64,000 nt of DNA from Podarcis filfolensis (lineage: Eukaryota), in assembly GCA_964270895.1 (NCBI GenBank), contig OZ185436.1; one strand, 5' to 3'. Made by a program: the position numbers and the translations under genes. This document shows, piece after piece, positions 1 through 64,000 of the stretch. The notes beneath the pieces were generated by a model. It saw only the letters and a program-made list of their open reading frames with translations, did no database searches and had not been told where the DNA came from. Each line of letters starts with the position of its first letter. Within the stretch, counting starts at the first letter, position 1.

Positions 1-2914
1 AAAGGAAATAGTGAAGAGGGGGCCTCTGAGGCTTCATGGATGTCAGGGAAAGGCCACAGGGATGCCACTGAGTTCATGGGCTGCACCATGGCAACCCCCT
101 TTTCTGAATTACTCTCAAGGCAAGCCCCTGCATAGAGTTAGAAGTGAATGCATTTACCAGTACCTGTTTTTGCTAACTAAAAAATGTGAAATATACTTCA
201 TCTATTCAGTTTTTTTTAAAAAAAAAATATAGACTAGTATAAACAAGAATGCTCTAGATCAGGCAAGTACTAAAATTGCTACAAGTGCAAAGATATTTTT
301 TGCCCATTTAAGCATTAGATTGACAGTACAGGCCTTCTCAGAGTTCAGTGGAACCTACTCCCAGGTCAAGTGTCAATCATATACTCACTTACCTGAAAGT
401 AAATACCATTGAACTATTTTAAACAGAAGTTATGGCTTTGGGACAGACTGAGGTTAGGAAGGAGCTGTTTCTTTTGGTGTGAAAGGACCTTGGCTTCTCG
501 TAAGCAGCTCAGATAACTTTATTTTATGGAGCGGCATAGAAATGTTGTGAATGATTAACTTGACACAAGTTAAGCACAACAACTCAAATAGGAGCACCTA
601 GGTTATAAGTCAATTAGCACAGAAGCTTGAGATTCATGCACAGCTATTAATTATTGTAAAATCCCACATATTCTACACTCTTGGGGAGAGAAAGACCCAC
701 CTCAGCTGTGTCCAACATAAAGTTTGAATCAAGTTGCCATTTTCTTTCCCAAAGGAGGTCCATTACCAACAGCATAGTATGCTGAAATCATACAGCTATG
801 CTATATCCATCACTGCATCTTGAAGCTGACAGAAGAGTTCCCTGTCTGTCGCACACCTGTTGAAGGCAGACCCCCTGTCAAACCCTCCACATGAACCACA
901 AGCACCCTCATTTCCCATAACTGGGTCTTGATATCCCAGGTTCAGTCCCACATAAGGAACACAGAGAAGCCTGGCTCTTGTTGTGAACAGCCTACTACGT
1001 AGTAGACTTCAAGGCCTTCTCAGCCACCTGCCTGCCTCAGTTACTGACTCCAGCATTTCTTAGCCTTTCTCCTCCCTCACAAGCAGCTGCATGTTTGTAA
1101 GTTTGAGTTTAGTCTATGAAATTGTTTTATTTAAACTACAACCACCCAGAAATTCCTGTGTAATTGCCGCACTGTACCACTGGAAAAAAAAATAAAGTCC
1201 CTTCTAAGGGTAAACTGAGAGAGCACCTGCTAGTGCATTGTCTGTCTCTGTGTCTTCACTGTACACACAATCCTGCTAGGGGCTGTCTTTTTCCAACTAA
1301 TGCCAGGGCTGTGAATAATGCTGGTCCATCTTTATACAATATAGATATAATTTGGAAAGTGGCCTGAGATAGGAAGGGGGACACAACTATGCCATGATTT
1401 TATACCTGCTTTAAAACCAATTTAAGCCCTCCGCTTTGGAACTGGGAGGAAACCCTGTCAATTAAGCCTAATATGAGGCCAGTATAATATGTTAGAGTAG
1501 ACATGTCTTGTTTTCTCTTCCACCTTCCACTCCCCACCGTCAAGGCCCTACATAAAATTCCTGTTTCAGCCTGGGGAAGAGGTCCTGTTGCACAATCTTG
1601 CATTCTTCAAGCAAGAAACCTAACTTACTGATGTCCTCAAGATGCACAACATGGCCACCTAGAGAGTACACACATGTTCACTGATTCCTTATCTAATTTA
1701 TGGCATGTTTGGGGAACCTATGGCCTTCCGGCAGTAGTTACTAGATCAGGAAGCCCAACCAGTCAACTAATAGCAGCAACCAGAATCTTGTCATTTTGTG
1801 CTTTACAATTTACAACAGCTTTCTTGCCTCCGTATTTGTATACTAGCTCGTGGCACTGCAAGAGGAACAAGGAGATGCAATTTCATGTCCCACCACATAC
1901 CCTCCCCAGAAATGTATCCTTAGCAGAACCTCTGCTAGGGAATTCTGTTACAATTTGCAGGAGAAAATGGTTTTCCAGATTAGAGATGACAGGAAAGTGG
2001 AACAAGCTATCATGGTAAAGCTGAGGTCAAAAACACACAAGCATTTTGAAGCACTTTAATGATCACTTGGGAATCATACCCAACTTCAGTTAATGCACAT
2101 AAAAAGTTATGCTTTGTTTTAAATAGCACCACGCCAGCAAATGCAGAAAACATTACCCCAGTTAAGTTCCCCAAATGCTCGTCCATTCAGCCCTGTGACT
2201 ACTCAACTGCAATGCCACCATGAGCTTAGAAAATATGATGAAAGGTAGGCATGACAGAGTCATAAAATACATTGCATGGGGGAAAATGAAGGTTTTTCTT
2301 TCACTCATAACACTAGAACATGGAGTCATGCAATTAGACTCATAACACACAAAATAAAAAATATTTCACAAGCATGCAATTAATTTATGGAATTTGCTGG
2401 CACAATAATTGAATGGTCACTGTCTTAGGCAGCATTCAAATGGGATTTAGCCAATTCATGAATGATAAATCTACCAACAACTATTAGCCATTGTACCTTT
2501 TGGAATCACAGAAGCAACATGCCTCTGATGATCAGTAACAGAGGGACAAACACCGAAGAAGGGCTGCTATCTTTAGTTTCTGCCATGCCTGTGGAATTCT
2601 TTGAAGCATCTCTTGGGCCATTGGACGAAACATAATACTGGACTAATGGGCCTCATCTGATTCAGCAAGGCTTTTTGATGTTCTCAATGGTGACAAAAGA
2701 GACATTTCAATGCAAGTAGGCAAGCTTAAAATATGAAATATGTACAACTATATGGGGGGAATGGAGGGCTGGAAGGTTATATATTTCAAGGCAGAATACA
2801 TCTGTTCTCAGGTGACGCAGGAAATAGAAGACGGTATAAACGCAACTGTAAATCCACCTTCATACCTGGTCCTTAACTGATTTTCAAAAGGTGGTACAGG
2901 TGCATTTAAAACTA

Positions 2915-3122
2915 CAGTGGTACCTCGGGTTACATATGCTTCAGGTTACACACTCCGCTAACCCAGAAATAGTGCATCAGGTTAAGAACTTTGCTTCAGG
3001 ATAAGAACAGAAATCGGGCTCCGGCGGCGCAGCAGCAGCAAGAGGTGCTTCAGGTTAAGAACAGTTTCAGGTTAAGAATGGACCTCCGGAACGAATTAAG
3101 TACTTAATCCGAGGTACCACTG
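2915..3122 (+). mobile_element. Tc1/mariner (Tigger/pogo-like) MITE, family A
   Basis: TIRs CAGTGGTACCTC...GAGGTACCACTG; TA on both sides. Confidence 0.9.
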
Positions 3123-5042
3123 TATTCTATATAACAGGAGGCTCAAAAGCCCTCTGAGCAATACATGTCACATCTATCCCAACCAATGATGCAAGTGTTG
3201 CCAGACCCGTCATGTCATCCAGCTGCATACAGTTGTGTAAGCTAGTAAATATTTTATATATCTCTACAAAGCTAAGTTAATCTCTTTGTTCTGCACAAAA
3301 CAGAAGGCTGGAAATAATCCATTCGCAGTGTCAAATATCACCAGAAAAGTTTTCTTTTCCAGGTTTCACAACCAAAATGACAAGTTTAAGACCTTTATGC
3401 AATGTGTGACAGCCTGCAGTTGCATTTAATGAAGCACAAATGGTGTTGGATTTTTAATTCCCACAGAAATATCTTCACCAGCTTCAACCCACCAAATTGT
3501 TTTGCCTTTGTTTCTAGATACCATATTATTTCTGTTTAGCAAAGCCCAACAAGGGAGTCTTATTATAGAAATTGTACAATGAGTTCTTCTGTGAGAAACC
3601 CTGCTATGTCAAACTGTAGATTTTCCTAAGATTTGTACATTGTTGTTATTAGATATGACACAGATGGGATGTGAACTTACTGTTTCCATGCTTTGAAAAT
3701 AAGCAACAGCGCCAGCAGTCCCTGGATTCATTTACAACTTGAGGTGCTGCTCCACTGGGGAAATTGCAGCGAAAAAGGAAGCACCAAAATACACTCAGTT
3801 AAAAGCCCCCAGAGCCATTCTCAAATCTGAAGGGAAATGTGCCGAAAACTGGCTTAGGCAAATCTGGGAGGTTGGGTGTGGAAATGTCTTCATGTGGGGT
3901 TAAAGAAGACGACGAAAGAAGGATGATAAATAACTGCATTTCCTCAATAACATATATTTTATATTGTTTTGTTGTTGTTCAACATGCAGCTTGCCTGACC
4001 CAAGGAATACTTAGTCAGAAGTTAGAAACACAGCATTCAAAGGGTCCAGTCTGAAACATTACCTAGGAAGTAAATCTCATTACACTGGATTCAACTAAAT
4101 TGTCATATGCATTGAATGAGGTCACCTTGTACAACAGGCCTTTCCCCTCCTCCCCAACACCTCCAAGACAGATTTGGGGAAGTCTCATCGCAGGAAAACC
4201 GTGTTCTATACACAGATACCCCACCTAGCACTGAATTCCACTCACTGTATTTAGTGGTACTTCTAACCAAGCATGCTTAGAATTGCACAGATGCAATCCT
4301 AAGCATACTTACCCAAACAGAAACAAATACCACCATGGATTTGTATCCAATTCTACTTTGAATAAGAACCACTGGAATTAATGCACTTAAACTGTCAAAT
4401 CTGTTAATTTCAAGGAGTCTGCTCTAACATTAGACGCAACCCATAAACTATTTCCAAATAACCATGGTTAGGATGCAAGGGTCCAATTCTGTGCACACTT
4501 AATTTGCAATACATACTATTTTATTAATTCTGAGAGTTGTAACTTCAAAAAATAATAGTCCCCTCAAGCAACAGTAGACACTGGATTCAAGACAGGACAT
4601 TATTCCTACACTTTTTAATAGCTCTGTAGAAATGGCAATCATTGCAGGTTTTCCAGCTCATCCCCTGTTCAGCCCATTTTCGATTATCACTTCCATATAA
4701 GAATTGCATCCTTTAGGCAAAACTGCATATAAGCTTCATCCCATATTGAATATAGCAGCCGTAATGGTCCGTGACTCCACCCATCCAGGACTATGGATGT
4801 CCGGCCACTCGCTCTGAAGAAGCTTGGTGTGGCAGGAGGAGTGTCTGAATTCCCTGGCAGGTAAGGAAATAAATAGCCTGTAGCCAGAAGCAACCTCGTG
4901 TGTATTATGGGCATCATGTCATCAAATCTTATGACTTCTGTAACATTTCCCCAATCCTTGTACAAAATCCTTGTACAAAAAGTTCATATTAATACACAGA
5001 TAGATAGATAGATAGATATGCCTGTTGTCTTTGTTCATGGAG

Positions 5043-5083
5043 TCTGGTCCATGGGGTCACAGAGTCGGGCATGACTAAACAAC
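5043..5083 (+). mobile_element. Bov-B (RTE) LINE 3' tail remnant between (GATA)n and (TA)n microsatellites
   Basis: gtccatggggtcacagagtcgggcatgactaaacaac resembles the Bov-B 3' end. Confidence 0.65.
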
Positions 5084-5109
5084 TATATATATATATATAT
5101 ATATGAATG

Positions 5110-5480
5110 ATCCATTATACCGACACCAACACAGACAACACTCACAAAACAAACACAACAAGATACTACAACTACAAATGCAAAGCAGGTGTTACAGATA
5201 CTGTACATCCCTAATTCTTATTCATTTCTATTTGACTTCCTTCATCCTCAACACAGGACAGGTCCGGTTGTATACTTAGTAAACTGTTTCTTTCTCAATT
5301 CCTCTTCTCTATTTTGCTCTTTATCTTACATTCTTACACCATAATTTGTTTTGCGGAAATTAGTCAAGACAAGTCCAGTATTAATCTGAATGCAGTTTTT
5401 TCAGATACTCACTATATTTTCCCCATTCTTCTTGAAATGTATGTTTGGATTGATCTCTAATTGCCTCTGTCAATTTAGAT
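5110..5480 (-). mobile_element. Older L1 3' fragment
   Basis: Minus strand reads KLTEAIRDQSKHTFQEEWGKYSEYLKKL, homologous to the C-terminus of the L1 ORF2 copies elsewhere in the window. Confidence 0.6.
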
Positions 5481-5531
5481 TATTACGTATATTTTTAATA
5501 CCCCGCCTTTCGCCCTGACGGGACGCAAGAC

Positions 5532-5610
5532 CATAGGCGTAGCCAAGGGGGGGCAGGGGGCAAATAACTCAATAAAAATACTCAATTGAGGCTCTTCCCA
5601 TCCCCCAACA
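5532..5610. mobile_element. Small TIR element (MITE remnant)
   Basis: cataggcgtagccaag ... ctggctacgtccatg inverted ends. Confidence 0.55.
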
Positions 5611-5689
5611 TAAATCCTGGCTACGTCCATGTTCAAGGCAGCTTTTTCTAGAACTAAATGTAATAAAAAGTCCGATTACAGATGCCGTA

Positions 5690-6230
5690 TCCCTTTCTAA
5701 TTCTAAGAGCGCCGCCCCGATGCAGGACGGCTTTGCCTTTTGCAGCACCCATTTCCCCTTTAGCCACGCGCTCCGGGAGGGGCGCGAGCACTTATTAGCC
5801 CCGCCCCGCAAAAGGGGCAGCCGCAGTGTCGGAAGCTTTAAAAAAAAACAGGAGGGGGAGCTTTTTCCTTGTTTTGCTCCCGCGCCTTAATTAAAAACGT
5901 CATTTCCGTTCCCTTCCGGAAATCACTGAGATAGGAACCAAATTTGAATCCGGCAACCAAGTGAGGCTTGAAGTGGAAACCAAGAGGTTCATCGTTGGGC
6001 CTGATAGCGGCGGCTGCGGGGAGAGAGCGCTCCTTCCAGGGAAGCTTCCCGGGTTCAGGGCGGGGGAAGGAAGCTGGAGGACAAGAGCTCGAGACGGGCG
6101 GGGAAGCTTCGCGGGTCACCTCGAGAGAAGTCTCTCCCTGGAGCTGGGCGAGAGGACTGGCCCGTGGGCTCCCTCTTTCTCTTTCTCTTTGGTCACGGCT
6201 GCCAGCCTTTTATAGGCAGAGGCTCTGTGA
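5690..6230. promoter_or_regulatory. CpG-island promoter and non-coding first exon of TRAIP
   Basis: CpG-rich; GC box ccccgcccc at about 5800; E2F-like ggcgcga/tcccgcgc; ETS ttccggaaat at about 5914; CHR-like TTTGAA at 5943-5948; candidate donors AA|gtgagg (5961) and CT|gtgagt (6227). Confidence 0.8.
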
Positions 6231-6418
6231 GTTTGGGAAGCTGCCTAACTGTACATTTTTATTCTTCTTCTGTTCAGCCCCCGCAACCAAAGCTTCTTTC
6301 CCCACCCCTTAGGCTCGTGAGGCTGGTGATTTTGGAGACACTGCCTAGCCCAAGGTAGAGATTTAAAGGAGGGGTTCTTAACCTGTGGACTTCAGCAGGT
6401 TTGTGGAGTTGGGGGGGA

Positions 6419-6451
<33 letters not shown>

Positions 6452-6452
6452 T
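6419..6452 (+). repeat. (TTA)n microsatellite
   Basis: Seen directly. Confidence 0.95.
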
Positions 6453-6590
6453 ATTTACCCTCTTCATTTCCTTCCTGTTGTTTTGAAAACGGTCTTCAGA
6501 GAAGGGGAATCTGAGGAAGAGTTTGCAGCTTTCATCAAATTCTGAAAGCGGTCTGTGCTTGTTGAATCCTCCTTTTGATAAGGGGCAGTA

Positions 6591-7303
6591 CAGTGGTACC
6601 TCAGGTTACATACACTTCAGGTTACAGACTCCCAGAAATAGTACCTCGGGTTAAGAACTTTGCTTCAGGATGAGAACAGAAATTACGCGGCAGTGGAGTG
6701 GCAGCCCCATTAGCTAAAGTGGTACCTCAGGTTAAGAACAGTTTCAGGTTAAGAACGGACCTGCAGTGGACTATATGGAATTGGCGGAAATGACTGGCAG
6801 AATCCGAGACTTGGGAGAAGAGGTGATGGAGGAAGACTGGAAGAAATTTAAAGACTATCTTCAGAAATATTGTAAAATTAATGAATGTTAAAATTATGTT
6901 CGGATTGGCAATAAGTGGTATTCAGCAACAAAAGTTAATAAGAATATGCAAAAATGAATTGATAAATGGATGAAAAGATAGAGTCATAATATGTTAGGAT
7001 ATAGAGTTAAGATAAATGAAAGAGGGTAAGGATTTGCTGAATTGATTATGTAAATGGGAATGCAAAAAGGGGAGGTGTGAGGAGGTCAAGGAAACAAGCA
7101 AATGAGCTTAAAAATATCAAAAAATGGATTTGTTTTTTGTATTTTCCTTTTTTTCTTTTTTATGTATTTTTGAATTTTTCTTTTTCTTGGTTTTTCTTTT
7201 ATTCTGTGAACCTTTGTTTTTGTAAAACTCTAATAAATATCTTATAAAAAAAAAAAGAACGGACCTGCAGAACGAATTAAGTTCTTAACCCGAGGTACCA
7301 CTG
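6591..7303 (+). mobile_element. Family A MITE interrupted by an L1 3' fragment
   Basis: Both TIRs and TA TSD present; the internal 16-bp sequence aagaacggacctgcag is duplicated around the L1. Confidence 0.9.
6767..7254 (+). mobile_element. 5'-truncated L1 (ORF2 C-terminus, 3'UTR, poly(A))
   Basis: Encodes DYMELAEMTGRIRDLGEEVMEEDWKKFKDYLQKYCKINEC*; AATAAA and poly(A); TSD at 6751-6766 and 7255-7270. Confidence 0.92.
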
Positions 7304-7786
7304 TACTTTGTCCTAATGTTTTGCTAATACTTTGTTTGCAATGAATATCTGACCTATATCTTGCTGGCTAGTGGTAGTTGACGTACTGAACATCCCATAT
7401 TACAGCTGGTGTTGCCCAGTTAAGTAACTGGCTGTGACAATGAAAGAGCTTCGGAGGGGAGTGTAAGGTGTTTTCACTGGCTGTTTGGGACTATAGAGCA
7501 AAACCAGAAATGCAGGAAGGAATGCTTTCCCCTCTGGATTTGCTGCTGTTATTTTTGTCTAAGTTTTCAGTAACCTGGAATGTAGTGCAGGGCACAGAGA
7601 GATCATCAAGTGCAAATTCAGTTCTTCAGTGTACGGGTGGGGAAAGGGAAGCAGCATTCAGGATATGCCCTTGTGGCTGTTTTCTTATTGGGCAGAACCT
7701 CTTTTAAGTTTGGTGTTTCTTTTTGCAGAGAGGCTGTTCCACATCTGAGTTTTTGCATCTTTTCCTTGATTTTGCAGTTGTAAAGG

Positions 7787-7884
7787 ATGCCTATCCGTGC
7801 CCATTGTACCATCTGCTCAGATTTCTTTGATAATGAGAGGGATGTGGCAGCTATTCACTGTGGACATACTTTCCACCATTTATG
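7787..7884 (+). CDS. TRAIP: TRAIP coding exon 1 (MPIRAHCTICSDFFDNERDVAAIHCGHTFHHLC, RING N-half)
   Basis: 98 nt; RING Cys/His pattern; donor TG|gtgagt at 7885; acceptor tttgcag| at 7777, 9 nt before the ATG. Confidence 0.97.
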
Positions 7885-8690
7885 GTGAGTACTGTATAAA
7901 CAAATGGCAAAATTGGTGGAGGAAAGTTATTTAAGAACCTAAGCAACTCTCTTTTTTTTTTTTACACATCAACTTTTCATTACGTCTTATTTGTGAAATA
8001 ATACTTGGAAACATCTTATTTTTTACTATTTATTCATTAAGAGCATTTTTAACCTGCCCTTGTTCAAATGATTCCAAGGCAGGTTACAAAGGGAGCAAAA
8101 ATAAGAGTAAGTGTAAGTAAAATATACAGAATTTGAAAAATCCAACATGAAAACACAATGAGTTATAACAATGAGCAAACATCTGGGCAAATAGAAGTTT
8201 CTAGCTGGCTCCCAATTGTCAGCAATATTGGTGCCTGCCATACTTCAGAGGAGTAGGCTATTCTATAACAGGGGCACCTCCACAAAGGGTGCCATATCTC
8301 ATGCCACTGCAGGATGGTGAGACAATGAAAAGGGCTTGTTCCTCCATATCTAAGGGTCCAGGCAGGCTGATATTATAGTTGTAGGTACAATAGAAAAAAG
8401 CATTAAGGCAAGTTTTTGTTGTTGGCTGGTGTCTTTGTGGTTTAGGGGGGGGGATGGATATGTTGATCATCAAAAAACTGCAGTTATAGAAACTGTGCTG
8501 GTTAGGAGTAGGACAATAATTTTTCTCTGCCTGATAAAATAGGTCTGTAACTCATTTCCTCAGTTTGTTGTGTCCTGCTTTTCCTTCTGTGTCACGGATG
8601 CCTGTCAAAATATTTGAGGACTGAAGGACCAGGTTCACAGTGGTACTGAGCCATTTCTAGCCTAATGCACTGTGTGCATATTTTGTGCTA

Positions 8691-8902
8691 CAGTGGTGCC
8701 TCGGGTTACAGATGCTTCAGGTTACAGACTCTGCTAACCCAGAAATAGAACATCGGGTTAAGAACCTTGCTTCATGATTAGAACAGAAATCGCGCAGCAA
8801 CAGGAGGCCCCATTAGCTAAAGTAGTACCTCAGGTTAAGAACAGTTTCAGGTTAAGAACGGACCTCCAGAATGAATTAAGTTCTTAACTCGAGGTACCAC
8901 TG
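8691..8902 (+). mobile_element. Family A MITE
   Basis: TIRs, TA TSD and the same internal sequence. Confidence 0.9.
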
Positions 8903-10363
8903 TATTTCCTATATTGAAGATATGTCCAAATGAGTGTTTCAAGACAAACTCTATATATTCCTAAGACATATCCATATCCTATTCATTTATCACGATTTGT
9001 ATCACTTTATAATCATATCACAAGCGAGCCTGCATGCCTTGTACCACTCATTGTCTACCAAGCTAAATACTGTCCCAGTGGCAACGGCAATAATACTTTA
9101 GATGTTCAGCACTGTGATGTTGCAAACTGAAATTTCAGCAAAACTGCTTTATTTTAAATGGGAGTTGAAATGTGTGAAACTTGCATGGAAATAAATCTCA
9201 GGGTAGTAAGTGTGCACAGGATTGCAGCCCTGTGTATTACAGGGTGTTGGCCCTGTGGCAGAATTAATTCTAAAACTGTCTGTCTCAAGACTAGATGAGT
9301 TTTGTTTGTAACTGATAATACCTGCGTGTAGTGAGGTGAGCATATTCTCCAGAGAATATTCTCTACAAACTGTAAATTCTAATGTAAGAACCAATTTTAC
9401 AACCCACATTTAAAAAACATAGTAAATAATAAGTCAGGCTATGATAGTGCCAGTGTAAGTAATGAATAATGATTTTTTTGAACCAGTTACATTACTGGGC
9501 ATTGTGTCATTCACCATTGACAGTTCTGAAATGTGAGCTACAGAAAACATTTTTAAAACAAAATGCTATTCATTTAATTTGATGAACATTTGAATTCATT
9601 TGTATTTCAACTACTGTATATGTAATAGCCTTTTTTCTATTTTGGTGTGACCTTATTTTTAGCAATTCTATACCCTTGGCCATACAGTGTGATTATTTTT
9701 TTTTACAGAAAGTAGCTTTAATGCTTTATACACTTAAAGTATCTAGGCCTATACAATAATGTGTAACAGCATGTGAGGTGGCCTTGATTTAAACAGTTAA
9801 CATTTGTATATTTTTATTTAAAAAACTGGTTTTTGCAGTGCTATTCAATGGTACAAGGTGTCATTTACCTGAGACTGACATACTGAAATATATTATCATA
9901 TAATGATAATACATTTAATGTTAATGGCTTCTTTTTTATATGCATGCATATAGATTTGTTTATCAAGCTATGTTTTAGTCACCAACACAGTTATTAAGTG
10001 TTAGAGCTATTAGAAGCACAAGATAGCCTATTACTGAATTTACTTGTATCAAACCTTAACATGCCAATTTTCAATTTCAAGTTTGGTGCAAAAAATCAAA
10101 GAATGTGAATTCACTGCATTGCCCCATTGAATAAAAGTATCTGTACAGTTTCTGGTTGCCATCTGTACAAGTTTACCCATGAATAAACATGTATGTTAAC
10201 TAATTATATCATTTTCAATGCATTAAAATGAATATTCTCCTATTTTAAATGAGAATTCTCTAATATTCTCATTAATTGAGAATATTCTCGAGAATTTAAC
10301 ATCACTACCTGTGTTAAGAAGCACCATTTGTCAACAATCACTTTGTCATCTCTTCCCCTCTAG

Positions 10364-10421
10364 CCTCATCCAGTGGTTTGACACAGCACCTAGTCGGACT
10401 TGTCCACAATGCAGAATCCAG
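10364..10421 (+). CDS. TRAIP: TRAIP coding exon 2 (LIQWFDTAPSRTCPQCRIQ, RING C-half)
   Basis: 58 nt; ctctag| and |gtgagt; phase 2 to 0. Confidence 0.97.
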
Positions 10422-12450
10422 GTGAGTCTTCAGCCTATGCTCACTGAAATAATCTGTCATATTTCATCGTCTTTACCATATGAGTACTTTGCCTTCCAAG
10501 GCTGAGGAGTTCTGTTTCAGTAACGACCTGTCCAGACTGGGTGGAGGGGTGTGGTCAGAAGAGAACGAAAGACTACCCAAATGAGAGAAGGTAACTTTGG
10601 AGAAGGGGCCCATCAACCTTGCTTCCTTGAAGCATAAGGTCATGGAATTACTATAAAGGTTTTATGGGGGGGGGGGCACTCCTGCGCTCTCTCTCTCTCT
10701 ATATATGCTATTGGATTGAATCTTACCATTGCTTTGCTTTTACCAAAGCTTAGCATGTACTGGGAAGTGTCTGCTAGATCATATCTCTTCAGTTAGAAGG
10801 TTCATTGCTTTCACTTTAAGTACTGTAAGTTCAGCATTCAACTGATTTAGAATTCATCTTTTATTGGCAGAGGATTTTGATGGCCTCAGCACAGAGGTCC
10901 AAATCTGGAGAAAGTTGATTATGTTTGGGGCCCACTAAAATCAATAGGACAAGTTAGCTGTGATTGGTTGATTGATTGATTTTCAGTTAATTTCAGTGAG
11001 ATTTATTTATCTGTTTTAGAATATTTTAATCTGACTTTATAGCATTGAGACACTCTCAAAGCAGCTTAGAAAATATTCTCGCAATAAAAATCACATTCAG
11101 GTCTGGTATCAGGATTAGAAATAACACGGTGTCTCCATGGTGCCAGGGTTATTCGGGTGGCATTTCCTGCTCTGATCCTTGGTGTTGCTCTTTGGTTTTT
11201 GCCTACTAAGCAGCAGCTTCCATTTATGTCCTCTGGGAGTGCGACTAAGCAGCTGGACCTCAATGAGCCCATGATAGAGGAAGGTCTTCCATTGCAGATA
11301 GTCTTGAGTATGAGTAGCTTTCTTCAGCTTCTTCTTCAGAGCCCCTTCTCTTTGAAATTACTAAATCTAAGCCACTAGTTAGCTAGCTGTACAAGTAGCT
11401 GCAGTTAGTTTTTGACTTCTGTTTCTTGAACATCCCTTTGTGGATAATGGAAATAGGAATGGGGATGCTGCAGATACAAGGAAAAATCAAAAGTCCTGCC
11501 GCGTATACATGAGCTGTTATATGTAAATGAGCTTTTGGGATGGTGGCCATAAGTGTGGTGTACCCTGTTAATATGGCAATAATTAGAGTCGAGACCTTTG
11601 GTATTTGGCTGTTACAATGTTATTTATTAGCTTCAAAGGAACACCAGTGTGCAGGTGCCAAGCTGCATGTTGCCTTCTTATTTGTCTTTTTCAGTCCTTG
11701 CCAGGTCTTAGCCCTTGTTGCTCTTCTGACTTGTTGATTCCCTCTGTTCTTTGCCGCCTCTCGCATCTTTGGGTTACCATGGAGCTATCGTGAAATAACA
11801 TCTTATGTAGCTGTAACTATGCAATTAGCTGGTGTCATGACTGTATATAATACTTAAAACACAAAGCGGTAGCTGCATGGGGGAGGTGGAGAGAGCTATG
11901 AAATTCAATTTCAGTAATATTTTTTTCCTCATAAAGCAAGCAGCACGTACTTGGATTTGGCACAGCGTGAGCTTAGCCTCAGCTGCTGAGCTAAAGCTGC
12001 CAGAGAACAAATTGCACTTGGTTCCAAGGTGCTTGAATTGTTTTGTCAAAATTCCAAAATTTTGTGCTGGAATAATGGCTCCACACTTGGAAAGTCTGTT
12101 ACTGGAATTCTGAGCCAAAGAATTTCATAGCGGCAGTAGCGATGTGAAGTGCATCATATGCCACATTGCAATATGCTAGACAGGTCACATTAATATCCCT
12201 GATGCTGTGCCTGATGCCCAACAGAACTGTCTTTCCTCCAAGCCCTGTGCTATAGAATATGGTTTCTAGTAAACACAAGCAATCATCCTGATTCAAGGTC
12301 AAGGGGTGTGTGGGTGTGGGTGTATTAGATTAGATGTGTCTTCTGAAATCTCAATATTTATATTGTCTTGAAACATCATTTCCCATCTTATTGCAACAGG
12401 CACCTCCTTTTTCACAGTCATGTCCTTATTCTTTCACATGTTACGTGTAG

Positions 12451-12534
12451 GTTGGCAAAAGACACATAATCAACAAACTGTTCTTTGATGTTGCCCTGGA
12501 GGAACAGACAGGACTGGATGCAGAAAGTCTACAG
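12451..12534 (+). CDS. TRAIP: TRAIP coding exon 3 (VGKRHIINKLFFDVALEEQTGLDAESLQ)
   Basis: 84 nt; gtgtag| and |gtatgt. Confidence 0.96.
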
Positions 12535-14820
12535 GTATGTATGTGCAACAGCTTGCTCCCATCATCTAGGTTTTAAAAAAATCTCCCCTGTAAATATTTG
12601 CTGTCATTGGCTAGACATAGGATCAAAGGTGAATCTGCTTCTGCACTTGTTTCTGCTTCTGGAGGCCCACCTCACTTAGACTCTACATGACCTCAGATCT
12701 TCGGGTTTAAAAATGCTTTCATTTTAAGAGCAAGTTGACATGAAAGGAATTATATTAATTTCTTCCAATTTTCTGCCATTCAGACTCCTTTCAAAGAGCA
12801 CGGCCTTCTTAATTATGTTTGTTTTTGTTAGCCTCTTCCTATTATCCTCGGATATTGTGCAGATCAGGAGTAACACAGCTATGTTAAAGTCTGGAGGCTG
12901 AATGGAATGTTGTTCTAGTTGCCTGTAGGAACAAGCGAAGAGAGGATAGTTTGCAATCTTTGCAATGCTCATTTGGTGGAAGCTGTTAAAAGAATACGGT
13001 CTGTTTATAGTCTTCATCTGACAACTCGGCACATAGTTACATTTTTACTGTTCCTCAGTGTTATCAGTTAGCTTCCTCTGTGAGATCTTTTGATCCACAA
13101 TAAGAGAAAGAGACATTTAAAAAAATAATACAAAAATTAGATTGCACAGTGTGTATGGGTGTAGGATATATAATAATGTTACAAGACTTGGAAAAACATA
13201 GGCTATAATCTTATGATACATACTGTGTTACGAATAAATATTTAAGACAAGCTTCATCTGGGAAGGTACATCAATTATAGTGCAATCCTATATGTGTTTA
13301 CTTTGAAATAAACCCAATTAGGTTAGAACCAATGGAACCTACTCTAAGGTGAATGTCTGTGGGATTGCAGCCTTAACATGTTTGAGATCACTACTGTGCT
13401 GGCAATGAGAAATCCTGAATGCAAAATCATGGCGCTAAAGCGCTGTGTACTCTCAACAATAATTTAGCCTTGGCAAAATGCTATTTCCTCTGTATCTTAG
13501 TCATTTAAAAAGTCTCCATTGACCTTGATATAATAGGACTCTTCTACCCTCTTGTGTTTAAAGTTAGCATGTGCTATGGTTGTCATAATTAGAATTTCCA
13601 TGACAACACGTTTTGTGTCTGTGTGCCTAATTCCCTGATATAGGTAACAGTTCCATCAGAAATAAAGCTGTCATATTCACAGAAAAGAGACTAAAAGCAA
13701 CCTGATAAATGTGCTCAGTAAACAAGGTAGTTGTATAGATTCAAAAATAACTTGATGCACATAAAAGCTCTCTTTATATTTACTAGGATTTCTTTAAGCA
13801 TATTATTCAGTAGGTGCACTATTCAACAAAGGAAAGTTATTACAGATAAGGATGACTGAGAATTAAATGTGTTCCTGTCATAGCAACAACATATCTTGAG
13901 TACCTTAAGTAACAGTTCAGCCAATCGGCAAAGTGAATACTGAAACACTTCTAAAAGAAAATGGCTTATGCTAGCACACCTAGAGAGCCATAGAAAGCAT
14001 TAGTTCACTTGAATGAAGCAGCAGTGGTTTGCCAGGTGTTACTCTTGAGCTGCAAAATACTGAAAACCACATTTTTTTTCCAGAGTAGGATGGCATGGCA
14101 ATAAAGAGAAACACCATCTCTTGGTTTGCTTCCTGTTATAACAAGAACATTCTTGCCTATAAGTTGGCAGCTGCTAATAGTTATTAGCATATATAGCACT
14201 AATGTTAGTTTTGTATTGTGGATGCTACGAGTCCATGGAATTGAGGGGGGTCAACTATCTTGCTCCAATATTTAGAGGGGTAGATGTGTTGGTCTGTTGC
14301 AGCAATTGGTCTGTTGTGACACCTTAGACTGACAAATTTAGTATGGTATAAGTTTTTTGTGGGCTAAAGTCCACTTATTTGCGACCCTTTAAGGTGCCCC
14401 AAGTCTCTCATTGCCCCCCCCCAACTTGTCACTGGCATAAATTTTTTAGCCATTAATGTATGTACAAATAGCCCATGCCTTGCCCAGTTTCCCTTAAATA
14501 AAAATGATCCACATTCTAAATTAGTTATGGGCTGGTGTACCACCATAAAGGCTCCTTCTACCTTCACTGCTTCCTTTCTCTGCTTCCAAACTTAGCATTC
14601 GCACCAGGTTTCTTCATAATTCCACATAGCTGATTTCCTTTCCCTGATATGCTTCCCGAACGTGAAATGAACCCTGGGCTGCCTCTTTCGTTGCACTTTC
14701 TGGATCCCAGTTGACTTGGTAGAGACCTCATTCCCTTTCTTCTGTCACATCAAACTTGGCAACACTTTCTCCTACATGTTTTATTCTAGGATCAGCCCTT
14801 CCTCTTGTCCCATTTTGATA

Positions 14821-15153
14821 TAAAGGGAAAGGGACCCCTGACCATTAGGTCCAGTCGCGGATGACTCTGGGGTTGCAGCGCTCATCTCGCTTTATTGGCC
14901 GAGGGAGCCGGCGTGTGGCCAGCATGTCTAAACCGCTTCTGGCGAACCAGAGCAGCGCACGGAAACGCCGTTTACCTTCCCGCTGGAGCTATACCTATTT
15001 ATCTACTTGCACTTCGTGCTTTCGAACTGCTAGGTTGGCAGGAGCAGGAACCGAGCAACAGGAGCTCACCCCGTCACGGGGATTCGAACCGCCGACCTTC
15101 TGATCAGAAAGCCCTAGGCTCTGTGGTTTAATACATGGCACCACCTGCATCCC
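14821..15153 (-). mobile_element. Sauria SINE
   Basis: Reverse complement shows a tRNA-derived head with B box (ggttcgaatcc) and a Bov-B-like ACCTTT tail. Confidence 0.9.
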
Positions 15154-16605
15154 TCCCATTTTAATATAGGTACATACAAATGGAGGGCAGGCATAAGCCC
15201 TCTTCATCTCTGCCCTAAGCTTCCCTTATCAACCTCCAGGCAGTCTACTGATCTGCATCATTGAGAATCCTATAAAACACATCTCTTCTTTACTTCAGTG
15301 GAAGAAAAAGGAAGCCTTAGTGTACATATTGCTGTCAAATAAGGGAAGAGGGATACTTTGGCTTCTACCCTGCCCATACAAGCTGTGTGTGTACAATCAT
15401 ATTTCACTCCGTATTATGTTGTCAGCTTGTGTTTTCTATTGAATCAATGCCTTCTGATTTATTTATTTAGTTTCCTAACCATTTTATTTCAACAACATAT
15501 TTTCCATGAGATTCTAATAATCCATACAATATACTGCAGTGCACCATGAATGACATGCTTGGTGACCTTATTTAATTAATTATTTTATTAAATTAATATA
15601 GACATGATGTCTTTGCATGAATAGTTTCAGTAACATGCTGTGTTTGGTGGGGGGGTGAGGGTGCTGTCATACTACATTTCACTCAATGCCCAGCTTATTG
15701 TCTGCTATGTCCTGCGGGCCTAATTCAGCCTTTATGCTTTCTAGGGTTTGCAGACTCTCATCAGATTCCACCCCCCCCACCTGATATATCAGATTTCCCT
15801 TTTTCTTTTTAAAGTAGAAATATGAGCATGAAGTAGATCCTTGTTGGCATCACTAAGTACTGTAAATTCTGGCTATGTGCCATGTATTTTCTTTTTTCAG
15901 TATTAAATACTGCCAGCTGTTACAAAGCTCCTTTGGGTGTTCATTTGGCACCTCCTCAACCTACTTGGTGCCAGCCAGTTCATTGCTGCCCTTTCATCCA
16001 GCTGCTGTTCTGTGTCGCTATCAATTTCCAAGCTCATTTGAATGAGCATTAAACAAGCTTTTGGTTTGACTCATTGTGCCTCTATCCAGATGCATTCATA
16101 AATTGCTTGTTGGACTCTGTCCAAACACTAGTTTTGTAACACTATTGCACTCCAGCTAATTATCCATTGATTACAAATATTAGTTAAAAATATTTGGGAC
16201 TCAAATTCTTTCTGGCAGGATCTGTGCTTGGCTGGCTTGTTAAGTTAAAATAGTGTTGAAATACTTCTTCGTCGTTGTTTTTCCCATTTGAGATTTCTGA
16301 AGCTGTTTGACAAAAGCAAAATGACAGTGTGAGAAATAGGGCGGCAAGTGGTAAGACAATCGCTCTTGATGTTTTTTTCAGTTCTGAGCTCCAGCCCTCT
16401 GCCCACTTCTAAAATAATCCTAGGATATAGGTTATTAATAAAGCTTCGACAGTTGTGACTATTTTCTGTATAACTTGGTCCGTGTGAGTGTGAATAGTGT
16501 TTGGGTAGATATCCTAAAATCACTCTGACACACCTTTTAAAGCTCTGGTGTGGGCTTGTATGTTGTGCTGCCACCTAATTTGTTTTTTTATGTGTTATAT
16601 TTCAG

Positions 16606-16645
16606 AATGAATTGGATAGGATGAAAGCCCAGTTAGCCATGAAAG
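16606..16645 (+). CDS. TRAIP: TRAIP coding exon 4 (NELDRMKAQLAMK)
   Basis: 40 nt; tttcag| and |gtgagt; phase 0 to 1. Confidence 0.94.
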
Positions 16646-16736
16646 GTGAGTTGAAAAATAGAAGAGGAAGAGGTTTGCCCTTTAGTAAAGTATTTATGTG
16701 TCCCAGTAAAGTATTAACTTTACTGAAGACTTTACT

Positions 16737-17096
16737 GAGATACGGTTGGCACTGTGGTCTAAACTACAGAGCCTAGGGCTTGCCAGTCAGAAGGTCGGCG
16801 GTTCGAATCCCTGCGACGGGGTGAGCTCTCGTTGCTCTGTCCCAGCTTCTGCCAACCTAGCAGTTTGAAAGCACGTCAAAGTGCAAGTAGATAAATAGGT
16901 ACCGCTCCCGCGGGAAGGTAAACAGCGTTTCTGTGCACTGCTCTGGTTTCACCAGAAGCGGCTTAGTCATGCTGGCCACATGACCCAGAAAAACTGTCTG
17001 CGGACAAACGTCGGCTCCCTCGGCCAGTAAAGCGAGATGAGCACCGCAACCCCAGAGTCGTCCGCGACGGGACTTAGCTGTCAGGGGTCCTTTACC
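16737..17096 (+). mobile_element. Sauria SINE
   Basis: A/B boxes, conserved body, ggggtcctttacc tail. Confidence 0.9.
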
Positions 17097-18857
17097 CCCC
17101 CCCTTTTTTTTAAAAAGTATTAACAAGGTTTGCATGATGACTTAAAGCTGTGTTTAAAACTGACTCCAATTCCAAACACATATATACATGAAATGCTTTG
17201 GGTCACTTGTTGACCAGAGTTTAAAGACTCTGCTCAGCCACAGGGATTTGGCATGACACAGTTGAGCTTGGTGAAAAACTTCAGTGAGACTATTCAGATA
17301 AACTTAAGGTAAATGCCTCCTTGTTACGAAACTTGTACCTGGCTAATGTCAGTGGTTTTGTAGTGAAAAAATGCAGAGGTGTTGCATATAATTGAGAAAC
17401 CAAATAGAAGTGGGAAACGGAGGAGGGGAGAGGATTTTGTCAGCTATCTGAATGATGGTCCATGTGTCTGGTTCCTCATGTGATTCCATTTCCCCATTGC
17501 TTTAAAGAGCATTATAACTTTAATTTTAGAAATGCTTTATGGAGACAGTTAAGTGAAAGCCTTGGAGACTTTGTTGATGGCTTTTAAAGCATTGTCTGTA
17601 GGCAGCTGTGAGTCATAGGCAGTGAAGGGAAAATGTCACTCAAAATGAATGACAGAAATTCCAAAACATGAGAATGCAGTAAAGTGAAGAGATTTTAAAT
17701 GAGCAACCAGGGAGGGTTCTTCTGTTTCTAACGAGCTGTCTTTTCCCATTGGACTGTTTGCCTTCCTCTACAATTACAAATTAAGGAGCCAAAAATAAGC
17801 TACATCTCTCCCTGAGATGAACAACTTCCCTCATAGCTTGCATACTGAGACAGGAGCAACTGCTATATCGAACACAAGGGTGGCTTGTAGCACTGTACCT
17901 TGCTTGGTTAAGAAACACATTGAAGCTTTGACACACTTTAGGTGCTCTTTGGAGGGGAATAAAAGGTGATTATCTGCCTAATCAGTTTTGCAGGCCTGCC
18001 ATATCTCTAATATAAATGTGTCTTTTATGAAGTCTTGATGGCCCTGTAACTTTTGCAGATGCACAAACTGGGACAATGTGTTTTGTTCCAGGAATTAAAC
18101 GAAGTATGTTACATTTAAATTTCTTGCTCAGGGCGCAAAGTGTGGTGAAAATAAATAAGTTAGAATAGGAATGTAACAATACAGTAACATAATTGTTCTG
18201 TGTGTCATCGTTGTCTCACTATTCACAGCAACAGCTGAAATCTTGCCTAAGCATGTACCCAACACACAAGGGTTCACACCAAAAACAGAATACAGAAGTC
18301 AGACATCAAAATTTCATGGTTTTGTAAATGTTATGTTTATGAATAATGCTGACTCCCTGCACAGTACTTAGTTGTACCGGAGCTTGTTTTGATGCTTGGG
18401 AGGGTGGGAGCTGATGGCTACCATATTGGCATTGCCAACTGAACAGGTTCTGAAGAGAGCATGCTGTTACTCTTGTTCTAAAGAAACCTTGAAGCTTAGT
18501 AGAGCTTGTAACAAGGATTATTTGAAGTGGCACATGGTTCTTGCAGAACAGATTCAGTAATGGCCATCCAATTGTTCCAAGCAATTTCTAGACCAAAGGT
18601 GGCTAAATTGGATCCCTCCAGAAGTTGCTGGACTACAGCTCCTGTCATTCATGATCATTGGCCACAGTGGCTGGAGCTGATAATAGTTGGAGCCCTAACA
18701 GCAACTGGAGGGCCACAGGTTAGCCACCCCTGTTTTATGCCTTTGAAAGTTCCCCTTGCTTTGCTTGTCGTTCGTCACGTTCCTGCCCCAAGTCCAAAGA
18801 CCTAAAGAACTTGGGGAGATTTGTTTGAAGCACTGTAATTGTGTTTTTTTGTTTCAG

Positions 18858-18985
18858 AGAAGGAGAAACGGGATATCCAAAATATTGTGAATTCACTAAG
18901 GGAGACCCTGGATTTGCGCAATGCCACCATTGAATCACTCCAGAAATCTGTGACTCAGATGACAATGTTGTGTGCTACTCTCAAG
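18858..18985 (+). CDS. TRAIP: TRAIP coding exon 5 (EKEKRDIQNIVNSLRETLDLRNATIESLQKSVTQMTMLCATLK)
   Basis: 128 nt; gtttcag| and |gtatgt; phase 1 to 0. Confidence 0.95.
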
Positions 18986-21900
18986 GTATGTTCAAAATGG
19001 TCTGGGTCTGTACTGTAATATGATAAGATTCTCTTCTAGTTACCATATATCTGAAGGTAAAAAGAAGAAGAAGTGTGAGATTGTGTGTTTGCGTATAAGA
19101 TGCCATCGTACTGTAAAATCATTTAACCTTCCTGATTTCAACCATACACAGTTGAAGGTGAGCTGATTGGAATTGTGGGACTTAAATCCAAGTAAGGTGA
19201 AGTGCTTACAACCCCCTTTTATGCCAGGTTTTCCCAGTGCAGAAAGAGTTTTTAAGCTCTCTGCCTTGGTTGGGGGGCCTAATGTGTGCTCAGTGCACTG
19301 GCTTGCATGGAGGCAGTTTGAGTATACGTGCTTCCATGTATACATTGAACCCTTGAAAATGAGCCGCCACATAGGATGTGATTGTCCTGTATCTTAAATA
19401 CATCTCATGGTATGACTTGAAAGTTTTAATGTACAACATCCAGCATCCTAAGGTAAAAAGTCCTTTTAGACTTAGCAGGAGAGACAAAAGATGAAGCAAG
19501 TATAAACCAGGCAGGTGAGACTTCCATCGTGGAGTACCAGATGATTCTAAATCTAAGGTTTTGGCATTTGCTTCCCTTTGCCTTTATCTTATAAAAGCCC
19601 AAATGCAGGATGTAACACTTTCTTGATTTTGCTGGTTTGGTGTTCGCTCAGGGGTGGGAAAACAGGCTGTTTGGCAGGTGAGGCTGGCTTGGCCCAATCA
19701 CCTGATGTCATGTATGATTTTAGGTGCGATCCAAGTAACTAAACAGCTGGGTCATAAGGACTTCTGAAATGCTTTAGAAACTCTGGGCACAAGTCCCAAC
19801 AATCGGGATTTATGGTGCTTCAGAAGCACTATAAATCAGAAGCCCCACATGCAGTGCTTCTGAAGTGCCAATAGTCAACAGATCATTGGGACTTGAAAGC
19901 ACAGCACTGTACTCCTTACAAGCCTCTTGCAAAGAGCCCATTGTCAGGGCATCAAAGAGTTTCATAGCCTGACGTCAAACTGGCCTAGAGGCGGTAGGGG
20001 ATCAGAAACTGGCCTTCCGGCCAAATGCATTTCCCTACCCTGTGCTAAACTGTCCCTGTAAAAAAGTGACATTCATGCTTATCAAGGGGTTGAAATGGGA
20101 AGAAAGTATGTACGTCACCAGTGTTCTCCACTAGCATGTAAAGGTAGCTGTAGTGAGTCTGGTCTGTTTTGAGAATGAATATCTCCTCCTGCATTGCTTA
20201 GGAATACACCAAGTGGGGTCTGGGAGGGTCCACCTCTGTATGTGTGGATAAATGATATGATATAGATGTGATAAAGAACCTTATAGTTATTCCCTCTCTT
20301 TTCTCTTTCTTTTCTATATCTTGGTTTTTTATTCTTGTTCTGTAGACTAGGCTGATTTTAATGGTATTTTATGCCGAAAATTTTCATTATTTTTTTAAAA
20401 GGAATATGACCTTGGCATCTGCTGAAGACAAATGTTTGTTGATTTGGTTTTAGACTACTAGCCACATCCTCTTCCATCCCATCCAAAAATAATGCCTAAG
20501 TAAATTGACTTTTACCATAATTCCTGATATGATGTCCTCATGAGTGATAGGTCCATGGGTCAAATATTATGCCTTGAGAAAAGAGGCTAAGCTGAAAACA
20601 CAGTTTGGCTGTGTGATAGTGGAAGACATTTTAAGTGAGAACTTCCATGTCAAGATGCGTTTCTGGAAATGATGTGAGTTAGACGGGTTATAACGACTTG
20701 CTTCTGCCTTTTAGATCTCTGTTGATATGAATGCAGTTTTATGAGTTGGCAAGCGGAAAGGGGTTGTTTCTCTTGGTACTCAACAGATGTCGCATTTTAG
20801 GCTGCACTTTTAACGTGACATGATCAGAAGGAAGCTGAGATACACAAATCATTCATGCTATCTTTTCATTGCTCTTCCATATTCTGACTTCTCCCAGGAC
20901 AGTTGATGTTTCAGTGAGGTGTACTTTATTCGCTGCTTTTTCTAATCATGCAGACCCTGCAGCTGCTCTAAGACACTGGGGCTAAGCCTATTAATTATAT
21001 AATCTGAGGCAACCGCACCCCACCCCAGATTTGGAGACAGCTTTCAAACTTTGTATGCATTTTCTGTCTAGAGCTTAGAATTTCTTCCCCATTCTGAAAA
21101 ACAGAATTGCAACTGAAGCTGTCTCCAAGCATGCTATCAATGTGCGGCAAGTGCCAAACGGGTGAGCTTTGCTTTTCCTTCTTGGCTGTGCTGGAGAAAG
21201 CCTCTCTAGCAACAGCAGAAGCTAAATCCACTGTGCCCTTCCTGTTCTGGCCATTAAATGCATTAGCATTACCAGCTAGATGCTGCTGAGGAGTTAAAAA
21301 GCTAAACTGGAAGCGTTGGGAAGAGTTGTAAAAACGGGGGATTAACGAAGACTGGGTGAGCTCTCATCAGCCAGCCAGCATTTTAGGCATTCATTTCTGT
21401 AAGTACATGAGGTAGGGAAGTAGTATGTTGGCAAATACATCTAGAATATTTCACCTTCTGTATGGAGTAAAGCTTAATATCATCTTGTAGATATTCTAGT
21501 CTTTGACCAGTCTTTTCTCTGAAGTATGATCAAACAGCATTGCTTCTTCCCTGGCTTTCAGTTCAGAGGGAAAGTAGGCAGGATCCTTTGAAGTTTGTGC
21601 CAAGCTGACCAACCCAATCAAAGCCTAGAAATCTCAAGTGTATTGAAGGAGGTTTATTTTCTTTAAATCTGCTGAGGAAGCTCCCTAAACACACACTGCA
21701 TTGATCCTGTGCAGGTCACTCTATATTCAAGGAAGCTGTGCATTTTAATATAAGTATAGAAGCTGTTACAATATGATGGTTAAAGGTGGGGTAGACTTTC
21801 GGTGGTGGTCTCATGAGAGCAGAGTAAAATGAAAGGAAGGAATTTGTGAGATATTTTCCTGCTCACAAAAGAGAAATCATGATATTGCACAAGTTTGTTT

Positions 21901-22266
21901 CTACCACGTTGCACTTAACTGTATCATGCATGTGGTCTAATTTATCTACAGATCATGAACAAGTTGCCATGAAGCATTCGTGTGGCACTTTAAAAAAAAA
22001 ATGCATTGCAAGAGTGGAAACAAGAAGTATTTAAGGGGGGGGGATGTTTTTTTCCTGGAATTAAGTACTTCTCTCATTTGTAAGCAATGACCTCAATCTG
22101 TAAATATTATTATTAGATAAGTTATGATCCATGGATATGCCAGACACCTGAAATGTAGACTGTGGGCTATTGAAGTAGCAAGAGCTTTGGAAATGGCTTG
22201 ATGTTAAGTCCAAATTTTGCTTCCATGGGGATTCCTCTTAAACAAAAATAGTGCTTTTTTTCTCAG

Positions 22267-22361
22267 AAACAAATGAAGTATCTGGAGCAACAGCAAGATG
22301 ATGCGAAGAGTGCAAAAGAGGAGGCCCGAAGGCTGAGAAACAGACTGAAAACATTGGAGGG
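22267..22361 (+). CDS. TRAIP: TRAIP coding exon 6 (KQMKYLEQQQDDAKSAKEEARRLRNRLKTLE)
   Basis: 95 nt; tctcag| and |gtgaga; phase 0 to 2. Confidence 0.96.
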
Positions 22362-23628
22362 GTGAGAAAACAAGCTTTGGCTCTGTACATACATCTTCTG
22401 GTTCTGTTAGCAGACTGCTCAGCAACCTCACATTTCTAGAAGACATCATTGGACCAGAAGACCTTTGAGGCCTCTTCCAACTCTGAGTCTGTAACTTTAC
22501 AGTAGAAACACTTATTGAATTTACTCCTGTATTGCACACGTGTTTTGCCAAATATGTTGCAAAAATTAGGGTGTGCATTAGATTCGAGGGCGCATTACAT
22601 TCGAGAAAATACGGTACTTAGGGTTTCAGGGCACACTAGCATGCAGTGTCTTAGGTCTCCCATGACCAAGCCTTCCTCTTGAATTTAATCTTTCTGGGGA
22701 GGGCAAAAGATTTACAGTGATTTGTCAGGGGATACTCTCCCTTCCTTTTTGGTTTAAGGTGGTGGGGGGGGAGAGTGAAGTAAGCAGCAGCAGTAAGAAG
22801 GAGCTGTCAGCCTGCTTGTGTGTAGAGCCTTGGCCACCCTGTTTCCTGGTCTTCTGCTCCCTGAACCCAGTGGCAGTCCTTACTGCACTACTCTGCTCTG
22901 TTCCTCCTTCTCAACTCCTTCATCTCTCCCTCTTGCTCTTTCTTGCTCTCCAGCCCAGATCACGGCTGCTCTCCTTCTTTGTTCCCTTCCTTCCTCTTTT
23001 TCCTTCCTTCCGCCTGTATCCGCCTCTCCTTTCCATTCCGGACACCCTTGAGGGTCAAAGGTTCTGCTCTGCCTTGCACCAGCTAATCAGAGAGAAGGGA
23101 AGAGGGATCAGATGGAAGAAGGAATGTAATGTGCACCTTTCTTTGCCAAATTACATTACAAAAATTAGATTCAATGGCCCATTACATTCGAGTAAATATG
23201 GTAAGTGTTTCCAACATGAGCCTTGCCCCTTTATCATGTGCTTGTCTGATAATAATTGATGCTCAACTTTCTTACAAATGGCCATGCTTCTGAGTTCGTT
23301 TGCTAGAGGAAATTTAATACTGGTAACTCCTGATTTTGTTATTTATAATATTTACATACCATCTAATATGTGAAATCACCAAGTGGTTTACATAAAATAC
23401 AGTAAGATCATTTGGGGTGGGGGGGAATGCAGCAGTATAATTCCCATTCAACTGAAGCACACTAGTGTGCATATGAATCCAGCTATGTTGGGGGGAAAAT
23501 CATTGCTAGTGTGAAATACAGGATGTGTCTCTTCCAGGATTAACTGTTTCTGTGTTTTTATAACATGGACAAGCTGCCACTGAACAAAAAGCAACAACCC
23601 ACCTGTAATCTACCTTCCTTCGTACCAG

Positions 23629-23742
23629 GATTGAGACACTGCTGCAAAGTCAACGTCCCGAGGTAGAAAAGATGATCCGTGAAATGGGAACAGGTCAGGC
23701 TGCAGTGGAACAGCTTGCCGTCTATTGTATCTCACTGAAAAA
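23629..23742 (+). CDS. TRAIP: TRAIP coding exon 7 (IETLLQSQRPEVEKMIREMGTGQAAVEQLAVYCISLK)
   Basis: 114 nt; taccag| and |gtaggt; highly conserved segment. Confidence 0.97.
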
Positions 23743-24723
23743 GTAGGTGTATTAAATGCAGTAGCTTATTGACTTGGATTGGGTTTGTGTGGTACCCCCT
23801 AAAGGAATCGGTGGAAAAGTTAATCACAATAGGTGCTCTGGCAGAACGTTAGTTGCAATGCTAAGCCTTGGTGAATATAATTGAGGTGGCATAGATGGAA
23901 GATTTCAACACTGCAAGTATGCTATTGTTGCATTAGTGACACATCCATTGCTATGGAAACCACCTTCAGAGCTTTGCCAGAGTGCTCAGGAGGTGATTGT
24001 TTGATGAGAACGGAGGGGAGGAATTATTGTCATGATTCTGAGTAAGGCAGCATGGCCCCTGAATATCTCCCTGGTGCTGAGCAGAGTGCTTTACACTGCT
24101 GTGACATTAAGTATGCTGTAGTCGCCAGTCCCTACTGTGTGCACTAGAGGCCTTTTTATTTATACCGTTTATAATTCACAGCTTCTGCAGGCAATGTCAG
24201 ATAGCAAATGGGTAATCACAACTTTTAATAATGAGCTACCAGCGTGAAGTGTACCTGCATTGTAATCAGGAACTTCAGCACTGTTTTATAATCGTATTAA
24301 ATTGCTTTTAGAACCTTGAACTTAAAAATAAAAATCGAATTGTTGCATCTCGTTTCATTAATGAGAATGTAAAATACCGCACACGACTCAAGATTGTTTA
24401 AACATCCTATGCATTTTGACATGGAATATACTCTTCTGCCATTCTGCTGCTTGTCCCGGCCCAAACCAAGTAGTGCTGTCCCCCTGAAAGCATGTTTTCT
24501 CGCCTACACTGTAGTGTATCAGTGTTTTAACACTGTTCAAGTCAGTGTTGGCTTGTTCAGTGCTGTCTTCTCCCTGGAAGTTCTTGTATATATAACAGAA
24601 ACTTCTGCAGGCACTTAAGCTGTGAAACGAAAATCTTCAGTCTAAATTTGGTTACTGGCTTTATCTAAGAGCTGTTTGCTTGAAAGCATGTTCAACAGAT
24701 GGACTAATTTGGGCCCTCTCCAG

Positions 24724-24811
24724 GGAATATGAAAATCTGAAGGAGTCTCAGAAAGCATCAAACGATACAAAAGAGAAGCTGAGAAAGGAGTTGTTTTCTG
24801 CTAATCACAAG
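24724..24811 (+). CDS. TRAIP: TRAIP coding exon 8 (EYENLKESQKASNDTKEKLRKELFSANHK)
   Basis: 88 nt; ctccag| and |gtaaaa; phase 2 to 0. Confidence 0.95.
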
Positions 24812-25355
24812 GTAAAAGATGTGTTGATGCTCCTGCAGACACGTTGCAGAGGTATTTATGTGCAGCTCTTTATCAGTACCGCTACCGAAATAAAGCAAAA
24901 TACGTTTTAATTAGGTATGTATTTGTTTAACACAATTATTGTCCAGGCACTTACATTGACCATGTTGGCAGCTATCTTAAGCTGAGAAGTTCAGCTGTAG
25001 GTTCCGTAAGATTCCTCAATATGTCTGCATAACATTTATTAGTCTGCCTCAGTATTCTTTCTGCTTCTGCATAACAAGAATTGAAAAAAACTTCTAATAA
25101 AGCATTGTGTTATACATATATAACTGCACGAAGACAGTTTATAGTTTTAAAGTCAAAATGCACAACTGTCTCTTGAAAATCCCTCTGGATTAATATCAGG
25201 AAGGGTCTTAATTTGTACTGTAAACACAGGTGTAGGGAGGAAGGGTGGGAGAGGGTTTCTCTCTTGAGAATATACTGGGAATGGCAAGAGTTTATTGTAC
25301 CTTTATTATAAATGCCTACTTACAAGCACACTGAATTACTTTGAGCAAACTAGTA

Positions 25356-25581
25356 CAGTGGTACCTCGGGTTAAGTATTTAATTCATTCCGGAGGTCCGT
25401 TCTTAACCTGAAACTGTTCTTAACCTGAAGCACCACTTTAGCTAATGGGGCCTCCTGCTGCTGCTGCACCACCGGAGCACGATTTCTGTTCTCATCCTGA
25501 AGCAAAGTTCTTAACCCGAGGCACTATTTCTGGGTTAGCAGAGTCTGTAACCTGAAGCGTATGTAACCCGAGGTACCACTG
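25356..25581 (-). mobile_element. Family A MITE
   Basis: TIRs and TA TSD; internal sequence in reverse orientation. Confidence 0.9.
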
Positions 25582-25834
25582 TACCGCTGCCCTCAGCAGC
25601 TTCTCATTGACACCTGAAGAGATGAGCCACATTGGAGCTCCCTCTGCAGGAGCCTTGAAAGAATAAGAATCTGTTTCCATTTAGGACATCTTTATTTACA
25701 ATACACTAAATTATTTTATCCTGAAGTCTAAGAACGTGCATTTGTAAAACATAAACCACTGTAGTTCTTTTGAGCGCTTAGAAGCTTGACGTACTGCTGT
25801 ACTAGACTTCCAACATACGGTTTTAAATCTATAG

Positions 25835-25924
25835 TTACAGAAGACAGTTCTAGAGTTGGAGAAAACAACAGAAGAGGTGAAGAGCACCCAGACTGATCTG
25901 AGAAATGCAGATAATGAGATAATG
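25835..25924 (+). CDS. TRAIP: TRAIP coding exon 9 (LQKTVLELEKTTEEVKSTQTDLRNADNEIM)
   Basis: 90 nt; ctatag| and |gtgaga. Confidence 0.94.
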
Positions 25925-26139
25925 GTGAGAACATTCTTTTAACCTGCTGATAATTATTGTGGCCCTACAGCCTTCGTAGTGTATAGTCCAAATACTGTTC
26001 TAAATTCTACCCTGATTCAAAATGGCTGGGAGGCACCCTCAACTTCAGGATGCCTGTATCTTTGCAAGAGGGGATGTAGAAATCTTGGCTTTTGGTAGGA
26101 TTTCTGACATGTATTAATTGCTGCTCTTTCTTTCCACAG

Positions 26140-26228
26140 AGTTTGAAAAAGAAGATAAGAGTGATGCAAGATACCATTAAAGTGTCATCATTAAGCAATG
26201 AAGCACTTGGCCGGCTTGTCTCTGAAAG
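26140..26228 (+). CDS. TRAIP: TRAIP coding exon 10 (SLKKKIRVMQDTIKVSSLSNEALGRLVSE)
   Basis: 89 nt; ttccacag| and |gttggt; phase 0 to 2. Confidence 0.93.
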
Positions 26229-26529
26229 GTTGGTTTAGAGAAATTCTGTGGATATTGATGTAGCAGAGTTACTGTACCAGAGATTTTGTCCAATATAAGC
26301 ATTGCATACCTTCCTGAGCTGTCCAAAAGCACATCATAAGATGCCTTACATATAGTCAGGCTATTTGTCCAACTAGCCCAGTACTGCCTACTGTGACGGG
26401 GAGTGGCTCTCCAGGGTCTTTCCCACCACCTGCTACCTGACCCTTTTCATTAGAGTTCAGTATTTTGTCATTTGCTACAGCACCATCCATACCAGCTCAG
26501 AATAACACTAGTGCAAGTGTTTCTTCTGC

Positions 26530-27945
26530 CACTATTACATCAAACTTTTCACAAGGGCCAACATTGATGCCGAAATCCAGCATCGCCTGAGCTCTGCGAG
26601 TGCAGCTTTCTCCCGATTGAAGAGTGCAGAGTGTTGAGGACCGGGACATTTGCAGGGAAATCAAAATGCTTATTTACAAAGCTATTGTACTACCAACCTT
26701 GCTGTAAACTTGTGAAACATGGACCACTTATAAATGTCATCTCCAACTCCTTGAAAGATTCCATCAACGGTGTCTCCAAAAAATTTTACGCATCACTTGG
26801 GAAGAAAGGCGAACTAATATCAGTGTACTGGAAAAAGCAAAGATCACCAGTGTTGAAGAAATGATTCTTCAAGACACAAGATTTACCCACCCTGGAAGAG
26901 TGGCAGATGAAGGTGATGGACTATATGGAATTGGCGGAAATGACTGGCAGAATCCGAGATCTGGGAGAAGAGTTGGTGGAAGAAGATTGGAAGAAATTTA
27001 AAGACTATTTGCAGAAACACTGTAAAATTAATGAATGTTAAAATGATGTTGGATTAAAAATAAGTGGTATTAGCAACAAAGTTAATAAGAATATGCAAAA
27101 ATGGATTGATAATGGATGAAAATATAGAGTTATAATATGCTAAGATATAGAGTTAAGATAAAGGAAAGAGGGAAAGGATTTGCTGATTTGATTATGTAAA
27201 TGGGAACACAAAAAGGGGAGGTGCGAGGAGGTCAAGGAAACAAGCTAATGAGTTCAAAGATACAAAAAATGGATTGGTTTTTAATTTTTTCTTACTTATT
27301 TGTTTTTTGTACTTTGTATGTTTATTTTTCCTTTTTCTTTTTTCTATTTTATGTACTTTTGTATGTTTTCTTTTTATTTATCTCTTTTTATATGTTTTCT
27401 TTCTATTTTGTAAACCTTTGTTTTTTGTAAAATCTCAATAAATATTTAAAAAAAGAAAAAAAAGAAATGATTCTTCAACATCAACTTCGTTGGACTGGTC
27501 ATGTTGTGCGGCTGTCTGATGATCGTCTTCCATAGCAACTACTCTATTACAAACTTAAAAATGGAAAACGTAATGCTGCTGGTCAACAATAGAAGTTTAA
27601 AGACTGTCTCAAGGCAAATCTTTAAAAATGTAGTATAAACACTGACAACTGGGAAACACTGGCCTGTGAGCGCTCCAGTTGGAGAACAGCCTTTACCAAA
27701 GGTGTCATGGGTTTTGAAGACACTCAAACTCAGGACGCAAGGGAGAAACGTGCTAAGAGGAAGGCATGCTTGGCAAATCCACACCGTGATCAACTCCCGC
27801 CCGGAAACCAATGTCCCCACTGTGGAAGGACGTGTGGATCCAAAATTGGCCTCCACAGTCACTTACGGACTCACTGTTAAAACCATGTTTATGGAAGACA
27901 ATCTTACTCGGCTATGAGTGATCACCAAAGAAGAAAGAAGAAGAT
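26530..27945 (+). mobile_element. RTE-clade LINE 3' portion (degraded), interrupted by L1
   Basis: Degenerate ORF QLRWTGHVVRL...CPHCGRTCGSKIGLHSHLRTH (RTE C-terminal zinc finger) with stops and frameshifts; (GAA)n tail. Confidence 0.85.
26873..27461 (+). mobile_element. 5'-truncated L1 inserted in the RTE LINE
   Basis: TQDLPTLEEWQMKVMDYMELAEMTGRIRD...; poly(A); 17-bp TSD aagaaatgattcttcaa at 26856-26872 and 27462-27478. Confidence 0.92.
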
Positions 27946-28301
27946 TATATCAAACAGTAACCTAACCTTCCTATATAAATGTAGGGCTTCCTGTAACAGG
28001 CCAGTTTTACAGTACACTAACATGAATGGGATGTGAAGACCCCAGGCAACCTGGCAGTCATTTTGGTAATTTTGAACACTTTGCACATGTTGCTAGAAAG
28101 CAGAAGGAAGTTCTCTCTCTGAATTTAGTTCTACCGTATCCGTATTATATACTGTCATTGCCTTCCACCATCAGGAATGAGTACGAATAGGAAGCTAGTA
28201 TTTAGATGGTACAACATGTGGTGTGGGCTGGAAACTGAGACAGTTTACCTGTCTGACAGTGTAATGTTGTGTTGTGATATTTGTACAATTTTGCCTTACA
28301 G

Positions 28302-28487
28302 CCCTGCTCCTCTAGAATTGTTAACCCCAAAGCTCCATCGACCAGCTCACAGTGATGAGATTGACCTGAATGATACTTTTGATGTACAGACACCAAAGAA
28401 TGATACCTTTGATGTACAGACACCAAAGCATCCACCTCACAAGAGCATCTCTGCTCCTGCAAAAAAACTTAAACTGGATAAAAAGTT
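28302..28487 (+). CDS. TRAIP: TRAIP coding exon 11 (PAPLELLTPKLHRPAHSDEIDLNDTFDVQTPKNDTFDVQTPKHPPHKSISAPAKKLKLDKK)
   Basis: 186 nt; ttacag| and TT|gtgagt; phase 2 to 2; contains the DLNxTFDVxTP motif, duplicated. Confidence 0.93.
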
Positions 28488-29115
28488 GTGAGTCACAGTT
28501 GCTTCCCTTTTTACTGGGTGTATGTGTGCTCTTGATCTGTCTGGTATTCTCACTTCTGCATGCACTGTAAGCAATTTTCCAGCCATCTTAATTCTTTTAA
28601 TTTGTATACTGCCTTTCTATATTACTATACAGAAGGCGGTTTACAAGCTGAAGAAATAACAAATTGTACAACAAAGATCACATTTTGTTCTCATGGCTTT
28701 TGATGGAAATATCTCATTTTAAAGCTTTTGTTCACTGCTGAAGACTGTCACAACATATCTTACCTGTTGTGAGAGTAAAGTGAGACTTTGCCCCCAAAGT
28801 TGCCTATCTTATTGTCCATTATCTTTCTCAAATATCTAATTAAGAAGTCTCAATAACTAGGTGCTACTCTAACAGGGTAATTCCTAACCTGCATCCTTGC
28901 AATCTAAGACAGACAGAACTGCTTCAGGAAGAGGAAGGGAGAGCACAAACCCAAGCTACATAATTTGCGTAATAAGGAAACTTTAGTTTGTAGATTTCTT
29001 AAATAAGCACCCCTCATTTGTGTTACTTCTAACAAGTGCTTTATCTCTGCTCCCGTTGAATCCTAGAGATAATGAAGAATGACTTTCCTACTTGTATAAA
29101 GACTTTGGGGTAGGG

Positions 29116-31029
29116 TAGGGGTGGGAACCTCAGGTGCAGGGGCCAAATGTGGCTCTCCAAGCCTCTCTCTGGCTCTTGGGACTCTCCTCAGCCACACACC
29201 CTCACCAGACCTGCTTCACATCCTCCTTGTGCGATTCTGCCTGGCTGGAATGTGCCCTTGCACTCTGATAATGCCTCTTGCTTTTGTCTGGATGGAAGAT
29301 AAGAGAAGGATATATACAAACTAGTGTAGTGTACAAAGGTAATAATTACATTTGTTTTTGTTTTTTTAAGAAATATTTATTAAGATTTTACAAAGACAAA
29401 TATACAAAAACGCATAATAAAAAAGTAAAAAAAAATAAGTAAACATACAGAAAAAATAAGAAAAATTAAAAACAATTATTTTTCATAACTTAAAACTCGT
29501 TTGCTTGTTTCTTTGACTTCCTCACACCTCCCCTTCTTGTATTCCCATTTAAATAATCAAATCAGCAAATCCTTACCCTCTTTCAATTATCTTATCTCTA
29601 TAACTTAACATTTTATAACTCAGTATTTTCATCCATTATCAATTCATTTTTGCATATTCTTATTAACTTTGTTGCTAATACCACTTATTTCCAATCCAAC
29701 ACCATTTTAGTTATTGTTTTACCTATTTCTACCCTTCTTCCATATTCTTAAAGCATTACAGCTGGAAACCACTTAATTTCTATCCAACATCATTCTAACA
29801 TTCATTAATTTTACAATATTTCTGTAGATAGTCTTTAAATTTCTTCCAATCTTCTTCCACCGTCTTTTCTCCCTGGTCTCGGATTCTGCCAGTCATTTCT
29901 GCCAATCCCATATAATCCATCACCTTCATCTGCCATTCTTCCAAAGTGGGTAAATCTTGTGTCTTCCAATACTTTGCAATAAGTATTCTTGCTGCTGTTG
30001 TAGCATACATAAAAAAAGTTCTGTCCTTCTTTGGCACCATTTGGCCGACAATGCCCAGAAGGAAGGCCTCTGGTTTCTTCAGGAAGGTATATTTAAATAC
30101 CTTTTTCATTTCATTATAGATCATTTCCCAGAAAGCCTTAATCTTTGGGCACGTCCACCAAAGGTGAAAGAATGTACCTTCATTTTCTTTACATTTCCAA
30201 CATTTATTATCGGGCAAATGATAGATTTTTGCAAGCTTGACTGGTGTCATGTACCACCTGTAAATCATTTTCATAATATTCTCTCTTAAGGCATTACATG
30301 CCGTAAATTTCATACCGGTGGTCCACAACTGTTCCCAGTCAGCAAACATAATGTTATGTCCAACATCTTGTGCCCATTTAATCATAGCAGATTTCACCAT
30401 TTCATCCTGTGTATTCCATTTCAACAGCAAGTTATACATCCTTGACAAAATTTTAGTTTTGGGTTCTAGCAGTTCTGTTTCTAATTTTGATTTTTCCACC
30501 TGGAAACCAATTTTCTTGTCCAAATTATATGCCTCCATTATCTGATAGTAATGAAGCCAATCTCGCACTTTGTTTTTTAGTTTCTCAAAACTCTGCAGTT
30601 TCAGTCTATCTCCCTCTTGTTCCAAAATTTCCCAATATTTTGGCCATTTGGCCTCCATATTGAGCTTTTTCTGGGCTTTTGCTTCCATTGGTGACAGCCA
30701 CCTTGGGGTTTTATTTTCCAATAAATCCTTATATCTTATCCAAACATTGAACAAAGCTTTCCTGACAATATGGTTCTTAAATGCTTTATGTGCTTTAACC
30801 TTGTCGTACCACAAGTATGCATGCCACCCGAAGACATTGTTAAAACCTTCTAAATCCAAAATGTCTGTGTTCTCAAGAAGCAGCCAGTTTTTCAACCAGC
30901 AGAATGCTGCTGATTCATAGAATAATTACATTTGTTACTTTGCCCACTTTTTCTGGCCCCACCCACCACTGGCATGGTGGCCCCTAGAAAGAATACGGCC
31001 GTCTGGCTGAAAAAGGTTCCCCATCCCTG
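29116..31029. mobile_element. hAT-type non-autonomous element interrupted by L1
   Basis: Ends taggggtgggaacct and aggttccccatccctg; the 8-bp flanks match only partly (..taggg). Confidence 0.6.
29357..30920 (-). mobile_element. Young 5'-truncated L1; uninterrupted ORF2 C-terminus (29795-30895, 366 aa) with CCHC zinc knuckle
   Basis: CWKCKENEGTFFHLWWTC motif; 3'UTR and poly(A); 16-bp TSD aataattacatttgtt at 29341-29356 and 30921-30936. Confidence 0.95.
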
Positions 31030-31435
31030 AGTTAGGGCTTCAGCGAAATGATAACAATGGCAGCGAGGCAAAAGTAATGAAAGATCTACCACGTTTGCCT
31101 GTTGATCAGACCAGAGGCTTTTATCTTAGTGGTCAGAACAAAGAGAAGGGAGGAGAAGAGAACATTATAGTTGCATTTTATTATTATTTTAATTGAGACA
31201 TAAGAAGCCTATACTTTTGTAGTATGACCACTGCTAACAGCTGCTGGAGTCATAGTCCATAGGGTACCAGGTTGGCAAAGCCTGTTTTAGGTGTTGGCTT
31301 ATGATCTGGGCCACATTGTGAAAATTCATGTATGAATTCAAACTGGTGCCTCCAACTCTAAAGGGATATATTGAGCAATTTACTACTTTGTGGTGCGTAA
31401 TCTAAATTGTGTGTCGGTTTGTTTGTTTTTTCCAG

Positions 31436-31481
31436 TGCACCTGTGACAAGTTTATCAAGAGTTCTGAAAGAAACAGTGGAG
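31436..31481 (+). CDS. TRAIP: TRAIP coding exon 12 (APVTSLSRVLKETVE)
   Basis: 46 nt; ttttccag| and GAG|gtattg; supplies the required phase 2 to 0; the sequence itself is divergent. Confidence 0.75.
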
Positions 31482-31898
31482 GTATTGTAACGGATGACCT
31501 GAGTAGCAACTATAACCTCTTCAATCCACTATCTTTAGAGCTATTTTGAAAGCCATCTTTTCTCCAGACAGCCAAATTCTGCATGGATTTTAAAATAATA
31601 CATTTTTATGTGTTATAGAAAATAGTAAATATTACAGGTAACCCTGAGAGGTGTGCGAGTCAGCTTCCCACTGCTATGTATTCTGAATTATCTGGAGCAG
31701 GGTGCCCGTACTGTTGTCATCTGTTGATCTATCAGCTGGCACCAGAGCCCAGTGACTTTCGAACTTCCATTCCTCTCTAAGAATGTTTTAAAAATCTGCT
31801 TTTGCAGAAATGGCCATTTCCTTTCGCACAATACTGTAATGGATTACATGGATTCTAGCAGTGCTGCTTGTGTTTGGTTGCAAATATGAGTATTTTAG

Positions 31899-32057
31899 TT
31901 TAACTCTCCTACTTCTTCAAATACGGTTCAGAGCTGCTCAGCTGACACAGATGATGAGCATCTGGAAGATCTTCTGCCTGCTTTCATTAGAAACTCTGTT
32001 ATGTCCAAGAGGCCACCTGCAAGCAACATGCTTGTACCACAGAGGAACACAGGAATA
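31899..32057 (+). CDS. TRAIP: TRAIP coding exon 13 (FNSPTSSNTVQSCSADTDDEHLEDLLPAFIRNSVMSKRPPASNMLVPQRNTGI)
   Basis: 159 nt; ttttag| and |gtgagt. An alternative in-frame acceptor starts at 31932. The LPAFIRNS motif resembles mammalian FPIFVRNA. Confidence 0.82.
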
Positions 32058-32394
32058 GTGAGTACAAGTGGGATGCGCATCAGAGTTTTGCAGTGTGGAG
32101 TGTTCCTGCTTAATCTGCCAACCAGCAGCCAGCAAAACCCTGTTCCTGGACATGCCTTCTCATGTCCTCGTCTACAAATCTTACAAATTCAATATGCTCT
32201 GTGCTTTTTATTGCTGGTGGACCTGCTTAAACACCTGATCATGGAGCACATACCTAGCATATTCTGATCACCAAATCCTCTAGTGTGTTATGTGCCCTTT
32301 TACCCACTACAATCCTTTTTCTATTTCATAACAACTTCCTCCATGGGAGTCATATGCTTTTGCATTTTTAACTACTGGATTCTCTTCCTTGTAG

Positions 32395-32445
32395 GTGAGA
32401 ACTGGGTATGATGGCTTAGGAGGCAGAACCAAATTCATTCAGCCT
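32395..32445 (+). CDS. TRAIP: TRAIP coding exon 14 (VRTGYDGLGGRTKFIQP)
   Basis: 51 nt; ttgtag| and |GTATCCTTTCC (U12 donor); near-identical to the mammalian peptide. Confidence 0.97.
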
Positions 32446-33670
32446 GTATCCTTTCCTAAGATCTGTCCTGCAGAAGCTATGCTGATATCCAGCAGCACTG
32501 AATCTATGGTGATCAATGACACAAAAGACTAAGAAGAAACAGTGGCATTTACTAAGCCATCAAGCAATGTTCCAGTTGGAACAATGACATTCTGGCTTAA
32601 ATTCAAAGTGAGGAGAAGCTGAAATAATGGAATATATTTGGGGAATATATCCCTCTAAAATCAATCCGAATATACATTGTATGTATTCTTGGCTACAGTG
32701 TTCTACATTTACAGTCGTAACTTTGTTTTTCAAATAGCCTAGTTCTCAAACGTTTTGGCTCCTGGACGATTGAAACCCGGAAGTGACTGTTCTGGTTTTC
32801 AAATGTTCTTTTGGAAGCCAAACGTCCGACAGGGCTTCTGTGGCTTCCGATTGGCTGCAGGAGCTTCCTGCAGCCAATCAGAAACTGTGCTTTGGAAGTC
32901 GAATGCTTTGGCGGTCAAACGGACTTCCTGAACAGATTCCATTCAACTTCCAAGGTACGACGGTACTGGGAAAAGAAGTGGCCCCAGGAAACCTGGATCA
33001 GGATCTTGGTCAAATCCCACTTGTGAATCTATGGCTGAGTTTACTTCTGCTGTAGAGATCAAAGAAATGCACTGTTTAAATTATGTAAATATATACACTT
33101 TCGTTCCCTGAAAACTGGAAAACCTATATAAGTTGGTTCTTGTTCCAGTTTTTGCCGGTGGTAAAGTATTTCAAGACACATTTTGCAGCAAATGCTACAT
33201 TTTTCAGAGAATACCATGAACGTTTCTAGATCCATTGGTGTTTCTAGCATATCTGTGTTCACATTCAGCTTAATGTTCCTTTCCCTCCGCTTGTGCAGAG
33301 TTAAGAGGTCAGTAATCCAATATTTGTCATCAAAAGCCTGTTTGTAATGAGCTGTTGATGGTTATTGTTTTGAAGCTTATGTAGCAGTAAAACACTGCTA
33401 GGAGAGGGATCTGTCTGCTACCATCTCTTGGTCAGCCTTTGACTGGGTGATGGGAATAAAAACGTTTGACTCCATGATCAGCTAAAACATGACCTTTCCT
33501 CTCTCACTTGGGAGTTTGGGGAAAAAATGACCCTGAAGGAGGGACTCAGGGGGAGAGAAAATAATTTAGCCCCCAGATATAATGATTTATACATGTCAGA
33601 TATGTATGGGAATGTAAAACCTTTCTTTTAAATATTTGGCCACTATTTTCCTTGACGTGTCTCATTTCAG
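32446..33670 (+). other. U12-type (minor spliceosome) GT-AG intron, last intron of TRAIP
   Basis: 5' site GTATCCTTT; branch site TTTTCCTTGAC with A33655 15 nt from the 3' AG; no long polypyrimidine tract. Confidence 0.93.
32712..32963. mobile_element. Tc1/mariner MITE, family B, inside the U12 intron
   Basis: TA-CAGTCGTA...GGTACGACGG-TA; internal palindrome attggctgcagga-gct-tcctgcagccaat. Confidence 0.75.
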
Positions 33671-33790
33671 AGTATATCAACCGAGATTCGCCCCCTGCCT
33701 TTGAGGTGCAAGAAAAGAAGTGTTTCTAAGCAACCAACAGCAGCCGCTTCTGGCATCAGTCAGACTAAACTAGACAACTTCCTTAAGTAA
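33671..33790 (+). CDS. TRAIP: TRAIP coding exon 15 (SISTEIRPLPLRCKKRSVSKQPTAAASGISQTKLDNFLK*), PIP box at 33761-33784
   Basis: U12 branch point TTTTCCTTGAC at 33646-33656, then tttcag|. Contains IRPLP and a QxxLxxFL PIP box; stop TAA at 33788-33790. Confidence 0.95.
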   Translation, partial: SISTEIRPLPLRCKKRSVSKQPTAAASGISQTKLDNFLK

Positions 33791-35281
33791 CTATGGATCT
33801 CTCTAGCTTAGACATAGATAATCAGAGGCCAGGAATTATCTTCTACAGCAGACAGAACAGCATGGACCTCAGTGAGCCAGGACAACTCCACAGTGGCACA
33901 GCAGCTGCGCTCTCCCTGGCTTTTGTTCATCTGACTCTCCCATCCCCCACCGATTGAACATGGCTTTGCTGTGCTACCAGACTTAAGGGGAGAAAAGGAC
34001 TGAGTAGTTTCTGTTCCAGAATGCCTTCTCTTTCTGCTGTCTTGGAGTACTGTATTTTAATCCTGGTAAGCCAAGGAAGCCTTGGCTCCTGTAACTTTGA
34101 CAGTGGGGAATACTGCATCTGAAGAAAATATGGCTTGAGAAGTGTCTCCTCAGTAAAATGCTGCTATGTTAGCATCTGTGACATGGAAATCTTCATATAA
34201 GAAGAGAATTATTATTTGCAACTGTCAAGTTGCATTGATGTCTTGAGTGATTGGATGGCATACACAAGAAAAGAATTTATGTAATTGATCTTCTAACATC
34301 AGGGAGCAAGGTCATGTCTTTGCCAGACATGTCTGCTAGATCTGTTAGCTCTTGATCCTCATCTTTGGTGGCAGTACTTAATGCTCAGTTAATGCTGAAT
34401 TTCTCCATTCTTCTCACTGATTTGGGATATTCCCACCCCCCCCCCTTTTAGGCTGATACTTTTTTGGGAACTGTTTACATGTTTTTTGTCTCAAAGAATG
34501 TCCTGCTTCTGAAGTTGAACAGATTCTGTTGTTTTTATGTAATCATGCAAAATTGATAGCCTGTCCCTAAGCCTGCAGATATTAATGTTTCTTACTTGAA
34601 CACCCATTTCCTCAATCTCTTACATGCCTAAAGTGTTCAAACTAATTTCAAGCATTCTGTAGCTTCACAAAAGCAAATGTTGCCTCACATATCTGGCATT
34701 CAGTTGTCACCTTTTTCTCCTTGAGTTAACAGTGTACTGTGTTTGAGAGATGAATATTTTTGGAGGGAACTTGCAATATTTAGATCTGTATCTTACTTTG
34801 ATTTTTGTCCTAGACATTTCTCCTCTCCCCCCCCCCACAAACTGTTGATGCTATTTGTCTCCGAATTTTTTGTTTCCTGCCTTCAAGGAGGGTTTTATAG
34901 AGCATATGGGTATTGTTCTTCCAGAGTTAGACTTCTGATTTCCTGATGGAATAGCAAAATTCAACTATTGTTTGTGGTTACTGCTGAGTCTAGGCTTAAA
35001 GTGGGTTTGCCCCCAAAGTTTTAAGGATTCAATCCATAAAATGGGGATTAAAAATATTGCTTATCTGAAGCAAATGTCCACTTGTTTCCTTAAAGAGATT
35101 CAGGCAGAAGGGACCTTCTGAGTTGGCGTTACCCTGATGTTTTGAGTTGCAGGGAAATCTGGTAAAAAGCTTTTGCTGAATATCTCCACTTTAACGCCAA
35201 AGTTAAGTTGCAAGCTTACCCAAGACATAAATCAATCAATGAATGAACTTGTACTTAAAATTCATAATTGTATTTATTTTG

Positions 35282-35287
35282 AATAAA
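35282..35287 (+). terminator. Probable TRAIP poly(A) signal (3'UTR about 1.5 kb)
   Basis: AATAAA in a U-rich context (ttgtatttattttgAATAAA); the first one I found after the stop codon. Confidence 0.55.
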
Positions 35288-36601
35288 TGCTGTATGTGCC
35301 CCATCTGTTAAAATGTTACACAGTATTAAGAATGATCACTCTGTTGCTGCAGTAAGAGGCTATAATGGCACAAATTGCTAACTGTACATCTGGGAGGGAG
35401 GGTCAAAGCCCCTCCAGGCGAGGATTCTAGATATGATAAAACCAGAATGTTTGGGTATAACATAAGGACAGCCTTGCTGAATCAGAACAAAAGTCTACCT
35501 AGTTTAGTGTTCTGCTTGCAAGTAGCCAACCAGATAGATGCCCACGTAAATCCTTCAAACAGGACATGAGGGCAAGCAACCTTTCCAGCTGTTGTTCCTC
35601 AGTGACTTATACTGATGCTCCTTGTTGATCCTGGAGGTAGAATATAGCCATTATTACTGATACCCATACTGGAATTATCTGCATTCTTTTTCTACTGATG
35701 TCACTGCTTAGTTTCCCACCTCCAACTCAGGATAGCCATGTATCTGATGAAGTGGGCTGTAGTCCAACTAAACCTTAAGCTATGATAATGCTTTATTTTT
35801 AAAGTGTCACAATACTCCTTTTTTTTCTTTTTTCCTATGTCCCTTGGAAGCAATTCCTACTTATCACAGGCCCACAAGTGAATTACTGTTTGTTATCATT
35901 GATACTGTTTATTTTATCCTGCCCTCCCTTAAAGGAGTTCAGGGCAGCATACACAGAAATGGTGCTGTGTCACTCTCAACATCCCATCCTGATGTATGTT
36001 GGGTTGAGTTACAGTGATTGGCTCAAGGACATCAAGTGATCTTCATGGCTGAACAGGGATTTTAAGCTGCTACTTCCCAGTTTTAAGTAAGCAGTGGAAA
36101 TATCTATGCACCATGAAGCAGAAAGACAATTGATAAATAGCCCTCAAGGACAGTGTGAGTATCTTGAAGAATGTCTTAAATTTTAGTTGATCCCATGTAT
36201 TTTCCCTAAAGGGGAAGGGTGATCAGCAAAGCATAAATCTGTGGCTTCAGAAATTGTTGGTATGACCTTAAGAATTCTGAGTTTCCATACCTGACCCACA
36301 AATTCTAAGTTTCCCTCCAGGTTGTCAATATTTTGTTGGAGCGATTCAATTATATAACAGCAAACTTTTTTTAAAAAATCAGGGGTCTTCCAGTAAGGAA
36401 AATGCACCAGAAAGTGTGGGATGGTGACTGATGCATGAGAATAATCTGATTACATTGTAGATTATAAAGTAAGAGTCAATATTTATCATTTCCACACCTC
36501 CAAAAGCTTCCTGAAACATTCATGTTCTAGTTCTGTTTGCTTTATACAATAACAGTTCAGAACTGTTTAAGGAAATTTGTAGCCACTTCCTCTTACTAAT
36601 A

Positions 36602-36827
36602 CAGTGGTATCTCAGGTTACATATGCTTCAGGTTATAGACTCCGCTAACCCAGAAATATTACCTCGGATTAAGAACTTTGCTTCAGAATGAGAACAGAAA
36701 TTGTGCTCCGGCGGCGCGGCAGCAGCAGGAGGCCCCATTAGCTAAAGTGATGCTTCAGGTTAAGAACAGTTTCAGGTTAAGAACGGACCTCCGGAACAAA
36801 TTAAGTACTTAACCTGAGGTACCACTG
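36602..36827 (+). mobile_element. Family A MITE
   Basis: TIRs and TA TSD. Confidence 0.9.
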
Positions 36828-38169
36828 TACAGATCATGGGTGCTATAAAAAGACTGCTTTTATGAGAGGCCTTATCTCTGCCTTGTTGATAATGTACATC
36901 TACCTCAATGAGGTCTCAGTCAGGCTTAAAACAATAGTTTTTTGACAAAATCCATGTGCACATTGCTTCTATTCTGGACACTTCATCTTTTTCTTCAGCT
37001 ACTGGGCAGTAAGGAGGTATTGTAGCATAAAGGTGAACTGAAATAAAACGATCATGAGTGAAATGGGATATTCAGAGAGATGATGCTGTTTCTTAAGTCA
37101 ACTACCAGAGGCATTTTCTACTGCAATTAAATTACTAAGACAAGGGCAGGCCCAGTTTTCACTTCCAGTAAGTTCTTACTATCTTTTTTCCAGACTTGCA
37201 TGCTTTTCTCAGTATTGACTCATCTCTCCTAAGGGGAAACTGTCAACTCCCATTTGGCCTCGAAGCTTAAATTTGGCAATAACCAATTTTTACAGAGCTG
37301 AGAGAAATCATAGTTTGGGAGGAGGGAGGATTAACACTGTTTACTCAAGCATTTGCCTGTGGTATTTATTTACTGAATCTTTAAGGCTTTAGAGGTCAAG
37401 GAGGCGAATCTGATCAATTCTTTGACTAAAACTGGATAAATTGCACAGGATGTACATCACCTTACTCTTAAATAGTTAAAAGTTAATATAGAGGGTTGTA
37501 AAAGGGCAGGCTGAAGCATTGCTTTACGTCACACTATCCTGAACTTGGTACTGCCAAGTATTCAACATAACAGGCTTCTGCAACAGAATTTCTGTTTGTG
37601 CTTCATATATCCTATGAGGGAGCAAGGACACCTGTCTCCTACCTCTTGGAACTACCTTTCTGGCCCAGGTGAAAGAGGTATTATCAGAAAGTCAGAGGGA
37701 CAAGTTCATAGTTTTCAGGTGACCTAATGCATCAGAGCAGTGGGAGGAACCTGACCGGTGCCCATGCTGATGGGTTGGAGTCTAGCAACAGCTGGAGGCC
37801 ATATGCTAAGCTAACCCACATCTAAAGAAATCTGTGCACCTTCGCCAGCCCATCTGCCCTGTGAAGAAGGAAAGCGAGGAAGGCAGGCAGAGACAACATC
37901 GGGGCCTGCTCCAGTTGCGTTGTCCCCCTCTTCTCCACCCTGGCCAAGAATGGATAAGACCTGTTGGAACAGGCCAAGGGTCCATCAATTTCAGCATCCA
38001 GTTTCTAAGATAAGTCAACCCAGATGTTTCCCAAGAAGTTCAAGAACAGGAAGACAAACCCTGATTCTTTACAAGAACCTCGCTCACTTTCCATTTTGGG
38101 GCTAACAGAACACGGGCCACTGTTGTTAAATACATAAAACTTTTCTAAAACAACAAATTCTGGACCAGG

Positions 38170-39130
38170 TTACTTATAACACTACATTATTCTGTATATA
38201 ACTATATGATCAATTACATCATCTAGGTATTTGTGTGACCGCACTTTACAAAATGTCATAGGGCGGTGATCTGAAAACGGGTACTTCTGCTTGAAATGGG
38301 CAAATCTGATAATTTCCATTTTTGGGTAACAACATGGGTTGCTGTTGTTGCATACATAAACAAACTTTTCTGGCACCTGGGGATTTCTGTCCGGGTTATT
38401 CCCAACGAAAAGGACTCTGGCTTTTTGGGGAAGGTAAATTTAAGCATTTTTTTTCAACTCATCATAAATCATTTCCCAATATTATTTTACCTTTCGACAT
38501 GTCCACCACATAAAAAAAGGTTCCTCCCATTTCTTTACATTTCCAGCCCATCTTATTCTGCTTTATGAATCTTAGCCAACCTACTCGGAGTTAAATAACA
38601 TCTATGAATCATTTTCAAATAGTTCTCTTTCAGAGAATAACACGGTAAATTTAAAATTACTTTTCCAAGGTTTCTCCCAGAGGTTGCAATCTATATTGTG
38701 TCCTGTATCTATTGCCCAGTGTGTCATTGGTGCTATAATTAGCTCATCTTTTGTTTCCCATTCTAATAAAAAAATTATACATTTTAGACAGGAGTTTATC
38801 CTTCTTTTGTCTACCTTAAACATATATTTGGTGTTATTGTAACCAATCCATAACTTGGCCCCTTAAGTTCTCCATAGGTTTCACTCCGAGTTCGCCCCCT
38901 GTAAGGCACCCATTATCTGTCCTCTTAATTGCAATTGCTCCAATGGGGGATAACCATAAAAATGTTTTTCTTTCTAGAAGATTTTTATATTTTTCCCAGA
39001 CTCTATACAAATTCTTCCCAAGAACGTGGTTCATAGAACTCTTATAAATTTTTGCTTTCCCATACTAAAGACATGCATGCCAGCTGAATTTTAAGTCATC
39101 AGTCACTTAAGCTTTTCAACTTGACCATCC
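38170..39130 (-). mobile_element. Degraded L1 ORF2 fragment
   Basis: Frameshifted pieces KPESFSLGI..LFMYATTA and WEKYKNLLERKTFLWLSP, homologous to the 29.8-kb copy. Confidence 0.85.
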
Positions 39131-39477
39131 TAACCGCTTCCTTTATTTCTGATGGCAGACTTCTATTGTTACCTTGATTTCTTCAAACAGCTTGTTCCCA
39201 TGCAGGGCAGCAACCATTTCTGGAGAAGACTCCCTTTTTGTTCTCCAGTCAATATACCAAATAGATATGAGTGTGCTTGTTGGGAGTTCGCTCTGGTTGC
39301 CACAGGACCCCTCAATGTCCCGGTCGTCCCCAGGACCTCCTTCAGCGTGCTTGTTGCCTCTGAAATACTCCAAAAAAGCAGCAGCTGGGTCATTGCAATA
39401 GTGGTGCCAGCTTCCTTCTCCCCTTGCGGCGGCAAACCAGAAGTCCACATCAAAATTTCTTTTGATTCGTTTGCATA

Positions 39478-39886
39478 CAGCCATCTTTCCCATAGGGCTT
39501 GGTTGTGTGTCACACCAGGGTGCCAGCCTCTCAGGGGCACCCCCAACAAGTGGGGGAGCTACATGGCTTTGCCAGCGGCCTCCCCTTTCTCTGCATGCCC
39601 GCCAGCTGCGCCCCGCCAACCATATGGCTGGTGGGTGCACAGCTTCCCTCCCAAGCCTCTGCGGGGATCTCTCTCCTCCCGCGGAGGCTTGGAAGGGCGC
39701 AAATTCTCTCCCAAGCCTCTGCAAGGATCGCTCTCCTGCAGTGGCATGGGGGATAGTTGTGTCCCCCCCCCCCAGATGGCTGGCAGTGCATAGCTACAGC
39801 CACCCCACCCCCCACTATCCGTGGTAATTTGGGGGCGCTGGGCAGATATTTGCACCCCGGCGTCGCATCTGCTAAAGACGGCCCTG
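39478..39886. mobile_element. GC-rich non-autonomous TIR element
   Basis: Right end gctaaagacggccctg; degenerate left end cagccatctttc; internal repeats of ctcccaagcctctgc. Confidence 0.45.
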
Positions 39887-40627
39887 TTTGCATATAATTT
39901 TGGACCTCTGATATAGAAATGCAGTAGCATTCGCTGTTTGATATCCTGCTAAATTATATGTCCATGTTTGACTTGAGCAGAGTCTTCACCATAGGGAGAA
40001 GTTTACTGTAAGGCTCTGGAGAACAGTCATGAGAATATGTTGAATTATGAAGCAATTAGCTTTCTTTTAATCATCCACTGGGGAGAACCATGAAACATTA
40101 GTAAGCTCAAAAGGTGCATCATTGCAGTGTGGGGTGGGGGAAGTACTGCATGATCCATGGCCTTTTAAATGATGAGGTGCTGGTGCCATCCAGTGGTTTC
40201 TCTAGGAAGTAGTTTCTGTATATGGTATACAGCCAAATGAAACAATAAGAAACGTCTCCATGGGGCCAGTTCTGTAATACATTTAAGAAGAGCATCTATG
40301 GGAACTAAAGCCCCATTTGCACTATACACTTAAAGCAGTAGCATACCACAAAAAATCTTGAGAACTGTAGTTTGTTAAGGGTGCCGAGTTAGGAAGTGCC
40401 TGCTCCCCTCACAGGTCTAGTTTCCAGAGCAGTTTAACAGACCTTTCCCCCACAAGGAACCGAGTTAGATCAATAAATTTAAACTGATCAAACTACTGTG
40501 AGAGTGTCTTACAATGAATTTCAAGCTCTTTGTCTGAATTAATCAAACCATCACCCCCACTGTAGTTTTCTATTTAATGTAGCAAGTCTACTCCTCAACC
40601 AGTGCTGCCAATTTCACTGGAGGTATA

Positions 40628-40849
40628 CAGTGGTACCTCGGGTTAAGAACTTAATTCGTTCTGGAGGTCTGTTCTTAACCTGAAACTGTTCTTAACCTGA
40701 GGTACCACTTTAGCTAATGGGGCTCCCCCTGCCGCCACGCCACCGCCACACAATTTCTGCTCTCATCCTGAGGTACTATTTCTGGGTTAGCGGAGTCTGT
40801 AACCTGAAGCATCCGTAACCTGAAGCATCTGTAACCTGAGGTACCACTG
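40628..40849 (-). mobile_element. Family A MITE
   Basis: TIRs and TA TSD. Confidence 0.9.
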
Positions 40850-40952
40850 TATAGAGTTGGAAGCAGGACATCTTGTAATATACTCCCTCCCCTATCAGTA
40901 GTTATTTTCATTATGAACCCCCTAATGAACCATTTTACACTTTCTGTCACTA

Positions 40953-41186
40953 CAGGGGTACCTCTGGATAAGAACGCTTCTGGTTGCGCACACTTCGGGT
41001 TACGAGCTCTGCTAACCCGGAAGTACAGTAGTAGCTCCCGGTTGCGAACTTTGCCCTGGGACATGAGCAGGAGGCACGCGCACAGTGGGAGGCGCCACTG
41101 GCGAAAGCACGCCTCAGGATAAGAACAGTTTCAACTTAAGAATGGACCCCCGGAATGAATTAAGTTCGTAACCAGAGGTACCACTG
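40953..41186 (+). mobile_element. Family A-related MITE (diverged subfamily)
   Basis: TA-CAGGGGTACCTC...GAGGTACCACTG-TA; related internal motifs. Confidence 0.85.
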
Positions 41187-42253
41187 TATTTTTATTGCTA
41201 TGAGAATTGTTGCTCTGTATCCAAGACAGGAATACCCCTGAGCAAGTTGCAGCAATTTCACTTTTACTCTCTTAAGTAAAATATATCCTGGCAATCGTTT
41301 TCAGCAGAGTTCAGGAACCATTGTCACTCTTGAGGGCCACATTCCCTCCTGGGCAATGTGCCAGAAGGGACAGAGGCAAAAGTGGGCAGAGTAACCAATA
41401 AGATATTTTACCCTTCATACAATAAGGTAGAAAGGGTAAACATACACTCACACATACCCTATCATCCATCCAGACATGCAAGAACCATTATGGGTGTTTA
41501 GGGACACATTCCACAGGCAATGTTTGTAAATAGAAGGGCAGGGTAAGTTACAAGATTTGGGGCTTATTTTTCTATATTTTCTGTCAGAAAACAGATTCTG
41601 CTTGAAATTAACTGCAAATAATTAGCTTACTAAAATTCACTCATAGTTTTGCTGGTTTCCCCAGCTGAAGCATATATACAATTGACTAATAAAATTAAAA
41701 GACATAAGACATAAGAGCCAAACACTAATTCATTTTTTGTTAACACATTCCCTAATTTCCTATCACTTTCATATTATACACAAATTCTAACCAGCTTGAT
41801 CTTCAATGCTGTGTGTGCAGTAGAGCTGAAGAGCATAAATAAACATGCACAGAGAACATTTTATAATAAATGGAATATACATTATAGCTGCAGGCCAAAG
41901 TTGATATTAACATTTATTGTTTGGTGTACAAAACTTGATTCCTGCTGTGTTTCTTTTCAAAGAAGATCATCAAAGGCTGTAAAAAGCCAGTACTGCTTTT
42001 ATTATAAACTCCCACTTGATAACTATAATCATTATTTCGAGCAAGCATTGCAGAGACACCTTGCTTGTGTAATAGCATATAATATTTTCTCTCAAATTCT
42101 AGAAAAGGTATTTCAATGGGGTGGCTGTTGAAAGAAATGTTAAAACTGTCTATATTTCAGTGGTGTACAACCTGCTTTTCATGCAGAAGGTTCTGGATTC
42201 AGTCCCCACCATCTCCAGGTAGGTCTGGATAATCCCTGCCCCAAACCCTAAGG

Positions 42254-42389
42254 CAGACATCCCCAAACTAGGCCCTCCAGCTGTTTTGTGACGACAACTC
42301 CCATCATCTCTAGCTAACAGAACCAGTGGTCAGGGGTGATGGGAATTGTAGTCCCAAAACAGCTTCAGGGCCGAGTTTGGGGATGCCTG
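42254..42389. mobile_element. hAT MITE
   Basis: Long TIRs cagacatccccaaact / agtttggggatgcctg; perfect 8-bp TSD ccctaagg at 42246-42253 and 42390-42397. Confidence 0.9.
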
Positions 42390-42951
42390 CCCTAAGGAGC
42401 TGCTAGCAGCAGGTGAAGGTAAGGATTGAGGAACTATTTTGAGGACTGCATTCCTCTCATTCAACTTTCTGGGGGTAAACATGCAAAAGTGGACAGAGAC
42501 ACATAAGTGAATTTTACCTTTGTAAAGTAAGACATTTTACACATGCACACACCTCTCTTTCATCAAGGCAAGCTGGAGAAATTATCAAAGTTCAGGGACA
42601 CATTCGAGTCAAGGAGAGTGCCAAGTGGGGTTCGAGAAAGATGTAGTACAGGAAAGAGCCCATTTGGCCCGGGGCCTAAAGTTGCTCATCCTGATCCCTG
42701 GTACAGGCAGTGGTCTGAATTTCTCTATGGCAGTTTCCTATGACTTTCACTGTAAATAACTCTGGTGAACTCGCTTTATATTCCACGGGAGAGGGGGCAG
42801 GACAAGTTGCCAGGTGGAGAGAGGGGTCCAGGACTAAGCTTTTTGCAGGGTTTCGAAGATGGGCGAGGACAACAAAGCCAACATCCCTTGTGGCGGGCAA
42901 CCATTCCGCAGTTATCTTCTAGGGAAGTTTGATGTTTTATCACTTTTTATT

Positions 42952-43621
42952 TTTTTTTTTTTTTTATAATATATTTATTGAAGTTTTCAAATAAAGCATA
43001 TATTAGATAAGCACAACTTATCATTGTCCATTTAACATCTCTCAATTGTTACATGGGACTCCCCCACACCTCCCGCATACACTTACATCATTATTAAATT
43101 AATTTCAAACAAATTATCATTTAACTCATCTTAATTAATAATCTTAATTTGGTTTGACATATAATTCAGCCTTAAATCTAATTTAATGGTAGACAATTGT
43201 CTGCACTGGCATCCAATTCAACACTCAACCAAATTACAATATTTTTGTAAATAAATCTTAAATTTCCTCCAGTCTTCTTCCATCCTTTCTTCTCCCTGGT
43301 CTCGAATTCTGCCGGTCATCTCGGCTAATTGCATATAGTCCATCAGTTGCATCTGCCATTCTTCCACAGTGGGTAGCTCCTGAGTTTTCCAATTCTTGGC
43401 AATTAATATTCTTGCTGCTGTTGTTGCGTACAAAAAGAATGTTCTGTCCTTTTTTAACACACTCTGGCCGACAATACCCAGGAGAAAGGCCTCTGGTTTC
43501 TTAGTAAAGGTGTATTTAAACACCTTTTTTAATTCATTATATATCTTCTCCCAAAAGGCCTTCACTCTAGGGCAGGTCCACCAGAGGTGAAAAAATGTTC
43601 CTTCATTTTCCTTACATTTCC
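42952..43621 (-). mobile_element. Young 5'-truncated L1
   Basis: ORF KCKENEGTFFHLWWTCP...YLQKYCNLVEC* intact; poly(A); 18-bp TSD gttttatcactttttatt at 42934-42951 and 43622-43639. Confidence 0.93.
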
Positions 43622-43799
43622 GTTTTATCACTTTTTATTATTACTATTAATATTCTGTTGGAAGCCACCCAGCGTGACTGGGGTATAAATAATAAATTAT
43701 TATTATTGTTATTATCATTATCATCGGCAGAAGGGGTTCCAGGTTTTTGTAGTGATTTAAGACCAAACAAGAACAAAAGGCAAACGAAGAGGAACGCCC

Positions 43800-44651
43800 G
43801 ACCTTTGAAGAACTCTCTTCCCTCTCGCCGTGGGGCAACTTGTTTCTTTCCCCCCACCCACCCCCGTTGTGGGGCAACAGCAGACTCAGAAAAGCAAAGC
43901 ACAGATTCTCGGAGGAAGGGGCTCATCCGGCGATTGCTCTCTTTCCCGATAGGCGCGCCACGGCAGGTGCCCGTCACACGCCCGGCCCTGTTTTTCCTGA
44001 ACTCCTTCCTGCTCGCCTAGCCCAGCCCAAACACCTCAGCCCGTCCGAACGCAGGTGAAGGTAGGAGGAGGCGCGGCCTTGACTCCTGCATTACCTCCGC
44101 TGCACGTAAACATGCGCACACCCAGTCCCGGCTCCCTCACCGCCCACCACCCCGCCCCTCCAGGCTTCCTCCTTCGACGCCGTCGGGAAAGTTAAGAGCC
44201 TGTTCACAAATAGATTGCGTCCTTTTATAGCGCCTCCTCCCAGCAGCCCCCGCGCCGCGGCCGCCGATTGGCCGCCGAGACGCGAAGGGGCGGGAACGCG
44301 CACGTCGCGTTTTTTTTTATGAGAGCGTGAACGCGCTTTCCTCTCGGCTCGACCCGCCCCGCCGGTTTCCGTTCCTCCTCAGCCGCTGCCGGAGTTTGGG
44401 CCCGTAGAAGGAGAAAGGAAGCAGCGCCGGGGAGACGCAGCGGAGGAGGCCTTTCAGGTAGAGGAGTCGGAGAGGCCGCGGGGTCAGCGAAGGGGGCGAG
44501 GGCGGCGGGCGGCGAGGAACGCGGGAGCGGGGAGGCTCCTGGCCCTGCGTGGCCGCTCCCTGTGCGGCCTGCCCCACCCGACAGCCAGTGGCCACTGAGG
44601 GAGCGGGAATTTCCTCCGCTCTTCCTGGTGAGGCGGTTGGAGTAGGAAGTG

Positions 44652-44688
<37 letters not shown>

Positions 44689-44950
44689 CGTGGGCGGGCG
44701 AGGGGTTCGTGGCCACAAGCTAAGGCGGGGTGGGGGTGGGGGTGGGGGGAGCGGGAGTGGAGCCTCCCGCTGTCTGTGGGTGACGGGGCCGCCCGAGCCT
44801 TTTATTTTCCTGGTGCGAGAAGAGGTGGCTGAGCCGCCGCCTTCCCCCTTCGGGTGGAGTTCGGGAACTGCCTGTTCCAAGCGGGTGGCGGGTCTCCAGG
44901 TGAGCCCAGCGGGGATGCCAGGCGGGGGCTCCCCACGGCGGCCCTCCTTT
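43800..44950. promoter_or_regulatory. CpG-island promoter and non-coding first exon(s) of RHOA
   Basis: Large CpG/GC-rich island; CCAAT (gattgg at about 44266); GC boxes; ETS motifs; + strand donors at 44458, 44628 and 44900. It is the only island upstream of the RHOA coding exon. Confidence 0.85.
44654..44686 (+). repeat. (CA)16 microsatellite
   Basis: Seen directly. Confidence 0.98.
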
Positions 44951-47900
44951 AGCTTTAAAACATAAGTTTCTGTCGATTGTTTGGGGTGGAGGAAGGGTGG
45001 TGTTTCCTCTCTTGTTTGTCGAGCTGCTCTTTTCCCTCCTGGGAGGCCTTTGGCGTTCTTTTTTTTAAAGCCAAAATAACTCTTGAAAATACCATGAAAA
45101 GTGCCCGAATGTGCAGTGCTGGGTTTTAGATTCCGCAGAGCCTCTGGGCTGTGTAGTGGTGTAGCCCCGGCGCTGAATCTTTGTAAGGGTTTCTTCTCCA
45201 GAAGTGTGTGAGTGTTCTCAGATCATAATAGGAGGCCCAAATGGAGAAGACACGCTGTGTGACTGAATAACGTTGTGTTTTGCTGAATAATGCACTAGAA
45301 GCATGCAGTTAACTTCCAGATTTGCTGCTGATTTAGATTTTCATCCCGGTAGCATTCTGTCACATCACCAACTTCAGTTTTGTGCTTGGTTTTGTTTGTT
45401 TGTAGAGGCTTCTTTACATTAACTTAACTGATTACCTCATAAGACAAACAATGCAAGGGGTTGATGTGACCTGATGCGAATTGCAGCTGAAGCCAAACAG
45501 GTTTTTTTCTCAAATGTACAGTCACCCTCAAGAGTCACTAATCAGACCCAAATTTCCTTTACAATTTATTTTGAAATAACTTTCGCTAATTATTTGGGAT
45601 CTATTCTTAACGTGTATTTTCAGCATGTTGGGTCTATCCATAATATATACTTTGATGCTTCAAAGCACATACGTTTCAGTAATCCTTGTGATAGCCCTGT
45701 AAGGCAGACCAGTATCAGTTTCTCATACTGCAGATGGAGTTCAAGCCAAGAGGACAGTGACTTGCCCAAGGCCATCTAAGCGTGTTGATGGCTAAATTGG
45801 CAGGTCTTCTCAAATTTTTTAGCAGAATGTTTTTATATAATCCAATGCTGAATGGGTTCAAATGTCTACTCTTTCATGAAGCTCATTGCATGACGTTAGT
45901 CAGTCATTATCTCTCAACTTAAACCTACCTCACAGGGTGTAGGAGAGGCCCTTCTCTTAGAAAAGGGGTGGTGTAAAAATGTAGTAATAAAATTATAATG
46001 TTGACCTCTTTTTGGTTAGAATGATAGGGAGCAATTTATCTTTGCAACAAAAATAATAATAACGGGTGGAATTCAATGTCCCACTACAGTAATATGATCA
46101 TTCTGTCAGTGCAAGCACTGCTTGGCAGGTAGAACATCTCTCCTCCCCTGTGTGCTGTTCTAGAGGTTCTAGGTATTCAAAGCAGATTGTGGGAGAAGGT
46201 GAAGGGCTCCATTGCACTAAGAGGTCTTAGGCTACCAGGTTAATTCAATCCAGCTCAATGTAGTAAACAACAACAACAACAACCCCCCTAAATACTCAAT
46301 GTTATGCTGTTCTGGCTCTCTGGTGTCATTAACAATATGATTCAACACTTGTAGAATATACAGCGGGTTTTGAAATCTTTTCTGTATCTAACCTGTCTTA
46401 CATTATAGTCTGGAAGAATAGATCTGTTTGGTAATGCAGCCAAAGACCCAACCCACTAGGTGTGAATAAATAACCAAATTAGTAGCAGTGGCCTGTAATG
46501 CTTCCTGTAGCAGTATTTACTCTAGAAGTAGCAGACAATTAGTGATCAGCATTCATATTCTTATATAGCCCATTCCACGTTCTGTAAGTTGATATCTTTT
46601 CCTGATAGCCACCTGTCAAATAATATTTAAGGACTCTAAAGTAACTGTTGTGATTGGTGGGGTTGCTATGGTAATGCTGTAGGTTTAACACTGCAGTGGG
46701 AGGGCTGTGTAAGCATAGCTAGGAAGAGGAAACGTTTATGCAATATTCTGTGTTTGAAATGTTTCAAAGGGTAGGAAAGATTGAGAAGTTGTACTCAAAT
46801 TACCTACAAATTGCTAGAGTATGTTGGGCTTGGTTGCCACTATATAATTAGGAATTTCCGTCTGGCTTAAAGTGTTATGATAAACAATGAAAGTACAGTA
46901 ACTGAAAATGTGGTTTTTTTCCTTCCCTTTCCAATAGCATACTATAGGTGTAGGGAACCTTTGGCTGTCCAGATGCTGCTGGACTCCATCTCTCATCCTT
47001 CATGACCATTGGCCATGCTTGCTGGGGTTGTAGTTCAGCAACTTCTGGAGAACCAAAGGTTTCCCACACCTGGAATACTACATGAAAATTACCATTCAAT
47101 TCTTTACATGCATAGTGTATTATGCTTGTTTTGATTTAATGAATCTGCTTAAACACCTGCAATTGTAACAGTGATCAATAAGGATTTGTGCCCTTTTCCC
47201 AGCAGAAGTTCTTCTCAAGCACTGTCTTCTCTACCCAATGAACCAGCCTACTTTATTGCTGTCACAAACTCTACTTTCATCCATACTTCCTTAGATTGAA
47301 TATTGCAAGCTTGCTATTTGCGCTCTCCTTATTTTCCTGAAAAGTAGCCAGTAAACTAATCTATGGCTTTGAGTAAAACATTTCCACACATACTTCATGT
47401 ATATTATTGCCTTGTTTAAATGTTTCAAGATCTGTCCATATGATCTACAAGCCTGTCTTTATTATCTTGAGCCTCTTGTGCTCCAGTACTTTTTTGCAGG
47501 GAGGGTAGATACATTTTATCCCTCACCCAGTTGCTTTTTAATTGTCAATTAGAAGGATTCAGAGTAGCTAAATTACATATATTTTGGAATGGAAAAAAAA
47601 CTTTCACATAGGTAAACTGGCCTTGAATATGATTTTTTCTCAGCTGGTCGCTGGTACTGCCCTAGTACCCTTTAGAATTTCACTAAATCAGTACAATTTC
47701 ACCTTCAGATGTGTTTGATGTTTATAATGCTTCTCATGAAATGAATTCTGTCACTGATTACTGTTGTGGAAAATTTGATTTGTTCATATTTAAAAGTCCA
47801 TTCTCAATGCCTTCCAACAGAGCAATTATTTCATTTTGCGGAACTTAATGGAGAAAGTTGAATACCCACAATTAGAAATAATGCATCTACTGTTAATTGC

Positions 47901-47975
47901 ACAGTTAAAGGTGTAAGGAGAAAACAGTTCATAGTTGGGACAAGTCTCTAAAGATCACTTGAGGTGAAAGTACTC

Positions 47976-48006
<31 letters not shown>

Positions 48007-48356
48007 AACTTATCGCATATTGGATCCACATATCACACTTCTGCAGGTGATATTTTCTACACAACCAGAAAGAGGCATGTGGACATTGAAGGTTATGCTT
48101 GGGGACCATCATCCTCTCAAGACTCATCTTAACTTCTGCAGAGGAGGCAGGCTCTATCAGTTCAGTGAATGAGAGCTCCCTTTTGTTCTCTGAACTATCT
48201 CTTAGTTCTTTCTTTGCAATTTTGGACTCGAGATGTTTTGAGATAGAATCAAATGGAACAATCATAAGGGAAGTGTGTTCCCTTGGAATCACCAAATGAA
48301 TTTTCTCAGAGGGTTAATATCTGACTTAATTTCTGACTTATTCACACATGGTGCAA

Positions 48357-48384
48357 TTAGTTAGGGTTAGGGTTAGGGTTAGGC
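48357..48384 (+). repeat. Short interstitial telomere-like array ttag(TTAGGG)3TTAGGC
   Basis: Seen directly. Confidence 0.9.
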
Positions 48385-48990
48385 TGTTTTCAGCTGTTTT
48401 TGCCAGCATTGTGTGTACTGCACAAGTATAGAAGAAAATATATATTTCAATGTATAGCAATTAATGCACTTAGCTTTTTACATCTAGCTTCTCAATACAC
48501 AGTATTCTGCAGATACTAAAAAATAACTATCCACCTAAAAATAATTAGCCAGACATAGATTTTTAAAGTACTCTGAAAAGTTTGTAGTGTTGGGAACAAC
48601 TGTGTAGTAAGTTTCACAATTTGAGGGCCAGCATTGAAAAGTTCCTACTGACCAATTGACCTTACAAGAGAGCCTCTGAGGCGGATCATAATGCCCAGAC
48701 AGGCTCAATCAGATGTAGGTGGTCCCAAACTGTTTAGAGCAGGCATGTCCAAAGTCGGTTTCGGGGGCCTAACCCAGTCTGCCAGTCGATTTAATCCGGC
48801 CCCTGTGGCAGTATATGTCCTGGGGTAAAATCCTAAAAAAAGCTCAGCAACTTTGGGGTAAAATTGTAAAAAAAGCTTAACAACTTGAGAGTTGCTCCTC
48901 TGCCTTGATGACTTTGATTACCCCGTTCTGCACTTTTCCCCACTCTACAGTATCCTTTCTAAGGTGCATTTACCAGGACTGTACAGAGTA

Positions 48991-49206
48991 CAGTGGTACC
49001 GCGGGTTAAGAACTTAATTCGTTCTGGAGGTCCGTTCTTAATCTGAAACTGTTTTTAACCTGAGATACCACTTTAGCTAATGGGGCCACTGCGCTTTTGC
49101 CTTGTAATTTCTGTTCTCATCCTGAAGCAGTGTTCTTAACCCGAGGTACTATTTCTGGGCTGGCAGAGTCTGTAACCTGAAGCGTCTGTAACCTGAGGTA
49201 CCACTG
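48991..49206 (-). mobile_element. Family A MITE
   Basis: TIRs and TA TSD. Confidence 0.9.
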
Positions 49207-50019
49207 TACTCCAAGTGTGGCCGCACCATTGATTTGTATAATGGCATTATAATATTGGCATTTTTATTTTCAGTCCCTTTCCTAATTATCCCTAACATGG
49301 AATTCACTTTTTTCACTGTTGATGCACCAAATCCACTATGACCTCAACATCTCTTTCCTGGTCACTCACCATCTGTTGAGACCACATTAGCATATATGTC
49401 AATTAAGGGTTTTTACCCTAATCCAGGTCACTTTAGACTTGCTAACATTGCATAGTATTTGCCATTTTAATGCCCCTTCACCCAGTTTGCAGAGATCTTC
49501 CATGGATCAAAGATTCTTAGCTTGGTGCAAGGACTGTTTGGCATTCTGCAGGCATAATGTAGTGCCAGTGTGGTCCACTTGAATTGAGTCCACTTGCACT
49601 CAGGTAAGTTGGGCATCAAGGCATTTGTTTTCCAGCCCTGCATCGTAAAGCGTTGATACAAACTTGTTCCTCAAGTAGTGTTAATACTCCTGTGAATTTT
49701 GGCCACAAATTAATATTACTTTCAAGAAATGCTAAGCTTTTGATCTGTTGGTGTTGAGATGTTTACAGTTCTTTTCTGTATGATTAAACTCTTTATGATT
49801 GGTTGCTTTAAAAACTTAGTAGCGAACTTCATCTTTCTAACATTAAAAATTGCCAATTTGGTATCTTGAGATTCTGTCTAATTCTGTAAAGCTTAGTATT
49901 TGGATATGACACTGGCAGTACATTTCTAGCACTTGAAGTCTGTAAGATGACTTCCTTTGTTTTTGTTTCAGTCTAATTGGTTTAATAATGAAGTGTGACT
50001 CGGTGTTTTCTTTTTAAAA

Positions 50020-51925
50020 AAATATTTGATTTTTCAGAATTTATCATCACAATGATTCATATATTCAATGATTTTCCAAGAATATAGTATAGATTTCCCC
50101 CCCGCCCCTGAACTGAATTCCAACTGAATTTCCTCCCCCATAATTTCTTGCATCTCATTTTATTTCTCCAAACTTTGTTTTCCCTCTTATTTATCTTAAT
50201 TTCCAATTGTATAATTACATAAATGTTGTATCAAACCTGCTAACATTTTACTATATTTACAGTAGTCTTTTAAATAGTCTATAGCAGGCATGTCCAACTC
50301 CCCAAAAACTGGCGGTGATCTACCCATTGTCATTAGAAGGAGGAGGAGTGTGCGTAGGGTGGGTGGAAGTGAAGTGCCCAGAGTTGTTGAGCTTTTTGCA
50401 GGGGCAGGATTGCACAGAGTTTTTTAGCTTTCCCCCCATAACTTTTTGTACACAATAAGGATCCCGTGATCTACCAGGATCAGCCAGGGATCTACTGGTA
50501 GGTCGTGATCTACTGATTAGACATCCCCGGTCTATAAATATCTTGCATTCTTGCTGAAACTTTTTCTCATCTTGAACTCTGGTCTTCATGGTCATCTTTG
50601 CCATTTTGGCATAATCCATCATCTTAATTATCCATTCTTCTTTTGTTGGTACCTTCTCTTTCCATTTCTGGGAAAGTAATATTCTTGCGGCCGTTGTTGT
50701 GTACATAAATAGTCTTTTTAAGTCCCTTGGTATTCCATCCCCTGTTAATCCAAGTAAAAAGTCTTCTGGTTTTTTGACAAAAGTTATTTTAAACATCTTT
50801 TCAGTTCATTATATATCATTTCCCAGAAGTCTCTTACTTTTCTACAGGTCCACCACATATGATAAAAAGTAACTTCCTTTTCCTTACACTTCCAACATAC
50901 ATTTTATATACCTTTATACATTTTTGCTGATTTTGTTGGACTCAGATACATTCAGTACATCATCTTCATATAATTTTCTTTCAGCGAACAGCAAGCTATA
51001 AATTTTAAATCCTCTTTCCATAACTTTTCCCATTGATTTAATGGTATATTATACCCCACATCCTTTGCCCAATGTATCATAACTTCCTCGTCCTTTGTCT
51101 CCCATTCCAACATTGATTTATACATTTTTGATAACAGTTTTTCGTTATTGTCTAAAAAATCTTTTTTCAAACCTTGAGGGTTCTTTTCCAAAACACACAC
51201 CTTTATCTAAACTGAATATATCATTCAGTTGATGGTGTTGTAACCAGTCTGATAACATACACCTTACTTCATTGAACTCTTTTAGTTTTAATTGGTTTTC
51301 CACATCTATTAACAATTCTTTATATGTCACCCAGCCATCTTTCATATTTACATTTCTAATAGATATCACTTCTAATGGGGAGAGCCACCATGGTGTTTTA
51401 GTTTCCAACAAGTTTTTATACTTTCCCCATACTTCATAAATTGATTTCCTTACAATGTGGTTCAGGAATCCCTTATATACCTTTGTTTTTCCATACCATA
51501 AATAAGCATGCCACCCAAATCTGTTGTCATGTCCTTCCAAATCTAGTAGGTCTGTATTCCATTCCCATAACCAGCAAAGGCAGGACACCTCATAGTACAG
51601 TTTCAGATCTGGCAGGGAGAATCCGCCCCTTTCTTTAGCATCTGTTAACAATTTATATTTAATTCCAGGTCTCCCCGCCAGACAAATTTGGAAATATATT
51701 TTTGCCATTGTTTAAAGTGTCCTGCCCCCCTGACCACAGGTATCGATTCAAATAGGAAAGACATCCTTGGTAATACATTCGTTTTTATCACAGATATCCT
51801 TCCCCTTAACTCAGTGTTTTCATTAATATTTCTGCCTTTCATAATTTTGTAGGTGTGATGAAATAAATTTGCACTGAACCCTATAAAAGCTGAAAAGGAA
51901 CAAAGAAAAATGACTAGAACTGCCT
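50020..51925 (-). mobile_element. Older L1 (frameshifted ORF2 3' part), interrupted by a hAT MITE
   Basis: ORF pieces TNVLPRMSFLF..., GGFSLPDLKLYYE..., GWHAYLWY and LFMYTTTAARILL; boundaries approximate. Confidence 0.88.
50285..50529. mobile_element. hAT MITE nested in L1
   Basis: caggcatgtcc / gacatccccg ends; 8-bp TSD gtctatag / gtctataa. Confidence 0.75.
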
Positions 51926-52941
51926 TTTTAAAATACGGTCTTATGCAAGTTTTCACAAATCTGCTTGCCAAGGATCAGGGACTCTTCTCAGTTTGAACTT
52001 CTCAGCTTGACCTGCCTTTTTCTGTTCTGAGTTGGGATATGGATGTTTTTTGTACTGAGCTGTGGAAAAAGCCAAAGTGACAAGAGACTTGCATTGCTTC
52101 TATCTTTTCCAGAAGCCCAGAATGGTATAATACGCCCGTCTCTTTCCTAAAACAGAAGACTTGGGAGGAATTGACTGTGATTAAAAAATTAAGGTTGGCT
52201 AATAAGTTGATTTAAGTACCAGAGCACTGACAGAAGGGTGGCCAATAAGTTCACTTAAATACCAGATAATTGAAAGATTACTATTAGTATTTTTTTCTGC
52301 AACTTTATTATCCTTAAAAACAACTATTAAAAGTTCCTATACTTGTATAAATGACTACTTAAATCACTTCAGCATAATATAAATTACCAGAATATGTTGG
52401 GTCCAATGAAGATTGAAACCCACCCCCGCTCAGCTGCTGAATGCATTTCAACCATAAGTGGTCTTCAGTGGTTAATAATTGCATATCTCTCAAGCATTGG
52501 AAGTTCTTTCAAAACATCTGTCTCCAAAAATGCTAGTTCTTTCATATACGGGGAATCTTGCAAACAAGTTGAAGTGCTTTAATTTTTCATATCTCTGTTT
52601 AACTGATTGATACCTTACGTTTATTAAACAATTTCTAAGATATACAATTCCACCAATACTCTTAATGTAGCAGAAAATCCATACTTCGGTACATTTTCTG
52701 GAAGCTTGATTGGGATTTGATTTTACATAAGTAAATGAAAACTGGTATCCTTGGAGCAAGAAGCTTGTGTTGCTTACCAGCTGGACCCTGACTCCAGTTG
52801 GCATGAAAGTGCTTGGCTGGAGTGCTTGCAGGATTTTATTCACATTGCTGACCCATCCAGTTAGGAAACAGCTGATGATTAAAATTCAATTTGTGTATAC
52901 AGAGTAATTTTAATAGTAGGATCATTTAGATGCTGCTTTAA

Positions 52942-53286
52942 GCGGGTGGCGCTGTGGGTTAAACCACAGAGCCTAGGACTTGCTGATCAGAAGGTTGGCG
53001 GTTCGAATCCCCGCGACAGGGTGAGCTCCCATTGCTCGGTCCCTGCTCCTGCCAACCTAGCAGTTCAAAAGCACGTCAAAGTGCAAGTAGATAAATAGGT
53101 ACCGCTCAGGCGGGAAGGCAAACGACATTTCCATGCACTGCTCTGGTTCGCCAGAAGCGGCTTAGTCATGCTGGCCACATGACCTGGAAGCTGTATGCCG
53201 GCTCCCTCGGCCAATAAAGCGAGATGAGCACCGCAACCCCAGAGTCGGCCATGGCTGGACCTAATGGTCAGGGGTCCCTTTACCTT
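52942..53286 (+). mobile_element. Sauria SINE
   Basis: gtggcgctgtggg A box, ggttcgaatcc B box, tttacctt tail. Confidence 0.9.
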
Positions 53287-55005
53287 AAGCTCAGTCATAC
53301 CCATCATGCATTGTAAATCAGATTGGAGCTTCAAATTCCTAAACTTGGAATTAGAATAGTTTCAGGCAAAGACATCCCAGAACTTTTCATTTCAAATATA
53401 TGTACAGCTTCTAAGCTTGAGATGGAGGTGGGGGGAGACACTTGCATAATATTAAAATCCATAGTCACTCAGTAGCTGCATTTGAATGTAACCCTAAACC
53501 TTTGGCTTGTGTACTCCCATCTCCTCCAGCATTTCTGCAAGAAGCTTCTGCTTAGATTTTAAGTTAACTTCAGCTTGTTCTATTGTCTGCTTGTTCTGTC
53601 ATCCAGACCCAGACAAATCTTAACTACGGTTTGTTTAAACAAGCTAACTTCAAACTTCAGTTTATAAAGCGGACTTGTTTCAGCAAACCATAGTTAAAAT
53701 TAGCCACAGTTCAGGTTTGGATGATGTAACAAGCTGAAGCAAAAGCATCTGAGTTCCTTATGACTGTGCCAGGGAGGAAGGGGAGCCAGAGTTTGAGATT
53801 TGTTCCAACTTGTTTTCATAATGATCAGCCATGTTTTAGCGTTATACTTGAAGAAGGCCAATGACTACCATTAGGTTCAGGTTCCATTTGCAGCATTGCT
53901 TGAGATCAGCCTGTCTCACTACCCCTGATTATAATCCGGTTGGTTGGTTTGTTGGTTTTATGTTAGTTGCCTAATTTTATTTGAGTTCATCCTTAAGAGA
54001 AATATAGGTTACAATCCAGACTTAAGTGTGTGTAATGGGACTAGCAGAAGCTGACGTGTCCAGACTCCTGAAAATGTTCCACTGAGTAGCAGGGCCCTGC
54101 TGAATGGGGTGGGCTGTGGCACTGAGGGGGGCCCCCCAAAATCAAGCAGAAGCAACTGCCATAAGCTGGAACTACACTCAAGGAAGGTTCTTTGGTCAAT
54201 TTGGGGGGGATTTCCCCACAGCCTTGATGCTTATAACTCTCCTACCACTGCAGCATTTTTACTTGCCAAAGCAATTAAATATCTAATATTTGGTTTAGAG
54301 TAAAATGTGCAAAATTAGCAAATATACTTAAAATGTATTTGGTTAGCTTGAATCACACTAGTATGGGTTTTCTTGGCAAACAACTTGCATTTTGTGACAA
54401 CACAAACTGCTCTTTGTCTGCCAGTAACATTCTGGAAGCAGGAGTTCATTACTTCTATATAGCCATTTTTGCCGAGACAGACTCAGTTCTATGTATATTT
54501 GGAGGTGAGCCCAAGTCAGTGTGTTTGGAATGGATTTTTCTTTGTTCTAAGATTTCAGAAGTTGTAACCAATTCCTTACTAAGATACATAAGGGTAAACA
54601 GTCTAAATTTGCAAACGGGTCAGACTTTTAGTAGTTGCGGCTGAAGTTGTTCATTCTGGTTCTGATTCAATCCAGAAATGTATTTGAGACTCAAAATTAC
54701 TTTTGAGTGCAGAGTGTACACCACCTAATTAAAACAGCCTAAAGAAAAGAGAAATTCAGCCTTCCATTAAAGCTACAGGTGGCTTGCCTGTGGCCCTCCA
54801 GATATTGCTCAACCATCAATCCCACAAGCATAGGCATTTATCAGCCATGATGGGAATTGTAGTCAAGTAGCATCTAGAGGGCGCAGGTGGGCCACAGGGT
54901 AGCCCCTGCTATCTTAAAGCCTTTCCCCGCTAAATGTTCTGACTACATACTGTTCATAGAGTGGCTAGGGAAGCCCGGCCAGATGGATGGGGTACAAATA
55001 ATAAA

Positions 55006-55046
55006 GTAGTAGTAGTAGTAGTAGTAGCAGCAGCAGCAGCAGCAGC
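55006..55046 (+). repeat. Compound (GTA)n(GCA)n microsatellite
   Basis: Seen directly. Confidence 0.95.
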
Positions 55047-58000
55047 TGGTACTTTCCTTTTCCAAAAGAAGTTTAAATATACCTTCTGGTCATTCTTTTT
55101 CCTATTAGTCTTTTATGTTTTACATAGTGTTATGGAACTACACTATGAGGTAGAATATGATTTTATAATCTTGGTACAGGAACTATCCAGAAATATGATG
55201 CCCTTCAGTGGGGATTGTATTTGTGTCTGTGTCTTCATTTCCTGGATCTTGATTCTTCCCCCTTCCCTGCCCCCAAATATACAGAATCTATTATCCAGGA
55301 ACTTTTGATTCAGGCTAAACTGAAGACCTGCAGGAGGCTAGAAGGGAGAGACATGTACTTCCTTCCTTAAATGTCAACACCAAGGAATGACTCATAGTCA
55401 CAACCACTTTTCTAAGGTTTGTCAACTTTGGGGTTTTTTGTTTTGTTCCTCTACATGAATTAGAAACCTTATGTGTTTATCTTTCACACTTAATTGGGAG
55501 TAAACTACAGCTTCTTGGTAGCTGCAACCCACTTCAGGATGTTTCTGCTGCTGTCCTGCAATTTGGCTCATGGTTCAAGAGTAATTCTTTCTGAATTGTC
55601 CTTTGCCTTACTGTCAGAAAACATTTGGTTGGCTGTACTGCCGCAGAGGCGTTCCCAAGACTTGCTTCACAGAAGACTCTCTTTTGGGGAGGGGGCATAC
55701 TAAAGCATTGTCTACAATATTTGCGTGTGTGTGTGTGTTTGTGTTTAGTCAATTTCTATGCTCCCTTCAGTATAAATGTTTAGGTTGGTAATTAATCTAC
55801 ACAGCTATATTATGACTTTCACTTTTATATCTGCACTTTGAGTTTTGTTGAATAAAGATAATTTGAATTATTTTCTGAATAGTTATCAAATAAAGAAGTG
55901 AATTAGTCTGCATGGAGGACGGTGAAAAATTATTCCAGTGATGGGCTCTAGAGTGCTCAATTAATACATATTAGCTGCTGAGAATTTGCAGTGTTTCAGG
56001 AACCAGCTATAGCTGACTACAAATTGAGGCTGTCAGATACTTGAAGTCACCTGAAAGTTTGTTGTATCCTATAGCAATCCCAGTTCACTTGATTAGATGT
56101 CTTCAGTTTGTTGCTACTACTTCAGCATAATTCTGTTTAGTAGACTTAGTAAAGTAGCAATTGAAGGCAATTTGATAATTTTATTTATTTATTTTTATTT
56201 TCAATATTTGTCCCGAGTCAAATGTATTAGGAAAATGTTTACTAAAACATTTGTCCTGCAGGTAAAGAAGTCATTCAGTGCAGACTCTTATTGTCCTGCT
56301 TATTTTTTCTTCTGTAGGCGATGGTGAATTTGCTTATAGCGTTGTTGCATGCTCTGATCTCTCAAATCCAATTTAGCTTTCTTAGGAAGTATCCTTGGCT
56401 CTTGTTTTATCAAAATTGAAGCTGTTTATACTGAGGCTGAAATTGCCTCAATACAGAGGGTATGAAATGCAGTTTACGGCACTGATTGCAGTAAAGTTCC
56501 AGTTCCATTAAAGCAGCTTTTAGGCACATACAGATTCAAAGAACCACTCTACTAGTAGGTCTGTGTGTCCAACTGGTTTCAAAGGTGGATGTTTCCAGAC
56601 AACAGTCTCCTTTACAGAAATGGCACTACTTCTGAAACCTATAGTAGTTTTAAAAGCCATTTGTGATGTGGCAAGCAAGGGTGATGTTTCAGTTGACCTT
56701 TCATCTTCTCTGGTCATATACAGACATGGAAAGGTTACACCCTGCTTATTGCACTAGCCTACCAGATTAAGATGCTTAACTCAAGTGGAATCATTAACTT
56801 TAATAACTGTGCAGTTGTAAACGTGAATTATTTTTCATTTTCAGTCAAAATAATATATATATTTTCAAGGTTGAAATACTGATATTATGAAGATAGTCCT
56901 GGATATAGGGTTGGATCCTGGATATAGGGTTGGATCCAGGCATGTCCTTCTACAACTGAGGGGCTCCTTTGGTTTGTGGAGGGGACTCCAATCCAGCACA
57001 AATTCCTGTTGGAGCAAACTGGCAAATTGATCAGAGCAGTAGGCAGGATCCTGTTCTGGCCCACCGACTGCAGGCCACTTTTGAGAAGTGGGCAAGACTT
57101 GCCCACCTGTTAACAACCTGACACAATATATCATATAACTTCAAAGAAAGAATCAGGGTTGCACTTAAGCACCCCAATTCTTCCCTTTTTCGTTGCAGCC
57201 CAAACTTGAATTCAAGTTGCAGCTGCAAAGATTCCTGCTGTCTGTAAGCCCTGCTTTCAGCAGCATTCAGCTGCACCCAAAAACTCCTGAGTAAAACCAC
57301 TCCCAGCAGGGCTTATATTTTGTGCCATATTTAAAAAGCACCAAACACTGGCTCCATTTGATGGGGAGCAATTGGAAGCACCACCACTCTATCAGAGAGT
57401 TCCCCATCCCTCTAGAGCAGATTTTTATGGGCTGCAGAGAGGAAGAGGAGAAATCTCCTTTAATCCATTAGCGCATGAGTGTAATTTCACTCATGGGAAA
57501 TAAGGATCTAGCCCATAAAGTTATTAATACATATTTGCTTAACTTCCACAAGTGGGGAAAACAGTGGTTCAGTTAGGACTGCAGAAACCATTTAAAAATT
57601 ATTCTGATACTTAATGCCAGTATAGGTACAATGTTAACTTGCAGTAGGTAAATGTCATTAATGTCAGATCTCTATATTTTGGTGTGGGACTTGAAAAGAA
57701 GGAATGATTTATAAAACCTAAGTCACTGTGTTCATTGTAATTGAAAAGCTGACATAAGTCACCAAAATAACACACTGAAAGCAAGTTTTGTTCTGTCTTA
57801 AGTCTTTAATTTAGAAAGCTAACGTAGCATTTGGCAGCTGGCAACAGCTTACCTCATGCACTTAATTTAACAACAGGAAGCAGCTTTTTAACTCTCGCAT
57901 AACTTTTTTTCCTAGTTCTTCCGATCACCCAATGGATACCAGAAAAAGTATTCTGCAAAGCTAGCAGAGTGTAAATATATTGCTTTTAGATTTTTAAAAC

Positions 58001-60244
58001 TTAATTGTCCCCTTGTTTGCAACAGGCTGCAAAACATCTTAAAGCCTACTCTTTTAGTGGTTAAAAAGCAGATAGATCTGAAGGAAGGAGGGGAAGAGTT
58101 CATTGTATGAAATTAATGACTGAGGTAGTTTCCTTGTGTTGCCTGTGTATAGGACAGATTGTATATATCTAGCACAAGTATCACAAATTCTCAGAGAAAC
58201 ATCTTCCATTGCATATTTAATAATCTAGTCTTCTAATTTATTTCTGCATTTTTCTTAAGCCTAACACACACTTCTGTTGTTTAGCTGTCTGCAAGTTATG
58301 CCTCTGCTGCTTCAATTTTGCATGTAAATATTTGTGTAAAATAGTTTCTACCTGAAAAATTCAAAAAGCTCAAAGAAGCTTAATTCATGACATTTCATTA
58401 TTGACGTATGTGGAATTATGGCAGGCAGCAAAAAAAATTATACATCTTGAATACTGTCAACTAAGAACCTGAAAATTACCTTGGTTTGTGATGTTTTAAT
58501 ACAACAGAGCCTTGAAAATCTACAAGTTACTAGGTCACCCTGCCTTCATATACTTGTGTTAGTCACTTGTGGTTTAAAACAAATTTACAAAAACTACATG
58601 GCCACCTGGAGACAATGCTTAACTTTCCACAGCAACCAAGCAAGTGGCTGTTTATATGCCTAATGTGACACCTGTTAATGAGATGGATAAGAATCTCAGA
58701 ATGGAGACAATTAGGCTTTATTCCTGCACATACTTAAGTTATAAACTCCCCCCCAAAAAAGCCATTATGTATTCATTTTTATGCAAACTTAAGACTTTGA
58801 CCCAAAGAAATCTCTGTGTTAAAAAAGAATGCTTAAAAAAATTCCTCAGTTGCTTAAACACAATAGTGTGAAATTGTACTTCAACTTTCTGATAAAATGT
58901 TCTGGCAAGCTGAAAATGGTGGTGTGGGACAAGCTGACTGTTCTTTTGCAGGCTATTAAGGCTTAAAAGCATTGAGCTTTGGGCATTGAGCTTCAGACTT
59001 ATAACTTCTCTTTCAGTCTTGTACTGCCCATGTCTTTCTTCTCTGCTATCAAATGTTACATGAAAGTATACATATTTTCTCTTTCATTTTTCAAGGAACT
59101 ATAAATTGCTGTATTCAGCGCTACATTCATAATGCTTGCATTGGTTTGTATCATTGCATAGAAATAGACAATTTGCAGGCCAAGAAGTGGCACTCTAGAT
59201 GGTTCAGTGATGTCTCTTAGGCCTAGATGGAATATTCTCTAAACAAGAACAAGAATACAGTATATCAGTTGTGTGTTCTCATGCTGAACTCCCTAAGCAA
59301 CTTAGGGTGCTGATTTTTCATTGTCTGAAAATAGTTTTGGCAAGGGACTATTGATGGGTCACGAAGTTTAATTTGGAGGCAGGCCTTTTTTTCTTCTTAA
59401 GTCAACTAGCAAATAGATAAAATCATGCAAACCCCCCAGTTTTTGTGATAGTGACACAGCCCTTTTAGTTTCACTGAAATTTGCTGAGCAATCATCTTCT
59501 TAGGGTTAAATAAAACCCATTACCCTTCCACACAGAAATTCAGAAGTCTTTTCTCCAGAATGCTATATTGTGTTATATGTAGCTTAGAAGTAGCAGATCT
59601 TGGAGCACTTAAGGAGAAATTGCAGTAAAGAACAGTGGTGACCTCATGGCTATTTTTGTATTCAAGTGTGCTTGTTCCAGAAAAGACAAGCCATGGGAAA
59701 TGTATGTATCCATGACCTTCGTTTGTTCCTAAATGGAAACAGGCCTCTAATATTGGAATGAAGCAACATACTTAAAATCAACATTTTAAAAACTTGAAAA
59801 ATTCTTGACTACAAGGTTCAAAGGTACGAATGTAATTGATTATAGCATTGCTTTTGTCTCTGACCAGGTTGCTGAACAAGCAACATTCTTGGGACTTAAT
59901 ATTGCCAAAGTACTTTCAAATGCTGCAGAACATAGAATGTCTTCAGGTATTTGTTTCAGGAATGCAGTCTGAGAGTCTGCCAAGTGTGTTGCTTGCTCCT
60001 GCAACATGGTGACATGTACAAATGAAATTATGCGTTTTCAAACATTTATCAATCAAGGAACAACCATGTGAAAGTTCAAGTGTGTTTCAATTCATACAAA
60101 TTTTCCATTTTCTGAAGTTAATGAAACAAGAATGAAAGTTTTTGGAAACTACAGATCTTCCAGACACTGGAGAAGTTGTTATTTTTCAATATTGGTGTAT
60201 TTTGCTTGAAGGATATAAATAGAATAAAGGATAAAATACAAAGA

Positions 60245-60480
60245 GCAAGCGGTGTCGTGGTCAGGCCAGAATATAAAATCAGGACATGGAGGACCAGGGT
60301 TCAAATTCTGCCTTAGCAATGAAGCTCCCTATGTGACATTGGGCCAGTCACTCTCTCAGCCTAACCACCTCACAGGATTGTTGGGAGCATAAAATGGAGA
60401 AGAGGGAGAAACATGTACACCACCTTGAGGTGCTTGGAGGAAAGGTGGGGTGTAAATAGAATAATAAATTTAAAATAAAT
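60245..60480 (+). mobile_element. tRNA/CORE (MIR-like) squamate SINE
   Basis: gggttcaaattc B box; gtgacattgggccagtcactctctcagcctaaccacctcacagg core; AT-rich tail. Confidence 0.65.
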
Positions 60481-61189
60481 GAAAGAAAGAGAAAAATCAT
60501 AGAATTGTAGAGTTGAAAGGTGTGGACCCTGAGGGCCATCCAGTCAAACCTCTTGCAGTGCAGGAATCTCAATCAAAGCATAATAGAATCAAAGAATTGT
60601 AGAGTTGGAATGGACAGTTCAATGTGTTTTTAATCCATAGGTCTTGGACTCCATAGTGTTCTAATCACAAATTCTTGGGGGAAATCCATTGTCTAGATAT
60701 GGCCCAATTTGATAAAATAATACCATTGCAAAAGTGTTTTAATTTTCCTTTTCCGAAAAGATTCCTGTCTTGAGTTTCTTAGCAATCTCTGTATCAGCAG
60801 AATTCAGCAGCTCCTTGGATCAATCATAATTTACCTCCTACTGCTTAAGACTGGCTGCATATTTCTAGAAGGAGCATAAAAACTAAAAACACTTTCAGGC
60901 TAAGTAATGGCTTTGGATGCTGCTTTCATAGAGCAGATTAACAAACATTCATAAAAGAGATATAATAGTCACTTCGTTTTTCTAGAAAGTGGGAAAAGCA
61001 ACAAATGGATTGCCTTTCTTGGACTTCATTCTCACCAACAGAGAAGAACTGGTCAGTAAAGTGGAAGTAGTGGAACCTTGAGAGGAAGTGACCATTTCCT
61101 CTTGGGATTCATTATACAGAGGAAAGGGAAAGCTGAGTGTAGTTGGACATGCACTCTGGACTTTTAAAATTTTGATTTCTAAAAGCATA

Positions 61190-61640
61190 ATGAACTACAC
61201 TGGCTGAGATACTCAAAAAATGGGCCATGATAGATGGAGTTTCTTAAAAAAGATGTTTGAAGGCACAACCACAAACAATTCCAACAAACTAGTAGGAGGT
61301 ACCTAAAGAAACCAGTGGGGGGGCATAAGGAACTTTCAGATGAGCTGAGATTTAAAGGGGACATGTTTAAGAAGTGGAAGAAGGGGCAGGTTGCAAAGGA
61401 AAAGTATAAATAAGTAGCCAGTGCTTACAGGGAGAAGGTCAGGCAGGCTAAAGCTCAGAAACAAGCACAGAATTACAAGAGAGGTTACAAATAATAAGAG
61501 GGGTTTTATGGCTATGTTTGAAGCAATAGAAAGAACAAGGAAGTAGTAGGTCCTCTGCATGGAGAATACAGAGAAATGCTTTTGGATGACGGAGAGAAAG
61601 CAGAACTGTTCAACATCTTCTTTGTCTTCACCCAAAAAGA
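61190..61640 (+). mobile_element. CR1 LINE ORF2 internal fragment (degraded)
   Basis: Degenerate ELSDELRFK.DMFKKWKKG...REKVRQAKAQ...EKAELFNIFF, typical of the CR1 EN-RT linker. Confidence 0.8.
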
Positions 61641-63407
61641 AAGCAGTGCCCAACGTGGTGATAACATCTTAGTTTTTCACCCCAAAAAATCTGAAAGACT
61701 GGGGCTTCATGGCTTCAAAATGTTCTTACTTTAAATTACTGGCACTGTACAATTTTTACACTTGACCCTGCATTCTGGGTTTGGAGTGTATCTAGTGTGC
61801 AACTGACTCCACTTGTCAATGGGCTAAGCACTGCATTTGTATTTACCGTTACAAATCACCATAAAATCATAACCATGAGCTATGAGAACCTGGCACTTGA
61901 AATTTATTTTTTCCTTCTCAGTATATTTTACTGGATATTTCTAAATTATCCTGTGTAGTTCAACAATGTCGTGTAGGTCTGATACCAGTATGACTACATC
62001 AGATTTTGCCTTTGCTGCAATCCTGTCCCCCTGTATCTGAGTGTAAGCCCTGTTGAATTCAATAGGTAGGACTTAATTCTGAGTAGGCATGATTAGGATT
62101 ACACTACTTCTGGATAGGGCAGTAGTATATGCGCACAATGGTTCTTTGACTTCAGTGCCTATGAATCCATATGACGGTTCATTGAACTAAGTACACTAGG
62201 TGACTCAGAAGGATCTGGCTCAGTATTGCCATGACTGGATGCTTCCCAAGCTGCTCCATCTCTGCATCTAGGTTTTTGCTTGAGTCTTGTTCTTGTAATT
62301 CTGCAGTGCAAAGATTTTTCAGAAAGCATACTTCAGTAGTGTGTATTAATCTCTGATCCTGTATTAATCTCTAATTATGTGAGCATAAGTAAGGAAAGTT
62401 CAGTTTGCCCCTAAATTGTTTAGGATTTTCAGAGGCAGAAAGATCCAAGACCACAGGAACAGATCACTTTCTTCTTGCTTTAAGCTTGCTGTCTGAATCT
62501 CTCATATTAGACAGTTTGGTAGCTATGTGTATATTATTTCCTGTTGGTCGACTGGGCTGCAGAGAGAGCTGCGTCATGGCACTCTTGGGATGACTATTAG
62601 AAACTGCTAGGATTTCAGGAAATGTCTTCACTGTAACCCTTCCATGGAAAATAGTTTCTGATTCATGTTCTGCAGGGTTACCTTCCACTCTTCCATTTCA
62701 CTCCTGAGGCTGCCAGACTAATTGTTTTGTTCTTCTAAAAAGAAGCTTATGAAACTGTGAAGACACAGGCAATGCAATACAATGAGATATACAAATGAGT
62801 TTACTTGTTAAGGATTACTGCAGTTTCTAAGAAAATAAGTATTTTTTACTTACTTAATAATGTGTTTAATATAATCAAAAATACAATTAGATTAATTCTT
62901 CTTTATTATACAAAAGTCTTGGACACTGAACCATAGAACAGTTGTATTAACATTTAAGAAAAAATAAAGAAATGAGATTCTTAATAAAAATGTTAGATGT
63001 TGTGAGGCTGTAACTGAAACCATAGCAACTTAAAGGGGAGACCACTCTTATTCTTGGGTGGGGGGGATGCAGTGTAGTTGGCTCTTGATAGATGTGGAGT
63101 AAGGGAATAAGTTACCAGTGTTAGTTGGGTGTGGGGAGGTACACATCCATTTTATATATTTACAATTGGAGTCTCAAGCTTAAGGTCCGGGGGTTTTAAA
63201 GTTCTTTTGGGCTCCAAATACAGCCTGCAGCATCCCAAAAACTCTCCACAAATTACTGAACTATCTTCACAGTTAGAAATTACAGTCTAGAAATTGTCAC
63301 AGTATGACAAAAGGAGTGAATCAGGAGTGGTTGCTACTGCACACCTCAGCATCAGAGTTGTCCATGACTACTTTAAAATTAGCATTGTTGGTGTGAAAAG
63401 CATAGGA

Positions 63408-63657
63408 CATGGATAGGCAACCTAAGGCCCGGGGCCCAGATTTGACCCAGTCGCCTTCTAAATCCGGTCCGCAGACAGTCCGGGAATCTGCGTGTTTTTA
63501 CATGAGTAGAATGTGTCCTTTTATTTAAAATGCATCTCTGGGTTATTTGTGGGGCATAGGAATTCGTTCATTATTTTTTTCAAAGTATATTCCAGCCCCC
63601 CACAAGGTCTGAGGGACAGTGGACCAGCCCCCTGCTGAAAATGTTTGCTGCCCCATG
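63408..63657. mobile_element. hAT (Charlie/MER-like) MITE just upstream of the RHOA coding exon
   Basis: catggataggcaacc / tttgctgccccatg ends; 8-bp TSD gcatagga / gtatagga. Confidence 0.75.
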
Positions 63658-63745
63658 GTATAGGAGGGTGGGATTCAGTGCAGGTGAGCAGAATACTATG
63701 GAATCGGCAGTCTTGTCAGCTTTTCCAGCCAAGAGGGAATAATAG

Positions 63746-64000
<255 letters not shown>

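What the first reader, a model, noticed from the sequence alone, without database searches (positions are those of the whole stretch)
28369..28428. In-frame tandem duplication doubles the conserved TRAIP FDVxTP CDK-site motif
Exon 11 has a 30-nt direct repeat (28369-28398 and 28399-28428) encoding NDTFDVQTPK twice. The only difference is a synonymous ACT/ACC, which is consistent with retention at the protein level (one site is weak evidence). The unit aligns with human DLNATFDVDTP, whose Thr counts to T324; here the two Thr count to T325 and T335, both in a TPK proline-directed CDK context. As I recall, recent work reports that CDK1 phosphorylation of this threonine lets TTF2 bind TRAIP and drive mitotic CMG/replisome disassembly. 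A doubled docking site could change avidity or timing in this lineage, or provide phospho-redundancy.
Basis: partly seen in the sequence, partly recalled or inferred. Interest (0 to 1): 0.75.

Follow-up and report, generated by a model that had tools for sequence, protein, structure and literature searches.

The report
Doubled TTF2-docking motif in lizard TRAIP
Wall lizards (Podarcis) and the common lizard (Zootoca) carry a real, old 30-base in-frame duplication in TRAIP that repeats the core of the mitotic CDK1/TTF2 docking site, but the second copy lacks part of the conserved motif and nothing yet shows that it does anything.

Summary
Positions 28369-28398 and 28399-28428 are a head-to-tail 30-nt repeat that differs at one synonymous base (ACT at 28375-28377, ACC at 28405-28407). 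It lies in the 11th coding exon of a complete 15-exon, 470-aa TRAIP gene. The two threonines count to T325 and T335.

It is not an artefact. The same duplication is in an independent read set of the same organism, in a second organism's reads and in a further Logan contig. It is also in the separate genome assemblies of Podarcis muralis, P. raffonei, P. lilfordi and Zootoca vivipara. Lacerta agilis and every other squamate, tuatara, turtle, bird and mammal TRAIP that I examined have one copy.

The functional claim is untested, and three points weigh against simple avidity:
- The conserved motif runs from -12 to +1, and copy 2 has T-P-K where I(-10), N/D(-9) and L(-8) normally sit.
- The two 14-residue footprints overlap.
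- Substitution counts give no power to show selection.

Most likely this is a tolerated slippage duplication in a disordered tail, with T325 still the working site. It appears undescribed in the searchable literature, though it is present in RefSeq models.

The parts
7787..33790 (+). TRAIP coding region: 15 coding exons, 470 aa. E1 7787-7884, E2 10364-10421, E3 12451-12534, E4 16606-16645, E5 18858-18985, E6 22267-22361, E7 23629-23742, E8 24724-24811, E9 25835-25924, E10 26140-26228, E11 28302-28487, E12 31436-31481, E13 31932-32057, E14 32395-32445, E15 33671-33790 (stop included).
   Evidence: All internal exons have AG/GT boundaries and the ORF has no stop. The protein differs by 1 aa from P. 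raffonei TRAIP X2, 3 from P. lilfordi, 5 from P. muralis and 12 from Zootoca. The near-identical orthologue P0167 has a RING domain in Pfam.
28302..28487 (+). Coding exon 11. It encodes the last base of the S295 codon, then P296 to K356 and the first two bases of F357. It holds T303-P-K, the duplicated motif and the basic PAKKLKLDKK stretch.
   Evidence: Acceptor AG at 28300-28301 and donor GTGAGT at 28488-28493. One RNA read of run X24 ends at 28487 and continues into unlike sequence.
28354..28368 (+). D313-E-I-D-L317: the conserved upstream part of the TTF2-docking motif. It is NOT duplicated.
   Evidence: In 82 distinct single-copy TRAIP motif windows, I at -10 occurs in 78 and L at -8 in 81. 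The mouse AlphaFold 3 footprint starts at -10.
28369..28398 (+). Repeat copy 1: N318-D-T-F-D-V-Q-T325-P-K327. It follows directly on the native E-I-D-L, so the motif is complete from -12 to +2.
28399..28428 (+). Repeat copy 2: N328-D-T-F-D-V-Q-T335-P-K337. It is preceded by T-P-K instead of I-D-L and followed by the native H-P-P-H-K.

Best explanation
This is a genuine 30-bp in-frame tandem duplication in coding exon 11 of TRAIP, present in every genome sampled from the taxa that carry it. It most likely arose once by replication slippage or unequal exchange, early in the radiation of the lacertid tribe Lacertini. It repeats the 10-residue core NDTFDVQTPK of the short linear motif that CDK1 phosphorylates in mitosis (Xenopus/mouse T325, human T324) and that the TTF2 N-terminal zinc fingers then bind to bridge TRAIP to Pol epsilon and unload CMG. 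The duplication lies in a disordered tail. Copy 1 (T325) keeps the whole conserved motif D-E-I-D-L-N-x-T-F-D-V-x-T-P and is inferred to remain the working docking site. Copy 2 (T335) is an N-terminally truncated copy with T-P-K in place of I-D-L. Its expected footprint overlaps that of copy 1, so it is inferred to be a tolerated extra proline-directed site, at most auxiliary, and not a second full docking site. Shown here: the sequence, its reality, its distribution across species, the motif conservation and the predicted disorder. Inferred: which copy works, and that the effect is near-neutral.
For: Reality: searches show the repeat. In one search, independent contigs of runs X2 and X14 span it without an indel. 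In some searches, a Logan contig of ERR14042001 has an identical exon although its flanks differ from the window by about 3% and from P. muralis by 1.4%. In some searches, the separate assemblies of P. muralis, P. raffonei, P. lilfordi and Zootoca all carry it, with the same ACT (copy 1) / ACC (copy 2) difference. Restriction to this group: there is a single copy in Lacerta agilis, 17 other squamates, tuatara, two turtles, a bird and a mammal. In one search, of 139 session proteins with a motif, only those of the Podarcis/Zootoca cluster (and P0001, the window's own ORF) have two copies of this motif. In one search, a search restricted to this region gives only that cluster 110 bits and the next hit 56. 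Identity of the motif. Copy 2 incomplete: I at -10 in 78/82, L at -8 in 81/82; footprint 315-328, i.e. -10 to +3. Disorder: (pLDDT 31-36 and no secondary structure across residues 302-363). All 15 listed members of that cluster (RefSeq isoform models for P. muralis, P. raffonei and Zootoca; submitter-annotated proteins for P. lilfordi) keep both copies.
Against: Both copies are intact in all seven lacertid sequences (six Podarcis, one Zootoca). The one amino-acid change (D to A in Zootoca copy 2) restores the residue found in other squamates. Changes in the repeat are 3 synonymous to 1 non-synonymous. All of this is also what a functional second site would show. No binding, phosphorylation or structural test of either copy was possible here. 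The footprint comes from a published AlphaFold 3 prediction, not from a solved structure.
Confidence: 0.6

Rival explanations
1. One reading: both copies are phosphorylated by CDK1, and both act as TTF2 docking sites. This would give the TRAIP dimer four sites instead of two and change the avidity, timing or robustness of mitotic replisome unloading in these lizards.
For: Both copies keep T-P-K and the F-D-V core. Both are retained since before the Podarcis/Zootoca split, with only one amino-acid change, and that change is towards the consensus residue. TRAIP is a dimer, and T325 phosphorylation is essential for TTF2 binding.
Against: Copy 2 lacks the near-invariant I(-10) and L(-8). The predicted footprint of -10 to +3 is longer than the 10-residue spacing, so two TTF2 modules could not occupy one chain together, and a phosphorylated T325 would sit at the hydrophobic -10 position of copy 2 (inference). 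The repeat has 3 of 60 variable columns where 5.2 are expected at the non-coding rate, P = 0.22, so constraint is not shown. Lacerta agilis manages with one copy.
Confidence: 0.25
2. Register shift: copy 2 (with its native downstream H-P-P-H-K context) is the working site. Copy 1 has become a spacer or decoy that competes for CDK1 or TTF2.
For: Copy 2 keeps the ancestral +3 to +7 context. In Zootoca it also carries the ancestral A at -6.
Against: Positions +2 to +7 are far less conserved than -10 to +1. Copy 1 alone has the full conserved upstream part.
Confidence: 0.08
3. Assembly artefact, or a private or polymorphic allele of the sequenced individual.
For: None found. The only weakness is that RNA coverage was almost nil.
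Against: Present in independent runs, in a further run's contig and in four other assemblies made by different projects.
Confidence: 0.01

Closest known systems
TRAIP T325 (human T324) CDK1 phospho-site, the docking motif for the TTF2 N-terminal tandem zinc fingers (bioRxiv 10.1101/2024.11.30.626186; 10.1101/2024.12.01.626218; NAR 2025, PMC12242765)
   Same: Same gene, same exon, and the same position about 30 residues after S295-P. The conserved sequence is the same: D-E-I-D-L-N-x-T-F-D-V-x-T-P. It lies in the same disordered tail between the coiled coil and the PIP box.
   Different: Here the last 10 residues of the motif (N to K) occur twice in tandem, giving a second T-P ten residues downstream without the I-x-L part. 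None of the papers read describes a species with two copies.
Single-copy TRAIP of Lacerta agilis (XP_032996458.1), the closest relative without the duplication
   Same: 93% identical protein, the same exon structure and the same N-D-T-F-D-V-Q-T-P unit, with ACC at the Thr(-5) codon as in copy 2.
   Different: It has one unit only. A 3-nt deletion also fuses K(+2)-H(+3) into N, and there is a cluster of private changes in residues 290-361.
Euleptes europaea (gecko) TRAIP, which has a partial duplication in the same motif
   Same: A small in-frame tandem duplication inside the same docking motif.
   Different: It is independent and duplicates only six residues, D-L-(S/N)-A-T-F. That is the upstream half without the T-P, so no second phospho-acceptor is made.

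Membership tests
TRAIP (RING E3 ubiquitin ligase) orthologue | N-terminal RING finger | tested here: met
   Exons 1-3 encode the C-x2-C ... C-x-H ... C-x2-C pattern. The orthologue P0167, which differs from the window protein by 1 aa, hits zf-RING_2 at residues 6-50 with E = 3.5e-10, above the Pfam cut-off.
TRAIP (RING E3 ubiquitin ligase) orthologue | Long coiled coil / leucine zipper, disordered tail and C-terminal PIP-box-like Q-x-x-L-x-x-F-L | tested here: met
   The AlphaFold2 model of P. muralis TRAIP has helices 76-186 and 191-277, then pLDDT below 50 for 294-384. The window protein ends in QTKLDNFLK.
TRAIP (RING E3 ubiquitin ligase) orthologue | End-to-end similarity to annotated TRAIP proteins | tested here: met
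   1-12 aa differences over 470 aa to RefSeq TRAIP of three Podarcis species and Zootoca. Exon 7 alone retrieves TRAIPs.
CDK1 / TTF2 docking motif of TRAIP | Thr-Pro at the homologous position, about 30 residues after the S295-P priming site | tested here: met
   S295-P and T325-P are present; T335-P is the extra one.
CDK1 / TTF2 docking motif of TRAIP | Full conserved context from -12 to +1 (D-E-I-[ND]-L-[DN]-A-T-F-D-V-x-T-P) | tested here: met
   Met for copy 1, with D at -6, a position that tolerates A/D/T. NOT met for copy 2, which has T-P-K at -10 to -8.
CDK1 / TTF2 docking motif of TRAIP | Mitotic phosphorylation by cyclin B-CDK1 | not testable with these tools
   No phosphoproteomic data. 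The RNA runs gave one read.
CDK1 / TTF2 docking motif of TRAIP | Phospho-dependent binding to the TTF2 zinc fingers (K16/R20 pocket) | not tested
The structure tool here cannot fold complexes or phospho-peptides.

The most novel reading that the evidence does not exclude
The doubled core makes a two-register phospho-switch: TTF2 can dock at pT325 or at pT335. That would give redundancy, or a shifted geometry of the TRAIP-TTF2-Pol epsilon bridge, that selection has kept since the base of Lacertini. Separately, the indel is a rare genomic change that groups Podarcis with Zootoca against Lacerta. This conflicts with the published species tree, in which Podarcis is sister to all other Lacertini, and would document either hemiplasy or a secondary precise loss.
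Probability: 0.12. Interest if true: 0.55.

Novelty: new variant of a known kind. Interest (0 to 1): 0.32.

Why it matters
The TRAIP pT325-TTF2 contact was described only in 2024-2026 and is the switch that licenses replisome unloading in mitosis. A natural allele in which only the C-terminal 10 residues of the motif are repeated is a ready-made test of where the motif begins. It asks whether I-x-L at -10/-8 is needed, and whether a second T-P ten residues away helps, competes or is ignored. For lizard systematics, the indel is a clean binary character in a radiation whose base is poorly resolved. If it is simply tolerated, it is one more example of small tandem duplications accumulating in disordered tails, even inside an essential short linear motif.

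Tried and rejected
- The word search with the 62-aa exon peptide found only P0001, an ORF the window itself encodes, also on a Logan contig of another Podarcis. The tool's length window hides full-length TRAIPs, so I used exon 7 in the representative search to get full-length ids.
- The PDB sequence search with the exon gave no meaningful hit.
- My first Pfam call used an out-of-frame exon reference and failed. I redid it on an orthologue.
- Two RNA-seq runs of organism F gave 0 reads and 1 read on the exon, so expression and inclusion of the repeat in mRNA are not shown by reads.
- The constraint test found 3 variable columns in 60 nt against 5.2 expected at the non-coding rate (P = 0.22), which gives no power.
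- I tried to settle whether Lacerta lost the duplication or never had it. Locus-wide distances are nearly a trichotomy: Podarcis-Zootoca 0.059, Podarcis-Lacerta 0.062, Zootoca-Lacerta 0.063. Shared derived amino acids outside the indel are 1 (Podarcis+Zootoca), 2 (Zootoca+Lacerta) and 1 (Podarcis+Lacerta). This is inconclusive.
- The artefact and private-allele readings are rejected.
- Two literature searches for TRAIP together with lizard terms found nothing relevant.

Full report
**Observation.** The + strand at 28369-28398 and 28399-28428 is a head-to-tail 30-nt repeat. Tandem Repeats Finder reports 28368-28428, period 30, 2.0 copies, 96% matches, score 115. In the exon's frame both units read NDTFDVQTPK. 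The only difference is the third base of the Thr(-5) codon: ACT at 28375-28377 against ACC at 28405-28407. The exon runs from 28302 (acceptor AG at 28300-28301) to 28487 (donor GTGAGT at 28488).

**Gene.** Stop-free segments on the + strand showed the RING, coiled-coil and PIP-box pieces of TRAIP.
- I built a 15-exon model with AG/GT at every internal boundary. It gives an uninterrupted 470-aa protein. Exon coordinates are listed under parts.
- It differs from RefSeq TRAIP of P. raffonei by 1 residue, P. lilfordi by 3, P. muralis by 5 and Zootoca vivipara by 12.
- The P. raffonei orthologue hits zf-RING_2 above the Pfam cut-off.
- The window is therefore from a Podarcis species. Among the four lacertid loci compared it is closest to P. 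raffonei (JC distance 0.015).

**What the motif is.**
- In Xenopus egg extract, S295 and T325 are phosphorylated by cyclin B-CDK1. T325A blocks CMG unloading. TTF2's N-terminal zinc fingers bind pT325 through K16/R20. Human T324 is the equivalent residue (10.1101/2024.11.30.626186).
- In mouse ES cells T325 is essential. AlphaFold 3 places TTF2's two zinc fingers on TRAIP 315-328, and ITC shows phospho-dependent binding of peptide 313-329 (10.1101/2024.12.01.626218).
- PMC12242765 agrees that T325 is conserved.

**Is the duplication real?**
- Contigs from an independent study of the same organism (X2, 690 nt, word depth about 15) span 28150-28622 without a gap and without a base difference in the repeat.
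- Contigs from another organism (X14, 709 nt) span 28150-28627 likewise. Their only indels are in the upstream intron.
- A Logan contig of ERR14042001 differs from the window by 24 mismatches in 938 nt and is closest to P. muralis (98.6%). Its exon is identical, including the T/C difference.
- The assemblies of P. muralis (GCA_964188315.1), P. raffonei (GCA_027172205.1), P. lilfordi (GCA_947686815.1) and Zootoca vivipara (GCA_963506605.1) all carry both units.
- All 15 listed members of that protein cluster keep both units: RefSeq isoform models for P. muralis, P. raffonei and Zootoca, and submitter-annotated proteins for P. lilfordi.
- RNA evidence from reads is almost nil. One read of X24 ends at the exon 11 donor.

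**Distribution.** The exon peptide alone could not reach full-length proteins. I therefore searched the representative library with the well-conserved exon 7, then ran the word search with a snake TRAIP.
- In the alignment of 24 TRAIPs and the close-up, a single copy is present in Lacerta agilis, Rhineura, Elgaria, Hemicordylus, Tiliqua, Lerista, Sceloporus, Anolis, Phrynosoma, Pogona, Phrynocephalus, Varanus, four geckos, two snakes, tuatara, two turtles, a bird and a mammal.
- Only Podarcis and Zootoca have two copies.
- A search restricted to residues 296-350 of the P. muralis protein gave 110 bits to that one cluster and 56 bits to the next hit. Nothing else in that 5.8-billion-protein collection carries a doubled motif of this kind.

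**History.** At the DNA level, Podarcis and Zootoca share ACT in copy 1 and ACC in copy 2.
- Lacerta's single unit has ACC, so ACC is the likely original state. The C-to-T change in copy 1 happened after the duplication and before the two alleles diverged.
- Later changes are AAT to AAC in copy 1 of P. muralis (synonymous), and GAT to GCT (D to A, back to the residue of other squamates) and GAT to GAC (synonymous) in copy 2 of Zootoca.
- Lacerta agilis also lacks 3 further bases, which fuses K-H into N.
- Garcia-Porta et al. 2019 (PMC6733905) place Podarcis as sister to all other Lacertini, report very short basal branches, and cite a crown age of 15-47 Ma.
- On that tree, a duplication shared by Podarcis and Zootoca but absent from Lacerta means one of two things. 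Either it arose at or before the Lacertini crown and was later lost in the Lacerta line, or alleles were sorted incompletely across short internodes.
- My own data cannot decide. Locus-wide distances are nearly a trichotomy (0.059, 0.062, 0.063), and shared derived residues outside the indel are 1, 2 and 1 for the three possible pairings.
- The junction has only one to two bases of microhomology, as expected for slippage.

**Does the second copy work?** I could test three things.
- *Motif extent.* In 82 distinct single-copy motif windows from the session's TRAIPs the conserved block runs from -12 to +1. I at -10 occurs in 78/82, L at -8 in 81/82, and F/Y at -4, D at -3, V at -2 and T-P are near-invariant. 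Positions +2 to +7 vary. The block starts exactly where the published footprint starts. The duplicated unit starts at -7. Copy 1 therefore keeps the whole block, while copy 2 has T-P-K at -10 to -8.
- *Overlap.* The spacing between the two Thr is 10 residues, but the footprint is 14 (-10 to +3). The two sites share residues 325-328, and T325 itself sits at the -10 position of copy 2. Two TTF2 modules on one chain are therefore unlikely. This is an inference from a published prediction.
- *Constraint.* Among four Podarcis and Zootoca, 8.7% of non-coding columns vary, 3.75% of coding columns vary, and 3 of the 60 repeat columns vary. About 5.2 are expected at the non-coding rate (P = 0.22). The 3:1 synonymous to non-synonymous ratio, counting the shared ACT change, is suggestive but far too small a sample.

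The AlphaFold2 model of the P. muralis protein has pLDDT 31-36 and no secondary structure across residues 302-363. The insertion therefore lies in a disordered tail, where ten extra residues are easily tolerated.

**Verdict.** The observation and the gene and motif identification are right, and the duplication is real and old. It is restricted to part of Lacertini among all TRAIPs available. The functional claim is open. The anatomy favours T325 as the working site, with the second T-P as a tolerated or at most auxiliary extra. I estimate 0.6 for that reading, 0.25 for a working double site and 0.08 for a register shift.

I found no paper that mentions the duplication, although it is present in RefSeq protein models.

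Noticed in passing
P0053 (Euleptes europaea TRAIP), residues about 312-330; alignment A3: There is an independent 6-residue tandem duplication in the same motif, DLSATF followed by DLNATFDVETPK. It repeats the upstream half without the T-P, so the docking motif has been hit by small duplications at least twice in squamates.
   Followed up: partly
L002:20925-21110 (Lacerta agilis exon 11): The unit is single-copy, but a 3-nt deletion turns T-P-K-H into T-P-N. Eight of the 11 private amino-acid changes of Lacerta agilis TRAIP lie in residues 290-361, around the motif.
   Followed up: partly
window 28324-28326 (T303): An extra proline-directed site, T-P-K, lies between S295 and T325. It is N-P-K in most squamates, S-P-K in Zootoca and Lacerta, and T-P-K in Podarcis and also in agamids.
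   Followed up: no
window 31436-31481 (exon 12): The sauropsid TRAIPs aligned here have no S/T-P at the place of the third CDK site (Xenopus S352, mouse S348, human S347). That region reads FAPVTSLSRVLKETVE here, so the priming logic described in frog and mouse cannot be identical.
   Followed up: no
window about 26620-27590, + strand, intron 10: There are reverse-transcriptase-like open segments, a LINE remnant, inside the intron upstream of exon 11.
   Followed up: no
window 28592-28650: A short interspersed repeat lies just downstream of exon 11. Summed word depth is in the thousands in both DNA runs, with many contigs ending there.
   Followed up: no
P0061 (Ophiophagus hannah 'Transforming protein RhoA, partial', 577 aa): This king-cobra gene model fuses TRAIP-like and RhoA sequence. 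That is consistent with TRAIP and RHOA being neighbours, as in this window, where a RHOA-side promoter was noted at 44089-44295.
   Followed up: no
P0002 (Anas platyrhynchos 'myosin heavy chain, clone 203-like', 485 aa): This is a mis-named duck model that holds the TRAIP coiled-coil region twice. It is probably an annotation or assembly duplication, not a real protein.
   Followed up: no
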